64,000 nucleotides of DNA, taken from the NCBI GenBank assembly GCA_964510105.1, contig CAZEAI010000001.1:6200-70199 (forward strand), read 5' to 3'. Made by a program: the position numbers and the translations under genes. Positions 1-64,000 of the stretch are shown here, piece after piece. The notes beneath the pieces were generated by a model, which was given only the letters and a program-made list of their open reading frames with translations, was not told where the DNA came from and did no database searches. How positions within the stretch are numbered: the first letter of the stretch is position 1; the number at the start of each line of letters is the position of its first letter. Source of the stretch: an uncultured bacterium (GTDB lineage: Bacteria; Latescibacterota; MWCZ01).

Positions 1-2
1 CG

Positions 3-1097
3 ACACCACGCGGCACGGGACATGCCTGCGAGCGCATCGAGTTCGTGGACGCAGCAACCGGCGCACTCGTGACGCAGATGACGAACGCGTCCGTTCCGAG
101 CCGGGCGTTCTACTTCGAAACGCCGTCATTCAACACGACCAATGACACGATGTTCTTCTTCTCGCAGCGCACGGGCACTCGCGGCGCTCCGTGGGACCTG
201 TACCGCGTCGATGGCAACGGCGACAACATCGTCCAGCTCTCAGACGAGGACTACCCGCTCGGAGACCCCTGCCCCGCCCCCGACGATCCACGAGCGATCT
301 ACGGCACGCGCGGCAATGCCGTCATGCGGCTCGACATCGACACGTGCGAGGAAATCGAGATCGGGAGGTGCGACGGCATCTCGTCACTCAGCGGCGGCAC
401 CATGGACGGCGCTGGGAGATACTACTTCTCCATCGGGACTCCGTCGGACGGACCGCAGGATCGGCGCACGGGCGACACGCTGATCGTTCGCTTTCGCACC
501 GACGGCAGCGAAGTCGTGTCGTTCGGGCGCAACCTCGCGCGGGCCCACCTGACGTGCAACCATTCCGGTACCATCCTGCACTATCGACACGCGTGGAGCG
601 GAGATAGCGCCCTGGCAGTGTGCGACATAGACGGAGAGAACCATCGACCCATCGGGTTCCAGCAATTCGCTCACCGCATGTGGCTCGGGACATCCGACCG
701 CCTCCAGGGACCGATGACGCCGCCCGGGCACGGCATCGTACAGATCGGCATCGACGAGACCGAGCCGACCGCCGTCTGCGCTGGTCCGTATTTCTGGCAC
801 GCAGGAGCAAGCGCCGACGGTGAGTGGGTCGTCGCGGACACGAACTGGCCGGATCAGGGCATCATGCTGGTACACGTGGAGAGCGGCCGCTTCGCGCCGG
901 TCGTGAAGCCGCGTCAGGCGTCCGGCAGCGGGCAGGCGACGCATCCGCACCCGTCGTTCGATCGCAGCGGCGGGCGCGTGGTGTATACGTCGAATGCGAC
1001 CGGGCTCTCGCAGGTGTGCGTCGCCGAGATACCCGATGCTCTGAGACACGAACTGGAGACCGGGGAGCTATCGAAACGACGGAGCTTCCGTAGATAG
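3..1097 (+). CDS. Oligogalacturonate lyase-like / TolB-like beta-propeller protein (probably 5'-truncated by window edge)
   Basis: Frame is open to the window start. The N-terminus 'FVDAATGALVTQMT..RAFYFE', 'FFFSQRTG' and C-terminal 'THPHPSFDRSGGRVVYTSN' are typical of Ogl-family propellers. Confidence 0.7.
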   Translation, partial: TPRGTGHACERIEFVDAATGALVTQMTNASVPSRAFYFETPSFNTTNDTMFFFSQRTGTRGAPWDLYRVDGNGDNIVQLSDEDYPLGDPCPAPDDPRAIYGTRGNAVMRLDIDTCEEIEIGRCDGISSLSGGTMDGAGRYYFSIGTPSDGPQDRRTGDTLIVRFRTDGSEVVSFGRNLARAHLTCNHSGTILHYRHAWSGDSALAVCDIDGENHRPIGFQQFAHRMWLGTSDRLQGPMTPPGHGIVQIGIDETEPTAVCAGPYFWHAGASADGEWVVADTNWPDQGIMLVHVESGRFAPVVKPRQASGSGQATHPHPSFDRSGGRVVYTSNATGLSQVCVAEIPDALRHELETGELSKRRSFRR

Positions 1098-1124
1098 ACC
1101 CGCGAGCCCGCCACCGTTCGACGG

Positions 1125-1508
1125 CTATGCCGGGGCGTACACCGGCGTCAGATCGTTGTAGATCCGGTACTCGGCGATCTTCCCCCGTTCATCCCCGTCC
1201 GCCGCCAGATCGAAGATCGTCACCGAAGGCGCGGCGACCTGAGCGCCGTTGTCTATCCGCGTGTACGTCACTTCGAGCTGACACACGACTGCGTTGCCGC
1301 GGTCCCACGTCCGAACGAGCCGGTGACTCAGCCCGGCGATGGAACCGAAGAAGCCGGCGACGGAATCACGAATGTTCGTGCGGCCAACGACCGGCTCGGC
1401 GTTGGCGTAGATGAACGCGCAGTCCTCGGTGAGGTACTTCGTGAACTCGTCGGCGTCCATACTATCTACGGTGGCGAACAGGTCGGTGATCCATTGAGGG
1501 TGGGGCAT
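1125..1508 (-). CDS. SnoaL/NTF2-like family protein
   Basis: 127 aa; 'FATVDSMDADEF..LTEDCAFIYANAEPVVGR', 'EYRIYNDLTPVY'. Confidence 0.8.
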   Translation of the reverse strand: MPHPQWITDLFATVDSMDADEFTKYLTEDCAFIYANAEPVVGRTNIRDSVAGFFGSIAGLSHRLVRTWDRGNAVVCQLEVTYTRIDNGAQVAAPSVTIFDLAADGDERGKIAEYRIYNDLTPVYAPA

Positions 1509-1535
1509 CTATGCTCTTTCTGACCCGGCGAGGAT

Positions 1536-2441
1536 TCAGGCGTTGCTCCTGCCCGTTGCGCGATTGAGGACCTCCACCAGTTGGGCGGGCTGGTAGGGCT
1601 TCGGCAGGAAGGCGACGTTGCGATCACCCATGCCTTTCGACTCCAGGATGCGGCTCGAATAGCCGCTGCTGAAGACGATGGGGACGTCGGCGCTTATCTC
1701 GCGGATCCGGTCGTACACCTCCTCGCCGTGCATCTTCGGAAGTATCAGGTCGAGCAATATGACCGCGACAGCGTCGCCAAGCTCCACAAATTTCTCAATT
1801 CCGGCTTCTCCGCTCTCGGCGTTGACCACGGAGAATCCGCCCTGTATCAGGAGCGTGCCAACCATGAGCTGAACGTACTCGTCATCGTCCACGACCAGCA
1901 CGAGCGGACCGTTGTCCGGCTCGCCCTCCAACCCGGCCGGCACTGCGGGGCGAGCCTCCTTCATGCGCGGCAACAGCAGCGTCAACGTGGCCTGCCCCTC
2001 TCCATTCTCCTCGGAGCGCACCGCGCCGCCACAGATGTCCACGACGGCGGACGTGCGATAGAGTAGCGCGTCGGCCGACTCCGCCTTCACGAGCGAACGA
2101 TCGGCCATGGCCTCGATCATCAATGTGTCGGAGCCTGTCCACGTGACGGAAATCGACACGTAGAGGCCTTCGGAGCGCCCAACCGGTGGGATTAGGCCCT
2201 TCACCGCCTCGTCGTCGAGGCGGACTCGCTGAACCTCCACAAGTACACCGGCGTCGCCATCGCTCAGCGTACACGCCCGGTCAACGAGATCCGCGACCGC
2301 GCCAAGGAGGTCGTCGGGCTCGCATTCGACATCGGGCAATCCATCGCCGATGACCAGTTCGACGGCGCGAGTGTTCCCGCACCGTCGACGCAGATCTTCT
2401 ACGTTGGTCCTGATGAGCGTCCCGGGATTCAGTTGGCGCAC
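1536..2441 (-). CDS. Degenerate HATPase_c domain + receiver domain (CckA-like C-terminal half)
   Basis: Intact REC domain (VVDDD, LLDLILP, FSSG, LPKP). The N-terminal part follows the CckA kinase layout but N/G1/G2 boxes are degenerate; no HisKA domain. Confidence 0.7.
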   Translation of the reverse strand: MRQLNPGTLIRTNVEDLRRRCGNTRAVELVIGDGLPDVECEPDDLLGAVADLVDRACTLSDGDAGVLVEVQRVRLDDEAVKGLIPPVGRSEGLYVSISVTWTGSDTLMIEAMADRSLVKAESADALLYRTSAVVDICGGAVRSEENGEGQATLTLLLPRMKEARPAVPAGLEGEPDNGPLVLVVDDDEYVQLMVGTLLIQGGFSVVNAESGEAGIEKFVELGDAVAVILLDLILPKMHGEEVYDRIREISADVPIVFSSGYSSRILESKGMGDRNVAFLPKPYQPAQLVEVLNRATGRSNA

Positions 2442-2609
2442 AATAGGTTCCTTAGTTCAAACACACGTTCCAAACGCGGCGAATCACACCTTAACCGGTG
2501 ACGGCGATTCGTGATACGAAGCACTCTCACCAAGTGAATTTCATGCAGAACAAGGCGTCTGAGAAGGCCCGATCGGATCTAGTGTAGGCGGAATGTCTCC
2601 GTATCCATC

Positions 2610-3674
2610 TCACGTTACGCGGATATCGCGTTCTTCGTAGTTCGTTCGTATGCCTTCTGTGCAGTTGCGACACATCTCGATCGCGGAGCGATTCACTAGC
2701 ACGCGCCTTCGGAAGGCGTTGAAGCGATTGTTGTTCCATAGCGCCGAGAACCCTCCCGCGCGCCCCTCGTCGTCGCCGTACGTGCCCATGGTGAAATCGC
2801 CGTCCTTGTCGAAACAGCACGGCGTCACCGACCCGTCCCAGTTGATCACCGGCTGCATCCACAGCTTCCGGCACATGTTGGGAATGGCATCGCGCCCGTT
2901 GCGGAGGCGGAACGATTCGCCCTCCACCTCGTAGCGGCGGAACTCGCCGTTCTCCGGCAGGAACGCCTGCACATCCTGCTGATCGTATATCTGGGCGGTC
3001 TTGTAGGTGATCTTGTCGACGCCGAGCTCCTCCGCCAACGCCTTCACCGATTCCTTCTCGTGCTCGTTGTGGCGGAACAGGATGAACTGGATATGGATGA
3101 TTGGCGTGGCGGAGCCCGTTCTCCGTTTCGCCTCCACAAGCGCCTTGGCGCCCTCGATCACCGTGTCGAACTTGCCGCCGACGCGGTATTCCCGGTAGGT
3201 CTCCGGCGTCGCGCCGTCCAGGCTGATGATCAGCGAATCGAGCCCCGACGCGATCACCGCCTCCGGGTCCGTGAAGAAGTGGCCGTTCGACGACACGAAC
3301 GTGTATATGCCCGCGTCGGAGGCGTAGCGGACCATGCCGAGGAACTGCTTGTGAATGAACGACTCGCCCTGATTCCAGAGCAGCAGCATGTGCGTGCGGC
3401 CTCGCACGTCGTCGATGATGCGCCGGTACAGGTCGAAATCCATGAAGCCGCGCTCGCGCTTCAGCGTACCGTTGCCGCTGGGGCAGAGCGGGCACTTCAA
3501 GTTGCACACGTTTGTCGGCTCGACCATGAGCACCGGCGGAACGCCCCACACGAACGGACGTCTCGTCACGCGCGAGATCGCGTAGCTCGCCGCGACCTTC
3601 GCGACGTTCCACGTCTTGCGCAGCGAGAGCGATTTCCTCGCGAAGTGAAGTGGTTCTCGAATGTTCATCGACAT
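2610..3674 (-). CDS. Radical SAM/SPASM domain protein
   Basis: CxxxCxxC 'CNLKCPLC'; C-terminal 'CRKLW..GSVTPCCFD..CRNC'. Confidence 0.9.
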   Translation of the reverse strand: MSMNIREPLHFARKSLSLRKTWNVAKVAASYAISRVTRRPFVWGVPPVLMVEPTNVCNLKCPLCPSGNGTLKRERGFMDFDLYRRIIDDVRGRTHMLLLWNQGESFIHKQFLGMVRYASDAGIYTFVSSNGHFFTDPEAVIASGLDSLIISLDGATPETYREYRVGGKFDTVIEGAKALVEAKRRTGSATPIIHIQFILFRHNEHEKESVKALAEELGVDKITYKTAQIYDQQDVQAFLPENGEFRRYEVEGESFRLRNGRDAIPNMCRKLWMQPVINWDGSVTPCCFDKDGDFTMGTYGDDEGRAGGFSALWNNNRFNAFRRRVLVNRSAIEMCRNCTEGIRTNYEERDIRVT

Positions 3675-3738
3675 CTATCGTTATCCGGCTCTTGCGATCG
3701 GTCGTGTGTGCACAAGCGTCTTTCTCCGCTTCTGCAAC

Positions 3739-4368
3739 TCAGGATTGAATGCGACTCATCTCACTCCGCATCGAGCGAATTATGCGCATCTGGTCCTCGT
3801 TTACTGCTCTCATGACCGCAGAATAGTCGGCCAACTTCGACTGGACGCTGCCCCAGGCCCGCATGACTTCCTCCCACGCGACCTCTGACATTTCTGAGTC
3901 TTCGTACTTGCCGTGCATTTCTATGGCCACGTCGAGGTCAATCTTGAGATTTACAAGCTCAGATTGTAGGCTCAGCATGTTCTTGACTTGGCCTCCATCG
4001 CTGTTGCTTTCCGGGCCGACTTCGAAGAACAGAGCAACCGAGCCGAGCGATCCCTCATGCGCCTTCGTAGTTCGACTCAAGAGCTCAGACATTTCCTCCT
4101 GATAGTGACTGAGCACTAGCGGATGCAGCATGTCATCAGTGTCAGATGCACGTTCATAGAGGTCCGTGAGGAAGGCGCCCACTGAGGCCACGGCGTATGC
4201 GTGCGAAACGTACGCCTCGGCCGCCTTCAATTTGCGGTCGAATACCGCGCGCCGCATCTCTGACCTGTGCCGTTGTCGCTCCTGAAGGAGGTCTAGCGCT
4301 TTGGTCATCGCGACGCCAGCGAGCGCCGCGGCTGCAGGTAGCACGCTGTTCCAGACACCATCAGCCAA
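3739..4368 (-). CDS. Hypothetical membrane-anchored helical protein
   Basis: Probable TTG start after GGAGAG; N-terminal hydrophobic helix then an acidic helical region; lower GC than flanking genes. Confidence 0.6.
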   Translation of the reverse strand: MADGVWNSVLPAAAALAGVAMTKALDLLQERQRHRSEMRRAVFDRKLKAAEAYVSHAYAVASVGAFLTDLYERASDTDDMLHPLVLSHYQEEMSELLSRTTKAHEGSLGSVALFFEVGPESNSDGGQVKNMLSLQSELVNLKIDLDVAIEMHGKYEDSEMSEVAWEEVMRAWGSVQSKLADYSAVMRAVNEDQMRIIRSMRSEMSRIQS

Positions 4369-4471
4369 AGGTCTTCTCTCCAACGCGGGGGTCCATTCAT
4401 GGTGACATCGACGGAAGTCCAGTAGTAGGTAGCGAGAGTCTGAGCGTGCGTCCAGTTCCACGCGCACGCGC

Positions 4472-6196
4472 TCACCAGACGCGGTAGGACATCGCCACCC
4501 CGACACGCTTCCAGCTTCGGGTCGCCGACACACCGCCATCCGCAGTGCGTCGGGAGTGATGCGCGAGTTCGCCGCTCACCACCAGGTCGCGTCGCACTTC
4601 CCAATGAGCGGAAAGGCCGAATTCACGGTCGCGAACGACGTCGCCGAAGAGAAACGGCGACGCCTCGTCGGAGTACTGTTGATCCACGGTTCCCGTGTCC
4701 CCGCGCCTGCCCTGATACGCCCAGCCCGCCAATTCGATATCCCGCGAGAGGCGGTACGCGACATCCGCGCGGACGAGATCGCTGTTGTGCCCACTGAACA
4801 GCCCCAGCGGATAGGCCACGGCTGCGTAGTTGCCGTTCATCGCGAACGTGTCGTACGTGTTCCACGGATACCGGTGGCGGTACACCCACGGAAGAGCGCG
4901 CCCGTATTCCACGCGGATGTCCATATCGGGCACGAGCCCCCAGGCGTCGACCGCCAGGAACCCCGCCTGGTAGGCCCACCAGTTGTGCGTATTGTCTCCG
5001 CCCGCCAGCGCCTCAAACGAAAGTTCGTCGATGAAAAGCGTCCCGTAGACCCGTGTCCGCGGTATCCACGTGACGGCGACATCGCCCCACATCTGAAGGT
5101 TGTCAAGATCGCCAACGTCATGCTGCGCCGCGCGGAACGGCACGACGGGCACGAGGTAAGCCCCTTCCACACCCCGGCCACCGTAGACGATCGATTCGCC
5201 GATCCCCACCTCGAGGCCGTCGATGCCGGAGTAGTCGAGGCGGTGAGCGACGTAGTACTTGGACTCATAGTCGCTCTGCCAGCCGCCATGCTCCCACCAG
5301 ACGGTCGACGTATCCCGCACGCCGCTCTGCAGCGCCGCGTGAACGTAGCTGAACGTCAACCAGCGCCACGGATGCAACGTCAAACGCACGTGCGGCAGCG
5401 CAGGAGCCTTCCGCGAAAGAATCAGCCGCGTGTGCATACCGTGCCCGATGCGCAGCGGATAGACGCCGGCGGCCAGCGTCATCATGGGATTGTGGTATGT
5501 GACAAGGGCACGAGGATCGTCGATGGAAAGGCTGGCGCCGGTGTCTGCATCGACGTATGCGACGCCCGGCTCCGGCCCGAAGCGTGACGGAGATACGACG
5601 CCGGAACCTATGCGAACGTCGTCGACCATGTACGCCTGCGCCGACCAGTGCTCCCCGATCCGGACCCAGCCACCGACGCGCACTTCGCGAGCCCACGTGG
5701 TCGCGGTATCCACGGTTACGCCCACTCCGGCCTCGACGTTGAGCCGCGCCGAGCGGTCGGCGTCGCCGTGAACCGAGAGCATGCGCCTCGGCACGGAGCC
5801 TCGCCCCGTATGCGCGCGGTCTCGCGCGGCCATCGACGACCACGCTACCTCCACGTCTGCCAGCACTGAGTCGGCCCCGAGCGCAACGATCTCGTCGGCG
5901 AACTCGCCACGGTAGAACCGCAGACGGTCCACGTCGACACGTGAGAGCCGTGGATCGTCGATGCGGGTGTCGATGAGAGCCTGCGCGATGCGCGTGCGAG
6001 TCCACGGGCGAACCGCCAACGGTCCGGGTGGCGTAACCCGCTTCGTTACGAGGCGTTCGACGTAGCCGTACACGGGGTGATCCGGGACGACGTAGACCGC
6101 CGGCAATTCGTCGGCACGCGCGCGACCGGGAAGCGCGGCGGCGGCCACTACAAGCGCCATGGCGCTGAAGACGCAGATGCGGCGGAAGGCGGGCAT
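4472..6196 (-). CDS. wzi: Capsule assembly Wzi family outer-membrane protein
   Basis: Signal peptide; 'RPWTR', 'LILSRKAPALP', 'HRLD..EVGIGESIVYGGR', 'LFIDE', 'EY', 'PLG..GHNSD'; C-terminal aromatic residue. Confidence 0.7.
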   Translation of the reverse strand: MPAFRRICVFSAMALVVAAAALPGRARADELPAVYVVPDHPVYGYVERLVTKRVTPPGPLAVRPWTRTRIAQALIDTRIDDPRLSRVDVDRLRFYRGEFADEIVALGADSVLADVEVAWSSMAARDRAHTGRGSVPRRMLSVHGDADRSARLNVEAGVGVTVDTATTWAREVRVGGWVRIGEHWSAQAYMVDDVRIGSGVVSPSRFGPEPGVAYVDADTGASLSIDDPRALVTYHNPMMTLAAGVYPLRIGHGMHTRLILSRKAPALPHVRLTLHPWRWLTFSYVHAALQSGVRDTSTVWWEHGGWQSDYESKYYVAHRLDYSGIDGLEVGIGESIVYGGRGVEGAYLVPVVPFRAAQHDVGDLDNLQMWGDVAVTWIPRTRVYGTLFIDELSFEALAGGDNTHNWWAYQAGFLAVDAWGLVPDMDIRVEYGRALPWVYRHRYPWNTYDTFAMNGNYAAVAYPLGLFSGHNSDLVRADVAYRLSRDIELAGWAYQGRRGDTGTVDQQYSDEASPFLFGDVVRDREFGLSAHWEVRRDLVVSGELAHHSRRTADGGVSATRSWKRVGVAMSYRVW

Positions 6197-6370
6197 CGTA
6201 GCGCTCAACTCGTTTCGAGGGCGAGCCCGGAGCCGGCCCGGGCGTCGATGGACGGGTTACGGATCATGCCGTCGACTCCAGGTGACCGCTCGGCCCCGGC
6301 CATAGCGCCGAGACGGTGTACTCCGCAAGTGCGCGCGGAGAGATATCGCCGACTGCTTTGCGACGGGCGT

Positions 6371-7081
6371 TCAAGACGGATTGAGCATGTCCTCGACGGT
6401 GACAAACTCGAATCCACGGTTGCGCAGAAACGGTATCACCTGGCTCAACGCGGCTATCGTCACCGTGCGCGGGGACATCGCTTGCCTGCGAACGCCGTCG
6501 TGCCAGAGCAGGATGTCGCCGTTACGCACGGCCGGCACCCAGCTCGTCAGATTACGCGCGCTGTTCAGCCGCCAGTCGCCGGCGGAGCTTGTCCAGTGGA
6601 CCATGCGCCAGCCGCGCTTGCGCAGGAGGCCGGGCATGGAGAAGCTCCTGGCGCCGAAAGCGGGTCGGTAGAGCCTCGGCCCGACGCCACACGTCGATTC
6701 GATGGCTCGGTATCCGCGGTCGAGCTGGTTCGCGGTCGCCTGGCTGCGCGCCCACATCAGGTTGCGGTGCGTGTAGCCGTGGTTGCCCACGAGGTGCCCC
6801 GCCTCAACGACAGCCCGCGCGAGGTCGGGGTGCTTTTCCACTGAGGCCCCGAGCATGAAGAACGTTGCTCGCACGTCCTCGCGCGCCAGAAGATCGAGGA
6901 TCTGCCCCGTGCCTTCGGGCGACGGGCCGTTGTCGAACGTAAGCGCGATCTCGCGACGGCTCCTCGGCCCATGCCACATCGTCCGTCCGATGAGCTGCGC
7001 GCGTGGCGACGCGAGCGCATATCCGATCAGGCTGCCGATAGCGCCCCCCACGCTTCCGGCGAACCACCAACGGTTCCTCAC
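6371..7081 (-). CDS. Polysaccharide deacetylase (NodB/CE4)
   Basis: 'IALTFDNGP', 'ATFFMLG', 'GNHGYTH', 'YRPAFG', 'ILLWHD'; GTG start after AAGGAG. Confidence 0.85.
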   Translation of the reverse strand: MRNRWWFAGSVGGAIGSLIGYALASPRAQLIGRTMWHGPRSRREIALTFDNGPSPEGTGQILDLLAREDVRATFFMLGASVEKHPDLARAVVEAGHLVGNHGYTHRNLMWARSQATANQLDRGYRAIESTCGVGPRLYRPAFGARSFSMPGLLRKRGWRMVHWTSSAGDWRLNSARNLTSWVPAVRNGDILLWHDGVRRQAMSPRTVTIAALSQVIPFLRNRGFEFVTVEDMLNPS

Positions 7082-7148
7082 TGCGGACTCCTTGACCCTC
7101 GGTGCGCATGGCCCCGTGCCGCATGTCGACGGCAACTCGTATCGCCCT

Positions 7149-8429
7149 TCACACGTCCAACCTATCCGGCGTAAGCATTCCCGCGTCGTCGAACCGGATT
7201 CCCGGCGCCTGCCCGTGGGAGCGGACCGTAGCCCCTGCCGTCACATTATCCATGAGCGTTTCGCTCGCCTCCATGTGAATGAGGCTCAGCGTATTGAGGA
7301 TCCTCACGATCCGCGCATCTGCCGCATCCGGAACTCCGGCGGAGGCAAGCGCCATTTCGATCGCCTCGCGGTCGGTCTCGTACGTGAGCGGCAACATCGC
7401 TCCCCGCGGGCGTGTAGCGGTTATCGTGTTCGTGTACGTCTTGTGTCGATCAAACTTGCGCGCAAGCCGCTCAAGCGCGAAATCGGCTAGACCGACTCCC
7501 GCTGCGTTGCCCTCGGTCTTGTCGGTGAGGTCGCGAACGAATACTCGACGGGGCGCGGTACGCTCCACGGTCTCGCCTTCGGCGACGTCCGCCCAGTGCT
7601 TCCGCCGAATCACGTTCGTATCCATGCCCGCACCACTCACGTTCTTGCCCATCTCATCGACGATCAACAGATCGACGAAGTCGAACGGGATGCCGGGGAG
7701 ATAGCCCGTGGCGCGCTTGATGAGTTCGCCTTCTTCGGTGAGAAAATCGCCCGGCGCAACGCCGACCACCTCCGCGGTCTGCTCGTAGGCATTCTCAAGA
7801 ATGGCGATCCCGGCGAGAATGTTCGCCCGTTCAATGACCACGGTGCCGGCGGTGCCGATGAGCCGCTCGAACGGGATTCGCGTCGCCGCTCGATGGTAGT
7901 TGATGGCCCCGGTGTGCTTGCCCAGGCCGATGAGTAGCATCTTCATCAGGCCGCTCTGATACGGGCCGAAAAACTCCGTGTGCGGCTTCACCCGGTTGAT
8001 AACGAGAATGTGGTCCGCTTCCGAAGCGATTCGATCGATCACAACCGGAAAATCATCCTGCGTCCGCCCAACCTCGACGGTATCCATCGACGAGCGCACT
8101 TCCGCGCCGACCGATTCGAGCGTGACGCCCAGCGAATTCAGGACGCCAACCTGGCCTTCCGCCGTGCCGCCGCCGTGGCTTCCCATAGCGGGTACGATGA
8201 GTGGCTCCGCACCACGATCGCGCAGTCCAGCGACAATCGTCCGCAGCATCGTCGTGAGGTTGGCGATCCCCCGACTACCGACGGTGATCGCTACCGACGC
8301 TCCCGCCAGCCCCTCCGCGCCGGTGCGCGAGAGAACGTCGGAGAGCGCCTCGGACGCCGCGGCGGCGGGATCGTCGACACTCGGGTGATCGAACACCTGC
8401 TCGATCCGAAGCATGCTGGGCCATGACAT
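7149..8429 (-). CDS. LarA N-terminal (DUF2088)/DUF362-like domain protein
   Basis: 'VAITVGSRGIAN', 'PAMGSHGGGTAEGQ', 'NRVKPHT', 'KMLLIGLGKH', 'GKNVSGAGMDTNVI'. Confidence 0.75.
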   Translation of the reverse strand: MSWPSMLRIEQVFDHPSVDDPAAAASEALSDVLSRTGAEGLAGASVAITVGSRGIANLTTMLRTIVAGLRDRGAEPLIVPAMGSHGGGTAEGQVGVLNSLGVTLESVGAEVRSSMDTVEVGRTQDDFPVVIDRIASEADHILVINRVKPHTEFFGPYQSGLMKMLLIGLGKHTGAINYHRAATRIPFERLIGTAGTVVIERANILAGIAILENAYEQTAEVVGVAPGDFLTEEGELIKRATGYLPGIPFDFVDLLIVDEMGKNVSGAGMDTNVIRRKHWADVAEGETVERTAPRRVFVRDLTDKTEGNAAGVGLADFALERLARKFDRHKTYTNTITATRPRGAMLPLTYETDREAIEMALASAGVPDAADARIVRILNTLSLIHMEASETLMDNVTAGATVRSHGQAPGIRFDDAGMLTPDRLDV

Positions 8430-8435
8430 CGTGCG

Positions 8436-8846
8436 CTACATCTCCTTCTGCTGTTCCTCGATCCTCACGGCGGGGGAGTCGTCCCTGAACGTGCAGACGA
8501 TTGTCCTGTGCGTCGTGAGATCGAAGAGATCGTCACCCGCTTCGCAGCACGTGACGACGACAGTGCCTTTCCAGTGCCCAAGCTCCGACTGTAGAGACGC
8601 GTAGTGCCGGAAATACAGATCGATGCGATCCGGCCTCTCCACGAAGCTGACCTCTCGGCTAGACGGCGAGAAGTCGGTGATGAGATCGCGCCCGGCGAGG
8701 GTTGAGCCCTGTTTGCCGATGAGAATGCTGATCGGCTCCACTCGGAACGGCAGGCTCAGCCGCCGCCCGACAGTGAAGCCGATCCGGTTCTCCGCAAGAC
8801 ATGCCGCGAGCGTCCTGTCATCCGATCCAGATGTCGCGCTACTCAT
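8436..8846 (-). CDS. Hypothetical protein
   Basis: ATG after AAGGAGG; fills the gap between the antiporter and LarA-like genes on the same strand. Confidence 0.6.
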   Translation of the reverse strand: MSSATSGSDDRTLAACLAENRIGFTVGRRLSLPFRVEPISILIGKQGSTLAGRDLITDFSPSSREVSFVERPDRIDLYFRHYASLQSELGHWKGTVVVTCCEAGDDLFDLTTHRTIVCTFRDDSPAVRIEEQQKEM

Positions 8847-8898
8847 CGTAGAGCCTCCTTCTGAATGCCGGACCGCGCGCGCCTGCCCTGCTCCTCGC

Positions 8899-10458
8899 CT
8901 AGTGCGCCTCCGGCATGGTGTGGTGCTCAACTCCGGGCGACTGCGCCGCTCCATCGCCGCTCGGCATCATCTGATGAATCTCCGGGCATGCCTGCCGCAC
9001 CTCGTCGGCGCCACCTGCCGGCGCGAAGAAGAACATCGCCCACACCAGGATGAAAATCGGCAGCAGGATGGGAATCGCGTATTTGAACAGATATCCGAAG
9101 AAGCTCGGGCACTTCAGCCCGTTCTGATCGCTGATGGACTTCACCATGAAGTTCGGACCGTTGCCGATGTACGTCATCGCGCCGAAGAACACCGCGCCGA
9201 CCGATATCGCCATGAGCAACGTCGCCGTCTCGGAACACGCCGCGAACATGGCCGCGTGAGTCGGGTTTCCGGCATCCATTCCGTACTTGCCCAACGCCGC
9301 GACGAAGAAGTTGATGTACGTCGGCGTGTTGTCGAGCACCGCGCTCAGGCCACCCGTCCCGAAGTAGAACAGCCCGGGGGTGAGCTTGTCGCCGAGAACC
9401 TGCGCCTCGTGCGCGATGAGCTGGAGCGCGGGCACCATCGTCATGAAGATGCCGATGAAGAGGAACCCAACCTCTTTGATCGGCTCGAAGTTGAAGTCGT
9501 TGCCGCGGAGGGCTTCTTTGTCAGCCGTCTTGTACGCCAGGAAGCAGACCGCGAACATGATCAGCTCGCGTATGCCGAACGGGACGTGCCACATCTCCTG
9601 CAGCGATGGGAAGCCCGCAATGACGTTCGGATCGAGGAATACCGAGCCGATGATGATCGCCAGCCAGAGGAAGCTCTTGCCTCCCCGCAGCGAGATGCCA
9701 CCCGAGTATTCGATGTCCGACTCGCCAGCCTTGCGCGCATTGATGGTGTCGATAACGTAGAACACCGCGAGGACCAGGCCCACGGTCAGCAGCCAGATGT
9801 GCCAGACCTTGCCGAAGACCCAGAAGAACGGAACCCCTCGCAGGAAGCCCATGAACAGCGGCGGATCGCCGATGGGCGTCAGCCCGCCACCGATGTTGCT
9901 CACGAGGAAGATGAAGAAAATGACGTGGTACGCCTTGATGCGCCCGCGGTTGATGCGCATGAACGGGCGAATGAGCAGCATCGACGCGCCGGTGGTGCCA
10001 ATGAAGTTCGCCAGGACGCTACCGACGAGGAGCAGCACGACGTTGACCATCGGCGTGCCCTTCTTGTCGATATCGATGAGAATCGCTCCGGACGCAACGA
10101 ACAGCGAGCCAAGCAGCGCCAGGAACGCCACGTACTCGATGAATTCGTGGTAGATCGGCCCGAGATCGCTCATGTAGAATGCGTAGAACGCCACCGATAT
10201 CGCGCCGAGTACGACCGACACCGCGGGGTAGTTCTTCTCCCAGAAGTGGTGGTAGAAGAGCGGCCCGGTGGCGATCATGCCCAGCAGCACGACAAACGGT
10301 ATCACCGCCCAGACCGGCGGCAGCGCGTGCCCACCGCCGCTTGAGGCGTGAGCAATCGTGGGGAGGGCAAGGGTCGCCAACGCCGCGATCGGCGCTAACG
10401 TCCAGATCGCGAATCGACGGGCGCGGCCCGATAGATCAACATGGCCCGATGCTGCCAT
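8899..10458 (-). CDS. Putative Na+/H+ antiporter / citrate transporter family (IT superfamily)
   Basis: Multi-TM; 'ANFIGTTGASMLLIRP', 'NIGGGLTPIGDPPLFMGFLRGVPF', 'LDNTPTY', 'GAMTYIGNGPNFMVK'. Confidence 0.85.
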   Translation of the reverse strand: MAASGHVDLSGRARRFAIWTLAPIAALATLALPTIAHASSGGGHALPPVWAVIPFVVLLGMIATGPLFYHHFWEKNYPAVSVVLGAISVAFYAFYMSDLGPIYHEFIEYVAFLALLGSLFVASGAILIDIDKKGTPMVNVVLLLVGSVLANFIGTTGASMLLIRPFMRINRGRIKAYHVIFFIFLVSNIGGGLTPIGDPPLFMGFLRGVPFFWVFGKVWHIWLLTVGLVLAVFYVIDTINARKAGESDIEYSGGISLRGGKSFLWLAIIIGSVFLDPNVIAGFPSLQEMWHVPFGIRELIMFAVCFLAYKTADKEALRGNDFNFEPIKEVGFLFIGIFMTMVPALQLIAHEAQVLGDKLTPGLFYFGTGGLSAVLDNTPTYINFFVAALGKYGMDAGNPTHAAMFAACSETATLLMAISVGAVFFGAMTYIGNGPNFMVKSISDQNGLKCPSFFGYLFKYAIPILLPIFILVWAMFFFAPAGGADEVRQACPEIHQMMPSGDGAAQSPGVEHHTMPEAH

Positions 10459-10599
10459 TCGAATACTCCTTCTCAACTGCGCGAAACGGCGCCGTCGCCA
10501 ACGTGTGTCGGCTCAACGGCGGTATCGGAACTCGGTGTATGCTCGTCACGCCCATCCATGGGATCGCGTCGCGTGCCTGCGCACCGCACGATCCACGGA

Positions 10600-11592
10600 T
10601 CAATTCACTCGCAGGATGATGGCCCACCCCGACGGTATCCTGATCACCGGGCTGATGCCTCCCGGCCGCAGCGCCGAGGTGGGATCGGCAAACGCCGGTA
10701 TCATCTCGCCGCGCTCGAAGAATCCAAGATCGCCCCCGACGTCGGCTGTCGGGTGTATCGAACGAGTGACGGCGAGGGTGATGAAGTCCGCGCCCCCGAC
10801 GACGAGGCCGCGCACCTCTTCGGCCTCCCGCTCGTTCGCGAGCACGATGATACGCGCGCGCATTTTCCCCTGCGCCATCCCCTCGTCGTAGTCCAACTTG
10901 CGCTGCACGGCGAGGCTGCGGATGTCCGCGACGTTGGGCACTCCCGGCGCAAGCGTAAGAGCGCGGTCGAACGCCTGAATCGCCTCGTCGTAACGGTCCA
11001 TTATGACCAACACGGCGCCGAGCCGCAGGTGTCCATCGATGTAGTCGAGGTCCGTCGCTATCGCCCGGCGATAGTGATCTGCCGCGCCCTCGCGGTTTCC
11101 GGTAGCCTGCGCCAGGTCCCCAAGCCGGACGCTGGCCGGCGGATAGGCCACGTCGCCATCGACGAGCCCCTCCAGCAACGTTACCGCACGCGCCGTGTCG
11201 CCTTCCGACACGGCCAGGTCGGCCAACTGTAGTATCGCCGGCGGGTAGACGGGAGTACCGCCCGCCACGTCCTCAAGCGCCGCCCGCGCGCCCGGCATAT
11301 CGCCGCTTGCCGCCAGCAGGACGCCGAGATCCACCTTGAGCTGCGGGTCGTTCGGCAGGTAGTCGATAGCGCCGCGCATCGCCTCGATCGCGGTACCATA
11401 CCGGCCCTGCTGCGCCAGTCTCGCCGCCCGCAGATAGAGCGATCGAGCGCTGTCACGTGCGGCGCTCTGTCCCTGCGCGGCAGCTCGCTCCATAAGCGAC
11501 TGTGCGCCGGCGGGCGCACACAGCAGGCCCGCGGCCAACGATACGGCGATCACTGCCGCCCTGCAGATTCGGCTCCCGGCGTTGGTTAGCAT
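10600..11592 (-). CDS. Exported TPR protein with C-terminal PpiC/parvulin peptidyl-prolyl isomerase domain
   Basis: Signal peptide, TPR repeats, 'ADFITLAVTRS..GGDLGFFERGEMIPAF..GISPVIRIPSGWAI'. Confidence 0.8.
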   Translation of the reverse strand: MLTNAGSRICRAAVIAVSLAAGLLCAPAGAQSLMERAAAQGQSAARDSARSLYLRAARLAQQGRYGTAIEAMRGAIDYLPNDPQLKVDLGVLLAASGDMPGARAALEDVAGGTPVYPPAILQLADLAVSEGDTARAVTLLEGLVDGDVAYPPASVRLGDLAQATGNREGAADHYRRAIATDLDYIDGHLRLGAVLVIMDRYDEAIQAFDRALTLAPGVPNVADIRSLAVQRKLDYDEGMAQGKMRARIIVLANEREAEEVRGLVVGGADFITLAVTRSIHPTADVGGDLGFFERGEMIPAFADPTSALRPGGISPVIRIPSGWAIILRVN

Positions 11593-11671
11593 CCGCGTCC
11601 CTGCTCCGTTCCCAGTGCCCTGGTGTTCGTCTACCTGAAGTACCCGCCACGATTTCCCCGGCGGGAAACGA

Positions 11672-11932
11672 TCAGGCGAGTATACTATCGCCCTCCGACC
11701 GGACAAACTCAGGCGCGGAGCTGCCCAAGCTCCCATTGGCCGCTCGCGAGGCAATCTCATCCACGTGATCGAGAACCTCGCACACCGAGCATCGCCGAGA
11801 ATCGATCGGGTAGTAGCGATTGCACGAGTCGCACCAGCGTACGCCGTGCCTCGCCTCAATCTCCGCGATCGTCTCACTCCTGATGCAGTAGTCGCACACG
11901 GATCGACCTCCCCATGACGAAACCGGCTGCAC
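11672..11932 (-). CDS. Possible small Cys-rich zinc-ribbon protein
   Basis: Three CxxC pairs (CDYC, CDSC, CSVC) in 86 aa; no clear RBS. Confidence 0.35.
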   Translation of the reverse strand: MQPVSSWGGRSVCDYCIRSETIAEIEARHGVRWCDSCNRYYPIDSRRCSVCEVLDHVDEIASRAANGSLGSSAPEFVRSEGDSILA

Positions 11933-12045
11933 GGACTAGACGATACGCTACGGAGTTCCGACCAACAAGCGACGTCACCCTTGCGCCGGCCGCACACAAC
12001 GCCGCATCGTCTTCCCTGGATCGGGGTTGACGGTGGGAGGCGGAC

Positions 12046-13050
12046 ATGGCGAAGCGATCGGTTGGAGTAGTCGGACTGGGACTCGGGCGGCAGTTCGCGC
12101 GCGCCTGCGCGGAGTCGGCACACGTCAACCGGCTGGTTGTGTGCGATCCCGATGCGAAGCTGTGCGCGAGCGTCGCCGCGGACACTCCGCTGGTTGCGGC
12201 AGCGTACCCGTCGCTCGGTGAGATGCTCGCAACCGAGCAGCTTGACGCCGCCGTGGTGGTGACCCCGGATCACCTGCACCGATCACATGCGCTGGCATGT
12301 TTCACCGCCGGGTGCGACGTGCTCATGACGAAGCCGATCGCGACGAATCTCGACGACGGTCGGGCGATCGTCCAGGCAGCCGAAGCGAGCTCGCGAGTGC
12401 TGATGGTCGCTCACGAGCGTCGTTTCCGAACGCGCGTCCGCGCGATCAAGCGTCTCCTGGCTGACGGCGATCTCGGCGACATCGTCCACCTGCGCATCGA
12501 CACGATTCAGGACAAGCGCGGCCAGTTCACTAATTCGCCGTGGTACGCGTCCGCTGAGGCGGGCCGCACCGCGCTCGTGGGCTCAGGCATCCACGAGGTG
12601 GACCTGGCGCGACACCTGTTCGGCCGCCCGGTGGACTCCGTGTTCGCGTACAGCAATCGTCTCGGGGACCTCGAGTTCCCGAAAGACAAGACCACCTCCG
12701 CGCTGTACCGATTCGCCGGCGGGGGCATCGCGCAGGTGACCGTCACATACGAGGCTCACTGGCCAGCGGCTGGCGCCGTTGACGATCACTTCCGACTCGT
12801 GGGCACGCGCGGCATCATCGTCGGCGACAGAGTGGCGCGCGACGGCTATGCCGGATGGGAGGACCTCCCTCGCGACGCTGACGAAATCCGAGTGAGCGTC
12901 CGGCGCTGCGTCGACGCGTTCTTCGACGCGCTTGCCGGCGGCACACGGGTACCGGTGGACGGACGCGAGGCGTTCCGTTCGCTTGCCGCGGCCGCGGCCG
13001 CAGATGAGGCGGCCGCCACCGGGATGGCGAGGATTCCTGAGGAGCTGTAG
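12046..13050 (+). CDS. Gfo/Idh/MocA family oxidoreductase
   Basis: 'VGVVGLGLG', 'VTPDHLH', 'MTKP', 'GIHEVD'. Confidence 0.9.
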   Translation: MAKRSVGVVGLGLGRQFARACAESAHVNRLVVCDPDAKLCASVAADTPLVAAAYPSLGEMLATEQLDAAVVVTPDHLHRSHALACFTAGCDVLMTKPIATNLDDGRAIVQAAEASSRVLMVAHERRFRTRVRAIKRLLADGDLGDIVHLRIDTIQDKRGQFTNSPWYASAEAGRTALVGSGIHEVDLARHLFGRPVDSVFAYSNRLGDLEFPKDKTTSALYRFAGGGIAQVTVTYEAHWPAAGAVDDHFRLVGTRGIIVGDRVARDGYAGWEDLPRDADEIRVSVRRCVDAFFDALAGGTRVPVDGREAFRSLAAAAAADEAAATGMARIPEEL

Positions 13051-13146
13051 ATGATGGGCACTGGTTGGTGCGAATGAGGCAACGCGTCACCTTTCGTACG
13101 ATATCGTCGACCCACATGCCTGCAACTACCCGAGGAGTATCACGCA

Positions 13147-13905
13147 GTGAACGAGCCTCCCGAATTCGTCTGGCCCGACGGCAAATCCGCCGCGGTGTCG
13201 CTCACATTTGACGACGGCGTCCAGTCGCAATGGGAAACCGTCATCCCCATGCTGAGCGAACGCGACATGCTCGGCACGATCTACATCCCGATGGCCGACG
13301 ACGGGGCGTTCTACCGATTTCAGGACCACTGGCGCGACGCCGTCGCCGCGGGGCACGAGATCGGCAATCACAGCATGACGCACCCCTGCTGCCGCAACCT
13401 CTGGATCGCCGGCAACGGGCTGAATACCGACTGCATGACGGTCGAGCAGGTCGAAGCGGAGATCGTCGAGGCAAAGAGGCGGCTGGAAGACGAGCTTCCG
13501 GACCAGCCGGAGCACTCGTTCGCTTATCCCTGCGGAGAGAAGCAGGTGGGTCGAGGCGTGAACAAGCAGAGCTACGTTCCGGCCGTGGCGCGGCACCACA
13601 TCGCGGGGCGCGCGGTTGGCGACGGCATCTCTATCAACGACCCGGCGCAGGTCGATCTGGCGGACATCTGGGCGCCGATGCCCGTGGACGAGACCGGACA
13701 GCGGCTCGTGGAGATCACTCAGCGCGCTCTGGATCAACGCAAGTGGGCCGTGCTGGCCTTTCACGGCATCGGCGACGAGCACCTCAGCAACAGCGTGGAA
13801 ACTTTTGCGTACCTGCTGGACTGGCTCGACGAGCGCCGCGAGTCGGTCTGGGTCGATTCGCTCATACACGTAGCTCGACACATACACGACCGGCAGTCGG
13901 AGTAG
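13147..13905 (+). CDS. Polysaccharide deacetylase family protein
   Basis: 'AAVSLTFDDG', 'GHEIGNHSMTHP', 'FAYPCG', 'LAFHG'. Confidence 0.85.
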   Translation: MNEPPEFVWPDGKSAAVSLTFDDGVQSQWETVIPMLSERDMLGTIYIPMADDGAFYRFQDHWRDAVAAGHEIGNHSMTHPCCRNLWIAGNGLNTDCMTVEQVEAEIVEAKRRLEDELPDQPEHSFAYPCGEKQVGRGVNKQSYVPAVARHHIAGRAVGDGISINDPAQVDLADIWAPMPVDETGQRLVEITQRALDQRKWAVLAFHGIGDEHLSNSVETFAYLLDWLDERRESVWVDSLIHVARHIHDRQSE

Positions 13906-13941
13906 CGCGACGCCGGACGGACATCCTGAAGGAGCGAGCTC

Positions 13942-15090
13942 ATGGAAACGGTGAAGGTCGGCGTGATCGGCGTTGGCGGCATGGGCACCGGCCACTGCGA
14001 GAGCATCACGAAGAACGTCGAAGAGACCGAACTCGTGGCGGTGTGCGATACGAACCACGCCGTCGCGGACGAGAAAGCCGCCGAATACGGCGTCAAGGCG
14101 TTCTACGATCACAAGTCGCTCATCCGCAGCGGGCTCTGCGACGCGATTACCATCGCAACTCCGCACTACTTCCACCCACCGATCGCAGTCGCGGGATTCA
14201 AGGCGGGGCTGCACGTCCTCTCCGAGAAGCCCATCGGGGTCACCGTCCGGGCGGCTGACAAGATGATCAAGGCGGCCGAAGAGAGCGGCATGGTCTTCGC
14301 CGTCATGCACCAAACGCGGACGGTGGGACGATCGCAGGCCATGAAGCGCGTCGTCGATAGCGGCGTTCTCGGCAAGGTCTACCGCGCAACGATGGTCGAG
14401 CCACACTTCCGCACGCAGGGCTACTACAACTCCGCCGGCTGGCGCGCGACGTGGGAAGGCGAGGGCGGCGGCGTGCTGCTGAACCAGTCGCCCCACGGCA
14501 TCGATATCTTCATGTGGCTCATGGGCCTGCCGGAGAGCCTCCGGGCGCGAACGCGGACATGGCGGCACGACATCGAAGTCGAGGACGAGGCATCGGCGAT
14601 GATCGAGTGGGAGAACGGCGCGATCGGCTACTACCACACCAGCACGAACGAGGCCCCAGGCTCGATGTTGCTGGAGATCTGCGGCGACAAGGGCAAGCTC
14701 ACGCTGCGCGACGGCGACCTGAAGCTGTACCAACTCGAACCGGACCTTCAGGAGCACAGCGACGACGTTACCATCATGTGGGGCTCACCGGAGGTAACCG
14801 AGGTGCCCGTCGAAATCGAGGAGCGCGCGTCCGGACACAGCGAAATCGTCCGGAATTGGGCGCGGGCGATTCTCTACGGCGAAGAACTGATCGCGCCGGG
14901 CAAGGAGGGCATCGCCAGCCTTGAGTTCATCAACGCCGTAATCCTCTCCGGCGCAACGGGCAAGCGGGTGGAGTTCCCCGTGCCCCGACAGCGGTACGAG
15001 CGGTTCATCAAGGAGAAGATCAAGAAGAGCACGCACAAGAAGGTGGTCATGGAGAAGCGCGAGACGGACCCGCAACACGTAGGCAAATGA
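13942..15090 (+). CDS. Gfo/Idh/MocA family oxidoreductase
   Basis: 'GVIGVGGMG', 'ATPHYFH', 'SEKP', 'WRATWEGEGGGVLLNQSPH'. Confidence 0.92.
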   Translation: METVKVGVIGVGGMGTGHCESITKNVEETELVAVCDTNHAVADEKAAEYGVKAFYDHKSLIRSGLCDAITIATPHYFHPPIAVAGFKAGLHVLSEKPIGVTVRAADKMIKAAEESGMVFAVMHQTRTVGRSQAMKRVVDSGVLGKVYRATMVEPHFRTQGYYNSAGWRATWEGEGGGVLLNQSPHGIDIFMWLMGLPESLRARTRTWRHDIEVEDEASAMIEWENGAIGYYHTSTNEAPGSMLLEICGDKGKLTLRDGDLKLYQLEPDLQEHSDDVTIMWGSPEVTEVPVEIEERASGHSEIVRNWARAILYGEELIAPGKEGIASLEFINAVILSGATGKRVEFPVPRQRYERFIKEKIKKSTHKKVVMEKRETDPQHVGK

Positions 15091-15124
15091 GCGTTTGCCG
15101 TTGAGCGAGGAATACAGGGCGGGC

Positions 15125-15141
15125 GCGGACGACGTGTCCGC
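15125..15141. terminator. Short hairpin between convergent genes
   Basis: GCGGAC-gacgt-GTCCGC lies between the two stop codons. Confidence 0.35.
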
Positions 15142-15181
15142 CTCGTCTGTTTGGTGGAGCAGGTGACCTAACGTAGCGCCG

Positions 15182-16645
15182 CTAAGAGTGGTCGATGCCG
15201 CCGCCCTGGCCCTCGGCCAACAGCGATGCCGACGAGATCGTGTCCCCCAGCCCCACCGTGCGCACCGGGTTCGCCACGACGCGGGTCGGCACCATGATCA
15301 CATTGCGGTCGCCGTGCCGGGCGACGCCGGATGTCAGGAAGTCGTCGTCCGCGCCGATGGCGCGCCGAACATCTTCCATCGCCGCGCGTGCTGGCTCATG
15401 CAGTGGAACGTCGTCGCGCGGGTGCAGTTCGTCGCCGCGCGCGGGACGTCCCGTCATCGCCCGGACGGCGGCGGCGGTGGCGCCGGTGAGCAGGCCCTGA
15501 CGGATGGATTCCGGCGCGCCGGCGGTGTCATCCGCGAGGACGAGATAGTATCCCAGATTGTGCAGGTGGACGCGCGGTACGCCGGTGGCGCCGGCGAACT
15601 CCGCCAGGCCCTCCAGCACCGCAGTGGGCGCATTCGACTCGTCGACTGTCGCCGCGAGATCGCTCCGTCCAATATCGCCCAACCAGGTGATGAGTTCCGC
15701 CTCGTTCAGCCCGAGGCTATCCACGCGTGGCAGCACATCCCGCAGAACGCCCTTCCTGACGACCTCGCCGCCGATTGACGCAAGCTCGGCGTGAATCTTG
15801 AGTTGCGGCGCGACCGCTCGCAATTCGTCGAGCTCTCCGGCCACCGGTCCGATGCATTCCAGCGCCGTGGAGCCATCCGGGTAGCGGTCGCTCAGTATGT
15901 GGAACCCGGAGACGAACAGGTGCGAATAATCTGGCGCAATCTGGCGGAACTGCTGGACGAACGCGTCCGACAACTGGAGCTGGTTATTCGCCGGGTTCCA
16001 AGACGGGATGAAGCGGTTCGCGCGCTCCGCGGTGAGCGTGTGCGCGCCGATCGTCAGCGTATCGCCGGCGCGATACTCGAATATCCAGTGGATGGCGAAC
16101 ACTTCGTCGCCAACGGCAACCTCGCGAGGGGTGCCGATCGTGCCGTCCGGCCCGACCGTCGTGACAGTCGTGTCGACGGGAAAGGCATCGGCGAGAGGCT
16201 TTGTCAGCGGGTTCGCATAGAGAAGCACCCGCGGCACTCCGAGTTCCGCCACCGCGAGAGCCATATTGGCCGACGTACCGCCCAGCGCCAGCTCGTCGTA
16301 GCCGAACGTCTCCAGGACCCACTGGAACACGCGCTCCGAGCGAATCATGCGCTGCATGGCCCGGCCGGAACTCAGCGAAGCGGCGAACCCGAGGATGACG
16401 TCGGCTTCGGTGGTGATCTCGTCAGGGACGACGCCCCACCGTTCGAGCACCTCGCGCTGGAGTTCCGTGTCGGCGAGCAGGATGGATTCGACCGTGCCGG
16501 GCCTGATGGCAAGTCGTCCGTCGAGCACGGAGTGAAACATGAGACCCGTACCACGGCACCGGGCAATGGACCTTCGACCCGGCTCAACCGCTGAAGCATA
16601 GCGGGCATCCCAGGAGGCGCTCCAGTCGTTGGGTGGCGAAGTCAC
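15182..16645 (-). CDS. ADP-dependent glucokinase/phosphofructokinase family protein
   Basis: 'GGTSANMA', 'IHWIFEY', 'ANRFI', 'VDSLGLNEAEL', 'HLHNLGYY', 'PTRVVANPVRTVGLGDTIS'; GTG start after AGGAG. Confidence 0.88.
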   Translation of the reverse strand: MTSPPNDWSASWDARYASAVEPGRRSIARCRGTGLMFHSVLDGRLAIRPGTVESILLADTELQREVLERWGVVPDEITTEADVILGFAASLSSGRAMQRMIRSERVFQWVLETFGYDELALGGTSANMALAVAELGVPRVLLYANPLTKPLADAFPVDTTVTTVGPDGTIGTPREVAVGDEVFAIHWIFEYRAGDTLTIGAHTLTAERANRFIPSWNPANNQLQLSDAFVQQFRQIAPDYSHLFVSGFHILSDRYPDGSTALECIGPVAGELDELRAVAPQLKIHAELASIGGEVVRKGVLRDVLPRVDSLGLNEAELITWLGDIGRSDLAATVDESNAPTAVLEGLAEFAGATGVPRVHLHNLGYYLVLADDTAGAPESIRQGLLTGATAAAVRAMTGRPARGDELHPRDDVPLHEPARAAMEDVRRAIGADDDFLTSGVARHGDRNVIMVPTRVVANPVRTVGLGDTISSASLLAEGQGGGIDHS

Positions 16646-16680
16646 GGATCTCGATCTCCTGTCGACAACTGCGGCGTACA

Positions 16681-16712
16681 CAAAGGAAGAGGCGCCGTTG
16701 CGCGCCTCTTCC
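16681..16712 (-). terminator. Rho-independent terminator after IHF/HU gene
   Basis: GGAAGAGGCG...CGCCTCTTCC 10-bp stem followed by TTTG on the minus strand. Confidence 0.7.
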
Positions 16713-16752
16713 ATGATCGTATCTGTGGAGTGTCGCCACCGCGGCGGTGCAA

Positions 16753-17055
16753 TCAGCCGTTTCCGGCGCGCGGCTTGCGCAACTCCTCCTTAAGGATCTT
16801 GCCCGGTTTGAAATGGGTCTTTCTGCGGGCCGGAACCTGTATTATGTCGCCGGTTCTGGGATTCCGCGCCGCCGGCTTCGGACGGGTGTTGCGAACCTCG
16901 AAGACGCCGAACCCGCGAATCTCAATCCGCTCGCCGTCCATCAGGCTCTCGCGCATCGCCGTGAAGATGCTGTCAACCATCTTGGCTGCAAGGCTCTGCT
17001 TGCACCCCGTATCCTTCGCGACACGCTTCGCAAGATCGCGTTTGGTCGTGGTCAT
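16753..17055 (-). CDS. HU/IHF family DNA-binding protein
   Basis: 'TKRDL', 'RIEIRGFGVFEV', 'ARNPRTG', 'HFKPGK'. Confidence 0.95.
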   Translation of the reverse strand: MTTTKRDLAKRVAKDTGCKQSLAAKMVDSIFTAMRESLMDGERIEIRGFGVFEVRNTRPKPAARNPRTGDIIQVPARRKTHFKPGKILKEELRKPRAGNG

Positions 17056-17172
17056 GGATTACGCTCCTCCCACCCACCGATTGCCGTCGGACAGATAGAA
17101 GTGAATGTGAACAGGACGCTCTCTAAACTGGTTGCGCACCACCGGATGAGGTGCCCGGAGAGCGCGACTGGC

Positions 17173-17194
17173 AAATGTGATATAGATCACATCT
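17173..17194. promoter_or_regulatory. CRP/FNR-family palindromic binding site
   Basis: AAATGTGATATAGATCACATCT matches 20/22 positions of the E. coli CRP consensus AAATGTGATCTAGATCACATTT. Confidence 0.7.
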
Positions 17195-17209
17195 CGAATG
17201 TCACTTGCA

Positions 17210-17238
17210 AGCTTAAGACTGCAAATTCTCGATGTCAA
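17210..17238 (-). promoter_or_regulatory. Sigma70-type promoter for IHF/HU gene
   Basis: Minus strand TTGACA-17 bp-TAAGCT in an AT-rich intergenic region. Confidence 0.6.
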
Positions 17239-17511
17239 GCGTTTGGGGGCGCCAATAGGTTAGATGTTGATGGGAAATGCCCATGGCACGGCGATGAACA
17301 CCCGCGAGAGGAAGCCCCTCGCCCGCGTGAAGCATCGGCAACACCACGCTCGAACGGTAGTTACGCAGCTTCCCGTGGTGTCGTGATGCAGGAGAGAGAA
17401 TGTGCGACCTATCTCCGGCGGAACATGAAGCCGGCTGGTCGGGGTTGAGACCGTACACGAATCACGAGCGTACATTCGTTCTCACTCACGCAGAATCGTG
17501 GAGGGTCATGC

Positions 17512-18222
17512 ATGCACAACATAGCAGGCGCGGCGATGGGGCCGGCGTTGACTGTACTGTTGCTGACCGGGGTGAGCACGCCGGCACGAGCAGAGGCAGA
17601 GCCGCTGCCCACTTCCCAGGCGCGGTTCGACGACGCGCTGCCATACGGCGACGAGGAACACTCGGACCCGAATCGGCTCAGGCGCTTCCACCTCGGAATC
17701 GCGCTGGTCGGCATGCGTCACGTCGACGCAGTGGGGCTGGGCGTCACCGGCTCGTACGGCAACTACCGTGACCGATTCGCCTGGGGCGGCGAGTTGTTCA
17801 TGGTGCAGTCGGGCGATGTGCGCGTACCACCCGCCGAGGCGCGCAACGGCTACTATCGCGACGAGGACGGAAATGCTGTAGACCCGTCCATCTCCTATGT
17901 CTACGAATCTGTTGGCGCGGTTGGCATCGGCGCGAGCGTGTACACATCGCTCGTTGCTCCGTCGCCAACGATAGGCTTTCACTGTCCTGGAATCGCGTTC
18001 GGGATCTCGGGCGGCGCGATGGTCGAGACGGACCGCGTAGGGTTGCGGCCAACCGACATCGATTTGTACTATGGATACGGTTCCAGCGATACCGACCTCA
18101 CTCTCCGCCCCTACGCAAGCCCCCATCTCGTGCTGAGTCAGGGGCCGTTGAGCGTGACGGGTAGCGTCTCGTTCTTTGCTGTCTTCACAACATGGTCGGT
18201 CGGCATCGCGTATGGTTGGTAG
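17512..18222 (+). CDS. Hypothetical exported protein, possible outer-membrane beta-barrel
   Basis: Signal peptide ('..TPARA'), amphipathic beta strands, C-terminal 'WSVGIAYGW'. Confidence 0.6.
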   Translation: MHNIAGAAMGPALTVLLLTGVSTPARAEAEPLPTSQARFDDALPYGDEEHSDPNRLRRFHLGIALVGMRHVDAVGLGVTGSYGNYRDRFAWGGELFMVQSGDVRVPPAEARNGYYRDEDGNAVDPSISYVYESVGAVGIGASVYTSLVAPSPTIGFHCPGIAFGISGGAMVETDRVGLRPTDIDLYYGYGSSDTDLTLRPYASPHLVLSQGPLSVTGSVSFFAVFTTWSVGIAYGW

Positions 18223-18250
18223 TGGCGACCCAAGCAGGGGCGTCTCTGCA

Positions 18251-18279
18251 TTGCGAACGCGGGCGAGTCGAGTTATTAT
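18251..18279 (+). promoter_or_regulatory. Sigma70-type promoter upstream of TPR-exbB operon
   Basis: TTGCGA-17 bp-TATTAT. Confidence 0.5.
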
Positions 18280-18356
18280 TCAATGTCTCGTAACTGCGGT
18301 ACGCATGCCGTGCGTACGGGGTCTTCCCCACAACCCACACCCGACGCAGAGAGGGA

Positions 18357-19631
18357 GTGTCGATGTTCTATAACCGGAAGGCTGGGCTTCGAATCTGCAG
18401 CCTGCTGATCGGTACCTTCGCCGCGACCGCGCTCATGGGCTGCCCACCGCCCGATACCGCATCCTCACCCAATAGTGTGACGGAAGCTGTCAGCCAGCGC
18501 GTCCTCGACTCTCTCCGTGTTGTCTCCGAGCGAAGATGTCGGTCCCATTACAGCTTCGCCTACAACTACGCCCGCAGCGATCTTCGCGACGATGCCATGA
18601 CGCAGTTCCAGAAAGCGCTGGGCCATTGCCGTGACACGCTCAAGGCGGAAGTCGAACGCATCTACGCTCAGTACCTCGACCAGTGGGAAATGACGGACAG
18701 CGCGTTCGCACACTATTACGAGTCCGGACAACTCGACACGACGAACTCTCGCGTTCATTTCTGGCTCTACAGCTACTACCACGACAACGGGCAGTACGAC
18801 GACGCGATTAGTGAGCTGCTCATCGCCGCTCGACATCAGGAAGATGCGGAAGTCAGCCTCCAGTGGACGAAGGCCGCCGCGGACATGATGGCCGCCGAGG
18901 GTCTTTCGGAACGAGCCTGCGAGACCTACAGCTACCTCCAGCAGTTGGCACCGGAGAACGGCGAGATCGCTCAGGCCATGGTCGAATCCGGCTGCGTCGA
19001 CGATCCGGAAGCGCTGCTGTCGACGTTGCGCTCGGCCTGCGCTGCCGACACGCTCGGCGCGATCTGCACGCAGCTTGCGGACGAGGAAGAGAAATTCGGC
19101 AACGATGAGCAGGCTCTGGCTATCTATCAGCGCTTCGCCGATGCCAACCCGAGCGACGTTACGATGTGGGACGCCGTCTTGCGGATATCGCGGCGAATGG
19201 GCCGGAGCGACGTCGTGCTCGCCGCGCTTGGCGTCCTCGTGGAACGCGAGCCGGACAACCCGGAGCGCGCCTCGCAGCTCATCGACGAACTGTTTGCCCT
19301 GCGCCGGTGGCGCGAGGGCGGCGATCTTCTCCGCGACCAGCTCCGAGCGCACCCGGATCACGCCCGCCTGCTCTATCTCGGTGGCATCTACTACACAAGA
19401 CCGGGTACCTCCGAGGCGGACACGACCCGCGCTCTCGGCTATCTCGACAGGGCAGTGCGGACGAACGACCCTGACTGGAAACGCACTGCGATGGATCGGC
19501 ACGACGCACTTGAGCCGCCGCTGTCGGAAGAAGAGATCAACCAGGCGAAGTTCTTCGGGCGCCCAGTCTCGCGGCTCCACCGATGCACTATCCCTGGACG
19601 CGAGAAACAGAACGAAGTGCTTCCAGAGTAG
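18357..19631 (+). CDS. TPR-repeat lipoprotein
   Basis: Lipobox-like 'ALMGC'; repeated TPR-like helices. Confidence 0.75.
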   Translation: MSMFYNRKAGLRICSLLIGTFAATALMGCPPPDTASSPNSVTEAVSQRVLDSLRVVSERRCRSHYSFAYNYARSDLRDDAMTQFQKALGHCRDTLKAEVERIYAQYLDQWEMTDSAFAHYYESGQLDTTNSRVHFWLYSYYHDNGQYDDAISELLIAARHQEDAEVSLQWTKAAADMMAAEGLSERACETYSYLQQLAPENGEIAQAMVESGCVDDPEALLSTLRSACAADTLGAICTQLADEEEKFGNDEQALAIYQRFADANPSDVTMWDAVLRISRRMGRSDVVLAALGVLVEREPDNPERASQLIDELFALRRWREGGDLLRDQLRAHPDHARLLYLGGIYYTRPGTSEADTTRALGYLDRAVRTNDPDWKRTAMDRHDALEPPLSEEEINQAKFFGRPVSRLHRCTIPGREKQNEVLPE

Positions 19632-19794
19632 CACGTAACAAGGCACCTCGCCCGTCAGTCCGAGACGATCAGTCCGGCAGATGGGCGTAGGTATGGAATC
19701 GACTGAGAGCCGCTTTGTGGCGGTCTCATTTGGCAAGGTTCGTGAAAGCCGGCGAACACCGCCGGTGACGCACAGAAGCAGGAGGTAACCGTCT

Positions 19795-20970
19795 ATGCGT
19801 TGTCGTTGGTTTGTAGCACTTGCCGCCGCGGGAGCGTGGCTTGCCGCTGGCGCCGTAGCTCAGACTGCGATGGAAGAGGAAACGGCCGAGCCGTTGGCCG
19901 TTTCGCTTGAGCTGAACCAGAATGGGCAGGAAACGTCCAGCTTCGAGAAGGGCGCCCCGGTCACGATCGTGGCCACCGTCCAGGTCGACATGCCTGATGC
20001 GTCCGGACGCGCAATCGTCGCGGTGGCGCTGAATCTTGCTGAAGACCTCAATATCGAGAACAGCGACGACGTCCTGATCAAGCGCCTCTACATTGACAAC
20101 ACGGGCGAGGGCAACTTCGCGTTGCAGTCTACCAACGCTCCGCGCGGGCGACTGAGTTTCGTCACGCCGGAAGGCGAGACCGGCATCGCGGGAACGCAGA
20201 AGATCAAGTGGGACGTCATCTTCAAGAACAACACCGCGGCAAGTCCGCTGACAGCTACCGCCGCCGTAACGATCGGGGCAAGCAGCGAGATCGTTGCCGA
20301 CGCCAAGGCGACGGACGTGATCAAGGTGCGCACTGCCCTGAGCGTACAGCAGCTCTGGTCCGATGGTGGCATCTTCATGTGGCCGCTGGGGCTCTCCCTC
20401 ATCCTCGGCATCGCGTTCGCCCTTGAGCGTCTATGGACCCTCACCTGGGCGAAGATCGACGCGGACAAGTTCTTCGATCAGATCGCGACAGGCATTCGCC
20501 CAGGTAGCGCCGACAAAGCCGTGGAGGTGTGCGGGATAACCCGCGGACCGGTTGCGGCTGTGATCCGCGAAGGGTTGCTCCGTGTGAATCAGGGCGTCGA
20601 CCACGTCGAGAAGGCCATCACGTCCGCCGGTGCCGTCGAGGGCAGCTTCCTTCAGCGCGGTATGGTCGTTCTGGCATCGGTGACGACGATAGCCCCGATG
20701 ATGGGATTCCTCGGAACGGTGTGGGGCATGGTGCTGGCGTTCAAGTCGATCGCGGAAGCGGGCGACGTCAAGCCGAGCATCGTGGCGAACGGTATCTCGC
20801 AGGCGCTTATCACCACTGCCACGGGTCTCGTAATCGCCATCATCGTGCAGACCTTCCACAACTTCCTGATCTCCCGGATCAACCGCATCATCATCGATAT
20901 GGAGGAGACTTCGACGAAACTCGTGGATCTCCTCATAGAGCAGGGACTCGACGAGCAGAAAGCTGCATAA
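19795..20970 (+). CDS. exbB: MotA/TolQ/ExbB proton channel with N-terminal periplasmic beta-rich domain
   Basis: Signal peptide, ~170-aa extension, then 'GGIFMWPL', 'IAPMMGFLGTVWGM', 'GISQALITTATGL'. Confidence 0.9.
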   Translation: MRCRWFVALAAAGAWLAAGAVAQTAMEEETAEPLAVSLELNQNGQETSSFEKGAPVTIVATVQVDMPDASGRAIVAVALNLAEDLNIENSDDVLIKRLYIDNTGEGNFALQSTNAPRGRLSFVTPEGETGIAGTQKIKWDVIFKNNTAASPLTATAAVTIGASSEIVADAKATDVIKVRTALSVQQLWSDGGIFMWPLGLSLILGIAFALERLWTLTWAKIDADKFFDQIATGIRPGSADKAVEVCGITRGPVAAVIREGLLRVNQGVDHVEKAITSAGAVEGSFLQRGMVVLASVTTIAPMMGFLGTVWGMVLAFKSIAEAGDVKPSIVANGISQALITTATGLVIAIIVQTFHNFLISRINRIIIDMEETSTKLVDLLIEQGLDEQKAA

Positions 20971-20991
20971 TAACGCGAGAGGCCGACGACC

Positions 20992-21444
20992 ATGCTTCTG
21001 AGTAAAGACGCGCCTCAGGCATCGACGGAGATTCCGACGTCCTCGATGGCGGACATCGCGTTCCTGCTGCTGGTCTTCTTCATCGTGACCACCTCGATGA
21101 ATCAGGACAAGGGCATTGGAATGACGTTGCCGCCACCGGGCGATCCTCTGCCGATCCCGAAGGAGAACATCGCGAGCGTGTGGATAAACGCGCAGGGCCA
21201 GATCGCGCTCAAGGCGTTGGACGCTGACTATCTTTCGGTCACCATCCGTGAACTCCGGACGCAGATCGACAACCGCATACGAGCCAATCCGAACCTCGTG
21301 GTCTCCATTCTGGCCGAGGAACAGTCGGACTACAAGACGTTCGTCGACGTGCTGGACGAGCTTCGTCTGGCAGGAAGAGAACACGGTTGGTCGAAGATTT
21401 CCATCGCGCAACCATTTGGATCGCAACGATCCGGCGGACCGTAG
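20992..21444 (+). CDS. exbD: ExbD/TolR family protein
   Basis: 'SSMADIAFLLLVFFIVTT' TM helix with the conserved Asp. Confidence 0.9.
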   Translation: MLLSKDAPQASTEIPTSSMADIAFLLLVFFIVTTSMNQDKGIGMTLPPPGDPLPIPKENIASVWINAQGQIALKALDADYLSVTIRELRTQIDNRIRANPNLVVSILAEEQSDYKTFVDVLDELRLAGREHGWSKISIAQPFGSQRSGGP

Positions 21445-21510
21445 CAGCGCGGTACGCCGGTCAAGCCGCGGCACGTACATCAGGCGTTGCGGTCTGAAGG
21501 AGCCTAGAGA

Positions 21511-21942
21511 ATGGCGCACATATCATTTGACGCGACACAGGAGGTCGAAACGGCCATCCCAACGTCGTCGATGGCGGATATCGCGTTCCTCCTGCTGATA
21601 TTCTTCATTGTCACGACGGTGTTCGTGGAGTTCCGTCCAGAGCACCCGCCGGAGATTCCACTTGCCGAATCGATCGACCCGCTGAAGAACCGTCGAAACA
21701 TCATGAACCTCTGGATATCGCCGCGGGGAATCATCCAGATCGATAGCGCACTGGTGAATCTCGAGGGCGTCGCTCCGACTGTGTTGCGACGAATCCAGAG
21801 CAATCCTCAGACAATCGTCCTGATCAAGAGCGATCAGGATACGCGATACGGCAGAGTCTCCGAGGTGATCGAGGAGTTACGCAGGGCGAACGCCCTGCGA
21901 ATCGCCTTCTCAGCCAAGGGCGAGCTGCCCGGGCAAGAGTAG
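21511..21942 (+). CDS. exbD: ExbD/TolR family protein (second copy)
   Basis: 'SSMADIAFLLLIFFIVTT', 'IKSDQDTRYG'. Confidence 0.9.
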   Translation: MAHISFDATQEVETAIPTSSMADIAFLLLIFFIVTTVFVEFRPEHPPEIPLAESIDPLKNRRNIMNLWISPRGIIQIDSALVNLEGVAPTVLRRIQSNPQTIVLIKSDQDTRYGRVSEVIEELRRANALRIAFSAKGELPGQE

Positions 21943-21969
21943 GACCGGTTCGCCGAAAGGAGTCTACGC

Positions 21970-22614
21970 ATGGCTGGCGCTGCAGAACCGCGGAAAGACA
22001 TCGTCAAGGCGATGTCCCGCCCCGCTCTGCTTGGCTCGTTAGTCGTATCCGCTTTCATAGTGATGGGGTTCTATTGGGCGGACCCCCGGCTTGAGCGGAC
22101 GCGCACGTTCGAGAAGCGTGAAGTGGAGAACATCGAAATCGTAGAGATACCGCCGACAGCCCAGGAGCAGGAACAGGCTGCCCCGGCTCGTCCGCAGGTG
22201 CCCATCGAGGCAGAGGACGAGGCCGAGATCGAAGACCTGACCATCGAGGACACCGAACTCTACGAGCAAGCGTCCGTCGCCGTACCGGATAAACTCGTCG
22301 ACGAGGGTGCGTACGCCGAAGAGCCGGTGATGGAATTCTGGATGGTGGAGGAGACGCCTGTGCTCTCCACCCAGGCTGTGCCTGTATATCCAGAGATCGC
22401 CCGTCAGGCGGGCATGGAAGGCAACGTCTACGTTCAGATGGTCGTCGGAACCGACGGCAAGGTCGAGAGTGTTCGCGTTCTGAGTGGACCGCCGGTATTC
22501 CACGAAGCCGCCAAGGCCGCGGCCATGAAGATGGTGTTCACTCCTGCGAGACAGAATGATCGCCCCGTGAGGGTGTTGGTCAACCAGAAGATCGGCTTCC
22601 GGCTTCGTAGCTGA
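21970..22614 (+). CDS. tonB: Energy transducer TonB
   Basis: N-terminal TM, acidic/Pro linker, TonB_C 'PVYPEIARQAGMEGNVYVQ..FTPARQNDRPV'. Confidence 0.9.
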   Translation: MAGAAEPRKDIVKAMSRPALLGSLVVSAFIVMGFYWADPRLERTRTFEKREVENIEIVEIPPTAQEQEQAAPARPQVPIEAEDEAEIEDLTIEDTELYEQASVAVPDKLVDEGAYAEEPVMEFWMVEETPVLSTQAVPVYPEIARQAGMEGNVYVQMVVGTDGKVESVRVLSGPPVFHEAAKAAAMKMVFTPARQNDRPVRVLVNQKIGFRLRS

Positions 22615-22647
22615 TCCCGCTCGCCGGGAGAAACGGGAATAGCCGGT

Positions 22648-22793
22648 CCGCATGTTATCCGTGTAGACCTGAAGCTCGCCCTTGCGAAGGGCCCTCCAGA
22701 CGAGGAACGGTCTGGGGAACCCTTCGCGAGGGCGTGGCGTAGTAGGTTCAGCACATTCGACGAACCCTACTACGCGCGCACCCGCGTATGCGG
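22648..22793. ncRNA. Candidate structured RNA element (unassigned)
   Basis: 15-bp stem 22677-22691/22720-22734 with an inner 8-bp stem; second stem 22737-22749/22762-22775; closing stem 22648-22654/22787-22793. Confidence 0.35.
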
Positions 22794-22828
22794 CCAGTAT
22801 CGCAGGACAGCCAAACGGAGCTATATCG

Positions 22829-24028
22829 ATGCGATTCACCACTTCGACGTTGATCCCCGTCTGCATCGCGGCAATCCTGACCGGAACCGCCGGGGTCCTC
22901 CCGACATCGGCTCAGGAAACGAACGAACTCGGGCTAACCGCAGAGCAGGCGGAGGCCTTGAACGCAGCGATCGATGAGGGCCGAACGTACTTCCGCCAGA
23001 GGAAATACCGCGATGCCGTGTCGGCCTACCGACGCGCACTCGTTGTGTATGACGGCGACCCGACGACGTTCTACAACCTCGGCCTGAGCTACCAGGGGCT
23101 GGACAACGGCGACAGCGCCGTCGCGATGCTCCGCCGATCCATCGAGATTGCGCCCGGATTCGGGCCGGCTCGACTTGCCGTCGCCAGGGAATACCTTACG
23201 CGAGGCGAGCTGATGGACGCCGAGCACGAGTATGACGCCATCATCGCGGACATACCTGATTCGACCCAGTACGTGCTTGCGGCGCGGCAGGGGCTCCACA
23301 ACGTCGCACTCCAGTTCACGAACAAGGCAGTCCGAGAGATCCGTCAGCGGAACTACGATGTCGCCGAGCAGCATGCGGCACACGCAGCGCACCTCGCACC
23401 CAATGTCTACCGCCCCCAGTACATATCCGCGATGGTCCAGGAGCGAAAGCGCAACACAGGCGCGGCCAAGGCCTTCTTTGAGGCCGCGCTCGACCTGGCC
23501 ATTCAGGATGGCGAGCGAGCCGCCGCCCTGAACGGGATTGGGCGCACGGAAGCCAACCAGGCGAAGGCCGCTCAGCGAAGCGGGAACAACGGACAGGCAA
23601 GGCGATTGCGCCAACAGGCGGTCGATCACCTGAAGCAGGCCACGGAACTGGATCCGAGCCTCTTCCCGGCGTTCGTCACCCTTGGCAATACACTCTACGA
23701 GCTCGGCCGGTACGCCGAGGCGCGCACGAGCCTTGAGCGAGCCGAAGAGCTTGACCGCCGCAACCCCAAAGTGCCGTTCAAGCTCGCGGAAACGTATATG
23801 CAGCTCGGCCAGTGCACGAAGGCGGAGGCCGCGGCATCGCGAGCCATAGCGCGTCAGCCGACCAACGCGAGCGCTCACGCCGTACGCGCCGAAGCCCTGG
23901 AATGCCTTGGACGCAAGCGCGACGCTATAGACGAATATGTGAAAGCCGCTCGTGATCCCCGTTGGCGACAGCGAGCGCAGTTCAAGGCAAACGAGCTGCG
24001 TGAGGACCTCGGCCTGCCGACGGAGTAA
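22829..24028 (+). CDS. Exported TPR-repeat protein
   Basis: ATG after GGAG; signal peptide; many TPR motifs (e.g. 'YNLGLSY', 'TLGNTLYELGRYAEA'). Confidence 0.85.
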   Translation: MRFTTSTLIPVCIAAILTGTAGVLPTSAQETNELGLTAEQAEALNAAIDEGRTYFRQRKYRDAVSAYRRALVVYDGDPTTFYNLGLSYQGLDNGDSAVAMLRRSIEIAPGFGPARLAVAREYLTRGELMDAEHEYDAIIADIPDSTQYVLAARQGLHNVALQFTNKAVREIRQRNYDVAEQHAAHAAHLAPNVYRPQYISAMVQERKRNTGAAKAFFEAALDLAIQDGERAAALNGIGRTEANQAKAAQRSGNNGQARRLRQQAVDHLKQATELDPSLFPAFVTLGNTLYELGRYAEARTSLERAEELDRRNPKVPFKLAETYMQLGQCTKAEAAASRAIARQPTNASAHAVRAEALECLGRKRDAIDEYVKAARDPRWRQRAQFKANELREDLGLPTE

Positions 24029-24053
24029 GCCATAGCAGCAACGGCAGCAACGA

Positions 24054-24094
24054 AACGGCGGACGTAGCAAGGGTTGCGTCCGCCGTTCTTCTTT
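24054..24094 (+). terminator. Rho-independent terminator
   Basis: AACGGCGGACGTAGC-aagg-GTTGCGTCCGCCGTT followed by CTTCTTT. Confidence 0.75.
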
Positions 24095-24180
24095 CGGTTG
24101 ATCCATGTCATATGGAGCCGTCTCCTGAGACAACCGGACCGCTCGCGCTGCGCGGGAAGCGGTCGGAGGGTGCGCGAACG

Positions 24181-25158
24181 ATGTTGAGGCGATTCCTCCT
24201 GTTGGTCTCCCTGGCGGGCACAGCCGCCATGGTGCCGGCGTGCGGCTCCACCGGTCCGGATACGACGCCTCCCCTCACGCCGGAGGGATTCCGTCGCAGC
24301 GGCGGCGGCGATGGCGAGAATACCCTTGCATGGCTCGCCAATCGCGAAGGCGACCTCGCCGGGTACCGGCTCTATCGCACCGAAGGCGACCCGGCGGCAG
24401 CCTACACTCTCATCGCAGCGCTCCATCCCGATACCGTGTCCTACACCGACCGAAGCCTCGACTACACGATTCAGTACTATTACAAGCTGACAGCGTTCGA
24501 TAACGCGGAGAACGAGAGCACGCCAACGCTCCCCGAGCTTGCCATCCCCGCCAACCTGAGTCCTCCGGCTGCACCGGCGAACGTCCACGCAGTGGCGCAG
24601 AACATCGCCGTGCCCGCATCAATCACTACAACGTGGTCACCGAACAGCGAAGGCGATTTCGCGGAGTATCTCCTCTACCGCGACACGCAGGCGCCCGTTT
24701 CGACGTCAGGCAGCCCGTACGCGGTCATCCAGACCGGGACTACCATCTACATCGATGACGCGGTTTCGGTCGAGACGCGATACTTCTACAAGGTCGTGGC
24801 GCGGGATAAGGGTGGCCTGCAGTCGCCGCCGAGCCAGAGCACCGACGTCAGCGATATCGCGCTTCCGCCGCCGACGCTCATCACTCCGACGAATAGCGGA
24901 ACGGCCCTATCGCTCACCCCGACACTGAGCTGGCAGCCGGTGTCGCAGGCCGAGGGGTACCGCATCGTAGTAGGGACCGATCCCACATTCACCGTGCAGG
25001 TGTGGAACGACCACGTGGCCTCCCTGTCGACGTCGGTGACGTACGACGGTGTGGCGCTTTCGAGCGGAACCCAGTATTTCTGGTATCTCGTAACGACTAC
25101 AGTGGATCCGTTGAGGTCCAACTCACGAAGCGCCACGTGGAGTTTCGTCGCACCGTAA
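24181..25158 (+). CDS. Fibronectin type III domain lipoprotein
   Basis: Lipobox 'VPAC'; three FN3-like repeats ('LAW..DLAGYRLYR', 'YYYKLTAFDNAENES', 'YFYKVVARD'). Confidence 0.8.
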   Translation: MLRRFLLLVSLAGTAAMVPACGSTGPDTTPPLTPEGFRRSGGGDGENTLAWLANREGDLAGYRLYRTEGDPAAAYTLIAALHPDTVSYTDRSLDYTIQYYYKLTAFDNAENESTPTLPELAIPANLSPPAAPANVHAVAQNIAVPASITTTWSPNSEGDFAEYLLYRDTQAPVSTSGSPYAVIQTGTTIYIDDAVSVETRYFYKVVARDKGGLQSPPSQSTDVSDIALPPPTLITPTNSGTALSLTPTLSWQPVSQAEGYRIVVGTDPTFTVQVWNDHVASLSTSVTYDGVALSSGTQYFWYLVTTTVDPLRSNSRSATWSFVAP

Positions 25159-25218
25159 CCCAGGGCGATACGCGACGCACACAGACGACTCAGCGCCGAC
25201 CAACGACGGGAGAGCCAC

Positions 25219-26304
25219 ATGACCCACCGCGAACGCTTCCTGAAAGTCCTGCGCCATGAACCCGTCGATCGGACTCCGTGGTGGGCCACCGGTGGATGGT
25301 CACAGACCATGCGTCGCTGGCACGCCGAAGGTTTCCCAGAGAACACCGGCCTGAGCGAGCATTTCGGTGCCGACGAGACCACCGGTGTCGGCGTCTACTA
25401 CGGGCCGTGGCCGCAGTTCCCGCTCGAGACGCTGGAGGAAGGCGAGACGAAGCGTGTCATGCGGAATCACGAGGGCATCGTGATGGAGGTGTACGTGGAC
25501 GATACGGATCAGTCCATGCCACACTTCATCGACTTCCCCGTGAAGAACCGCGACGACTATCGGAGGCTCCTGAAGCCTCGCCTTTCGGGACCGGCGGAGG
25601 ACCGTATGCCGGCCGACTGGGACGAACGTTGCAGGCGGTGGAAGGACAGAACGGACCCGCTCCTGCTGTTTGCCGACCGCTGGGGAGGCTTTTTCGGTCC
25701 GCTGCGGAATATGATGGGGCTGGAGAATCTGTCCTATGCATTCTACGACGACCCGGCGCTCGTCGAGGAGATGATGGACGACATCGCGGACAACATGATC
25801 CGCGTGACGTCGCGTATCCTCGACGACACGGACATCGACTACTTCTCGTTCTGGGAAGACATGGGGATGAAGACAGGGCCGCTCCTCAGCCCGAGCCTCT
25901 TCAGCAAGTACATGGTACCGAGGTACCGCCGGGTCGCGGACTACCTGCGATCGCGCGGCGTGGAGTTCATCTTCGTCGACTCGGACGGCGACGTCCATTC
26001 TCTGATCCCGCACTGGCTCGACGCCGGTCTGAACGGTCTCTGGCCATTCGAGATCGCCGCGAACATGGAGCCGGGTCCGATCAAGGCCGAATACGGTCAC
26101 GATCTGGTGATGTTCGGAGGCATCGACAAGCGGGCCATCATAGAGGGACGCGACGCGATCGATCGGGAACTGGCGAAGGTCCCGGCGCTTGTTGCCGGCG
26201 GCGGCTACATTCCGATGGTGGACCACTCGTGCCCGCCGGACATCTCCTGGGACAATTTCACGTACTACATGGCGAAGCTTCGGGAGGTTATCCAGATAAC
26301 GTGA
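25219..26304 (+). CDS. Uroporphyrinogen decarboxylase-like (UroD/MtaA family) protein
   Basis: 'MTHRERF', 'RNMMGLEN', 'FWEDMG', 'VDSDGD', 'GGIDK', 'GGYIPMVDH'. Confidence 0.85.
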   Translation: MTHRERFLKVLRHEPVDRTPWWATGGWSQTMRRWHAEGFPENTGLSEHFGADETTGVGVYYGPWPQFPLETLEEGETKRVMRNHEGIVMEVYVDDTDQSMPHFIDFPVKNRDDYRRLLKPRLSGPAEDRMPADWDERCRRWKDRTDPLLLFADRWGGFFGPLRNMMGLENLSYAFYDDPALVEEMMDDIADNMIRVTSRILDDTDIDYFSFWEDMGMKTGPLLSPSLFSKYMVPRYRRVADYLRSRGVEFIFVDSDGDVHSLIPHWLDAGLNGLWPFEIAANMEPGPIKAEYGHDLVMFGGIDKRAIIEGRDAIDRELAKVPALVAGGGYIPMVDHSCPPDISWDNFTYYMAKLREVIQIT

Positions 26305-26510
26305 CCAGGGGTCGCGAGGCTGGCGCGGATACGCGGCGAAGGCGAGCTGAGCCCGTCCGTTGAGGGACACCTGCGACCATTCACCTCCACGTCGCGACCG
26401 CCTAGTGGGCGCGCCTACGGCGATTTCGCCACACAAGCCGAGTGTAACAACCGTCATAGATCAAATAGTAGTGACATGATCAACAACCTTTGTCTTTTCG
26501 CGTACGGACC

Positions 26511-26538
26511 TTGCCATCTTCGCTCTCCGTGCTATATT
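26511..26538 (+). promoter_or_regulatory. Sigma70-type promoter with extended -10
   Basis: TTGCCA-16 bp-TATATT, with TG one base upstream of the -10 box. Confidence 0.55.
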
Positions 26539-26544
26539 CCACTC

Positions 26545-26631
26545 CGTGATTGATTGCACAGTCATACCGGCGGACTGTGCAGTCATGGAGAGGCACTGCT
26601 GGAAGGCCCGGCGGAGCCTCTCCACCTTTAT
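26545..26631 (+). ncRNA. Candidate small RNA or structured leader (two stacked hairpins)
   Basis: 13-bp stem 26551-26563/26573-26585 abutting a 9+7-bp stem 26586-26624, then CCTTTAT; sits directly after the promoter. Confidence 0.45.
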
Positions 26632-26801
26632 GTACGGCCCGGGCCTCGGGCATATCTCCCTCCCGTCACCATACTGAATCTTCTCCGACCCATTCGACCG
26701 CTCCGCGCGACACTCGTATCTTCTCCCTGCATCCGCGCGTACCCGATTACGACGCCCGTTCCACCGCATCGGACACGTCCGTACCGCATGGAGTCGATAC
26801 C

Positions 26802-27857
26802 ATGGTCGAACTCACGAAATACCAGGTTCAGCCGCACCTCCGCCGACGCTTCGCGTCCGTTGCCCGCAAGCTGGCTTTCGACGCCACCGACGAGATGTCG
26901 TGGATTCACTGGCGCCACCAGCTCTCCGGGAAACTCCGCGAGCTTACCGGCTACGACACGATGGTGCGCGCACCACTCTCGCCCGTCATCACCGAAGAGC
27001 TGCAGTTCGAGGGATACCGCCGCCAGCGTGTGGAGATCCAGACCGAGCCCGACGTCATCGCGACTCTGTACGTCCTGATCCCGGAGGGGCCGGGTCCATT
27101 CCCGGCGGTGATGACTCCGCACGGGCATTCGAGCGGAGGCAAGTACGCCGTCGTGAATGAACGCGTCGACGATGACGTCGCGAACACAATCGACGAACAC
27201 AACTATGACTATGGCGTGCAGTTTGTCCGCGCCGGGTTCATTGTCTTCGCCCCCGATGCGCGCGGATTCGGAGAACGCCAGGAAGCGTCGGCCAAGCAGG
27301 GAAGCATCCTCGGCTCGTCGTGCCAATCGATCAACAACATGGCCTACCCACTCGGCCAGACGGTCACGGGTATGTGGGCGTGGGACCTGCACCGCCTCAT
27401 CGACTACATCGAGACGCGTGACGACGCCATGAGCGACCGTGTGGGATGTGCGGGCCTCTCCGGCGGTGGCCTGCAGACCCTCTGGGCGTCGGCCCTCGAC
27501 GAACGTATCCGGTGCGCGGTCGTGAGCGGCTACCTCTACGGCTACAAGGAATCGCTCCTCGACCAGCACGGGAACTGCTCCTGCAACTACGTGCCGCATC
27601 TGTACGAACACGTCGACATGGGCGATATCGCGGCGCTCATCGCACCGCGTCCGCTCCTCGTAGAGACCGGCGACAAGGACCCGCTCAACGGAGAGAGCGG
27701 ACTCGACAACGTCTACCCGCAGGTGGAGACCGCACGCGCTGCGTACAGGCTGTTGGGCGTCGAGGATGACATCGCCCACGATGTGTTCGACGGACCGCAC
27801 AAGTGGAACGGCGTCGAAGCGATACCGTGGATGCGGCGCCACCTGGGAAGCGCGTAG
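26802..27857 (+). CDS. Alpha/beta hydrolase (acetylxylan esterase/dienelactone hydrolase-like)
   Basis: 'PHGH', 'PDARGFGER', nucleophile 'GLSGGG', 'ALIAPRPLL', 'GPH'. Confidence 0.85.
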   Translation: MVELTKYQVQPHLRRRFASVARKLAFDATDEMSWIHWRHQLSGKLRELTGYDTMVRAPLSPVITEELQFEGYRRQRVEIQTEPDVIATLYVLIPEGPGPFPAVMTPHGHSSGGKYAVVNERVDDDVANTIDEHNYDYGVQFVRAGFIVFAPDARGFGERQEASAKQGSILGSSCQSINNMAYPLGQTVTGMWAWDLHRLIDYIETRDDAMSDRVGCAGLSGGGLQTLWASALDERIRCAVVSGYLYGYKESLLDQHGNCSCNYVPHLYEHVDMGDIAALIAPRPLLVETGDKDPLNGESGLDNVYPQVETARAAYRLLGVEDDIAHDVFDGPHKWNGVEAIPWMRRHLGSA

Positions 27858-27862
27858 AGACC

Positions 27863-28705
27863 GTGACGGCGTTACGTGTAGTTGGCGGGATCGTACTAGC
27901 GGCGGGAGCGGTCTATCTCGTGCTGCTCGCGCTGTTCTATTTCGCTCAGTCGCGGCTCCTGTACATTCCGCACCGGCAACTTACCATCACGCCGGCGGAG
28001 TATGGCCTGGAGTACGAGAACGTCCGTCTGCGCACTTCCGACGGCGTGGGCGTTCACGGATGGTGGGTGCCCTCGCCGGGCGCGACGACTACCGTGCTCT
28101 TCTGCCACGGGAACGCAGGCAATCTCTCTCACCGCGTGCCTCTGCTGGCCGCCCTCCACAGTCTCGGCATGAACGCTCTCGCGTTCGACTATCGGGGGTA
28201 CGGGGAAAGCGAGGGCAGTCCCGGCGAGGCCGGAACGTACGTGGACGCCGCCGCAGCGTGGGACCATCTCGTCTCCGAGCGTGACATACCGCCCGAGGAG
28301 ATCGTCGTCTTCGGACGCTCACTGGGCGGCGCAGTAGCATCGCACCTGGCCCGCGAACGTTCGCCGCGCGCGCTCATACTCGAATCGACGTTCACGTCGG
28401 TACCCGACATGGCGCGGCACTTATACCCGCTCCTGCCGTCCGCGCTAGCGCGTTTCCGATACGCGGCGCTTCAGTACATCGAGCACGTGGACTGCCCGGT
28501 GCTCATCATCCATGGGGAAGCCGACGAAATCGTGCCGATCAAGCACGGACGCCGGCTGTATGACGCGGCCAACGGCGCGAAGCGTCTCATCGGGAAGCCG
28601 GGCGGCCACAACGACGGGTTCCTGGAGTCCGACCTGCCCGGCAGTGGCACGCGCCGGGAGCAGTTCGCCCGCTTCGCCGCCGATCCGCTCAACGTAGGCG
28701 AGTGA
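27863..28705 (+). CDS. Alpha/beta hydrolase (ABHD13/BEM46-like)
   Basis: 'HGNAGN', 'DYRGYG', 'GRSLGG', 'HGEADEIVP', 'GGHN'. Confidence 0.9.
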   Translation: MTALRVVGGIVLAAGAVYLVLLALFYFAQSRLLYIPHRQLTITPAEYGLEYENVRLRTSDGVGVHGWWVPSPGATTTVLFCHGNAGNLSHRVPLLAALHSLGMNALAFDYRGYGESEGSPGEAGTYVDAAAAWDHLVSERDIPPEEIVVFGRSLGGAVASHLARERSPRALILESTFTSVPDMARHLYPLLPSALARFRYAALQYIEHVDCPVLIIHGEADEIVPIKHGRRLYDAANGAKRLIGKPGGHNDGFLESDLPGSGTRREQFARFAADPLNVGE

Positions 28706-28708
28706 TCG

Positions 28709-30592
28709 TCAGCGCCGTCCCGCCCTCAGTAGATACACCGTGAGCGCGGCAAGCGCGGCGATGCCAACAATCTCCGCCAGGTGGGCACTCACGCCCAGTG
28801 TCCAATCATACCGCAGGTAGATGACGACGGCGAGCAGCACACCGATGATCGCCTCGCCCGCAATGAGCCCCGAACTGATGAGGATTCCTCGATCATTGCC
28901 CTCGGACCGAACCATGTCGGCGTCAGCGTCATCGCGTCGGTGCCGATCGACGAGCGTGCGAACGATCCCGCCGAGCAGTATCGGCACGGCAAGCGTGATC
29001 GGCAGATAGATTCCCACGGCAAGCGGCATGAGATGCAGCCGGAAGCCAGCGCCCCGTCGGCGGAGCAGCTCGTCCAGCGCGACGATGACCACGCCGAGAA
29101 CTGCGCCGATCCAGACCATGTCGTACGGGAGGTCCGCGTCGCCGAACAGCCCATTCGTGATGCTGGCGAACAACGTTGCCTGCGGTGCCTTGAGCCCGGT
29201 GCCGATGCCGTACGACGCGTGAAGCAGCGTGAGCACCGGCGCGATCACCAGAGCCGGGATCATGACGCCGATGATCTGTGCGTACTGCTGGAATCGCGGA
29301 GAAGCACCCACGAGGTAACCGGTCTTCAGGTCCTGCGAGACATCTCCGGACGTGCATGCGGCGCAACACACTACCGCGGCGACGCCCAGAGTTGCGACGA
29401 TTGCCGAATCGCCGCGAAATCCCATCACGAGCAGGAACGCCGCCGTGCCCAGCAGCGCGGAGATCGTCATGCCGCTGACCGGGCTGTTGGAACTCCCCAC
29501 GAGGCCGCAGATGTAGCTCGCAACGGCCACGATGAAGAACGACGCGATGAACATGACGACGGTCGCCAGCAACGATATCCCGATGCTGCCGAGGAGGTAT
29601 TCGTAGAGGCCGAACATCGCCAGCGTGGAGATTCCAAGCACCGCTGCGATCGGCGCGATCCCCATGTTCCGGTCAGTGCGCTCCGGTGCGGTGGTGCTCT
29701 CGCCGGCGTAGGAGCCGCGCAGGCCGCTCAGACCGGACGCGATTCCACGGCGCACAGTGAAGATCGACCAGACGCCGCCAACCACCATCGCGCCGACGCC
29801 GAGATACCGGATCTTGCTCGTCCACAGCTCCCATGCCGTGTCGAGAGCGCCCTGCTGCGCGAGTTCGCCCGGACTCCCAAGCAGCGGAATACCTACCAGC
29901 CACCCGATTGCGCCGCCGATGAAGACCAGCGCGGCGATCTCCAACCGCACGATGTATCCAACGGCCAGCAGAGCGGGCGATATGTCGGTACCGAGGAAAA
30001 GCGCACGACCACCAATCTTCGTCGCCCACTCGACGCTACCGGAGATGAGGCCGAGCCCCGTTCCCGCGAACTTGAACAGACCGCCGAGCCCCAGCCCAGC
30101 CAGTATGTCGCGCAATCCCGACCCGCCCGCGGAACCCTCCTCAAGCACCGCCGCGCATGCCACGCCCTCAGGGAACGTCAGCTCCTTGTCGTCGATGATG
30201 AGAGCCCGGCGGAGCGGGATCATGAACATAACGCCGAGGAGTCCGCCGCAGACGGCCATGAGCGTCGTCGGCCAGAATCGGAATTCGTTCCAGACCCCGA
30301 CCAGCACGAGCGCCGGGATCGTGAATATCACACCGGCCGCGAGCGATTCTCCCGCGCTCGCCATCGTCTGAACGATGTTGGACTCCAGCACGCTGCTCCG
30401 GCGCAGCATCCGAAACACGCCCATGGCGATGACAGCCGCGGGGATCGACGCGGAAACCGTCATGCCCGCGTAGAGGCCGAGGTAGACGTTCGCCGCCGTC
30501 ATGACAACGCCGATGACGATGCCGAGCACAATGGCGGTGGCGGTGAACTCGGCGGGCCGACCGGCTGCGCCGCTCACGTCTGTCGTAGTCAT
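28709..30592 (-). CDS. OPT family oligopeptide transporter
   Basis: 'ANVYLGLYAGMTVSASIPAAV', 'FPEG', 'GSSNSPVSG', 'QDLKTGYLVGA', 'APQA'. Confidence 0.92.
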   Translation of the reverse strand: MTTTDVSGAAGRPAEFTATAIVLGIVIGVVMTAANVYLGLYAGMTVSASIPAAVIAMGVFRMLRRSSVLESNIVQTMASAGESLAAGVIFTIPALVLVGVWNEFRFWPTTLMAVCGGLLGVMFMIPLRRALIIDDKELTFPEGVACAAVLEEGSAGGSGLRDILAGLGLGGLFKFAGTGLGLISGSVEWATKIGGRALFLGTDISPALLAVGYIVRLEIAALVFIGGAIGWLVGIPLLGSPGELAQQGALDTAWELWTSKIRYLGVGAMVVGGVWSIFTVRRGIASGLSGLRGSYAGESTTAPERTDRNMGIAPIAAVLGISTLAMFGLYEYLLGSIGISLLATVVMFIASFFIVAVASYICGLVGSSNSPVSGMTISALLGTAAFLLVMGFRGDSAIVATLGVAAVVCCAACTSGDVSQDLKTGYLVGASPRFQQYAQIIGVMIPALVIAPVLTLLHASYGIGTGLKAPQATLFASITNGLFGDADLPYDMVWIGAVLGVVIVALDELLRRRGAGFRLHLMPLAVGIYLPITLAVPILLGGIVRTLVDRHRRDDADADMVRSEGNDRGILISSGLIAGEAIIGVLLAVVIYLRYDWTLGVSAHLAEIVGIAALAALTVYLLRAGRR

Positions 30593-30632
30593 CGTAGCCT
30601 CGTAATCCAGCGTGGACCGTGTGGGTCCTGTA

Positions 30633-32129
30633 TCAGTCTTTGTCCCGGCGGACGCGACTCAGGACCCCGGCGATCGCCTGTCGTTCGCGCTCGTTGAAGA
30701 ACCCGAATACGTAGAGCAGCCCCGGATATCCGGCAAGCACCAGCAGCTTGATCGCCACCCGTGGGACCAGCGGCTCGACAGAAATGAGCGAACCCGCTAT
30801 TGTCACTGCTACGCCAACCAGAACGAGTACCACGATTCGTCGCCACTCATACGGCACAGGATACACCCGATGGGACATGACCGCCGCCAGGATCCCCATG
30901 CATGCGTAGGAGATGACGGTGGCGATCGCCGCTCCCTGGCTGCCATAGCGCGGCACCAGCACCCAGTTGAGCACCAGATTCGCCACCAGTCCCGTTCCGG
31001 AGAACAGCGGCAGCAATCGAGTCTTCTTCGGTATACCCACCGCGGCGGAGAATACCTGATACATGCCGAAGAACACGTATCCCCCGACGATGAATGGGAC
31101 GAGGCTTGCCGCGGACCAGTACTCCGGGCCGCGAAACGCGAGCAGGCGAACGAGTTCGGTTCCGAACACCACGACGAACGCGGCGGCGCCGATGATGGTA
31201 GCGATCACGTACCGCGCACTCAGCGCATGGATTCTCAACGCATCGGCCCGCGCCTGAATCGAGAACAGAAACGGCGTCCACGCCATGCTCGCACCCTCGA
31301 GCACGAGTGTCAGAATCATCGCCACACGGTATGCGTATGAGTAAAGACCCACTTCGGTGAGCCCATGATAGTACTCAATAAAGTACCGGTCTGCTCCGAA
31401 AAGCAGATAGCCTGCGAGATGGTGCGGCAGGAACGGCAGTCCATACGATACGATGCCGCGGAACACATCCATGCGAAACCGCAACCGCGCCGACCGCAAC
31501 AGGTCGGGCAACATCGCGATCGTGATGACGGCGTTGGCCAGAAGCGACGCCTCCAGTACACCCCGGATTCCGCGGGGTATAGCCCAGAGCAGGAGCGCTA
31601 CCAGCGCGGTCGACACGACAACGCCGGCGATGGAGAAGCTCATATTGAGCACCGGCTGGCGCCTGACGCGATACAGCGTGTAGGCTATGCCCTGCGGGCT
31701 CATCACAGCGATGTTGGCGATGGAGAACAGGAAGTAGACGACGTATGTTCGCGAGGATTCGCCCAGCATGAGCCGCGTCGAAAGAGGAGCCGAAAGCGCC
31801 AACACACCCACGACTACCACGGTAAGCGCCAGCCGCCAGAGGAGCCCGGTGCCAACCACGGCCGCTCTGTGCTCCGCGGTGTTTTCGTCGTAGTAGTTGC
31901 GGTTGATCGCCTGCTGCACGCCGGAGTTCAGCACGATCATCACGACAGCGCCCATCACCTGAAGCAACGTCAGCACACCGAGATCGGCGGCGGTGAGCTT
32001 CGCGGTGACGAGCGGCAGGATGATGAAGCTGGCAGCCTTGCTCACTGCCAGACCAATACCGTAGACCGACGATTCCTTGAGGAACTCACGGATCTGGCCC
32101 GCTACGCCTCCATCGGCACTGTCAGCCAT
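30633..32129 (-). CDS. wzx: Oligosaccharide flippase (Wzx/MOP family)
   Basis: Multi-TM; 'YGLP', 'DRYFI', 'VGLYS', 'LNWVLVPRYGSQGAAIAT'. Confidence 0.8.
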   Translation of the reverse strand: MADSADGGVAGQIREFLKESSVYGIGLAVSKAASFIILPLVTAKLTAADLGVLTLLQVMGAVVMIVLNSGVQQAINRNYYDENTAEHRAAVVGTGLLWRLALTVVVVGVLALSAPLSTRLMLGESSRTYVVYFLFSIANIAVMSPQGIAYTLYRVRRQPVLNMSFSIAGVVVSTALVALLLWAIPRGIRGVLEASLLANAVITIAMLPDLLRSARLRFRMDVFRGIVSYGLPFLPHHLAGYLLFGADRYFIEYYHGLTEVGLYSYAYRVAMILTLVLEGASMAWTPFLFSIQARADALRIHALSARYVIATIIGAAAFVVVFGTELVRLLAFRGPEYWSAASLVPFIVGGYVFFGMYQVFSAAVGIPKKTRLLPLFSGTGLVANLVLNWVLVPRYGSQGAAIATVISYACMGILAAVMSHRVYPVPYEWRRIVVLVLVGVAVTIAGSLISVEPLVPRVAIKLLVLAGYPGLLYVFGFFNERERQAIAGVLSRVRRDKD

Positions 32130-32898
32130 TTACGCTCCGTGGGCCACCGGCAGAGCCGGAATCAGGCGTCGGCGAACCCATCCTGGCGCAATAGACGATG
32201 TCCGGCGACTCCGTCTGGAGGGATACGCTCGTGTTGATCTCGTGGACCTCGACCTGCTCGGACCTTGCCCGGATATTCCGCTCGAACGATTCATCGGTTC
32301 GAGCCGCCCAAAGCGCGAGCACGCCGCCGGGGCGGAGCATTTTCATCCATCGATCGAGTCCATCATCGTCGTACAGGCGGGAGTTGTCGGAGTAGATGAG
32401 GTTGTCGGGTCCGTTGTCCATATCCAGCAGTATAGCGTCAAACCGGTCGTGGCCGGCCATTACGTACTCGCCAATGTCCCGACACACTATGCGAGCCCTC
32501 GGATCGAGCAGGGCGTTGCGGTTGTAGGGCCCGAAGTACTCGCGACACCAATCGACTACGCAGGACTCGATCTCCACTACGACGACTTCGTCGACCCAGC
32601 CCGGGGCGAGCGCCTCGCGCAAAGTGATGCCCATTCCGAGCCCGCCCACAAGCACCCGCGCACCCTCTCGTCGGCCGAGAAGGCGCAACGCCTCGACCGC
32701 CAGCGCCGTCTCCGACTCCTGACAGTACGTCGCCATGACGTAGATGCCGTTCACTCGTAGCTCGTAGTGCTTACCGGTCGACAACGCGACCTCGCGCAGA
32801 GTCACTTCGCCGGTGGCACCGGACACCGTCTCGATCAGCGTGTACGCCATCGTATTGTTGGCAATCGGCCCGTCGGCATATGCGTACGGCTGTTCCAT
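32122..32898 (-). CDS. Spermidine synthase-like SAM-dependent transferase
   Basis: 'RVLVGGLGMG', 'VVVEIE', 'FDAILLDMDNGP'. Confidence 0.8.
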   Translation of the reverse strand: MEQPYAYADGPIANNTMAYTLIETVSGATGEVTLREVALSTGKHYELRVNGIYVMATYCQESETALAVEALRLLGRREGARVLVGGLGMGITLREALAPGWVDEVVVVEIESCVVDWCREYFGPYNRNALLDPRARIVCRDIGEYVMAGHDRFDAILLDMDNGPDNLIYSDNSRLYDDDGLDRWMKMLRPGGVLALWAARTDESFERNIRARSEQVEVHEINTSVSLQTESPDIVYCARMGSPTPDSGSAGGPRSVNG

Positions 32899-32956
32899 CT
32901 GAATTGGTCCTGCGTCTCCACTCCGGCTCCGTGCCGGTCCGCGTGGACAGGCGTCG

Positions 32957-33970
32957 TCACAGCCAGCGGCCGAACCAGTCGAACGCCTTTCTGCCACTGA
33001 ACTCGTGAACGCCGTCGAACGCGTCAACATCGAATCGCTCGCCGACGCCTGCCGCATCGTACCCGCGCCGAACGTGCTCGACCGCCTTCATGGCGTCGTC
33101 GTACTCGAAGCATGTATCCTGCTTGCCCACCTCGGCCAGAAGCGGCTTCGGCGCCGCGAGGAGCGCTACGTCCGGAATGTCGCCGTTCGCGGCAAGTTCG
33201 GGCATGTACTGGGCCCCACAGAAATTCGCGCGGCGCAGCCCGTTGGCGATCGTGCTCAGGTAACAGCAGATCGCGCCAACCTTCACACGGCGATCCAGCG
33301 CGGTGAGGTACGTCGTCATCGTCCCACCAAACGAAACGCCCAGACACCCGATGCGGTTGCCGTTCACCTCGGGACGCTCGCGCAGATAGTCCACGCACCG
33401 CATGCCGTCGTGTATCTGAAGCGCGAGCAGGCTGTACCCAAAATACCCCGCCGCGAGGTGAGCGACGTTGCACGAGTCACGATGGGTCCTCGTGTACTCC
33501 TCGTGCTCTTTTCGTTCCCCGAAGCCACGCCAGTCGGGAGCGATGCAGACATATCCACGCTCGGCGAACTGGACCGCGTACTGGTGCTGGTAGTCCTCGT
33601 GCGGCGAAGTGCCGTCCGGGTCGAGACCGACGAGCGGGTTCTTTCCGACACCATGCCCGTGGGCGCAGATGAGCGCGGGATACCGGCGTCGGGCCGGCCC
33701 CTTGGGAACGAGCACCCAGGCGGGAACAGACATATCCGGCTCGCTGTCGAACACGATTTTCTCGCGGGTATACGTCCCACAGTCAACCCGCTCGAGCACC
33801 TCGACGTTGAGCGGCACGGCCTCCGGGAACGGTCCGAGAGCCTTCAGAATCCTCTTGCGGAACGCCTTCTGCCACGTCCCGAAATCCGCCGGGTCCGTCG
33901 CCGTACATGACAATCCCGGCGCCGTCCGCAGGCGGCGTTCCACCCAGTCGCTCATGAGAGATGTGCGCAT
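32957..33970 (-). CDS. Alpha/beta hydrolase (acetylxylan esterase/dienelactone hydrolase-like)
   Basis: 'CAHGHG', 'PDWRGFGER', 'GVSFGG', 'APKPLL', 'GVHEF'. Confidence 0.85.
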   Translation of the reverse strand: MRTSLMSDWVERRLRTAPGLSCTATDPADFGTWQKAFRKRILKALGPFPEAVPLNVEVLERVDCGTYTREKIVFDSEPDMSVPAWVLVPKGPARRRYPALICAHGHGVGKNPLVGLDPDGTSPHEDYQHQYAVQFAERGYVCIAPDWRGFGERKEHEEYTRTHRDSCNVAHLAAGYFGYSLLALQIHDGMRCVDYLRERPEVNGNRIGCLGVSFGGTMTTYLTALDRRVKVGAICCYLSTIANGLRRANFCGAQYMPELAANGDIPDVALLAAPKPLLAEVGKQDTCFEYDDAMKAVEHVRRGYDAAGVGERFDVDAFDGVHEFSGRKAFDWFGRWL

Positions 33971-33996
33971 GCGTATCCTCCGACGCCCGTTGCGCC

Positions 33997-34983
33997 CTAC
34001 GCGCGATCCGGGAGCATATCCTTGACCATCTCCCGTTCCTGCTTCAGCTCATCGACCGACGCATCGATCTTGCCACGCGCGTAGTCGCTGATGGGCAGGT
34101 CCTGCACTATACTCCAGCCCGATGCGCGACGGACCACCGGGAAGCTGCTGATGAGCCCCTCTTCGACGCCGTAGCTGCCGTCGGAGCACACCGCGGCGCT
34201 GAACCAGTCACCCGCGGGCGTCGGCTGCAGCATGCTCTTCACGTGATAGATCGCCGCGTTTGCGGCCGACGCGGCCGAGGATGCTCCGCGCGCCTCAATG
34301 ATCGCCGCGCCGCGCTTCTGGACGGTCTCAAGGAACTCGCCCTCCAGCCACGCGCGGTCGTTCACGACCGTCTCCGCGGGCGTCCCGTTGATCTTCGCGT
34401 GCTCGAAGTTCGGGAACTGCGTCGCGCTGTGATTGCCCCAGATCGCCATGTTGGTCACGTCCGAGACGCCAACGCCCGTCTTTGCCGCGAGTTGCGCCAT
34501 GCCCCGGCGCTGATCGAGCATCGTCATGGCACCGAAGCGTTCGCGCGGGATATCCGGCGCGTTATGCATCGCGATGAGGCAGTTGGTGTTGCACGGGTTG
34601 CCCACAACGAGGGTGCGTATGTCATCCGCGCCCTTCTGGAGAGCTTTCCCCTGCCCGACGAAGATCGTGCCGTTCCCCTGAAGCAGGTCGGCGCGCTCCA
34701 TGCCCTTGCCACGGGGCTTCGCACCTACGAGCAGCGCCCAGTTCGCGCCGTCGAACGCCACGTTCGGATCGTCGGTCATGTCCACGCCTTCGAGCAGCGG
34801 GTACGCGCAATCCGTAAGCTCCATCGCCACACCCTCAAGCGCCTTCAATGCGGGGGTGATCTCCAGGAGCTGCAGGCGCACGGGACGATTTTCGCCGAAC
34901 ACCTCACCGGAAGCGATGCGGAAGAGCAGGCTGTACGCGATCTGACCGGCTCCACCGGTTACGGCTACGCGAATTGGTTGCAT
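33997..34983 (-). CDS. mdh: Malate dehydrogenase
   Basis: '[12 protein letters not shown]', '[12 protein letters not shown]', 'VVGNPCNTN', 'WGNHSATQ', 'RGASSAAS'. Confidence 0.97.
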
Positions 34984-35069
34984 GGTACATCCCCTAACGA
35001 ATCTGGATTCTCGTCTCCGGCGTTCCGTGTAGTGCTCCGCTCCGAACATACGCCGACGGGCTGGAGCGT

Positions 35070-36461
35070 TCAAGCCTCATCAATGCTGCCACCCTCTGAG
35101 GTGCCGCGTACGCCGGAGGCTCCCCGCCACTCCCGATACCAACTCGGGCATTTCGTGTTCCACTCCGGATCGAGTATGTGACGGGTGATACCGAGTCCCC
35201 ACACCTCCCGATTCAGGTGCTCGCGTTCGGCGAAGAACGTTTCAGCCGCGCCGAGACGTTTCTCATTCCACGCGTCCCCGTCGAGCACCGCCCGGTGTGC
35301 CTCGAACAGACGGAGCTTGGACTCGAGTTGGTCGAGGCGCCATGACCCACCGGCGGCTTTCGACAGACCGTCGAACCGGGTCCGCGCGGCGGCTATGTCG
35401 CGCTCGAACGGCTCGCCCCAGCCGGACAGCCACTCCGCCCACGCTTCGGCTTCCGACCCGGCAGCCCCGAAATAGGGCTCCGCGTACGCGCGCAGGACAT
35501 CGTCGGACGCTGCGTACGCGCCTGACGACATGCCACCCAGGAGCGCCTTGTTTACGTCGTCGAATACGCCCTCCGAGTATGCCATGAATCCGGAATACTC
35601 GCGGCCACCGAGTGCGCGGAGTGTCTCGGCGATACGCGAGGGCGCGATGGTCGGCCCCCAGCCACCGTAGAGATCGTGCGGCACGCGGGCGTCCGCGTAG
35701 CCGATGTGGATGAACGCGTGCGACTCGCAGCCGCTGGGATTCGTCGCCGACTCGCCCGGTGCGAGATCGTCGTACGGGATGTACCCGGCCAGCGACCGGA
35801 ACAGGCCCGGGTGCTCGCGGTCGGCCCACTCGTTGAAAAGCCGGTGCTCTTCGGGCTCCCACCACCATCCGATCAGCCGCGCCTCGATATTCGGGAAGAT
35901 GTCCCGCGCCGCGGTGTGGATGTCCTCGAAGAGCTTGCCGAACGCCAGTATCCACGGCGAGCATCGATCGCACGAACACCCGCCGAAATCATACGGGCAC
36001 GCCGAGAGCGACGACACCTCGACTCCCGCCTCGGCGAGATCCTCCAGCAGTTCCGTGTGGTTCTGTATGATGATGTCCCGGGCTTCCGGTATGCTCGGGC
36101 AGAGGAGCTGTCCGAACATCTTCTCGTCGTCCGCCTCGGCAAGCAGATCGTCGCGCTGCTGATCGACATACGCATGGTTCGGCGTCAATACGAGATCGAG
36201 ACCGAATCCCAGGCTCGCCGCGGACTGGAAGTGCTCAATCTTCCGCCGCCGCAGTAGTGGGCTGAAGGAGTAACGGTCATGGCTCGTGAGCTTCCGCGGG
36301 TCCTTGAGTTCGGCGTTGTCGAACCAGTCGCCGTAGTGCGTGAATCCCCAGTGCCGCGCCTCGGCGAGGACCTCGCGCATCTCCCGCTGCCACATGGCCT
36401 CGTAGGAATTTCCGAAATGAGCAGGGCAGTAGAGCTCGCGGTGGGTGAAAGCGTTCTGCAT
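35070..36461 (-). CDS. Hypothetical protein (possible TIM-barrel glycoside-hydrolase-like)
   Basis: 463-aa ORF with genome-typical coding pattern; '[10 protein letters not shown]', '[15 protein letters not shown]', 'YSEG'. Confidence 0.6.
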
Positions 36462-36488
36462 GAGGCATTCCTTGCGCGAATCGGGACG

Positions 36489-39365
36489 TCAGGCGGACGA
36501 CTCGAACCACTCGACAAGTTCGTCGAGCATCTCGTTCTTCGTATCGTAGGCGCGGTGCCCCGTCGGCAGCGACCCGAGAAATGCGCGCCCGAACCGCTCC
36601 GTAACGACCCGCGTGTCCAGGATGAGCACCGCTCCATGGTCGGACTGCGATCGGATCAGCCTCCCGAAGCCCTGGCGGAAGCGTATCGCCGCTTCGGGAA
36701 CCGTCATGTGCAGGAACGGGTCGCGCCCCTCCGCACGGAGCTGTTCGCCCTGGGCGATTACAAGCGGCTCGCTCGGAACGCCGAATGGTAGCCGCACTAT
36801 TACGAGCTGCTCAAGCGCATCGCCCGGCACGTCGACGCCCTGCCAGAAGCTCTCCGTGCCGAACAGCACGCTGCCTCGATCGTTGCGGAACGTCTCCGCG
36901 ATGTTCGACCGCGATCCGCCCTGGCCCTGTGCGAGAAGCAGGATGCCGTGGCTCGTGATCTCGTCGCGAAGAGCGCGGTAGGTATCGTTGAGCTGGCGGT
37001 AGCTCGTGAAAAGCACGAGCGTGCCGCGCCGTGTGCGAAGGATTATGTCGCGCACGAGATCGGTCACGGCCGGTTGGAACCCCCTGTGCTTGGGGCTCGG
37101 CAGCCAGGCGGGCACAGCCACCAGCACTTGCTTGTCGAAGTCGAACGGCGAACCGACCGCCAGCGTGCGCACGCGTTCCGCCAACGTGTCCGTCAGCCCC
37201 ATGCGATCGAGGAAGTACTTGAATTTCCCAGCGACTGCGAGAGTAGCGCTGGTCATCACGCAACTGCGAAGATCCGGGAAGAACTTCTCGCGAAGCTGCT
37301 CGCCCACGTTCAGCGGCGCCGCGTAGAGACGAACCGAGTGCGCGCCCTCATCGGGGGGTATCTCGTACCAGTACACGAAATCCTGCCGTTCGGCCTCGGT
37401 GATGTCGACGATGAGCGTCACAAGCCCCGCGAGTTCGGCAAGCCGGTTGTCCAGATCCGCGACGAATTCGTCGCGCGACGGAAGCTGCCCCGCATCCAGC
37501 TCGCGCAACCACTCGGTGAGGGCCGATACCTCCGCGCCGAGTGCCTCAACCGCCGCGCAGAGCCCGTCTCGCTCGTCGAGAGCATCGTCGAACGGCAGGT
37601 TCTCCGACGTGAACCGCTCCTTGTGAGCGAATCTGTCCATCTTGTCCGGTCGCGGAAGCGTATCGTTCAGGTGCCCGAAGAACGCCTGCGCCGCCTTGGT
37701 AACCGCACCGACGGCGTCCGTTGCGCGGGCTGTCTGAACCTGGAACGTCTTCGCCCTGTCGCTCGGGATGGCGCTGTTGGGGATCTCGCGGTTCACGCGG
37801 GCAAGCAGACCACTCTCACCCGCCTCGCGGTGGTAGAGCCGGTTCAGCAGGTCGCGGACTTCCCACCACGACAGCGCTGACCCGAGGTAGTCCGTCGCGA
37901 CGCGTTCAAGGTTGTGCGCCTCGTCGATGATGAGATCGCTGAACTCTCCCAGAACCGCGTGATCCGCCGCGAGGTCGCTGAATAGCAGCGAGTGGTTGAT
38001 CACGACGACGTGCGCCTGTTGGGCCGCGCGCCGGACTTTGATGAGGTAGCACTCGTTGTAGTATGGACACGCATTGGGGGAGCACGGCTGCCCCTCGGCC
38101 GAGAGTCTGGACCACAGGCTCCGCCCGGGGCCGCCGGCGGTTGAAAACCCTGTATTCTCCGAAATATCGCCGCTCGTAGTCTCGTCCAGCCACGTTGCGA
38201 CGGGCAGCGCGACACCACGTTCGCGCTCGGACGTAACGGACGCGCCGGGCGTAGCGCCGGATCGCCACCGGTTCAGACAGAGGTAGTTCCCTCGCCCTTT
38301 GAGAAGCGCGGCCCGGAACTCCACGCCGAGCGTTCTCTCCAGCAGCGGGAGGTCCTTGTAGAAGAGCTGTTCCTGCAGCGTCTTCGTGTTCGTGCTGACA
38401 ACGAGACGTCTACCGTTACGCACGGCCCAGAGGATCGCGGGAATGAGGTATGCGAGCGACTTGCCGGTTCCTGTACCGGCCTCGCAGACGAGCAGCTCAT
38501 TGTCGTTCAGCGCCTGCGTCACCGCCCGGCCCATGTCGATCTGCGTGTCGCGCACCTCGTAGTTAGGCAACTCCCGCGAAAGCTGCCCGTCCGGGCCAAG
38601 CACCTGCTCGACCGCCACGGGCTTGATCGCCTGCACTACCGGCTCCGGGTCGAGACGGTCGGTGCCAAGGGCTCCGCCGCGGCCGCCGATGACATTCGGT
38701 AGCGAGAGCAGCGACGCGGGATCGACGTGCGGCGCACCGGCCTGAGTTAGACCGTCGCGCGCTTTGCGTTCGATGACGGCGCGCAGGACATCCACCACCG
38801 GTCCGATGGCGTCCGAATCCGCCGGCGGCGCGTCCACCGCCAGCGCGGATAGCTCCTGAAGCCGCCCGAGTGTGCGCGCACCGAGAGTGCCGCAGAGGCA
38901 TTCCACGACATCCGCCAAGGAGCGCGATTGCGTGGCCGCCGCCGTCAGCCCGTACGCCGCGATTACCGTCGGGAGTTTGTGATCGCGGAGACGCGGAAGC
39001 GCGACTCGCGAAAGCTCAAGGGTGTCGTAGACCGCTCCGGCCGCCAAGGTGGCGTTCCCGGCCTCAAGGAACCCAACGTGGAAGGGAGCGTTATGCGCCA
39101 TCAGCGGCAATTCCCCCGCGAAAGCCATGAAGTCCGCAAGGGCGGTACGCAATCGCGGAGCGTGCTCCACATCTTGAGCCGAGATTCCGGTCATCGACTC
39201 TATGGTTGGGGGGATATCCGATTCGGGCTGGACGAACGTGGCGAACTCGTCGGTTGGCTCGCCCGACTCAATCCGCGTCGCGGTGATGCGTATGATCTCG
39301 GCCCGTTCGGCGTCGATACCGGTGGTTGCGAGATCGAACGCGACGTAGTGGTCGAGAATTCCCAT
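36489..39365 (-). CDS. dinG: DinG/YoaA family helicase with N-terminal DnaQ-like exonuclease domain
   Basis: 'EAGTGTGKS', 'KGRGNYLC', Fe-S Cys cluster, 'IDEAH', 'TSATL', 'QGFGRLIR'; N-terminal 'FDLATTG..AHNAPF'. Confidence 0.9.
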   Translation of the reverse strand: MGILDHYVAFDLATTGIDAERAEIIRITATRIESGEPTDEFATFVQPESDIPPTIESMTGISAQDVEHAPRLRTALADFMAFAGELPLMAHNAPFHVGFLEAGNATLAAGAVYDTLELSRVALPRLRDHKLPTVIAAYGLTAAATQSRSLADVVECLCGTLGARTLGRLQELSALAVDAPPADSDAIGPVVDVLRAVIERKARDGLTQAGAPHVDPASLLSLPNVIGGRGGALGTDRLDPEPVVQAIKPVAVEQVLGPDGQLSRELPNYEVRDTQIDMGRAVTQALNDNELLVCEAGTGTGKSLAYLIPAILWAVRNGRRLVVSTNTKTLQEQLFYKDLPLLERTLGVEFRAALLKGRGNYLCLNRWRSGATPGASVTSERERGVALPVATWLDETTSGDISENTGFSTAGGPGRSLWSRLSAEGQPCSPNACPYYNECYLIKVRRAAQQAHVVVINHSLLFSDLAADHAVLGEFSDLIIDEAHNLERVATDYLGSALSWWEVRDLLNRLYHREAGESGLLARVNREIPNSAIPSDRAKTFQVQTARATDAVGAVTKAAQAFFGHLNDTLPRPDKMDRFAHKERFTSENLPFDDALDERDGLCAAVEALGAEVSALTEWLRELDAGQLPSRDEFVADLDNRLAELAGLVTLIVDITEAERQDFVYWYEIPPDEGAHSVRLYAAPLNVGEQLREKFFPDLRSCVMTSATLAVAGKFKYFLDRMGLTDTLAERVRTLAVGSPFDFDKQVLVAVPAWLPSPKHRGFQPAVTDLVRDIILRTRRGTLVLFTSYRQLNDTYRALRDEITSHGILLLAQGQGGSRSNIAETFRNDRGSVLFGTESFWQGVDVPGDALEQLVIVRLPFGVPSEPLVIAQGEQLRAEGRDPFLHMTVPEAAIRFRQGFGRLIRSQSDHGAVLILDTRVVTERFGRAFLGSLPTGHRAYDTKNEMLDELVEWFESSA

Positions 39366-39372
39366 GCCCGCC

Positions 39373-39918
39373 TCACTCACCGGTGGATCGCAGATCGGTG
39401 AGCATCTCCAGGAACCGTTCGTAGTGCTCGGCGAGCGATGCTTCGCCGCCGTCGGGCCAGCCGTACTGGAGGTTGAAGTACCCATCCCGTGGGGCTTCGA
39501 ACCCAACACGGAGTTCGGCGCCACTCAGTACGCACAGATAGGCGCTCGCCTGCTGGAATCTGGGATTCAGGTCAATCGCCACACGCGGCTTCAGGCGCTG
39601 GATCTGCTGCACGACGGGTTTGTGCGGTAGCCCCCACCGATTGACGGCGTTTGGTATCGCTGTGATGGGAAGTGGCGTATTCGGCGTGTCCGGCTCAGTG
39701 CCGCCGCTTCCGAGCCAGAGCGCATTGACAGGGCTGAACCACTTCTGGAAGCGCCCGGCGACCGCAGCTCCCTCCGCTACGTGCCGGATATCGGTCGGAA
39801 GGCATACGAGGGCGCGGCCACCACCGCGTAGCGCGGCACGCACTTCGACGGTGAAGAGATCGCGGCGACTCAGTCGCCATTTCGCCCAGACATGGCCGAC
39901 GGCATGCAGCACACTCAC
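39373..39918 (-). CDS. Hypothetical protein resembling the GT9 heptosyltransferase N-terminal half (DUF6913-like)
   Basis: 'VAIDLN..SAYLCVLSGAELRVGF..FNL'; translationally coupled to pheA. Confidence 0.55.
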   Translation of the reverse strand: MSVLHAVGHVWAKWRLSRRDLFTVEVRAALRGGGRALVCLPTDIRHVAEGAAVAGRFQKWFSPVNALWLGSGGTEPDTPNTPLPITAIPNAVNRWGLPHKPVVQQIQRLKPRVAIDLNPRFQQASAYLCVLSGAELRVGFEAPRDGYFNLQYGWPDGGEASLAEHYERFLEMLTDLRSTGE

Positions 39919-40784
39919 GACGCCCGGCCCACAGCGCGTTCCAACACGAGCGAGCCGTCGGCTACGGGACCCGTCCGATAGCAGCCGAGCACACGCAGGA
40001 ACGACGTGAGTTCGCCCATGTGATCCAGCGCCTTGCCGATGTTCTCCTCGTCAGCGTTTCCAGCGAAATCGAGGTAGAACATGTATTCCCACGGCGTCCC
40101 CAGCAGCGGGCGGGACTCGATCTTCTGGAGGTCGATGTCGCGCAACGCGAATACGCCCAACGCCTTGAACAGCATCCCCGGCTCATGGTGCAGAGCGAAT
40201 ACGATGGAGACCTTGTCTCCCGGCTCGGCGGGCGGGTTGCGCTCAATCGCGAGGAACCGCGTGTAATTCTCGTGATTGCTCTCGATGCCCGACGCAAGGA
40301 CCTCAAGCTCGTAGTCCGCGGCGGCCTGCGCGCTAGCGATCGCGGCCGTATCGCGAGCGCCAGACCCCTTGAGTTCTCGTACCGCGCCGGCGGTATCGTA
40401 CACAGGTGCCGCCTCCGCCCCTTCGATACCTCGGACGAAATCGCGGCACTGGGCGAGCGCCTGAGGATGGGAAATAACGCGTCGAACTTCCTCGATCTTC
40501 ACGCCCGCGTTAACGATAAGATGGTGGACGATTCGCAGCTTGATCTCGCCAACGATGTGTAGGTCGTGCTCCAGCAGCAGGTCGTAGTTCTCGTGGATGC
40601 TGCCGGCAAGGGAGTTCTCGATCGGGACCATCCCGGCGTCCGCGCGCCCGTCGGAGACCCGCTCGAATACCTCGGGAAAGGCCGGCGACGGCAACACCTC
40701 GACCTCGGAGCCGAAATACTCCCGCGCCGCCAACTCGCTATACGCCCCAAGCTCTCCCTGAAACGCCACCGTACGCGCTGACAT
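39915..40784 (-). CDS. pheA: Prephenate dehydratase
   Basis: 'VAFQGELGAYSE', 'PIENS', 'SHPQALAQC', 'NYTRF', ACT domain 'IESRP'. Confidence 0.95.
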   Translation of the reverse strand: MSARTVAFQGELGAYSELAAREYFGSEVEVLPSPAFPEVFERVSDGRADAGMVPIENSLAGSIHENYDLLLEHDLHIVGEIKLRIVHHLIVNAGVKIEEVRRVISHPQALAQCRDFVRGIEGAEAAPVYDTAGAVRELKGSGARDTAAIASAQAAADYELEVLASGIESNHENYTRFLAIERNPPAEPGDKVSIVFALHHEPGMLFKALGVFALRDIDLQKIESRPLLGTPWEYMFYLDFAGNADEENIGKALDHMGELTSFLRVLGCYRTGPVADGSLVLERAVGRAS

Positions 40785-41000
40785 GCACCCCCTCCAAGCA
40801 TCGACCGTCGCTTCAACGGACGCCCAACCGAACCCCGTGTCCAGCGGCCCATTTTATGGTAGCTCGCCTCCTCGAACATGTCCAGTGGGTGCGCCACCAG
40901 GTCAGAGCCGGTCGTCCAGCGGTTTGACGCCCACCCACCGGTGCGTAGCTTTCACGTGGACGCTGACCGGCCGATGCCAATGGAGCGCGCGGAATCATCC

Positions 41001-41645
41001 ATGAGAGTCGCTGGGAGCACACGGACGATCACAGCCGCTCTTGCGGCAACACTCGCTCTCGCGAACGCCTCCGGAGGCGTTGAGATAAGGTGGGCAGCGA
41101 CATCCGGCATCGGGTACCTGACAGAGATTCACAACCACGTCGATCCGTCGCCGCGCCTTGCCGCCGAGGCCACAACTCGTCTGACGAAGCGAGCGTCGCT
41201 CGGGCTCATGGGCGACTATTCCGTGTACCGTGCGGTCGCGCCGGGGAATTCCGGCTTGCAGTGGCGAGCCCTTGCTCTGGTGCACTGGCGCCCGACAAGC
41301 GGACCGCTGCTCGGCAGGATTGAGCCGTTCGGCCAGTTTGGCATCGGCGCCGGGTCAATGGGTTGGGACTCGCCGACAGCCAGCCAGCGGACACTCGGAC
41401 CGGCGGCACGCCTCGCCATCGGCGCGGATACGTGGATCGGCGGGACATATTCGGTCGTAACGATGCTCAGCCTCGAACGTCTCGACAGCGCGATCATAGA
41501 TTTGAAGCGGCGATACCCGACCATGTTCACGCTGAGCATCGGCGTCTCGATGGTAGCGCCACAGGGCGCGGCGCTTCTTTCAAGGCGCTCCGACAACCTG
41601 CGACAACGCTTCGGTGCGGCACACAGTCCGCGGATGGAACGATGA
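41001..41645 (+). CDS. Hypothetical exported protein (OMP beta-barrel-like)
   Basis: Signal peptide, 'EPFGQFGIGAG' beta strands; stop overlaps the nadE start (ATGA). Confidence 0.5.
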   Translation: MRVAGSTRTITAALAATLALANASGGVEIRWAATSGIGYLTEIHNHVDPSPRLAAEATTRLTKRASLGLMGDYSVYRAVAPGNSGLQWRALALVHWRPTSGPLLGRIEPFGQFGIGAGSMGWDSPTASQRTLGPAARLAIGADTWIGGTYSVVTMLSLERLDSAIIDLKRRYPTMFTLSIGVSMVAPQGAALLSRRSDNLRQRFGAAHSPRMER

Positions 41646-43372
41646 ACGATCTACGGCTTGCTCTGGGTCAGATCAACACCACCGTGGGCGACATCGCGGG
41701 CAACACGCGCACGATGCTCGACTGGATCGAACGCGCTCGCGGGGAAGACGCGGATGTCGTCGCATTCCCCGAGCTGGCGGTGATCGGGTATCCACCCGAG
41801 GACCTGCTCTATCGCCCGGACCTGCTGCGCCGGAATCTGGCAGCGCGAGATGAGATCGTCGCGGCGAGCAAAGGCATGGTCGTCATCTTCGGATTCGCCG
41901 ACGCGCCCGACGACATCTACAATGCCGCCGCCGTGGCCTGCGACGGATCTCTCGCCGGCGTGTACCACAAGGAATTCCTGCCGAACTACGGTGTGTTCGA
42001 CGAGAATCGCTATTTCCAGGCCGGCAACGCCCGGAGCGTATTCGCCGTCGACGGCGTCGTCATCGGCGTGAACATCTGCGAGGACATCTGGTATCCCGGC
42101 GGCCCGGCGGATCACCAGGCCCTCGTCGGCGGCGCGCACGTGATCGTCAACATCTCGGCCTCCCCCTACCATGCAGGGAAAATCGGCGCGCGCGACCGGA
42201 TGATCGCCACCAGGGCGGCGGATAACGACGCGATCGTAGCGTTGGTGAACCTGGTCGGCGGGCAGGACGAACTCGTGTTCGACGGCGGCAGCGTCATCTA
42301 CGATGAAGCGGGGCAGATCCGCGCCCGTGGCAGGCAGTTCGAGGAAGACCTCGTGGTCACCGACGTTTCCCTCGACGCCATATTCGGCTATCGCCTGCGC
42401 GATCCGAGGCGTCGGAAGGAGAAGTATTCCGCGACGCTCCGGGGTGAGGAAGTCCCACGTATCGAACTCGACCTCGCGCCGCGAAGCGAGCGTACCTCCG
42501 CGCCCTCCGGCGAACCCGAACGGCTCGATAGGCTGGACGAGATCTACCGCGCGCTCATGCTCGGCGTTCACGACTACGTTGGAAAGAACGACTTCGATTC
42601 GGTCGTCGTCGCTCTCTCGGGAGGGATCGACTCGGCGCTCACCGCCGCGATCGCGGTCGACGCCCTTGGATGCGATCGTGTGGTGGGGCTCACGATGCCC
42701 TCCCAGTTCAGCTCGGAGGAGACTCGCGGCGACGCGGGCAAGCTCGCCGAGAACCTCGGCATCCGCTTCATCACGCTGCCGATCCTCGACATCAACGAGC
42801 AGTACCTCGATAGCCTCGAAGACGAATTCGCCGGTACCGAGCCCGGCATCGCCGAAGAGAACATCCAGGCACGGATTCGAGGCAATCTGGTCATGGCGCT
42901 CTCGAACAAGTTTGGCTGGCTCGTGCTCACCACCGGCAACAAGAGCGAGATGTCGGTGGGCTACGCCACGCTCTACGGCGATATGGCGGGCGGATTCGCG
43001 GCGCTCAAGGACGTGTACAAGACCACCGTCTACGAGCTGTCGAACTGGCGGAACACGTGGGACGAGGGAGCGCCGATTCCTCCCACAACGATCGAGCGTC
43101 CGCCTTCGGCGGAGCTGCGGCCCGATCAGCGCGATGACGACAGCTTGCCGCCGTACGACATACTCGACCCCATCATCGAGGCGTACGTCGAGCGCGATGA
43201 AACCGTCGCGAGCATCGTGGCCCGCGGATACGACGAAGCGACGGTCCAGGACGTGATCCGCAAGGTCGATCGAGCGGAGTACAAGCGCCGGCAGGCTCCC
43301 CCGGGCATCAAGATCACGCCGCGCGCATTCGGCAAGGATCGCAGGCTACCGATCACGAACCGATCGCACTGA
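41642..43372 (+). CDS. nadE: Glutamine-dependent NAD+ synthetase
   Basis: Nitrilase domain 'FPEL..GYPPEDL', 'ICEDIW'; synthetase 'LSGGIDS', 'ENIQARIRG', 'TGNKSE', 'PPSAEL'. Confidence 0.97.
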   Translation: MNDLRLALGQINTTVGDIAGNTRTMLDWIERARGEDADVVAFPELAVIGYPPEDLLYRPDLLRRNLAARDEIVAASKGMVVIFGFADAPDDIYNAAAVACDGSLAGVYHKEFLPNYGVFDENRYFQAGNARSVFAVDGVVIGVNICEDIWYPGGPADHQALVGGAHVIVNISASPYHAGKIGARDRMIATRAADNDAIVALVNLVGGQDELVFDGGSVIYDEAGQIRARGRQFEEDLVVTDVSLDAIFGYRLRDPRRRKEKYSATLRGEEVPRIELDLAPRSERTSAPSGEPERLDRLDEIYRALMLGVHDYVGKNDFDSVVVALSGGIDSALTAAIAVDALGCDRVVGLTMPSQFSSEETRGDAGKLAENLGIRFITLPILDINEQYLDSLEDEFAGTEPGIAEENIQARIRGNLVMALSNKFGWLVLTTGNKSEMSVGYATLYGDMAGGFAALKDVYKTTVYELSNWRNTWDEGAPIPPTTIERPPSAELRPDQRDDDSLPPYDILDPIIEAYVERDETVASIVARGYDEATVQDVIRKVDRAEYKRRQAPPGIKITPRAFGKDRRLPITNRSH

Positions 43373-43396
43373 CACGGAACGAACCGAGGTACACCG

Positions 43397-43819
43397 ATGC
43401 ATGAGTGGGCCCTCGCCGAGGGCGTTGTCGAAACCGCAAGGCGCGTGGCCTCCGAGCGGGGGCTTCGATCCGTCACGGCGGTTCGTGTGCGAATGGGCGC
43501 GCTTCAGCAGATCGACGACGACATCTTTGGCGAGGCCATCGCGAAGTTCCAGAGCGAGTCCGACGAGGTGCGGAACGCAGAAGTCATCTTCGAGCAGGAA
43601 CCCATACGCGCCGAGTGCCGTCGCTGCGACACCTCGTGGGAAGTCGCAGGGGAGGAGCTTGAGGCGCTTGGCGAGGATGCGTCCGAGGCGATTCACTTCG
43701 TGCCGGAACTCGCGCGCGCCTATCTGCGATGCCCCGAATGCGGCAGCGCCGACTTCGCCGTGGAGCGAGGCCGTGGCGTCTGGATCGAGAGCGTGGAGGG
43801 CGTCGGCGATGAGGATTGA
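43397..43819 (+). CDS. hypA: Hydrogenase nickel metallochaperone HypA (Thermococcales-like)
   Basis: 'MHEWALA', CxxC 'CRRC' ... 'IHFVPEL..YLRCPECGS..GRGV'. Confidence 0.9.
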   Translation: MHEWALAEGVVETARRVASERGLRSVTAVRVRMGALQQIDDDIFGEAIAKFQSESDEVRNAEVIFEQEPIRAECRRCDTSWEVAGEELEALGEDASEAIHFVPELARAYLRCPECGSADFAVERGRGVWIESVEGVGDED

Positions 43820-44564
43820 CCGCGCCGGGGACCCTCGTATCGCCGTGATCGAGCGCAGACTGGAACGCGTCGAGCGAATCGTTGCGGTATCCAGTGGGAA
43901 GGGCGGCGTCGGCAAGAGCCTCGTAGCGGCGACGCTCGCGGCGCTGGTGTCGAAGTCGGGTCGGCGCGCCGGGCTCCTCGACTTCGACTTCGCCGGCTCA
44001 TCGGCGCACCTGGCGCTGGGCGCGGACGGGCTCTACCCGCACGAGGAGTACGGCATCGAACCACCGGTGTTCGCCGGGGTCCACTTCATGTCGCTCGTGC
44101 ACTTCATCGGCGAATCGGCGACGCCGCTGCGCGGCGAGGACGTCACGAACGTCATCACCGAGCTACTCGCTATCACGCAGTGGGGAGAACTTGACGTTCT
44201 CTTCGTGGACATGCCGCCGGGGATCGGCGACACTTCGCTGGACGCGATGCGCCTGCTCCCGCGCGCGGAACACCTGGTGATCACCACGGCATCACGCATG
44301 GCGGTGCCCGTAGTGACGCGCGTCCTGACGCTGCTCCAGGAGCAGGGGGTGCCGATCGCCGGGATCGTGGAGAACATGGCTCGCGATTCCGCCAGTTCGA
44401 TCTCGGATTCGCTCGGCGGCGACTCGGCGCGACTCGTCGGGAGTCTGCCCTTCGACGACCTACTCGAGGGAGCTGTGGGCGACGTTCCAGCGCTGCTGCA
44501 CACGAGCTTCGCCGACGCGCTGCGACCTGTGGCCGCCACACTCGGACTGTTGAGCGATGGCTGA
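43809..44564 (+). CDS. Mrp/MinD-family ATPase, ATPase-type HypB-like
   Basis: 'DPR', 'SGKGGVGKS', 'LLDFDF', 'TPLRG', 'DMPPG', 'VENM'; overlaps hypA; lacks the ApbC CxxC after ENM. Confidence 0.8.
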   Translation: MRIDRAGDPRIAVIERRLERVERIVAVSSGKGGVGKSLVAATLAALVSKSGRRAGLLDFDFAGSSAHLALGADGLYPHEEYGIEPPVFAGVHFMSLVHFIGESATPLRGEDVTNVITELLAITQWGELDVLFVDMPPGIGDTSLDAMRLLPRAEHLVITTASRMAVPVVTRVLTLLQEQGVPIAGIVENMARDSASSISDSLGGDSARLVGSLPFDDLLEGAVGDVPALLHTSFADALRPVAATLGLLSDG

Positions 44565-44588
44565 CCTCGTACGTCAGAGCGCGCGGGT

Positions 44589-46235
44589 GTGACCACCCCC
44601 ACCTCGGCATCCGACGGGGCCGCCGCTCATCCGCCCTCCACCCAGAGGCGGCTGTTCGGATACCTATCGCACCAATTTGCCGGAACCATGACGAGCCGGG
44701 CCATGGGCTTCGTGCGCGAGCTTGTCACGTCGTTCTACTTCGGCGTCAGCTCCGCGGCCGACGCTTTTGTCGTGGCTCTCACGATCCCAACACTCTTCCG
44801 GGACGTGCTCGGCGAGGACGTGGTCGAGCGCTCCTTCATGCCCGGTGTCCGCGAGGAACTCGCCCGGAAGAATTACGACCGCGCGTGGCGCTTGAGTTCG
44901 GCGTCACTGACGTGGATGATCCTCGGCATCACCGCAACGATGGCGCTGGTGTATCTCGCGGCGCCCTGGCTCGTGAATATCGTCGCGCAGGGCATCCATC
45001 AACGGCAAATCGACGAAGGCACGCTCGGCGATATCGTCCGGATGACGCGTCTGCTTGTGCCGTTTATCATGTTCATCGCGCTCGGAGCGTATCTCGGCGG
45101 CCTGCTCTACTACGGATACGACCTCCATCTGCCGTTCAGCCTGGCACCCGCGATGCTCAGCGTAGGCGTTATCGCCTCGCTTGTGCTGCTCACGGAGAGC
45201 ATCGGCGTGTATGCCTTGGCCGTCGGCTTCGTCGCGGGAGCGGCGCTCCAGCTCCTCGTGCAGGTGCCGTTTCTCTGGATACGGCGAGTACGCGAGACTC
45301 GTCCGCGGTACCGCCCGACGCTGATTCCGCCGAAGGGCACCGGCAGGCGCATATCGCGGGAAACTGCCTGGGTCACGCTGCAATCGGTCCTGACGAAGAC
45401 CACCGAGATCGTCGACCGTCGCGTCGCGTCGTTCCTCGCGACGGGCAGCATCAGCAGCCTCTGGTTCTCCGCGCGACTGGTGCAGCTACCTCTCGCCATC
45501 ATCGGTATAGCCATCGGCAGAGCTGTTTCGCCATACCTCTCGGAGAAGATCGCCGTCGGCGACCGCGCGGAATTCAGGAACGCGGTGCTCATCGGCTACC
45601 GATACAACCTGCTGCTCATCCTGCCGGTGACCGGACTGTGCATCGCCCTCGCAGAGCCAATCGTCAGGCTCATCTTCGAGCGTGGCGAATTCGGAGCGCA
45701 CGACACGGCCATGACGGCGCGCGCGTTCTGGTGCTACGCCACGGGGCTGCTGGGCATGTCGCTCTACTCGCTTGGGAGCCGCGTGTGTTCTACGCTGGGC
45801 CGAAATCGCGTCGCCACATTCACCGCCGCGATCGGTGGCGGCGTCAACATCTGGCTCAACTACGTGCTCTCCGCGACGGCGCTCCGACACGGTGGACTCG
45901 CGCTCGCGACGTCCATCGGCTTCACGATCAACTCTGCGCTGCTCTTCACGTGGCTTCACTTGCATCTGAGAGCGGATGCCGCGGGCTTCACCGCGCGCGA
46001 AGTGCTAGCACCGGCGGCGCGAGCAGCGCTCAATACTGCTGCCGCGACAGCGGTGGCATATGCCCTCCACGGGCAGCTCGCATCGACGGCATCAGATGGA
46101 TTCGTGTCGGCGCTAGTGACGGCGGGCTTGCCGCTGGCGGCCGGGCTCGGCGTCTACGCGCTGGTGTCCATTCTGAATCCGCTTCCGGAGGTTATGCCGG
46201 TCGTCAGGCGCCTGCGTGAGCTACTCCACCGTTGA
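44589..46235 (+). CDS. murJ: Lipid II flippase MurJ (MviN)
   Basis: 'SRAMGFVRE..FG..ADAF..IP', 'RLVQLPL', 'FERGEF', 'HGGLALATS'. Confidence 0.9.
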   Translation: MTTPTSASDGAAAHPPSTQRRLFGYLSHQFAGTMTSRAMGFVRELVTSFYFGVSSAADAFVVALTIPTLFRDVLGEDVVERSFMPGVREELARKNYDRAWRLSSASLTWMILGITATMALVYLAAPWLVNIVAQGIHQRQIDEGTLGDIVRMTRLLVPFIMFIALGAYLGGLLYYGYDLHLPFSLAPAMLSVGVIASLVLLTESIGVYALAVGFVAGAALQLLVQVPFLWIRRVRETRPRYRPTLIPPKGTGRRISRETAWVTLQSVLTKTTEIVDRRVASFLATGSISSLWFSARLVQLPLAIIGIAIGRAVSPYLSEKIAVGDRAEFRNAVLIGYRYNLLLILPVTGLCIALAEPIVRLIFERGEFGAHDTAMTARAFWCYATGLLGMSLYSLGSRVCSTLGRNRVATFTAAIGGGVNIWLNYVLSATALRHGGLALATSIGFTINSALLFTWLHLHLRADAAGFTAREVLAPAARAALNTAAATAVAYALHGQLASTASDGFVSALVTAGLPLAAGLGVYALVSILNPLPEVMPVVRRLRELLHR

Positions 46236-46284
46236 CTGTGAGACTCACGGGCGGTACGATCGAAGGTCGAGGAGGAGGATCATC

Positions 46285-48372
46285 GTGCGGCCACGTACGT
46301 ACCTGCTGACGGGCGGGGGCACCGGCGGACACGTCACGCCCGGCGTGGCCGTGGCCGGCGAGCTATCTCGTCGCGACCCGGATGCGCGCATCGTCTGGAT
46401 CGGCACACGCACCGGCAAGGAGGCGGAGATCGTGCCCCGGTACGGGTTCGAGCTTGCGTTCGTGCCGGCGCGCCAGTATGTCTTCCGCCGTCCGTGGCAC
46501 GCCATCCGGTTCGCAGTGACGCTCGGCATCGGCGTATTGAAGAGCATGTGGCTGCTGCTACGGATCCGTCCCGACATCGTCATCGGCATGGGTGGTTATG
46601 TCGCCGCTCCGACGGTATTCGCGAACCTCGCCCTGCGCCGCCTTCGCCTCTCCAACGCAGCCACGGTCATCCACGAACAGAACACCGCGCCGGGGCGACT
46701 GAACGCCGCAGTGGGGGATCTGGCCGATGTTGTGCTGGTGAGCTTCCCGTGTGCTCAGAGAGGATTCTCGCGGACCGCGTACGTCGGCTACCCTGTGCGC
46801 CCGGAGATTCGACCGCTCGACCGAGCCGAGGCGCGCGACAGGCTGGGCATTCAGCGCGATGCACGCCTCGTCTTCGCCGTTGGCGGATCGATGGGGGCGC
46901 GAACCATCAACCGCGCAATGATAGCAGCGCTACCGGCCCTGCATCGTGCAGGCTATGTAGGCGTGGTCCACGGCACCGGACGCAAGCTGACCGCGTACGA
47001 TCCTGTCTCCGACTGCCGCGAACGTCTCGCGGAGACCGGACTGACCGAGGAGGACCTCGACGGCTGGTATGAACCGCACGAGTTCATCGATGGGATGGCC
47101 GACTACTACGCCGCGGCGGATCTCGTGGTGGCTCGCGCCGGAGCCGGCACTGTTGCGGAGCTATGCGCGAGCGGACGGCCGTCGCTCCTCATACCGAAGT
47201 CGAACCTCTCAGGCGACCACCAGGTCATGAACGCGCTCGAACTGGTCCACGCGGGTGCGGCGGACGTTGTGTACGAAGACACCCGCACTGTCGACGGCGC
47301 GACCGAGGAGTTCGTGAGCGGCGACGAGCTTGCGAGCCGGATACTCGCCCTACTCGACGACACGAGCCGGATCTCCCGGATGGCGGCAGCCGCGGCGGCG
47401 CTCGCCACGCCGGATGCGGTAGCGGCAACGGCGGATATCGCGGAACGCATGGCAGCAGGCAACGGCTCGACCGACATCGCTGACCTGGGCCTCGCCGAAC
47501 GAGAGTCGAGAACAAGCCGGTACGCCGAGTTCGCCTGCCGATCCGGTGAGGGGCTGCGCGCACGCGCAGACCGGCTTGTGCAGGAGGCAGAGCAGCGCCT
47601 TACGACGCCGACCGGCGATGTGCGCGCACGCGAGGCGGAGCTTGCTGAACTCCTCTGCGCCGATGACGTTGTCAGGTATCTCCGGTATCGCGCGGTGGGC
47701 ATGCTGGCCAGCGACGCCTGGAGAGAGCGAAACGCCGGGGTGAAGCTCGCCGGTATCCTGCGGCTGCACGAGAGACTGCCATTGCTGGTACGGATGCTTA
47801 CCGACCGGACGCCCACCTCGTGGCTGAAGCGGAAGCTCGGCGCCGACTTCGTGCAGAACGGATTCATCCGGCGCAATATCACCGATTCCATCGCCAGGAT
47901 CGGCAAGTTCGACGAAGACGTGCGGGCCGCCCTCATCGCGGCGCTGGACGACCCGTACTTCGAGGTGCGGTCACACGCCGCACGCTCATGCCTGAAGCTC
48001 TGCGATCTCATCGGCGGTGACATCGAGATCGAGAAGAGCCTGGTCGAGAACAGTCGCGACCGGTCGTTCGAAGTGGTGCTGGAATCCGCCGCCGCGCTGG
48101 GAGGGTGCGCAGCGAGCGCCGCCGCCGTCGAATGTCTGTACGAACTGCTCAGCCACGATAGCTGGCGGATACGGGAGGCGGCACTCGGGGCACTGGACCT
48201 CGTGTACACGCGCGATCCCGCCCTCGTGGAGATCGACAGTCTGCGGGAACATCTCCGGGAGGTCATGGTCGTCAGCACAGGGTTTGCGCCGACGTTCGCG
48301 CTGAAACAGACCATCGGCCGGCTCGGCGCGCGAGTCGAGGCCGGACGGACGCGAGGCGGGGAGGGTCTGTAG
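46285..48372 (+). CDS. murG: MurG glycosyltransferase fused to C-terminal HEAT-repeat region
   Basis: GTG after GGAGGAGG; 'GGGTGGHVTPG', 'HEQN', 'GGSMGA', 'RAGAGTVAE', 'DHQVMNA'; tail with 'LDDPYFEVRSHAA', 'DRSFEVVLESAAALG', 'HDSWRIREAALGAL'. Confidence 0.88.
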   Translation: MRPRTYLLTGGGTGGHVTPGVAVAGELSRRDPDARIVWIGTRTGKEAEIVPRYGFELAFVPARQYVFRRPWHAIRFAVTLGIGVLKSMWLLLRIRPDIVIGMGGYVAAPTVFANLALRRLRLSNAATVIHEQNTAPGRLNAAVGDLADVVLVSFPCAQRGFSRTAYVGYPVRPEIRPLDRAEARDRLGIQRDARLVFAVGGSMGARTINRAMIAALPALHRAGYVGVVHGTGRKLTAYDPVSDCRERLAETGLTEEDLDGWYEPHEFIDGMADYYAAADLVVARAGAGTVAELCASGRPSLLIPKSNLSGDHQVMNALELVHAGAADVVYEDTRTVDGATEEFVSGDELASRILALLDDTSRISRMAAAAAALATPDAVAATADIAERMAAGNGSTDIADLGLAERESRTSRYAEFACRSGEGLRARADRLVQEAEQRLTTPTGDVRAREAELAELLCADDVVRYLRYRAVGMLASDAWRERNAGVKLAGILRLHERLPLLVRMLTDRTPTSWLKRKLGADFVQNGFIRRNITDSIARIGKFDEDVRAALIAALDDPYFEVRSHAARSCLKLCDLIGGDIEIEKSLVENSRDRSFEVVLESAAALGGCAASAAAVECLYELLSHDSWRIREAALGALDLVYTRDPALVEIDSLREHLREVMVVSTGFAPTFALKQTIGRLGARVEAGRTRGGEGL

Positions 48373-49509
48373 ATGTTCCACCTACTGGGTCAATACCTCG
48401 GCGCCATTGTCGACGCGGGTGTCCTGCCGGCTGAGCAGTACGAGCTGTTCGCCCGCCTGCTGGGATACATATCGACGCGGGCGATCGCGGCGTTGCTAAC
48501 ATCGTTCGTCGTAACGATGCTCGTCGGCGGACGGGCTATTCGATGGCTGCACCGCCATCACATGCGCGACCGCGTGAAGGAATTCGGCGCGCTCTCCGCG
48601 ACAGATAAGCGTGGCACTCCGACGATGGGCGGTATCGTCATCATAGCGGCCACGGTTTTGCCGACGCTTCTCTGGTGCGACCTCACGAATCGCTTTGTCC
48701 ACATCGCGCTGGCGGCCATCGTGTGGTTCGGCATCCTCGGCGCCATCGACGACTATCTGAAAATCAACCCGGTTCGCAGTCGTCGCGGCCTGAGGCCGCT
48801 GCACAAGCTCATCCTGCAGGGGCTGTTCGCGCTGATACTCGCGGCGATCTACCTCTCGCCGGAGACCTCGCCTGTACCGCCCGACATGGCCAGCGACTGG
48901 TTCGTGCCTTTCTACAAGCACGCGGTGTTCGACGACGTGGGCTGGTGGTATCTGCCGTACATCGTATTCGTCGTACTACTCATCTCGAACTCGGTGAATC
49001 TCACGGACGGGATGGACGGCCTCGCCATCATGCCGGCGAACTTCGCCGTGGTCGTCTACGGCATCGTCGCGTACGTCATCGGTAATGCAGTATTCGCGCG
49101 GTACCTGCAATTCGGATACGTCTCCGGCTCCGGAGAGCTACTGATCTTCTGCTCCGCGCTGTTCGGGGCAGGCATGGGGTTCCTGTGGTACAACGCGTAT
49201 CCCGCGCAGGTCATCATGGGAGACACCGGCTCCATGGCGCTTGGAGGCGTGCTGGCGACGCTGGCGATCATGCTGAAGCAGGAGGTGCTCTTCGTGATCG
49301 TCGGCGGGGTCTTCATCGCCGAAGCACTCAGCTCGCTCATCCAGGAGAAGATCGGCGAGAACTTCCTCGGGCGGCGGATCTTCTACCGGGCGCCGCTGCA
49401 CCATCAGATGGAGTATCTCGGTCTCGCCGAGACGAAAGTCGTCATCCGAATGTGGATCATCGCCGGGATACTGGCGATGGTGGGGCTGGCATCGCTCAAG
49501 CTTCGGTGA
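48373..49509 (+). CDS. mraY: Phospho-N-acetylmuramoyl-pentapeptide transferase
   Basis: 'KRGTPTMGG', 'GAIDDYLK', 'NSVNLTDGMDGL', 'YNAYPAQVIMGDTGS', 'APLHH'. Confidence 0.95.
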   Translation: MFHLLGQYLGAIVDAGVLPAEQYELFARLLGYISTRAIAALLTSFVVTMLVGGRAIRWLHRHHMRDRVKEFGALSATDKRGTPTMGGIVIIAATVLPTLLWCDLTNRFVHIALAAIVWFGILGAIDDYLKINPVRSRRGLRPLHKLILQGLFALILAAIYLSPETSPVPPDMASDWFVPFYKHAVFDDVGWWYLPYIVFVVLLISNSVNLTDGMDGLAIMPANFAVVVYGIVAYVIGNAVFARYLQFGYVSGSGELLIFCSALFGAGMGFLWYNAYPAQVIMGDTGSMALGGVLATLAIMLKQEVLFVIVGGVFIAEALSSLIQEKIGENFLGRRIFYRAPLHHQMEYLGLAETKVVIRMWIIAGILAMVGLASLKLR

Positions 49510-49518
49510 TGCGCGGCT

Positions 49519-50652
49519 TCACTCGTCGACGGGTCCGCCGCTCGCATCCACAATCGCGCGGACGCGCTCGACGCTTTCCGCGCTGCGTTGCGTGATGTCA
49601 TGTCGCGACAACCGTATGGACTCCCAACCATCCGGTGTGCCCTCCGCGGTCGGCGCATCCACAAGGACCGTGCGAGACATGGTGCGCGACGCGATATCCA
49701 CCTGAATGCTCGCCCGTCGGCAGAAGAGCGCGTAGTCCGCCAGGTGGTAGGCGTTCGTTCCTCGTATGTGATACGCCCGCTCCGGACGAAGACTGGCCTC
49801 GGTGAGGTGACCGTAAAACGCCTGCTCATCGTCGTCGCCAACGACGAGATCGTTCACCTCGTGCGCGGCCTCGAATCGCTGCCATGTGGTGGGAAGCAGG
49901 ACGAAACGAGGGCGCTTCCGCCCATCGATCGGCGCCGGACGCTTCTGCAACTCGTCGATGTGGATGCGGACGTAGTCCTCCAACGCTCGAGGATGTCGCG
50001 GCTGATCCGGGAATATCTCTATGCGCGGGATGACATCGGCGTGCCAGGCGCGCGCGTAATGCGTGATGGTGCCCGCGTCGCCCCCGAACGCCCGACCGAA
50101 ATAGAACGCGACGTATCCCGGCGTCTGCCAGTCGCGCACCATCTTGACGGGTATTCGGTACCACCGCTCCAGTCTCGCTATCTCGAAGTCGCGCGCGGTC
50201 GGCACCACGCCGACAAGCACGTCATCCCGCTGGGATGGTGGCAACGGATCGTCGGAGAACAGGTCATCGAAGGTCGGCGCGGCGGTGAGCCGCCAGAGCG
50301 TCGTCCGGGACCAGATCAGGCGGCGACCACGATCGGGAACGAGTGGCCGGGCCAGCCGAATGGGAGGATCGAAGGCGATGGCGTAATAGTGTTCTTCCGC
50401 CCGTGGGTGGTCGGTCTCGCCCGGGAACAGATCGACACGCCGCACAATCTCGACGTTGCGCACACGAGCGTAGTAGCGAACTCCGCGCTGGCTCTCTCCG
50501 AACGACCGCGGCAGGTAGAAGGCGATCCAGTTCGCGGCGATCTCCGGTGGGCCGTGCTTTACCGGGAGCCGGTACCAATGCCGATCCCGCACGATGCCCC
50601 AGTCGCGCCGGGACGGCACGAGGACGACTATGGCGGGTTCATGCGGCTGCAT
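49519..50652 (-). CDS. Tandem EVE/PUA-like domains + degenerate DUF559 (Vsr-like) domain
   Basis: Internal duplication aa ~7-132 / ~144-270 (WYRLP/WYRIP, IAFY/VAFY, YYAR/HYAR, FP..HPRA); C-terminal 'EQAFY..ERAYHI..ADYA..GWESIRL'. Confidence 0.65.
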   Translation of the reverse strand: MQPHEPAIVVLVPSRRDWGIVRDRHWYRLPVKHGPPEIAANWIAFYLPRSFGESQRGVRYYARVRNVEIVRRVDLFPGETDHPRAEEHYYAIAFDPPIRLARPLVPDRGRRLIWSRTTLWRLTAAPTFDDLFSDDPLPPSQRDDVLVGVVPTARDFEIARLERWYRIPVKMVRDWQTPGYVAFYFGRAFGGDAGTITHYARAWHADVIPRIEIFPDQPRHPRALEDYVRIHIDELQKRPAPIDGRKRPRFVLLPTTWQRFEAAHEVNDLVVGDDDEQAFYGHLTEASLRPERAYHIRGTNAYHLADYALFCRRASIQVDIASRTMSRTVLVDAPTAEGTPDGWESIRLSRHDITQRSAESVERVRAIVDASGGPVDE

Positions 50653-50682
50653 TCCATCCCCTGCGGAATACCGGACTGCCGG

Positions 50683-51831
50683 CTAGATGTAGTTGAGGCC
50701 GGGTAAGAGCCACGGAAGTGGTAGTGCCAGGCGCCAGGCGGCAACAACGTCGGCGAGGCCCTCCAACGTCTCCGCGGCATCCGCGAAGAGCACGGCGTTG
50801 AGCTGTTCCAGATCGGCGATACGCAGCACCTCACCGCCCAGCCGGAGTTCCCACGTATCCGCATCACGACACGCGACCGACATGGCGTTGGCGCATTCCG
50901 CGCCACAGCGCTCCGTAAGCCAGGGCCGGTATCGATGAAGGATGTCCTCATTCAGAATCGACATCCGATGGCCGGCGAGCAGCCCGGGCGCCATCGAGGC
51001 GCCAAGGTCGCGAAGTCGCGCGAGCATCTCCGTATCCTGCGGCAACAGCGGCCCGGCGAGCGTATGAACGTCGTATTGCGCCGCGAGCTTCAGCATCGCG
51101 TCCGCCGCCGCCCATCGTGCACCGGAGAACTCCACGACCTGCGCTACGTGCGGATTGTCGGTGCCGCCGAATTGTAGCACAACCGTCGCGACTACTTCGC
51201 CTCCCGCCTCCACGAGCCAGCAGCGTTTCACCCCGGCGGGCTCCGGCATCGCGGGATGAGCCAGCCGACACACGCTCAGGAAGCCCGCCCAGTCCGACGG
51301 TGATCGAGCGTATCGGACGGGTTCGCGCTGGTGGACGGCGATGAGGTCCGGAATGTCGGTGTCCGCCGCCGGGCGCACGGAGACTGAGTCACCCCCGGCC
51401 CTTGCGTTGGGGACATCGAGGGAGAATCTCACCTCGTGCCCGCCGATTGCGCATCCGGCGCGCTGGTAGAGCCCACGCTGGCCGGAAATCAGCATGACAT
51501 CCGCCCCGCTCTCACGCGCTGTGGCGAACGAGTCCTCCAGCAAGACGGTTGCCAGACCACGTCCACGGTGCGACTCGTACGTGCAGACCGCGCCAAGCGA
51601 AGCAACCGAGAGCGTGTTCCCCAGCACGACCACGTCTCGCGTCTGGAACGTGATCGCGGAAACGATCTCCCCGTCATCCACCATCACGCGGATGCTTTCC
51701 AGGTTGCTCTCACACAGCAGCGTGGGGAACTCGTCGCACATCGATGTACCCACGCCCGACCGGAACACAGTGTCCTCGACTCGTTTCAGGCTAACGAGTT
51801 CGTCCGAGCGGCATGCACGTGGTCCATCCAT
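50683..51831 (-). CDS. GNAT family acetyltransferase (Eis-like)
   Basis: 'LGAVCTYESHRGRGLATVLL', 'ISGQRGLYQRAG'. Confidence 0.85.
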   Translation of the reverse strand: MDGPRACRSDELVSLKRVEDTVFRSGVGTSMCDEFPTLLCESNLESIRVMVDDGEIVSAITFQTRDVVVLGNTLSVASLGAVCTYESHRGRGLATVLLEDSFATARESGADVMLISGQRGLYQRAGCAIGGHEVRFSLDVPNARAGGDSVSVRPAADTDIPDLIAVHQREPVRYARSPSDWAGFLSVCRLAHPAMPEPAGVKRCWLVEAGGEVVATVVLQFGGTDNPHVAQVVEFSGARWAAADAMLKLAAQYDVHTLAGPLLPQDTEMLARLRDLGASMAPGLLAGHRMSILNEDILHRYRPWLTERCGAECANAMSVACRDADTWELRLGGEVLRIADLEQLNAVLFADAAETLEGLADVVAAWRLALPLPWLLPGLNYI

Positions 51832-51930
51832 CTCGCCAATCCTGTCGGTACAGTGTCGTACAACGCTCGCGCTCCGCGCGACCTGGGAACCAGATCAATG
51901 TATGGCGTCGCGCCCGGCCCAACCAAGGGA

Positions 51931-52130
51931 GGAGTCGCCCCTTTGCGTGTACACGCGAGCCGGGGTAGTATTCTATGGTCCGGATGGAAGGCCGCGTCGG
52001 CCGATGGGTATCGCACGGGCGAGCCGATTCCGGCCCGGCGCGAAGCCATGTCATCGAGGTGGTGCGGTGCGCTCCACGCTTCTGCGCGCCAGTGCCGCCG
52101 GACGAACGGACTCGTGAAAGGGACGACTCC
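51931..52130. other. 200-bp element bounded by a 14-bp inverted repeat; candidate structured leader
   Basis: GGAGTCGCCCCTTT (51931-51944) / AAAGGGACGACTCC (52117-52130), one mismatch; inner GTCCGG/CCGGAC; TTGCGT-17-TAGTAT promoter-like motif inside. Confidence 0.35.
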
Positions 52131-52134
52131 AACG

Positions 52135-53793
52135 ATGTCTGAGCAGGCTACACCGTTCGCGCTTCGTGGGTGGGGGATCCGCGTATGGGACTCTCCCGAG
52201 CGGTTCGAGACGGCGGTTGATCGAGCACTCGTCGAAGCCGACAGACACGGTGTGAACATGCTCGATCTGCACGACGGGAGCGTGCCTCCCGGCATCGGCT
52301 GGGTCGACCTGTTCGCTCAGTATCGCCAGGTGCAGGCCCTGCGCAACCTCGATTCGCTTACGTACTCCGGGCAGGCGCTTGGAAGCAGCGAGCGCGCCGA
52401 GCATCAAGAGCGTTTCCGAGATATGTGCCGAAGAATCAAAGCGCAGGGGTTGCGGATACACGTCTGGTATCACGTGCTGCGCGATCTTCCGGAGGAATGG
52501 ATCGAAGCGGAGCCGACGCTCTCAAAGCTGGAGGGTCGGCGTCTCTGGCAGGTTCTCGGCGGAATGGTCGAGGACTTTTTCTCGGCGGTGCCAGAAGTGG
52601 ACGCGCTCACGGTTACAGCCCAGCAGGCTCTGGCGGAGACCGTACGCGACGCGAGCAGCGTCACGTACGGCGAGCGGCTGCGCGCCACCTATCAGTGCTT
52701 GTATGAGGCGTGCAAGAGGCACCGCAAGCAACTGATCGTGAGAGAGGTCGGCGCAACCCGGCAGGAGAAGGACGCTTTCATCTACGCCGTCGGACCGCTG
52801 CCGCCCGACATCACCATCATGGTGAAGGACGTCCAGGGCGACTGGTATCACCTGAATGCCCCGCTCAACCCGGTTCTCCACCAGCTCAAGGGCAAGAACA
52901 TCATCGTGGAGAGCGACCTGTACGGCGAGCATTGGGGCCACCTGCAGGTGCCGCTCTGCCGGCCGGGGCAGCTTCACGCGCTGATTCGTTCGTGGCTACA
53001 CCTGCCAATTGTCGGCGCGATCGGCAGGATCAAGGTCGTTCAGCAGACCGATTCGCCGCGCATCCACGTCTTCGATACGCCGAACGCCGCAAACGTCGCG
53101 ACGTTCTACCACCTGCTTCGCGAGCCCATGCCGGAATCCGACCTGGATACCGCCAACCTCGACGCATTCGACCTCCGGATCTGGCTGAACTGGCTCCACA
53201 CGCAGTACGGCGAGGATGCCAGCCCCTACGTGATCGCCGCGCTGGACCGCACTCCGCGCATCTGTCAGCGGGTCTTCTATCTCGGTGGCGCCTACTTTCA
53301 GAATCGAAGTCACCTCCCCTCGCCGAGCGTGTTCGAGCGGAGCCTCTGGCCCACGTTCACGCGCCAGGCGAAGAGCCTCGGCACGGACGTCCTTCGGTGG
53401 GAGAAGGAGGTAGCCCTCAGGCTCGTGCGGCAGTCGCTGCGCGATATCGAAATCGCGGGACCGACGCTCGACAGCGAAGGCTATGACGGGCTGCTCCAGA
53501 GCTTCGAGCAGGCGCGGGACGTGGCACTGGCCTATCGCGCGTTCATCGACCTGTGCATTGGGCGGACGAAGCCGGAGCAGATGCCGGTCGCCGTGCGCGA
53601 GGCGGAGGAACTCGCGACGCGTGTGGAGGCCGCGCGGGGCGAAGAGTTCTTCGGTTACCTCCCTGAACGGCTGCGCCAGCTCTCCAAGTACATGGAAGAC
53701 ATCACCCGGGGGACGGAGCCCGCGGAGGCCGCCCCCCCCGCCGAGCCGTACGACGACGGCCCTGTGAACATCGACGGCTTGGCGCCGCAGTAG
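52135..53793 (+). CDS. Hypothetical protein (possible TIM-barrel glycoside-hydrolase-like)
   Basis: 552 aa; 'FFSAVPEVDALTV', 'LIVRE', 'IMVKDVQGDW', 'IVESDLYGEHWG'. Confidence 0.6.
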   Translation: MSEQATPFALRGWGIRVWDSPERFETAVDRALVEADRHGVNMLDLHDGSVPPGIGWVDLFAQYRQVQALRNLDSLTYSGQALGSSERAEHQERFRDMCRRIKAQGLRIHVWYHVLRDLPEEWIEAEPTLSKLEGRRLWQVLGGMVEDFFSAVPEVDALTVTAQQALAETVRDASSVTYGERLRATYQCLYEACKRHRKQLIVREVGATRQEKDAFIYAVGPLPPDITIMVKDVQGDWYHLNAPLNPVLHQLKGKNIIVESDLYGEHWGHLQVPLCRPGQLHALIRSWLHLPIVGAIGRIKVVQQTDSPRIHVFDTPNAANVATFYHLLREPMPESDLDTANLDAFDLRIWLNWLHTQYGEDASPYVIAALDRTPRICQRVFYLGGAYFQNRSHLPSPSVFERSLWPTFTRQAKSLGTDVLRWEKEVALRLVRQSLRDIEIAGPTLDSEGYDGLLQSFEQARDVALAYRAFIDLCIGRTKPEQMPVAVREAEELATRVEAARGEEFFGYLPERLRQLSKYMEDITRGTEPAEAAPPAEPYDDGPVNIDGLAPQ

Positions 53794-53859
53794 GAACCGT
53801 CCGAGGCAGACCCGAATGCATCGGTGCCACGCGCCCACCCTCCCGTGGAGGAGGTCGCT

Positions 53860-54573
53860 GTGACAGCGGCGTCACTCGATACCATCGCACGTTCAGCGGA
53901 ACGCGTCGCACGGATAGATCGCGTGCTCGCGGAGACGCAGGGCCACCCGCGCGTCGTGCCCGGCGGCGATCCACTGAACGTGCTCATCGAGACGATCCTC
54001 TCCCAGAGTACGAGCGACACGAACCGGGAACGCGCGTACGCATCGCTCCGTGAACGCTTTCCGACCTGGCAGGATGCACTCGACGCCGGCCCCGAAGCCA
54101 TCGAGGACGCGATCCGATCCGGCGGCCTTGCCCGACAGAAGAGCGCCCGCATCCATGACCTGCTCGCCCGGCTGAAACGGGAGCGCGGCGCGCTGGATCT
54201 GAGCGATCTCTGTGCATCCACGGACGATGAAGCGTTCAGCTATCTCCGTACGTTCGACGGCGTCGGCACGAAGACTATCGCGATCATCTTGATGTTCGTC
54301 TGCGGCCGCGACCTCTGCGCGGTGGACACCCATGTCCACAGGTTGTGCCGACGGCTCGGCATCGTGGACCCTCGCACGGGCGCGGCCCGCGCCCACGAGG
54401 AGCTGCAGCCCCTCATCCCCGAGGGCCGTGCGGCCAGCCTGCATATTAACCTCATCAGATTCGGACGCGAGCGATGCACAGCACGGAACCCGCTGTGCGA
54501 CGGCTGTCCGCTGCACGATGTCTGCCGGTATGATCCCGTGACCGGGACGATACAGCGCGTCGAAAACGAGTAG
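53860..54573 (+). CDS. nth: Endonuclease III family (HhH-GPD) DNA glycosylase
   Basis: 'TILSQST', HhH 'GVGTKT', 'VDTHVHR', 4Fe-4S 'CTARNPLCDGCPLHDVC'. Confidence 0.85.
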   Translation: MTAASLDTIARSAERVARIDRVLAETQGHPRVVPGGDPLNVLIETILSQSTSDTNRERAYASLRERFPTWQDALDAGPEAIEDAIRSGGLARQKSARIHDLLARLKRERGALDLSDLCASTDDEAFSYLRTFDGVGTKTIAIILMFVCGRDLCAVDTHVHRLCRRLGIVDPRTGAARAHEELQPLIPEGRAASLHINLIRFGRERCTARNPLCDGCPLHDVCRYDPVTGTIQRVENE

Positions 54574-54577
54574 CCCA

Positions 54578-55753
54578 GTGGCAACTGAGCCAGAGGACAC
54601 GATTCAGATGAGCCTCCCGCACGACGATCATGTCGACGAGTGGCGCCGGCTCTTCCCGGTTTCGGCGAAGTACGCCTACCTGAATCACGCTGCGGTGTCG
54701 CCGATCTCGCGCCCGGTACGCGACGCGATGGTGGACCTTGCCGACGACGTGATGGAGCATGGCCTCGTCAACGTGAAGCGCTGGTACGCGACCGTCGAGG
54801 CCACGCGCCGCGCCGCCGCCGCCCTGCTGCGCACGGAACCGAAACACGTCGCGTTCGCGAAGAACACATCCGAGGGCCTGAGCTTCGTCGCGGCCGGCTA
54901 TCCGTGGCAGCGGGGCGACGAAGTCGTCACTTCCCGGGCGGAATTCCCATCGAACCGCTTCCCCTGGCTGAACCTCGCCGACTTGGGCGTCAGGACGATC
55001 CTCGTCGACGACGATGCGGGATGTCTGCCCGCCGAGCGCCTCCTCGACGCGCTCACGCCTCGCACACGCGTCCTGGCGGTGAGCGCCGTGCAGTACGTCT
55101 CCGGTTACCGCGCCGACCTTGCCGCGCTCGGGGAAGCATGCGCCGAACGCGACGTGTTGTTCGTCATCGATGGGATCCAGGCAATCGGCGCGCAGCCACT
55201 CCATCCGGAGGAGATTGGCGCCGACGTTGTGGCGGCGGACGCCCACAAGTGGATGCTCGGGCCGGAAGGTATCGGCATCGTGTATTTGTCGGACCGAGCA
55301 CTCGACGCACTGCGCGTGACCGAGGTGGGTTGGGCGAGCGCCGCCAACGCCGGCGATTTCGAGGTGCAGGATTTCGTCCTGCATCCCGACGCCAGACGGT
55401 TCGAGCCGGGCACACCGACGACCATCGCACTCTACGGCCTGAGAGCCGCGCTCGATCTCATCAACGGCGTGGGTCTGGGCATGGTCGCCGAGCGGGTGCT
55501 CGCGCTGGCGGACCACGCTCGACACGCCGCGCGCGACCGTGGCTGGGGCGTGTATGGGCCGCAGGCCGGACCGAATCGTTCGGGAATCGTCTCCGTGGAA
55601 GTGCCGGGCGACACGGATCGGCTCCAGCGGGATATGTGGGCGCGCGGCGTGATCGTCAGCTCGCGCGGCGGCCGGATTCGGCTTTCGCCTCACTTCTACA
55701 ATACGGCTCTGGAGATAGATCACGCTTACGACACTCTTGCATCGCTCGCGTGA
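54578..55753 (+). CDS. Aminotransferase class V / cysteine desulfurase-like PLP enzyme
   Basis: 'YLNHAA', 'NTSEG', 'DGIQ', 'DAHKWMLGPEG', 'RLSPHFYN'. Confidence 0.88.
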   Translation: MATEPEDTIQMSLPHDDHVDEWRRLFPVSAKYAYLNHAAVSPISRPVRDAMVDLADDVMEHGLVNVKRWYATVEATRRAAAALLRTEPKHVAFAKNTSEGLSFVAAGYPWQRGDEVVTSRAEFPSNRFPWLNLADLGVRTILVDDDAGCLPAERLLDALTPRTRVLAVSAVQYVSGYRADLAALGEACAERDVLFVIDGIQAIGAQPLHPEEIGADVVAADAHKWMLGPEGIGIVYLSDRALDALRVTEVGWASAANAGDFEVQDFVLHPDARRFEPGTPTTIALYGLRAALDLINGVGLGMVAERVLALADHARHAARDRGWGVYGPQAGPNRSGIVSVEVPGDTDRLQRDMWARGVIVSSRGGRIRLSPHFYNTALEIDHAYDTLASLA

Positions 55754-55846
55754 TGTGGCGATAGTTCAGCGTATATTCATACCGAGTTTCCGGTCGCGAC
55801 CCCCGCGACTCGTCGGTTTCAAGTGTATTCGTTGGGAGGACGGATC

Positions 55847-57451
55847 ATGCTGGAGACAATCGATCTCTCCCGATCCCTCGACAAAGCGTCCTACAAGGAG
55901 TGTTTCCCCGCCCTCAAGGCCTCGCTGGCGCTGCTGCAACGCAGGGCGTTCGAGTCGGGCATGACGACCATCGTCGTCTTCGAAGGGCTGGATGCCGCCG
56001 GCAAGGGCGATACCATCGGACAACTTGTCAACGAACTCGACCCTCGCGGGTTCCGTGTTCACGTCACCTCGCCACCAACCGAGGAAGAGCGCCTGCACCC
56101 GTTCCTCTGGCGGCACTGGCTGAGGCTGCCCGCCGCCGGAGGTATCGGCGTCTTCGACCGCTCGTGGTATCAGCGCGTGCTCGGCGAGCGTGTCAGCGGA
56201 GACCTGAAGCCTCGCGAGTGGCAGCAGGCGTATCAGGAGATCAACCAGTTCGAGCAGCAGCTCGCCGAGGACGGGCATGTAATCATCAAGCTCTTCCTCC
56301 ACATCAGCAAGAAAGAGCAGAGGGCTCGCTTCAAGCAAATGGCGAGGAGCGACGTCGAAGCGTGGCGCGTGGACGAGGAGGGCCTCGACCAGAATCGGCG
56401 CTACGACGAGTACATCGAAGTCGCCGAGGAAATGCTCGAGCGCACGGGCACGTCGCATGCGCCCTGGACGGTGATTGAAGCCACGGACCGACGTTACCGA
56501 CGCGTGAAGACGTTCCAGACAGTGATCCAGGCGCTGGACGAGGGTCTCGAACGCAAGGAGCTACGCGAGGAGACTCGCGGGAAGCTGCTTGACGAGCAGC
56601 GCGCCGAAGCGGAGAAGCGTCGAAAGCAGAAGCCGAAGGCGGAACCGGAGGTGGACGGCGAGGCTCCAGCAGAGGCCGAAGTGGTCGCTGTGGAACCCGA
56701 AGGACCGCTCGACAACCTGCCGACGGTACTCGATCGCGTGGACCTCGAATCGCGTCTCGAACCGGGGGAATACAAGAAGCGCCGGAAGAAGCTGCAGGAA
56801 CGCCTTCGCGAGCTTGAGTTCGAGTGCTTCATGCAGCGGATGCCGGTTGTGATCGCATATGAAGGCTGGGATGCAGCGGGCAAGGGCGGTAACATCCGGC
56901 GCGTCACCGAAGTGCTGGACCCGCGCGGCTACTACGTCGTGCCGATCGGCGCGCCGAAAGGCGACGACGCCACTCACCACTACCTCTGGCGCTTCTGGCG
57001 AAACCTGCCCAAAGCGGGGCACATCGCCATCTATGATCGCACCTGGTATGGACGCGTCCTCGTCGAACGCGTCGAGAACCTCATCACGCGCGACGAGTGG
57101 CGCCGGGGCTTCACTGAGATCAACGAGTTCGAGCAGATGCTCGTGAACTACGGCATGGTAGTCGTGAAGTTCTGGCTGCACATCAGCCAGGAGGAGCAGT
57201 TAGCGCGCTTCGAGGGCCGTCAGGTAAACGAAGCGAAGCGGTACAAGATCACCGACGAGGACTGGCGCAACCGCGAAAAGTGGGACGAATACCGGGGCGC
57301 CGTCGTGGAGATGCTCGAACGAACAAGCACGAGCTACGCGCCGTGGACGATCCTCGCGGGCGAAGACAAACAGTCGGCGCGCATTCAGGGGCTGGAAACG
57401 ATCGTCGAAGCGATTGAGAAGGGCCTCGACGCGCGCAAGAACGGCGGGTGA
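55847..57451 (+). CDS. pap: Two-domain polyphosphate kinase 2 (polyphosphate:AMP phosphotransferase, class II)
   Basis: Two PPK2 domains: 'FEGLDAAGKG..FDRSWY' and 'YEGWDAAGKG..YDRTWYGRVLVERVE'. Confidence 0.88.
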   Translation: MLETIDLSRSLDKASYKECFPALKASLALLQRRAFESGMTTIVVFEGLDAAGKGDTIGQLVNELDPRGFRVHVTSPPTEEERLHPFLWRHWLRLPAAGGIGVFDRSWYQRVLGERVSGDLKPREWQQAYQEINQFEQQLAEDGHVIIKLFLHISKKEQRARFKQMARSDVEAWRVDEEGLDQNRRYDEYIEVAEEMLERTGTSHAPWTVIEATDRRYRRVKTFQTVIQALDEGLERKELREETRGKLLDEQRAEAEKRRKQKPKAEPEVDGEAPAEAEVVAVEPEGPLDNLPTVLDRVDLESRLEPGEYKKRRKKLQERLRELEFECFMQRMPVVIAYEGWDAAGKGGNIRRVTEVLDPRGYYVVPIGAPKGDDATHHYLWRFWRNLPKAGHIAIYDRTWYGRVLVERVENLITRDEWRRGFTEINEFEQMLVNYGMVVVKFWLHISQEEQLARFEGRQVNEAKRYKITDEDWRNREKWDEYRGAVVEMLERTSTSYAPWTILAGEDKQSARIQGLETIVEAIEKGLDARKNGG

Positions 57452-57455
57452 CGAC

Positions 57456-59042
57456 CTAGAACCGCACGGGAATGTGCCAGTCGACGTCGAACCGCAGGTG
57501 GTAGTCCCACTCGCGGTCGGTCCAGTCGTTCCCGGCGTTGTCGAGCGTGTGTCCGAACGCTCCGAGCGTGACGTACGCCCCTCGTAGCGGCGGCGCCTCG
57601 ACGAGTATGCCGAATGTCGTCGCCTGCTCGACGATGCCCCAGGGAACAGGCTCGTCGTGATAGCCGAAGTTGCTCGACGTGTCCTTCGGGAATTCCGTGC
57701 CCAGTTTCGTCTCGCCCTCGCGACGGTGACTGAGCAGCCCGGTCACGCGGTAGCCGCTGGCGGTTTCCCACGTACCGTCGGCGAAGAGCGCGTCGCCGTC
57801 CTGCCCCATGAAATGCCCGAGGACGCTGCCGCGATTCGTGTACCGCTGGTAGTTCACGAGGTTGTAGTAGCTGTACACCCACCGGTTGATGCGCGTGTAC
57901 TCCGCTCCGCAGCCGAATCGATCCAGCCCGAACGGCGCCGCCCACCGAAATCCGGCCGTCCACCCCATGTGATGCGGCGATCCGTAGTCCAGCGAGATGT
58001 CGTCCACGCCGAACTCCACGTACGCCTCCACGCCGCGCGCGGGTCGGAGCGTCGCATCCAGGCCGAAGAAGCCGTTCGACGATTCGTCCGAATTCACCTC
58101 GTCGGCCATGAGGAGCGAGACAGGGCTCGACCGGATGAGCGAGAAGTTCTGCGCGTCCGCGCTGTAGTTGATCATCTCGCCGGCGCCGATTTCGAGCCAG
58201 TGCGCAGGGGTTACCACGAGACGATGTCCGGACAGGAATCGGTTCACCGACGTGTATTGCGTGAAGATCTCGGGCTGTAGCTCAGCGGCGAACCACGTGA
58301 AGTGGAACCAACTCCGGTGCATCGTGAAGCCCACTGCGTCGAGTTCCGGCGCGTTCTCGGACAGGCTCAGATTACCGTTGCGCGCGGGACCCCAGATCAC
58401 CGGGAAGCGTCCGAGCGACGCGACGGCCCAGTCGTTTTCGTAGAGAATGCCAGCGGTCTCTACGTATCCGGTCGCTCCCAGGGCGAACGTTTAGTCGCGG
58501 CGGGCGTTGAGGTCGCTATCATGCAGCCCGTCGGTGTCCGCCTCCATCCGGACCTGACCCGCCAGACGCTCGCTCAGCCTGCCCACTGCGTTGAACGTGT
58601 TGATCGACCGCAAAGCATCCTGTGGGGCCGTCTCGGTCGCCGGAAGCCGGTGCGCGCGAGGCTGATCGAGGCGCGTAGGATTCGCCTGAACGACCAGGCG
58701 CGGGTTCACGTCCAGCGCCACGATCGGGTAGCGACTGCCGTCGCCGCCATCTGGCAATCCGGGGAGATCCTTCGCGAACATCGCCATGAGGCGCTCCGCG
58801 ATCTCGCGCTCATACCCGCTGAGATCGCCATTCCCAAGCAGGCGATGAGCGCCCACTGCGACTGCCCGCCGCGTGTACGGCCGGATCGTGGCGGCAGGCA
58901 CAACCATGTGCCCGCGTACGCGCAGCGCGTCGATATCCCGGTACGCGCGATGGTCCGGCAAGATGTACGCCGCGTGTACGGCCGTCGCGGCCACCACCAC
59001 CACGACACAGGTCGCAAAGAGTCCGCGCGATAGGAGGTTCAC
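57456..59042 (-). pseudogene. wzi: Capsule assembly Wzi family gene interrupted by in-frame TAA at 58491-58493
   Basis: Signal peptide and 'RPYTR' upstream; same frame continues '...NARRD*TFALGATGYVETAG..GRFPVIWGP..LSLSENAP..HRL' downstream. Confidence 0.7.
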
Positions 59043-60919
59043 GCCGCCGCTCCAGTCTCCGTGCCGGGCAATGCAACAGGGCCGCCCCCGTCGCCGTCGA
59101 TGAATGTGCGGTGCCACAGCTCGACGTTCAGCAGCATCCAGAGCTGTTCGCCATACGTGCCGCGGCGACGGTGTTCCCGCAGCGCCTCCACGACGCGCCG
59201 CTGGTCGAACAGGCCACGTTGCCGGGTGCGGACGTCGAGCAGCACCTCCTCGACACCGCCGTGAAGCTCGCCGCCGAACCACTTCACGAGTGGACCGGGC
59301 GTGCCACGCTTGTCCCGCCTGTCGAGGATCGCGTCGGGCGTGACGCCGCGCATCGACTCGCGCAGAATGTACTTCGTGACAAGGTGCCGCATCTTCAACT
59401 CCGGCGGTATCGTCGCGGCAAACTCGACGACGCGGTGATCCAGCAGGGGCACACGCGATTCCAGCGACACCGACATGCTCATACGATCTTCCGCGTGGAG
59501 CAACCCCGGCAGGTAGTTCTTGATCTCCCAGTAAAGCATACGATTCATCGGGTCCGCGATGGGCACACCCGCCATGATCTCGGCCTCGGTGTCGTGAGCG
59601 GCGCTCCGCAGCGGGTCCGCGAGCAGATCGAGCATCGTCGAACGTTTCGCGATCTTCGTGCGCACGCGCCCCAGCCCGACAATGCGCACGTGTTCCATGA
59701 AGTTGCGGAACGTCGGCAGCAGGTCGGCGAGCGAGCGACGTCCGAGCGCGGTGTCTCGCAACATGCCCCGAAGGTACCGGGGGAAGAAGCGGTAATAGCC
59801 ACCCAAAAGCTCGTCCCCGCCCTGCCCGCCGAGACATACGGTGACGTTCTCACGGGCGATCTTCGAGAGGAAATACTGCGACACCGTCGGGGAGGCGACA
59901 ACCGGCTCGTCCAGCCACCAGACGACGTTCGGCAGCATCGACCAGCTTTCGCACATGCCGGGCACAATTTCGGAGTGGGTCGTCGGGTACCGCTCGCGCA
60001 CCATCGCGATGAAGCGCCGTTCGTCGAACTCGGGACCCTCGTCGAACGCCAGCGAGAACGAATGCATCTCGCCGAGCCGTGGCTGCGCCAGAGACACAAT
60101 CGACGACGAATCGATCCCGCCGCTCAGGTAGCAGCCCACCGGGACGTCGCTTCGCAGCCGAAGTCGCACTGCGTCGTCGATGATGTCGTGCAGCCGCTCC
60201 GCATACGGGCCGACCGGGGCGTGCAAGTCGGGCTCCGATTCATGCGGGAGATCCCAGTATCGCTGCACGCGCTCCGAATCGGGTCCGACAAGCAGCCAGT
60301 GACCGGGGAGCAGCCGCTCGATTCCGTTGAAGAACGTCTCGCGGCCCGTGGTGTACATGTGCCGGACGTACTGGTACATCGCGCGCGGATTCGCCTCGCG
60401 CCGTACCTCCCCGGATGCGAGGATCGCCTTGATTTCCGATGCGAAGATGAGCCCGCCGTCGACGCGAGCGTAGTACAGCGGCTTGATGCCGATACGGTCG
60501 CGCGCGAGCCAGACCGTATGCTCCACGGAGTCGTAGATGGCGAACGCGAACATGCCGTTGAACCGTTCGAGGCACGCTGTTCCGTATTCCCGATACGAGG
60601 CGAGAATCACCTCGGTGTCGGTGCCGGAACGGAACGTGTGCCCACGCGCCTCCAGCTCGACGCGAAGCTCGATGTAGTTGTAGATCTCGCCGTTGTAGAC
60701 GATCCAGTAGCGACCGTCGGGGGTGCTCATCGGCTGGTGCCCGGCGGACGACAGATCGATGATGCTCAGCCGGACGTGTCCGAGCCCGATCCCCGGCGCA
60801 AGATGGCGACCACGATCGTCCGGACCACGATACGGCATGACGTCGCCCATGGCATCGAGCGCGTGCTCAATGATGCCCTGCTCGCGAGAGCGCCGGTAGA
60901 TGCCCCAGATGCCGCACAC
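59039..60919 (-). CDS. asnB: Asparagine synthase-like glutamine amidotransferase (polysaccharide cluster)
   Basis: '(M)CGI', 'RGPD', 'HVRLSIIDL..GHQP', 'NGEIYN', 'LSGGIDSS', 'GGDEL', 'DRMSM..SLESRVP'. Confidence 0.92.
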   Translation of the reverse strand: MCGIWGIYRRSREQGIIEHALDAMGDVMPYRGPDDRGRHLAPGIGLGHVRLSIIDLSSAGHQPMSTPDGRYWIVYNGEIYNYIELRVELEARGHTFRSGTDTEVILASYREYGTACLERFNGMFAFAIYDSVEHTVWLARDRIGIKPLYYARVDGGLIFASEIKAILASGEVRREANPRAMYQYVRHMYTTGRETFFNGIERLLPGHWLLVGPDSERVQRYWDLPHESEPDLHAPVGPYAERLHDIIDDAVRLRLRSDVPVGCYLSGGIDSSSIVSLAQPRLGEMHSFSLAFDEGPEFDERRFIAMVRERYPTTHSEIVPGMCESWSMLPNVVWWLDEPVVASPTVSQYFLSKIARENVTVCLGGQGGDELLGGYYRFFPRYLRGMLRDTALGRRSLADLLPTFRNFMEHVRIVGLGRVRTKIAKRSTMLDLLADPLRSAAHDTEAEIMAGVPIADPMNRMLYWEIKNYLPGLLHAEDRMSMSVSLESRVPLLDHRVVEFAATIPPELKMRHLVTKYILRESMRGVTPDAILDRRDKRGTPGPLVKWFGGELHGGVEEVLLDVRTRQRGLFDQRRVVEALREHRRRGTYGEQLWMLLNVELWHRTFIDGDGGGPVALPGTETGAAA

Positions 60920-60923
60920 CGGC

Positions 60924-61997
60924 CTACTCCGATCCGTCGCGCGCGGATTCGACGAGTCGTGCAACGTCGCCAACGTCGTTCACGCGGTTCTTGTCGCAAA
61001 CGAGAACGTTATCCGGCGTCACGACGATGACGAGTTCACGGGTACCGATCGTCGCGAGAAACGTGCCGTCCGCGCAATGCACCGTATCCCGGGAGTCGAA
61101 CGCCAACGCGTCGCCGCGCACGACGTTGCCGTCCTCATCGGTGGGCCAGATCTTGCCCACCGTCGACCACGTGCCCAGATCGACGCGCTCGATGCCGCTA
61201 TCGACGACGTAGGCGCGATCCGTGTGCTCCACGACGGCGTGATCGATGGACCGGGAGGGTATCTCCGCGTATGCCGCCGCGAAGTCGGCATCGCGGTCCG
61301 CCAGCGCGCTGTCGAGCGCCGGCAGCACATCCGGAGCGTGCGCGGTAAGCTCCTCCAACAACGTGTCCGCCCGCCAGCAGAACATGCCGCTGTTCCAGAA
61401 ACACGACCCGTCGGCGAGGTAGCGTTGCGCGGTCTCCGCCGGTGGCTTCTCGTGGAACTGCGCGACCGGATGTACGCGCGGCTCATCGTCGTCGGTCGCC
61501 TGGTCACCGGGCAGGATGTAGCCGTACTGCGTCCTCGGACCTTCGGGCGTAAGCCCGAACAGGACTACCCCACGACGTTCCTGCGCCACGTCGACCGCAC
61601 GACGCGCTGCGCTACGAAACGTATCGGGGTTCAGGATGTGGTGGTCCGCGGAGAGTACGAGCATGACGCCGTCGGGATCGCGTGAGAGGATCTCGCGCAT
61701 CGCCCAGGCCACGGCAGGAGCCGTATTCCGGCCGCTGGGCTCGCCCAGGATGTTCCCGGCGGGAAGTTCGGGCAGATGCTCCCCCACGAGGCCGCGATGC
61801 TCCTCCGCCGCTACGACCAGCGTCCGCTCAGCCGGCGCGAGTGGAGCGGCGCGGTCGAACGTCGCCTGGATCATGCTGCGGTCGCCCGCCACGCGCAGAA
61901 ACTGCTTCGGGAGATCGCCCGTGCTGAGCGGCCAGAATCGCGTTCCGGCTCCGCCCGCCAGGATCACAACCCACGTGTGCTCACGCTCGCGGGACAT
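60924..61997 (-). CDS. manC: Mannose-1-phosphate guanylyltransferase
   Basis: 'ILAGGAGTRFWPLS..PKQFL', 'EPSGRNTAPA', 'ADH', 'FHEKP', 'WNSGMF', 'SIDHAVVE'. Confidence 0.9.
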   Translation of the reverse strand: MSREREHTWVVILAGGAGTRFWPLSTGDLPKQFLRVAGDRSMIQATFDRAAPLAPAERTLVVAAEEHRGLVGEHLPELPAGNILGEPSGRNTAPAVAWAMREILSRDPDGVMLVLSADHHILNPDTFRSAARRAVDVAQERRGVVLFGLTPEGPRTQYGYILPGDQATDDDEPRVHPVAQFHEKPPAETAQRYLADGSCFWNSGMFCWRADTLLEELTAHAPDVLPALDSALADRDADFAAAYAEIPSRSIDHAVVEHTDRAYVVDSGIERVDLGTWSTVGKIWPTDEDGNVVRGDALAFDSRDTVHCADGTFLATIGTRELVIVVTPDNVLVCDKNRVNDVGDVARLVESARDGSE

Positions 61998-62001
61998 GCT
62001 C

Positions 62002-62958
62002 CTACAGCACCGAGCCGGCGCGGTCTTCCCAGTTGTACACCCACTCGCCGTCCAGCTTCGTCGCGAACCGGCCGCGATAGTAGTCGCGGTTCTTCAGCTC
62101 GTCGTCGCCCATATCGCGGGTAGGCTGGCCGAGCAGAGGCTCGAGATCGGGAACAAGCTCGCGGACGTGCGCCTCCTGCGCCGCTTTCGGTAGCTCGGCG
62201 AAGTCGGCCAGCTCACGCAGGTGATCGGGGGTGATTGATACGGGTCCGTCCTTGGTGTCCTTCGGGCCGAGCACGGTGAAGTGCCGCTCGATGAAATCCG
62301 CGCCGTACCAGATCGCCACCTTCGACGCGGTGATTCCATCGCGCTCGATGAGCGTGTGGTCGCTGAACCCCACGAGCGGAGCGAACTGGCGGAGCCAATT
62401 CATGCGGCGCAGATGAAGCTCGTCCAGCGGCGTCGGGTAGATCGTTACGCAATGCAGGAACGCGTAGACACGATTCGCGAGTATGTCCGCGGCGCGCTGG
62501 ATTTCCTCGTCATACGTGGCGCCGGTGGATACAACGAGGAACTGGAAGTCGTCGCGCATCTCGCGCACCAGCGGATAGCTGGCGCAGTCGTAGCTTGCCA
62601 GCTTCACGCCGGCCCAGTTCCCCGCGCTCCGGACGAGGGGAACGCGCCCCATGTTGAAGACGGTCGTCATGGGCAGCACGTCGTGCTTCTCACACTCCTC
62701 CACGAAGATCGCGTGAGCCTCAGGCGGCAGATCGACGCCCGTCAGACGCTCGAACTCCGGCGCGTACGGACGAGTGATGGAGTCGCCGTCGGCACCCTCT
62801 TCGAAGCGCGGGCGGTCCGTGAGGTCTTCGCTGAAGATGGACTGCATCTTCACGTAGGTGGCTCCCGCGTCGGCGGCGGCAGCGACCATTCTCTTCAGGA
62901 GCGCCATGTCTCCATTGTGATTCTGACAGATTTCCGCGATGATCCTGGCCCGCGCCAT
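62002..62958 (-). CDS. N-acetylneuraminate synthase family protein (NeuB/SpsE-like)
   Basis: 'IIAEICQNHNGD', 'KLASYD', 'STG', 'LHCVTIYPT', 'GFSDHT', 'IERHFT'. Confidence 0.88.
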   Translation of the reverse strand: MARARIIAEICQNHNGDMALLKRMVAAAADAGATYVKMQSIFSEDLTDRPRFEEGADGDSITRPYAPEFERLTGVDLPPEAHAIFVEECEKHDVLPMTTVFNMGRVPLVRSAGNWAGVKLASYDCASYPLVREMRDDFQFLVVSTGATYDEEIQRAADILANRVYAFLHCVTIYPTPLDELHLRRMNWLRQFAPLVGFSDHTLIERDGITASKVAIWYGADFIERHFTVLGPKDTKDGPVSITPDHLRELADFAELPKAAQEAHVRELVPDLEPLLGQPTRDMGDDELKNRDYYRGRFATKLDGEWVYNWEDRAGSVL

Positions 62959-62969
62959 GTGAACCCCCT

Positions 62970-63728
62970 CTACGCTTGTGATTGCTCCATGAGCTTTCCG
63001 ATGTAGTATTCCGCAACGATCATGTCGGGCATGATGTCGATATTCGCCGCGCGCTCGGGCGGGATGACGTAAGGCCGGGAAACCTCTCCCTTGAACGATC
63101 CATCCACCATGAGCACGTCCCGCCGCGTGGCATATACCGACCCGGCACGCAGATAGACGGACGGCAGTTCCTGTCGCGGCATGTTCTCCACCGCTTCGTC
63201 GTCATAGTCGCGCATTGGATGGTGTCCGCCAACGTCGACAACGCTGATCACGGAATCCGCGCCGGTGTCGAAGAGCTTCTGAAGGCTCTCATCGATGTCT
63301 TGCGCGGTCCGCATCGGCGTCGTCGGCTGGAGCATCACGACCACGCCGTACTCCTCGCCACGAAGCGCTTCCATCTCAGCGACCGCGTGCTGTATCGTCG
63401 GGATCGCCTGCGCAGCGTCCGTCGCGAGGTGTGACGGCCGCATGAACGGCACTTCGGCGCCATGCACACGAGACACCGCGGCGATTTCCTCATCGTCGGT
63501 CGTCACGACGACGTCCGTGAGCAGTTCGCTGGCCAGGGCCGCCTCAATCGTGTACGCGATAAGCGGCTTGCCGTGCAGCGGGTAGATGTTCTTGCGCGGA
63601 ATGCCCTTCGACCCGCCGCGCGCGGGGATCACTCCGAGTGTGCGTGTGACACCGGACAATGCCGTATCCTCTCCCGTTGGCTCTGAGATGGGCTCCGCGC
63701 TCAGGCGGACGCCCTCTGCGCGAGACAC
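62970..63728 (-). CDS. Acylneuraminate cytidylyltransferase family (NeuA/PseF-like); start uncertain
   Basis: 'IPARGGSKGIPRKN', 'GKPLI', 'LQPTTP', 'PRQELP', 'NID'. Confidence 0.88.
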   Translation of the reverse strand: MSRAEGVRLSAEPISEPTGEDTALSGVTRTLGVIPARGGSKGIPRKNIYPLHGKPLIAYTIEAALASELLTDVVVTTDDEEIAAVSRVHGAEVPFMRPSHLATDAAQAIPTIQHAVAEMEALRGEEYGVVVMLQPTTPMRTAQDIDESLQKLFDTGADSVISVVDVGGHHPMRDYDDEAVENMPRQELPSVYLRAGSVYATRRDVLMVDGSFKGEVSRPYVIPPERAANIDIMPDMIVAEYYIGKLMEQSQA

Positions 63729-64000
63729 GCGTTGGTGAGCTGCTCCGCCAGACGCATCGCCGGCAGCGCCGACCGCAACCCGTGCTCCCGATTCGGTCGA
63801 CCGGTCTCTACCATGTCGAGGAACAACTCGGCCTGCCGGCAGAAGCCGGCCTTGTGGCGAGTGTCCACGTCATCGGGCTCGATTACCCGCTCGACCCAGG
63901 TCCACTTCCCTGAAGCGTCCTTCGCCCCGGCTTCCAGCACGGTACACGTCTCCAACGGAGCGAACACGTAGCGCCTGCCCTGCGAGCAGAAAGTGACCCG
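63701..64000 (-). CDS. Probable Gfo/Idh/MocA oxidoreductase, C-terminal part (truncated by window end)
   Basis: Frame open to 64000; 'FAPLE..DDVD..KAGF..QAELF..AMRLAEQL'. Confidence 0.55.
   Translation of the reverse strand, partial: RVTFCSQGRRYVFAPLETCTVLEAGAKDASGKWTWVERVIEPDDVDTRHKAGFCRQAELFLDMVETGRPNREHGLRSALPAMRLAEQLTNACLAQRASA

Follow-up and report, generated by a model that had tools for sequence, protein, structure and literature searches.

The Primary Lipid II Pathway of an Uncultured Bacterium Is Encoded by a murJ, murG, mraY Module Outside the dcw Cluster, in Which a HEAT-Repeat Domain May Dock MurG to MraY

Results and Discussion

Gene Organization of the Locus

The window, as we call the whole 64-kb stretch of DNA that was analyzed (positions 6200-70199 of contig C1 of genome G000), contains three consecutive and co-directional genes for the membrane stage of lipid II synthesis. 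They are listed below together with the two domains of MurG and with two upstream genes.

41363-43372, plus strand: nadE, upstream and co-directional (context only, family match)
43401-44564, plus strand: gene of a Mrp/ApbC-type P-loop ATPase, upstream and co-directional (context only, family match)
44589-46235, plus strand: murJ, lipid II flippase, 548 aa from GTG 44589 (TIGR01695, Pfam MurJ)
46285-48372, plus strand: murG-HEAT fusion gene, 695 aa from GTG 46285, with RBS GGAGGAGGA
46297-47454, plus strand: catalytic GT-B (GT28) region of MurG, residues 28-413 in 718-aa numbering (PF03033 and PF04101)
47515-48357, plus strand: C-terminal HEAT-repeat domain, residues about 434-714, approximately 290 aa (PF13646)
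48373-49509, plus strand: mraY, lipid I synthase of the HEAT-linked subfamily, 378 aa (TIGR00445)

An earlier note on this DNA had described murJ, murG and mraY as consecutive, with mraY starting right after the murG stop, and the open reading frames and their coordinates agree with this; the ATG of mraY at 48373 abuts the TAG of murG at 48370-48372, and a gap of 49 bp without any overlap separates the murJ stop from GTG 46285. The longest murG frame runs from GTG 46216 to 48372 on the plus strand and would encode 718 aa. The likely start of the gene is GTG 46285, which is preceded by the RBS GGAGGAGGA and gives a protein of 695 aa, the length also of P0001, which is 96% identical, and the true start of murJ may lie further downstream than GTG 44589.

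The 64-kb window contains no gene for a Mur ligase, for FtsW/RodA or for a PBP transpeptidase, in line with the earlier statement that murC, murD, murE, murF, ftsW and ftsI are not nearby; the corresponding matches in G000 fall on C15, C85, C92, C3 and C58, or at 184 kb of C1. Among 100 related loci searched, Mrp gave no match (0/100) and NadE a single distant one (L059), and nadE and mrp were ruled out as conserved parts of the module on account of this near-absence. Downstream of mraY, a 377-aa ORF and a GNAT gene are kept only in the same-genus genome. A scan of positions 40500-51000 for promoter-like sites (3, compared to 1.5 ± 1.2 in shuffles) and terminator-like sites (2, compared to 3.8 ± 2.0) gave nothing usable for the limits of an operon.

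MurG Carries a C-Terminal HEAT-Repeat Domain

The only murG-like gene of G000 encodes a protein of about 700 aa, compared to roughly 360 aa for an ordinary MurG. Its GT-B region matched both GT28 domains (PF03033, 90.5 bits; PF04101, 93 bits) and was modeled by AlphaFold with a pLDDT of 91. Against TIGR01133 the protein scored 233.4 bits, which is under the equivalog cut-off of 250.25, and the MurG-HEAT proteins of five other genomes are also under this cut-off (204.9-240.4 bits). In a comparison of HEAT-fused MurGs, 39 residues of E. coli MurG, including H18, R163, S191, R260, E268 and Q288, were identical in 31/31 aligned sequences.

The C-terminal domain, the most unusual feature of the locus and one missing from the earlier note, matched PF13646 (HEAT_2) with 35.9 bits, compared to a gathering score of 27.7. 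It is all-helical in the predicted model, reached a pLDDT of 93.1 when modeled alone, and contains the conserved motifs W..RN.GVK, GFIRRN, DPYFEVR and F.P.F.LK. The nearest folds are alphaRep/HEAT solenoids (Foldseek E 3.8e-6; VIA Z 19.3, rmsd 3.6, 217 aligned), and fold searches with the domain returned designed or generic solenoids only, among which there was neither an enzyme fold nor a specific relative bearing a partner. A search of a protein atlas gave only generic HEAT or hypothetical clusters (scores 0.94-0.95), with recognition under the mark of the tool. Likeness in fold to HEAT solenoids is no proof of a like function. When a profile of the domain was compared with 1.84 billion representatives, 1820 proteins were found at E ≤ 1e-30, a number that is not the size of the family, as giant multi-HEAT proteins, each matched over many separate stretches, rank first in the list. 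Counted by eye, 56 among the 150 matches listed are single-stretch and near full-length, with lengths of 633-781 aa (21 sequences), 1219-1333 aa (5 sequences) and 230-507 aa (30 sequences), the last of which may be whole proteins or parts.

The model of full-length MurG-HEAT (pTM 0.88) suggests that the domain packs in a defined pose on MurG, so that it could act intramolecularly. The locus might then be a neutral or regulatory variant of gene order in which HEAT acts within MurG only, in membrane association, stability or autoregulation; besides the fixed pose predicted on the GT-B enzyme, this would fit the observation that most of the invariant residues of the domain (DPYFEVR, GFIRRN) look like the repeat consensus and could have a structural role. 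We regard such a role as quite unlikely, since HEAT is also found behind MurJ, or free beside mraY without MurG, and since MraY and MurG have co-diverged as congruent clades, as described below.

mraY, murG and murJ Are Sole Copies

In E. coli, genes of the dcw cluster are ordered mraY-murD-ftsW-murG, and murJ is unlinked. Whole-genome searches of G000, which is 98.18% complete, found one copy each of mraY, murG and murJ, and a second murJ-like match scored only 35.2 bits, compared to the TIGR01695 cut-off of 235.55. The genome has a dcw cluster on contig C15, consisting of rsmH, ftsI, murE, murF, ftsW, murC, ftsQ, ftsA and ftsZ, from which exactly mraY, murD and murG are absent. The ORF ends of murF and ftsW, and of ftsW and murC, overlap by 4 bp on C15, and hence there is no space for mraY or murG there; the two genes do not lie between murF and murC beside ftsW, where members of the cluster would be expected, and are instead on C1. 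Of the two things that the earlier note had proposed to look for in the rest of the genome, a dcw cluster was therefore present and further copies of mraY, murG or murJ were not. A depleted cluster, murF-[murD]-ftsW-murC, was also observed in 5/5 other genomes with the module, in all of which the MraY and MurG-HEAT of the module are the only full-length matches, and the dcw cluster was without mraY in 6/6 module genomes examined.

MurC, MurE and MurF of G000 are ordinary (MurE matched the DAP-type model NF001124 with 516.5 bits), and the lipid II users FtsW/FtsI and RodA/PBP2 are present. The three genes are the primary and only membrane-stage lipid II machinery of this organism, located outside the usual dcw positions. 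Two readings had been offered earlier, and the one of a reorganized primary pathway is borne out by the cluster on C15, which is without precisely mraY, murD and murG. The other, a second and dedicated lipid-II-like pathway operating beside the canonical one, had in its favor only the non-dcw location and the deviant motifs treated below. It is extremely improbable given that in G000 no second mraY, murG or murJ reaches or approaches the cut-offs, that a second mraY or murG is missing from 5/5 other module genomes and that the dcw cluster itself is without these genes; the whole-genome searches of G000 and the five other genomes rule it out.

Sequence Features of MraY and MurJ

MraY scored 305.8 bits against TIGR00445 (cut-off 192.05), matched PF00953 with an E of 4e-32 and contains MraY_sig1. 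Residues D115, D116, D195, D198, D267 and H325 (E. coli numbering by alignment), which we take to be the catalytic Asp residues and the first loop-E His, are kept in the window and in 59/59 HEAT-linked MraYs. The segment APLHHQME, which had been singled out as deviating, is present at residues 340-347, and the loop therein reads HHQME, the third His of HHH being Q; it does not conform to HHH[FY]E, which was found in 28/28 dcw-type MraYs. MurJ scored 281.2 bits against TIGR01695 (cut-off 235.55; Pfam MurJ, E 1.7e-75) and kept all five equivalents of E. coli R18, R24, D39, R52 and R270, presumably the essential central-cavity residues of that protein. The second deviating motif, LGED, is found at residues 74-77 and retains the Glu of E. 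coli AEG, and LGED or LGEE occurs in most murJ genes adjoining murG-HEAT. Both motifs thus exist as described, but, judged from the alignments, HHQ and LGED are typical of HEAT-linked relatives and not peculiar to this genome, and the catalytic residues checked are untouched.

A change of HHH to HHx and of E to Q in the MraY loop could point to a new specificity, that is, to a lipid-linked precursor that is chemically different in its stem peptide or sugar. The third His is kept in just 13 of the 59 HEAT-linked MraYs, E329 is replaced by Q in 45 of them, and MurG falls under its equivalog cut-off, all of which would be compatible with an altered precursor. Still, the Asp residues of MraY and its first His are invariant, MurG keeps the E. 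coli-invariant residues, the enzymes that precede (MurC, MurE, MurF) are ordinary, FtsW/FtsI and RodA/PBP2 are present, and G000 has no other mraY or murG from which standard lipid II could be made, making this explanation a very improbable one.

HEAT and mraY Are Adjacent in Loci Labeled as Several Phyla

The order murJ, murG-HEAT, mraY recurs in a genome of the same family (G009) and in one of the same order (G015), indicating that it is more than chance; conservation of the neighborhood had been proposed as a check in the earlier note. We searched 100 loci (L023-L122) that were gathered by MurG-HEAT similarity and are kin, so that the counts given here are not independent. A HEAT match was obtained in 66/100 loci, and 59 of these 66 have at least 1200 nt downstream; mraY follows the HEAT gene directly, within 700 nt on the same strand, in 58/59, the exception being L061, where MurG-HEAT is without mraY downstream. 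The module loci are labeled as Acidobacteriota, Thermodesulfobacteriota, Myxococcota, Gemmatimonadota, Latescibacterota and others, and a cultured carrier is Desulfacinum hydrothermale (protein P0043). As the order recurs in records labeled as several phyla, the possibility of a lineage-specific rearrangement, raised earlier, does not hold. The combination that we used to recognize the module, a homologous HEAT directly upstream of a HEAT-clade mraY and a dcw cluster without mraY, was found in G000.

An adjacent or fused murJ was observed in 20/66 HEAT loci (11 upstream, 6 between GT28 and HEAT, and 3 after mraY), and with the window MurJ as query (E ≤ 1e-6) no adjacent murJ was found in the remaining 46/66. 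In the same-genus genome G020, which has no adjacent murJ, the place before murG is taken by fucose isomerase and GT1 genes. GT28 and HEAT are combined in 120/120 best homologues of the 718-aa protein, and 25/120 (approximately 1200 aa) contain a MurJ domain too. The fusion orders among the module loci are MurJ-MurG-HEAT and MurG-MurJ-HEAT, and L071 encodes GT28-MurJ-HEAT in a single ORF of 1292 aa. HEAT also occurs free of MurG in family f14, in which L118 (genome G107) encodes a 390-aa HEAT protein directly before mraY and G112 has a 396-aa HEAT frame just upstream of mraY; the canonical murG of these two genomes is located elsewhere, in ftsW-murG-murC (310.7 and 296.8 bits, respectively).

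That HEAT keeps its position directly before mraY in 58/59 loci, be it joined to MurG, joined to MurJ or free (f14), argues against HEAT being a scaffold for some other partner, and no conserved Mur ligase or cytoskeletal gene was found beside HEAT among the related loci compared. Such a scaffold for Mur ligases, MreB/FtsA or the elongasome or divisome, compensating for the lost dcw co-transcription, would reduce the adjacency of mraY to shared regulation. We consider it unlikely, although the solenoid is of a generic protein-binding fold with no partner-specific signal, the complex prediction given below supports a pairing of HEAT with MraY only weakly, and MurG of other bacteria is reported to scaffold Mur ligases (PMC10214165, PMC6420597).

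HEAT-Linked MraY and MurG Form Separate Clades

The earlier note had also proposed a tree for each gene, and the trees of MraY and MurG both set the HEAT-linked copies apart. In these trees, obtained by 'quick' searches with SH-aLRT support only, the HEAT-linked MraYs (54 rows) and the HEAT-linked MurGs (54 rows) each formed one side of a branch with an SH-aLRT of 100. Both were separate from the dcw-type copies of the window's own phylum, within a narrow dcw-type sample comprising that phylum, Bacillota, one Nitrospirota and, for MurG, E. coli. A tree in which the own-phylum MraYs were forced together was rejected (delta lnL 122.3, p-AU 9.6e-28), the group having been chosen after the tree was seen. 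The HEAT-linked and dcw-type states are both present within one phylum. According to the earlier note, its interpretation would fail if the genes were sole copies branching with canonical orthologs; the genes are indeed sole copies, yet they branch apart from the dcw-type copies of their own phylum. Transfer of the whole module from phylum to phylum, with displacement of the dcw-encoded mraY and murG, is probable, and ancient paralogy with differential loss may be an alternative to horizontal spread.

HEAT as a Candidate Docking Adaptor

On balance, we lean toward a primary lipid II pathway that is encoded as a conserved module and in which HEAT docks MurG, and MurJ as well, to MraY. The cytoplasmic HEAT solenoid would serve as a protein-docking adaptor that tethers MurG, and in the fused forms also MurJ, to the cytoplasmic face of MraY; in the published structure of MraY, both termini are on the periplasmic side. 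MraY would make lipid I, MurG would make lipid II from it and MurJ would flip lipid II, with each lipid being passed on to the next protein inside one complex, and the abutting or overlapping genes would favor matched synthesis of the two proteins.

A complex of the HEAT domain with MraY was predicted with a score of 0.52, compared to 0.00 for the best control, with a verdict of weak support and no interface reported, and scores in this range are rated by the tool as more often wrong than right unless the pairing is likely beforehand. The mark was passed by 58/80 solved complexes and 2/110 mismatched pairs, and scores of 0.60 or less comprise only 7/80 solved complexes and both of the passing mismatches. 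At least 90% of the contacts agreed between prediction runs, and the pLDDT of the partner was at least 83.

A bolder version, which we put forward tentatively, would be a hard-wired MraY-MurG-MurJ line with HEAT as its adaptor, in the form of a cassette that moves between phyla and displaces mraY and murG of the dcw cluster. If docking by HEAT is true, precursors could be handed over by tethering and not by free diffusion, and the MurJ-MurG and MurG-MurJ fusions would serve as Rosetta-stone evidence for the product of MurG being the direct substrate of MurJ.

Significance and Comparison With Known Systems

Antibiotics have major targets in the membrane steps of peptidoglycan synthesis, and debate continues over the way in which lipid I and lipid II get from MraY to MurG and on to the flippase. 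The window itself represents an ordinary essential pathway in an unusual arrangement, with no new pathway, and genomes labeled as several phyla share the loss of mraY and murG from the highly conserved dcw cluster to a separate module. A widespread architecture in which an adaptor domain would tie together three proteins, sometimes as one polypeptide, offers a natural system for tests and structures of the complex, as well as independent genomic support for MurJ acting right after MurG. In the literature searched, no paper describing a HEAT-bearing MurG or a fusion of MurJ and MurG was found.

Compared to MraY, MurG and MurJ of E. coli, the proteins described here belong to the same families and would catalyze the same reactions, and MraY and MurJ pass the equivalog cut-offs. 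The differences are that the genes lie outside dcw in the order murJ, murG, mraY, that MurG is extended by a 290-aa HEAT domain and that MraY contains HHQ. The HEAT domain has the alpha-solenoid fold in common with alphaRep designs, E. coli YibA (1oyz) and the phycocyanin lyase CpcE/F (5n3u), with Foldseek E from 3.8e-6 to 2.9e-4 and VIA Z of 19.3 for 7p0h_A and 15.5 for 1oyz_A. None of these HEAT-like proteins stands out as a specific relative, and the motifs W..RN.GVK and F.P.F.LK are particular to the MurG-HEAT family.

The E. coli enzymes are separate, and the passage of precursors between them has been ascribed to affinity gradients (PMC9046198). Natural Mur chimeras, as listed in the text of Shirakawa et al. 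(2023; PMC10214165), include MurE-MurF, MurG-MurC, MurC-MurB, MurC-Ddl, MurD-FtsW and MraY-MurG; the main text of that paper has MurJ once, in a figure legend, and the word HEAT is absent from it. Like those chimeras, as the paper's text presents them, the module has cell wall enzymes that are fused or fixed in their order, which is read as a sign of complexes. Unlike the chimeras named there, the module has gained an adaptor domain that is not an enzyme, and it takes in the flippase as well.

The murJ, murG and mraY genes and the dcw cluster

Three adjoining plus-strand ORFs of the window match the families expected from the earlier note, which had described murJ, murG and mraY as consecutive:

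44589-46235, plus strand: murJ; TIGR01695 281.2 bits (cut-off 235.55), Pfam MurJ E 1.7e-75
46216-48372, plus strand: murG ORF; GT28 N- and C-terminal domains, TIGR01133 233.4 bits, slightly below the cut-off of 250.25
MurG residues ~434-714: HEAT-repeat domain, PF13646 match
48373-49509, plus strand: mraY; TIGR00445 305.8 bits (cut-off 192.05)

The ATG of mraY (48373) abuts the TAG of murG, and the true murG start is probably GTG 46285, 49 bp beyond the murJ stop, because a ribosome-binding site GGAGGAGGA lies upstream of this codon and a database protein 96% identical to the window MurG (P0001) is 695 aa long. MurG was correctly recognised in the earlier note, which overlooked the HEAT-repeat domain; the protein is about twice the normal length, and in the full-length model (pLDDT 91.1, pTM 0.88) the HEAT region is all-helical.

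The genome of the window (5.4-Mb assembly, 232 contigs, 98.18% completeness, 0.53% contamination) was searched in full with family models, yielding a single mraY, a single murG and one murJ above cut-off, with a second MOP-type match of only 35.2 bits. The other genes of interest were located as follows:

Contig C15, minus strand: dcw cluster of rsmH, ftsI, murE, murF, ftsW, murC, ftsQ, ftsA and ftsZ
Contig C1, which holds the window at 6200-70199; ~184186-185376 (locus L021): solitary murD, ~130 kb from the module
Contig C85: RodA/PBP2

The C15 cluster is canonical except that mraY, murD and murG are not in it, and since the ORF ends overlap by 4 bp at both murF/ftsW and ftsW/murC, the three genes are cleanly missing. 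The proposal of a second, dedicated lipid-II-like pathway is thus refuted by the single-copy state of mraY, murG and the above-cut-off murJ, while the other reading of the earlier note, a reorganised primary pathway, is borne out: the window genes are the primary pathway, relocated. In dcw-type loci of the same phylum, where the copy lies in a canonical dcw cluster (L103-L114), murD is mostly missing between mraY and ftsW, and its exit from the cluster seems to predate that of mraY and murG.

FtsZ is encoded three times in the genome, each time outside the window (C15:3801-5129, C18:18469-19569 and C115:1320-2561) and above the TIGR00065 cut-off (407, 377 and 395 bits). The extra copies share 72% and 67% identity with the dcw copy and lie on contigs of equal G+C; since FtsA, FtsQ, FtsW, FtsI and the cluster Mur ligases are single-copy, they appear to be true paralogues and not contaminants. 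Within the window, neither Pfam nor NCBIfam matched a 377-aa ORF (49519-50652, minus strand) convergent on mraY or a 785-aa ORF (51436-53793, plus strand); in G020, a genome of the same genus, the former (66% identity) and a neighbouring Eis-like GNAT gene are kept next to mraY. The 1011-aa product of 36489-39524 (minus strand) is a DinG-type helicase whose N-terminus carries a DEDD exonuclease domain and which scores 629.6 bits on NF005981, under the cut-off of 789.

Distribution of the module

Among database relatives of the 718-aa MurG frame, the best 120 all combine GT28 with HEAT, and 25 of these also contain a MurJ domain at a length of ~1200 aa and are therefore MurJ-MurG-HEAT fusions. 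The best relatives include one Zixibacteria MAG, and a cultured carrier is Desulfacinum hydrothermale (P0043, 718 aa). We compared 100 loci, 80 retrieved in a one-genome-per-species scan (L023-L102) and 20 from the window's own phylum, by local tblastn with the window's proteins as queries. HEAT was matched in 66/100 loci, and mraY lay at most 700 nt downstream on the same strand in 58 of the 59 HEAT loci with at least 1200 nt of downstream flank (L061 being the lone exception), counts that describe a family rather than independent trials because the loci are kin, gathered by MurG-HEAT similarity. The neighbourhood is conserved across records with several phylum labels, namely Acidobacteriota (including Aminicenantes), Thermodesulfobacteriota (Syntrophobacterales), Myxococcota, Gemmatimonadota, Latescibacterota, Fermentibacterota and Sumerlaeota. 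murJ adjoins in 20 of the 66 HEAT loci (11 upstream of murG, 6 between GT28 and HEAT, 3 after mraY), and L071 carries GT28-MurJ-HEAT as a single 1292-aa ORF.

In five further module genomes (G001-G005) the module MraY and MurG-HEAT were the only full-length matches, and both genes were absent from all five dcw clusters, which read murF-murD-ftsW-murC in G001 and G002 and murF-ftsW-murC in G003-G005. G002, labelled 'Deltaproteobacteria', carries a 1229-aa fused frame; G001 is labelled Acidobacteriota, and about 21 of 151 sampled genomes of its phylum gave a strong match (E<=1e-23) spanning the greater part of the profile, often within a frame of 1070-1275 aa.

L094 (labelled Sumerlaeota; 9986-13333) encodes a 1115-aa ORF, followed 3' by mraY and then murF, with GT28 at residues 6-351, HEAT at ~955-1033 and, in the place that MurJ occupies in other lineages, ~550 residues without a Pfam match at E<=1e-5. 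A 364-aa VWA_2-domain protein lies directly 3' of mraY in L026 (13175-14269) and L040 (13182-14276).

Among 121 sampled genomes of the window's phylum, the specific HEAT domain was found in four of the families designated f1-f14 (f1, 3/4; f2, 1/1; f12, 40/41; f14, 2/2) and in 0/73 genomes of the other ten. Canonical murF-mraY-ftsW-murG-murC was present in 12 loci of six HEAT-less families (among f3-f7 and f9-f11), and both states therefore coexist within the phylum. Conservation of the full triplet in relatives held in part: G009, of the same family, and G015, of the same order, both have it with murJ, and in the same-genus genome G020 murG-HEAT is instead preceded by a fucose isomerase and GT1 genes.

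Family f14 shows an intermediate architecture (evidence also from loci L135/L136). A free-standing 390-aa HEAT protein lies directly 5' of a HEAT-clade mraY in G107 (L118, 6781-9067) and a 396-aa HEAT frame just 5' of mraY in G112, with a canonical murG (310.7 and 296.8 bits, respectively) in ftsW-murG-murC elsewhere in each genome. Since the free HEAT and the MurG and MurJ fusions all precede mraY, HEAT accompanies mraY whether MurG-fused, MurJ-fused or free. In L118, two L,D-transpeptidase genes lie 5' of the HEAT protein.

No MraY above cut-off was found in five complete genomes of 4-6.5 Mb from f8 (G012, G033, G043) and f13 (G061, G062), and HEAT was found in 0/29 sampled f8 and 0/13 sampled f13 genomes. 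Their only candidate (loci L123-L127) is a divergent MraY-like gene of ~360 aa (115-125 bits, where the cut-off is 192, and 27-32% identical to the window MraY), which may be a third, highly diverged enzyme state or a different GT4 transferase.

Phylogeny and conserved residues

An MraY tree of 73 rows (16 near-duplicates of 89 dropped; IQ-TREE quick, LG+C20) set 54 HEAT-linked rows apart from all others by a branch of SH-aLRT 100 and stem length 0.58, and 12 own-phylum dcw-type MraYs formed a separate group (support 93). The HEAT-linked label was set by a neighbouring HEAT match, independently of the MraY sequence; L070, L075, L077 and L081 were relabelled by hand because the one-genome-per-species scan alignment spans a HEAT region missed by the HEAT-only query. 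For MurG, a tree of the GT domain with 71 rows, from which near-duplicates, fragments and two Bacillota rows on long branches had been removed, divided in the same way (SH-aLRT 100, stem 0.64), and its subclades are congruent with those of MraY; neither enzyme grouped with the dcw-type copies of the window's own phylum. Forcing the 21 own-phylum MraYs, a group chosen after tree inspection, together against 28 other-phylum rows cost 122.3 log-likelihood units (p-AU 9.6e-28). Judged by the splits and the AU test, the module enzymes did not simply derive from the phylum's own dcw copies; their origin may be either module transfer or ancient paralogy followed by differential loss.

The deviant motifs reported in the earlier note, HHQ in MraY and LGED in MurJ, are present and are shared with HEAT-linked relatives rather than special to this genome. 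In alignments with the E. coli K-12 proteins, MraY D115, D116, D195, D198, D267 and H325 are kept in 59/59 HEAT-linked MraYs and H326 in 55/59, whereas position H327 is His in only 13/59 (T 12, N 10, S 9, Q 7) and position E329 is Q in 45/59, compared to HHH[FY]E in 28/28 dcw-type MraYs; HHQME of the window is ordinary within its clade. The window MurJ has equivalents of R18, R24, D39, R52 and R270, and its LGED aligns to E. coli AEG with the Glu kept, LGED/LGEE being found in most aligned murJ genes adjoining murG-HEAT. In 31/31 fused MurGs, 39 E. coli residues are identical, including H18, R163, S191, R260, E268 and Q288. We take the residues listed for the three proteins to be catalytic or essential.

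A putative docking role of the HEAT domain

Modelled alone (pLDDT 93.1), the HEAT domain matched only generic HEAT/alphaRep solenoids in Foldseek (E 3.8e-6), and VIA aligned it to 7p0h_A (Z 19.3, rmsd 3.6, 217 aligned) and YibA 1oyz (Z 15.5). Neither search returned an enzyme signature, and the predicted structure is a protein-docking fold. Invariant residues fall within W..RN.GVK, GFIRRN and DPYFEVR; conservation is also strong in F.P.F.LK. The domain always forms the C-terminal end of a protein that lies in the cytoplasm or ends there, and is encoded directly 5' of mraY. In the published structure both MraY termini are reportedly exposed to the periplasm, making fusion of MraY to a cytoplasmic domain difficult, and the simplest model, given this and the position of HEAT, would be that HEAT docks MurG, and in fused forms MurJ too, onto MraY. 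A predicted HEAT-MraY complex scored 0.52 vs 0.00 for the best control, above a mark reached by 58/80 solved complexes and 2/110 mismatched pairs, although passing scores <=0.60 comprised only 7 of the 80 solved complexes and both passing mismatches. The runs have at least 90% of their contacts in common, and the partner's pLDDT is at least 83. The prediction as a whole weakly supports docking of HEAT onto MraY.

Comparison with described Mur fusions

In conclusion, the window holds a HEAT-linked MraY/MurG(/MurJ) module in an unfused form; the module is widespread, takes the place of the dcw-encoded genes and is of more interest than a lineage-specific shuffle. It is apparently undescribed: neither MurG-HEAT proteins nor MurJ-MurG fusions came up in full-text literature searches. 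The main text of a survey of Mur chimeras, where MurJ appears in one figure legend only and HEAT never, instead covers MurE-MurF, MurG-MurC, MurC-MurB, MurC-Ddl, MurD-FtsW and MraY-MurG (PMC10214165).

What the first reader, a model, noticed from the sequence alone, without database searches (positions are those of the whole stretch)
46285..48372. MurG fused to a ~300-aa HEAT-repeat C-terminal extension
Seen: a 695-aa ORF with no internal stop. The GT28 motifs are intact (GGGTGGH, HEQN, GGSxGA, RAGA.T..E, HQ..NA) and end near 47460, followed by a helical linker and several HEAT/PBS-lyase-like repeats ('LDDPYFEVRSHAA', 'DRSFEVVLESAAALG', 'LSHDSWRIREAALGAL'). Known: MurG is normally ~350-370 aa and scaffolds Mur ligases and MraY. 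Inference: the HEAT solenoid is a protein-interaction scaffold or regulatory input that localises or controls lipid II synthesis. I know of no characterised MurG-HEAT fusion.
Basis: partly seen in the sequence, partly recalled or inferred. Interest (0 to 1): 0.78.

Follow-up and report, generated by a model that had tools for sequence, protein, structure and literature searches.

The report
MurG-HEAT fusion paired with special MraY
The gene is real: this bacterium's only MurG (the enzyme that completes the cell-wall precursor lipid II) carries a conserved helical-repeat tail that always travels with an unusual MraY, suggesting these membrane enzymes are physically joined.

Summary
The 695-codon ORF (46285..48372) is intact and is a true fusion. 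It has a GT28 MurG domain with all catalytic motifs, a variable linker, and a roughly 225-residue HEAT-like domain. It is not a rarity: hundreds of fused homologues occur in several phyla.

It is the genome's only MurG. It sits in murJ - murG::HEAT - mraY, while the dcw cluster elsewhere lacks mraY, murD and murG.

The tail is a specific module. It also occurs alone and in MurG-MurJ-tail and MurJ-MurG-tail proteins. Its gene lies directly upstream of mraY in 107 of 115 loci examined. Tail-linked MraY and fused MurG each form one well-supported clade, separate from the canonical enzymes of the same phyla.

Best reading (about 50%): the tail is an adaptor that ties MurG, and in some lineages MurJ, to a dedicated MraY subtype, forming a lipid I/II assembly line.

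I found no paper describing this. This scan had already found the same module on other DNA (at least 8 notes).

Verdict: a new variant of a known kind.

The parts
44589..46235 (+). murJ (lipid II flippase), first gene of the three-gene block. The start codon is not verified.
   Evidence: Pfam MurJ aa 50-493, E 1.7e-75. It is the only TIGR01695 match above cut-off in the genome (280.9 bits against 235.55).
46270..46279 (+). Shine-Dalgarno-like AGGAGGAGGA, 5 nt before the GTG start of murG::HEAT.
   Evidence: Read directly from the sequence.
46285..48372 (+). murG::HEAT ORF: 695 codons plus a TAG stop.
   Evidence: It is the only TIGR01133 match in the 98%-complete genome.
46303..46728 (+). GT28 N-terminal domain (aa 7-148), which binds the acceptor (lipid I) and the membrane. 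Contains GGGTGGH and HEQN.
   Evidence: PF03033, E 1.2e-25. Invariant columns.
46870..47415 (+). GT28 C-terminal domain (aa 196-377), which binds UDP-GlcNAc. Contains GGSxGA, RAGAGTxxE and GDHQxxNA.
   Evidence: PF04101, E 2.4e-26. Invariant columns. Subtype-specific insertions at about aa 244-262 and 333-345.
47437..47670 (+). Linker (aa 385-462), variable in length and sequence. This is the place where MurJ is inserted in the MurG-MurJ-tail proteins of other lineages.
   Evidence: Gapped, poorly conserved columns in alignment A1. Architectures.
47671..48345 (+). Conserved HEAT-like tail core (aa 463-687): about five repeats plus a C-terminal TSTGFxPxFxLK-type motif.
   Evidence: Match range 74-298 of P0122. 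Invariant W479 N483 K487 R529 R530 N531 D556 Y558 E560 R562 W627 R630 F671. HEAT_2 in 35 of 35 tails. alphaRep matches.
48373..49509 (+). mraY of the tail-linked subtype. Its ATG directly abuts the TAG of murG::HEAT.
   Evidence: TIGR00445 305.9 bits, the only match in the genome. Junction read. Clade membership.

Best explanation
This gene encodes the organism's housekeeping lipid II synthase. It is a divergent MurG subtype whose C-terminus carries a dedicated HEAT-like adaptor domain on the cytoplasmic side.

The gene forms a conserved two-gene cassette with the translationally abutting mraY. That mraY is itself a distinct MraY subtype, altered in the cytoplasmic loop that carries the HHH motif. 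In this order the cassette is preceded by the only murJ. The cassette has replaced the dcw-encoded mraY and murG.

Proposed mechanism: the tail docks on the cytoplasmic face of its cognate MraY. This holds MurG next to the enzyme that makes its substrate, so that lipid I is handed over within a fixed MraY-MurG complex. Where MurJ is fused or adjacent, lipid II is passed on to the flippase in the same assembly.

Shown here (computationally):
- gene integrity and domain make-up
- single-copy status of murG, mraY and murJ
- gene order
- conservation and co-inheritance of the parts
- the tail/MraY-subtype association

Inferred, not shown:
- enzymatic activities
- cytoplasmic location of the tail
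- physical tail-MraY contact
- substrate channelling
For: Single-copy status and gene order:
- One MurG, one MraY and one MurJ above cut-off in a 98%-complete genome.
- The dcw cluster on another contig reads rsmH-ftsL-ftsI-murE-murF-ftsW-murC-ftsQ-ftsA-ftsZ, without mraY, murD or murG.

Adjacency of the tail gene to mraY:
- mraY lies directly downstream on the same strand in 33 of 35 genome loci from two phyla and in 74 of 80 metagenome loci.
- 5 of the 6 metagenome misses have at most 223 nt of DNA after the ORF.
- In the window the stop and start codons abut.

The tail can stand alone with this MraY:
- In family f12 a 311-aa stand-alone tail sits before mraY.
- That mraY is the only MraY above cut-off in those genomes, while MurG is canonical and lies elsewhere (297-311 bits).
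- The stand-alone family has 13 members of 266-302 aa on contigs up to 873 kb.

Association with an MraY subtype:
- In the own phylum (168 genomes) all 82 tail-bearing genomes have an MraY scoring 247-306 bits. Canonical MraYs of tail-less families score 380-408 bits.
- In the second phylum, all 22 tail-bearing genomes with an MraY match have best E 1e-77 to 1e-91. Of 367 tail-less genomes, 365 have E 1e-106 or lower.

Trees:
- All 32 tail-linked MraYs form one clade (SH-aLRT 100, stem 0.87).
- All 31 fused MurG domains form one clade (SH-aLRT 100, stem 0.55) with the same subgroups.
- Holding all own-phylum MraYs together is rejected (delta lnL 153.9, p-AU 1.8e-5).

Where the MraY subtype differs:
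- Differences cluster in the loop before the last TM helix: one extra residue, GRR, (Y/F)RAP, and HH plus a non-His instead of MAP.HHH.

Fusions with MurJ:
- MurG-MurJ-tail in 6 representatives and MurJ-MurG-tail in 2. This links the tail to the membrane steps only.

Conservation:
- The tail is about as conserved as the enzyme. Mean column identity is 47% for the tail (A3) and 46% for the full length (A2).
Against:
- Gene adjacency and co-inheritance would also arise if the cassette simply moves as a unit, so they do not prove contact.
- Related genomes are not independent. The association rests on roughly five or six deep lineages.
- Much of the tail's invariance sits at positions typical of HEAT-like repeats (D..VR..A..AL) and may be structural rather than an interface.
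- In the MurG-MurJ-tail proteins the tail follows MurJ directly, which fits a MurJ partner equally well.
- Two genomes (G239, G200) have a fused tail with mraY elsewhere, although that MraY still has the subtype's loop signature.
- Two tail-less genomes (G571, G363) have weak-scoring MraYs.
- The MurG part scores 233.5 bits, below the TIGR01133 equivalog cut-off of 250.25.
Confidence: 0.5

Rival explanations
1. The tail's partner is MurJ. It docks the lipid II synthase on the flippase's cytoplasmic face, coupling synthesis to export. On this view MraY adjacency only reflects operon history.
For: Six MurG-MurJ-tail representatives have the tail directly after MurJ, and two are MurJ-MurG-tail. 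murJ lies immediately upstream in this window and in G002, G004 and G005, and is fused in G319.
Against: murJ is not within about 7 kb in 15 of the 20 wider loci examined. Among the 80 metagenome loci it is upstream in only 4, with a fifth, weak match lying downstream. The stand-alone tail sits next to mraY, not murJ. It is MraY that shows a matching subtype clade. Whether MurJ does was not tested.
Confidence: 0.2
2. The tail recruits soluble or cytoskeletal partners (Mur ligases such as MurF, or MreB/FtsA/FtsZ) to the relocated MraY-MurG pair. This would compensate for the pair's departure from the dcw operon.
For: HEAT-like solenoids are generic protein-binding scaffolds. mraY, murD and murG have left the dcw cluster in this genome. 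E. coli-type MurG is reported to interact with Mur ligases (PMC10214165, passages read).
Against: No such partner gene is linked: the conserved cassette holds only two genes. This reading does not explain why MraY is a distinct subtype, or why the fusions involve only MurG and MurJ.
Confidence: 0.15
3. The tail acts within MurG itself, as an intramolecular stabilising or autoregulatory domain, or as a binder of a lipid or nucleotide ligand, with no protein partner.
For: Fused-type MurG has three subtype-specific insertions that could contact the tail. The tail holds invariant Arg, Lys, Asn and Trp residues.
Against: The tail functions apart from MurG in family f12, where MurG is canonical and lacks the subtype features. 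It can also be separated from MurG by a whole MurJ.
Confidence: 0.1
4. Assembly or annotation artefact: two genes joined by a sequencing error or a chimeric contig.
For: None found.
Against: There are no indels in contigs from several runs and studies across the junction. Hundreds of homologues have the same length and architecture.
Confidence: 0.01

Closest known systems
Canonical MurG (GT28, UDP-GlcNAc:lipid I transferase; NCBIfam TIGR01133; E. coli enzyme)
   Same: Both GT28 domains are present. The G-loops, HEQN, the UDP-binding Glu and HQxxNA are all present and conserved. It is the sole copy in the genome.
   Different: It is about 310 residues longer, with a linker plus HEAT-like tail. 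It has three internal insertions, GYPVR instead of GNPxR, and PKxNLxGDHQ instead of PxPxAxxxHQ. It scores below the equivalog cut-off. It belongs to a separate clade from the canonical MurGs of the same phyla. It is encoded outside dcw, upstream of mraY.
Natural Mur chimeras (MurE-MurF, MurG-MurC, MurC-MurB, MurC-Ddl, MurD-FtsW, MraY-MurG) surveyed by Shirakawa et al. 2023, PMC10214165 (passages read; supplements not seen)
   Same: A cell-wall precursor enzyme extended by fusion. Relatives of this protein are true enzyme-transporter chimeras (MurG with MurJ). The idea that fusion stabilises a pathway complex is shared.
   Different: The partner here is a non-enzymatic repeat domain. In that paper's main text 'HEAT' occurs 0 times and MurJ occurs only in a figure legend. 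The survey excluded proteins from unidentified species, which is where most of these proteins occur.
Canonical MraY (TIGR00445; E. coli 8G01, Aquifex aeolicus 4J72)
   Same: The downstream gene is a full-length MraY above cut-off. Its best matches are solved MraY structures (E 6.5e-80). The conserved Asp residues are kept (D126, D127, D284 invariant).
   Different: It belongs to a subtype clade scoring about 100 bits lower than canonical MraYs of the same phylum. The loop before the last TM helix is remodelled and the third His of HHH is lost.
alphaRep / PBS-lyase-type HEAT-like repeat proteins (Pfam PF13646, PF03130)
   Same: The repeat sequence pattern is shared. The tail profile matches alphaRep chains at E 1e-39 to 1e-13.
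   Different: The tail is a short, family-specific array with conserved non-repeat elements (GGDFxQxGFIRRN and a C-terminal FxPxFxLK). No dedicated Pfam or NCBIfam model exists for it.
Mycobacterial MurJ (MviN) with an appended cytoplasmic pseudokinase domain
   Same: A lipid II membrane-step protein carrying an extra cytoplasmic domain that mediates protein-protein contacts.
   Different: It has a different fold, a different host protein and a phospho-dependent regulator. There is no link to MraY.

Membership tests
MurG (GT28, TIGR01133) | Two Rossmann-like GT28 domains (PF03033 and PF04101) | tested here: met
   Both are above Pfam cut-offs: 90.7 bits against 26.2, and 93.2 against 22.
MurG (GT28, TIGR01133) | Catalytic and substrate motifs: G-loop GGTGGH, HEQN, GGSxGA, UDP-binding Glu, HQxxNA | tested here: met
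   All are present in the translation. E131, N133, G200, G201, S202, G204, R284, G286, A287, E292, H312, Q313 and N316 are invariant, and G10-H16, H130 and Q132 are nearly invariant, in 117 fused homologues. The roles of the motifs are recalled from the literature.
MurG (GT28, TIGR01133) | Score above the NCBIfam equivalog cut-off | tested here: not met
   233.5 bits against a cut-off of 250.25. The same is true of the fused homologues tested (191-239 bits). It is a divergent subtype, filed as MurG because it is the only candidate in the genome.
MurG (GT28, TIGR01133) | Transfers GlcNAc to lipid I | not testable with these tools
   Needs an enzyme assay or complementation.
HEAT-like repeat domain (PF13646 HEAT_2 / PF02985 HEAT) | Repeat sequence signature above the gathering score | tested here: met
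   HEAT_2 scores 36.1 bits in the full protein and 44.3 bits in the tail alone, where HEAT scores 32.1 bits. All 35 of 35 tails match.
HEAT-like repeat domain (PF13646 HEAT_2 / PF02985 HEAT) | Alpha-solenoid three-dimensional fold | not tested
The only support is sequence similarity to solved alphaRep solenoids.
MraY (TIGR00445), downstream gene | Full-length match above cut-off with conserved Asp residues | tested here: met
   305.9 bits against 192.05. D126, D127 and D284 are invariant in 32 tail-linked MraYs.
MraY (TIGR00445), downstream gene | HHH motif in the last cytoplasmic loop | tested here: not met
   The window has HHQ where E. coli has HHH. The subtype consensus is HH plus a variable residue. 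Whether the third His is required is recalled as uncertain.
Natural Mur chimeras (PMC10214165) | Two peptidoglycan-pathway proteins in one polypeptide | tested here: not met
   In this window MurG is fused only to a repeat domain. Relatives do meet the definition: MurG with MurJ in 8 representatives.

The most novel reading that the evidence does not exclude
The HEAT-like module hard-wires MraY, MurG and (by fusion or neighbourhood) MurJ into a stoichiometric lipid II assembly line. This would replace the diffusive hand-over between separate enzymes described for E. coli-type systems. The two-gene cassette (tail-bearing murG plus its own MraY subtype) would have displaced the dcw-encoded mraY and murG in several phyla, partly by lateral transfer.
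Probability: 0.4. Interest if true: 0.75.

Novelty: new variant of a known kind. Interest (0 to 1): 0.6.

Why it matters
How the membrane steps of peptidoglycan precursor synthesis (MraY, MurG, MurJ) are organised relative to each other is unresolved. For E. coli-type enzymes, one study proposes that lipid intermediates pass between separate proteins along affinity gradients (PMC9046198, passages read).

Here nature supplies a conserved adaptor domain that always accompanies a special MraY. It is usually fused to MurG and sometimes also to MurJ. If the adaptor binds MraY, these proteins would give a stable, probably stoichiometric complex. That complex could be used for structural work on lipid I to lipid II hand-over and flipping.

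At least one cultured, non-pathogenic thermophile carries the fusion: Desulfacinum hydrothermale, WP_170920467.1.

The finding also shows that the 'universal' dcw gene order has been broken in the same way in large parts of Latescibacterota, Desulfobacterota and other phyla.

Tried and rejected
There is therefore no model and no fold search.
- ESM Atlas with the window's own tail: sequence not held. The homologue P0041 only confirmed GT28+HEAT clusters, commonest in Acidobacteriota and Latescibacterota.
- Single-protein scan of genome contigs: 67 of its 68 loci were canonical MurGs. One (L006) was a fused relative. These loci later served as canonical outgroups.
- RNA evidence: no RNA holder listed.
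- Promoter and terminator scan of 41000-50800: not above shuffled expectation. This includes a TTGACT-17-TACGAT site in the murJ-murG spacer.
- Plasmids: no tail match in 72,556 records.
- FHA-like domain reported by earlier notes in the triple fusions: no FHA Pfam hit at E 0.05 or below in P0154, P0158, P0198 or P0244.
- Many 'stand-alone' tails from the protein searches are probably fragments. Examples are P0125 on a 1,062-nt contig, P0126 sharing a cluster with a 676-aa member, and P0192 (MurJ-tail, 771 aa) sharing a cluster with a 1,305-aa member. I count as stand-alone only the f12-type family.
- Direct-coupling analysis was not attempted, because about 110 tail/MraY pairs are too few.
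- Artefact reading: rejected.
Full report
OBSERVATION

Window 46285..48372 (+) is an uninterrupted frame of 695 codons ending in TAG. The longest frame starts at 46216. The GTG at 46285 is the better start: AGGAGGAGGA lies 5 nt upstream, and a 96%-identical homologue is also 695 aa (P0002).

Pfam finds both GT28 domains (aa 7-148 and 196-377), HEAT_2 (aa 588-658, above its cut-off) and HEAT. NCBIfam gives murG TIGR01133 over aa 6-384 at 233.5 bits, just below the equivalog cut-off of 250.25.

Contigs of public runs from more than one study cross the GT28-tail junction without any listed insertion or deletion. One of them is a roughly 95%-identical relative with 94 substitutions and 0 gaps over 46100-48007.

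THE FUSION IS COMMON

- A search of 5.8 billion proteins gave 656 hits. Of the 120 best, 119 carry GT28 plus HEAT families and most are 650-770 aa.
- Source names include Myxococcales, Syntrophobacteraceae, Thermodesulforhabdaceae, Zixibacteria and Fermentibacteria. Others are Latescibacterota, and Myxococcota and the cultured Desulfacinum hydrothermale.
- Atlas clusters with this architecture are commonest in Acidobacteriota and Latescibacterota.
- Named relatives place the window's genome in Latescibacterota. A member of the cluster of the same-order relative is so named, and a same-phylum stand-alone tail is named Latescibacteria.

GENOMIC SETTING

The window's genome is 5.40 Mb in 232 contigs and 98% complete. 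It has:
- one MurG match, which is this gene;
- one MraY, the next gene (48373..49509), whose ATG abuts the TAG;
- one MurJ above cut-off, the preceding gene (44589..46235).

The dcw cluster lies on another contig and reads rsmH-ftsL-ftsI-murE-murF-ftsW-murC-ftsQ-ftsA-ftsZ. mraY, murD and murG are missing from it. murD lies elsewhere on contig C1. All three membrane steps of lipid II synthesis and export are therefore single-copy and contiguous, away from dcw.

THE TAIL IS A SPECIFIC MODULE

The tail alone (aa 390-695) was scored against 1.84 billion representatives. It found 434 proteins at E 1e-3 or below and 150 at E 1e-10 or below. The matched core is aa 463-687.

Pfam scans of 32 of these proteins show the following architectures:
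- MurG-tail, the majority;
- MurG-MurJ-tail: 6 representatives of about 1,300 aa, with the tail directly after MurJ;
- MurJ-MurG-tail: 2 representatives of about 1,210 aa;
- short tail-only proteins.

Many of the short proteins are fragments. A genuine stand-alone family exists, however. In family f12 of the window's phylum, a 311-aa tail protein sits directly before mraY. That family has 13 members of 266-302 aa on contigs up to 873 kb.

By sequence the tail is HEAT-like. All 35 of 35 tails hit HEAT_2, and a tail profile matches designed alphaRep repeat proteins at E 1e-39. No dedicated Pfam or NCBIfam model exists. Beyond the repeat consensus it has family-specific elements: W..RN.GVKL.G, GGDF.Q.GFIRRN, DPYFEVR and a C-terminal TSTGF.P.F.LK.

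THE CONSTANT PARTNER IS mraY

mraY lies directly downstream of the tail-encoding gene, on the same strand, in:
- 33 of 35 loci from two phyla, including the three stand-alone tails;
- 74 of 80 metagenome loci. 5 of the 6 misses end within 223 nt of the ORF, and one (L236) has 1.9 kb without mraY.

That metagenome scan used the DPY[FY]EVR pattern and contains near-duplicates, so its rows are not independent.

murJ is upstream only in the window's own order, and is fused in one Desulfobacterota genome.

The linked MraY is a distinct subtype:
- In the own phylum (168 genomes), all 82 tail-bearing genomes have an MraY of 247-306 bits. Tail-less families have 380-408 bits, and families f8 and f13 have a third, very weak type of 114-129 bits.
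- In a 401-genome sample of the phylum of Desulfopila (Desulfobacterota, name recalled), 23 genomes carry the tail. 22 of these have an MraY match, all with best E of 1e-77 to 1e-91. The 23rd has its mraY cut by a contig end. Of 367 tail-less genomes with a match, 365 have E of 1e-106 or lower. The exceptions are G571 and G363, which have no tail.
- In 5 of 5 Desulfobacterota genomes checked, the fused gene is the only strong MurG and the only true MraY lies next to it.
- In f12 the tail-adjacent MraY is the only one above cut-off. MurG there is canonical (297-311 bits) and lies elsewhere.

PHYLOGENY

- In a 68-row MraY tree, all 32 tail-linked MraYs form one clade (SH-aLRT 100, stem 0.87). 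This includes both phyla and both fused and stand-alone tails. The clade is separate from the canonical MraYs of the same phyla, and subclades of the two phyla are interleaved.
- Forcing all own-phylum MraYs together costs 153.9 log-likelihood units (p-AU 1.8e-5). The group was named after the tree was seen, and long branches are involved.
- In a 58-row MurG tree, the 31 fused MurG domains form one clade (SH-aLRT 100, stem 0.55) with the same subgroups. The MurGs of the stand-alone-tail genomes fall with the canonical own-phylum clade.
- A tail tree recovers the same groups. Its deep order is unresolved.

So murG::tail and mraY are inherited as a unit. Their cross-phylum pattern indicates either lateral spread or ancient paralogy with loss. 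No plasmid carries the tail.

WHAT IS SPECIAL IN THE ENZYMES

- Tail-linked MraY keeps the conserved Asp residues. It differs from canonical MraY mainly in the cytoplasmic loop before the last TM helix: one extra residue, GRR, (Y/F)RAP, and HH followed by a non-His instead of MAP.HHH.
- Fused-type MurG has three insertions (at about aa 117-122, 244-262 and 333-345), GYPVR for GNPxR, and PKxNLxGDHQ.

INTERPRETATION

The most economical model is that the tail is a cytoplasmic adaptor that docks on its cognate MraY. This would tether MurG (and, where fused or adjacent, MurJ) for direct hand-over of lipid I and lipid II.

Cytoplasmic location follows from two points: MurG acts at the inner face of the membrane, and the tail sits after MurJ's C-terminus in the triple fusions (MurJ topology is recalled).

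I put about 50% on direct tail-MraY contact. The rivals are:
- MurJ as the partner (20%);
- recruitment of soluble or cytoskeletal partners (15%);
- an intramolecular or ligand-binding role (10%);
- artefact (1% or less).

The main weakness is that every line of evidence is comparative.

COMPARISON WITH WHAT IS KNOWN

- The survey of natural Mur chimeras (PMC10214165, passages read) lists MurE-MurF, MurG-MurC, MurC-MurB, MurC-Ddl, MurD-FtsW and MraY-MurG. 'HEAT' occurs 0 times in its main text, and MurJ occurs only in a figure legend. Its supplements were not seen.
- Work on E. coli-type MraY, MurG and MurJ treats them as separate proteins with lipid transfer along affinity gradients (PMC9046198, passages read).
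- Searches for MurG or MraY with HEAT repeats, C-terminal extensions, dcw synteny and the relevant phyla found nothing on this architecture (listings and abstract starts only).
- In public databases the proteins carry only automatic names.

EARLIER NOTES OF THIS SCAN

After reaching the reading above, I found that the scan had already described the same module in other genomes. These were MurG-HEAT plus mraY, MurG-MurJ-HEAT and MurJ-MurG-HEAT proteins, and a 'HEAT-partnered' MraY subfamily. They agree with my results.

- the explicit MraY, MurG and tail trees;
- the phylum-wide tail/MraY-subtype tallies;
- the f12 stand-alone case with canonical MurG;
- the depleted dcw cluster in the same genome.

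An FHA-like domain mentioned in those notes gave no Pfam hit in the four long fusions I scanned.

VERDICT

This is a real, conserved and apparently undescribed variant of the lipid II membrane machinery. Interest 0.6.

Noticed in passing
G000 contig C15, locus L083:3801-16362 (outside the window): The genome's dcw cluster reads rsmH-ftsL-ftsI-murE-murF-ftsW-murC-ftsQ-ftsA-ftsZ and lacks mraY, murD and murG. murD lies alone at G000:C1:184002-185369.
   Followed up: partly
Genomes of families f8 and f13 of the window's phylum (e.g. G011, G016, G020, G028, G044-G065): 47 genomes, many closed, have only a very weak MraY-like match (114-129 bits, below the 192-bit cut-off). In the five f8 genomes searched, the MurG matches were also weak (117-125 bits). 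They have no tail. This is possibly a third, strongly divergent lipid I/II enzyme pair.
   Followed up: no
L129/L172 (G239) and L130/L173 (G200): Two related genomes have a fused MurG-tail whose tail lacks the RN.GVK and GFIRRN residues (it has LC.GAR and GFVRRD instead). mraY is not adjacent. Their unlinked MraY still has the tail-type loop signature.
   Followed up: partly
Homologues P0033, P0041, P0047, P0054, P0092, P0103, P0107, P0119 (alignment A1, columns 1-100): Syntrophobacteraceae-type fused MurGs carry an N-terminal hydrophobic segment followed by basic residues. It looks like a membrane anchor and is absent from the window's protein.
   Followed up: no
G571 and G363 (second phylum sample): Two tail-less genomes have unusually weak MraY matches (E 3.5e-92 and 2.9e-62) and only generic HEAT hits. 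They are exceptions to the tail/MraY-subtype rule, or the genes are partial.
   Followed up: partly
P0244 (1110 aa): A MurG-tail protein with about 500 residues of unassigned sequence between the GT28 domains and the tail. There is no MurJ or other Pfam hit at E 0.05 or below.
   Followed up: partly
window 49519-50706 and 51436-53793: Downstream of mraY there are two long overlapping ORFs on opposite strands (372 and 377 aa) and a 785-aa ORF. None has a significant Pfam match. This neighbourhood is not conserved in relatives.
   Followed up: no
window 41363-44564: Upstream of murJ on the same strand lie a glutamine-dependent NAD synthetase (CN_hydrolase plus NAD_synthase) and an Mrp/NUBPL-type P-loop ATPase. 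They are not linked to the cassette in the relatives examined.
   Followed up: no
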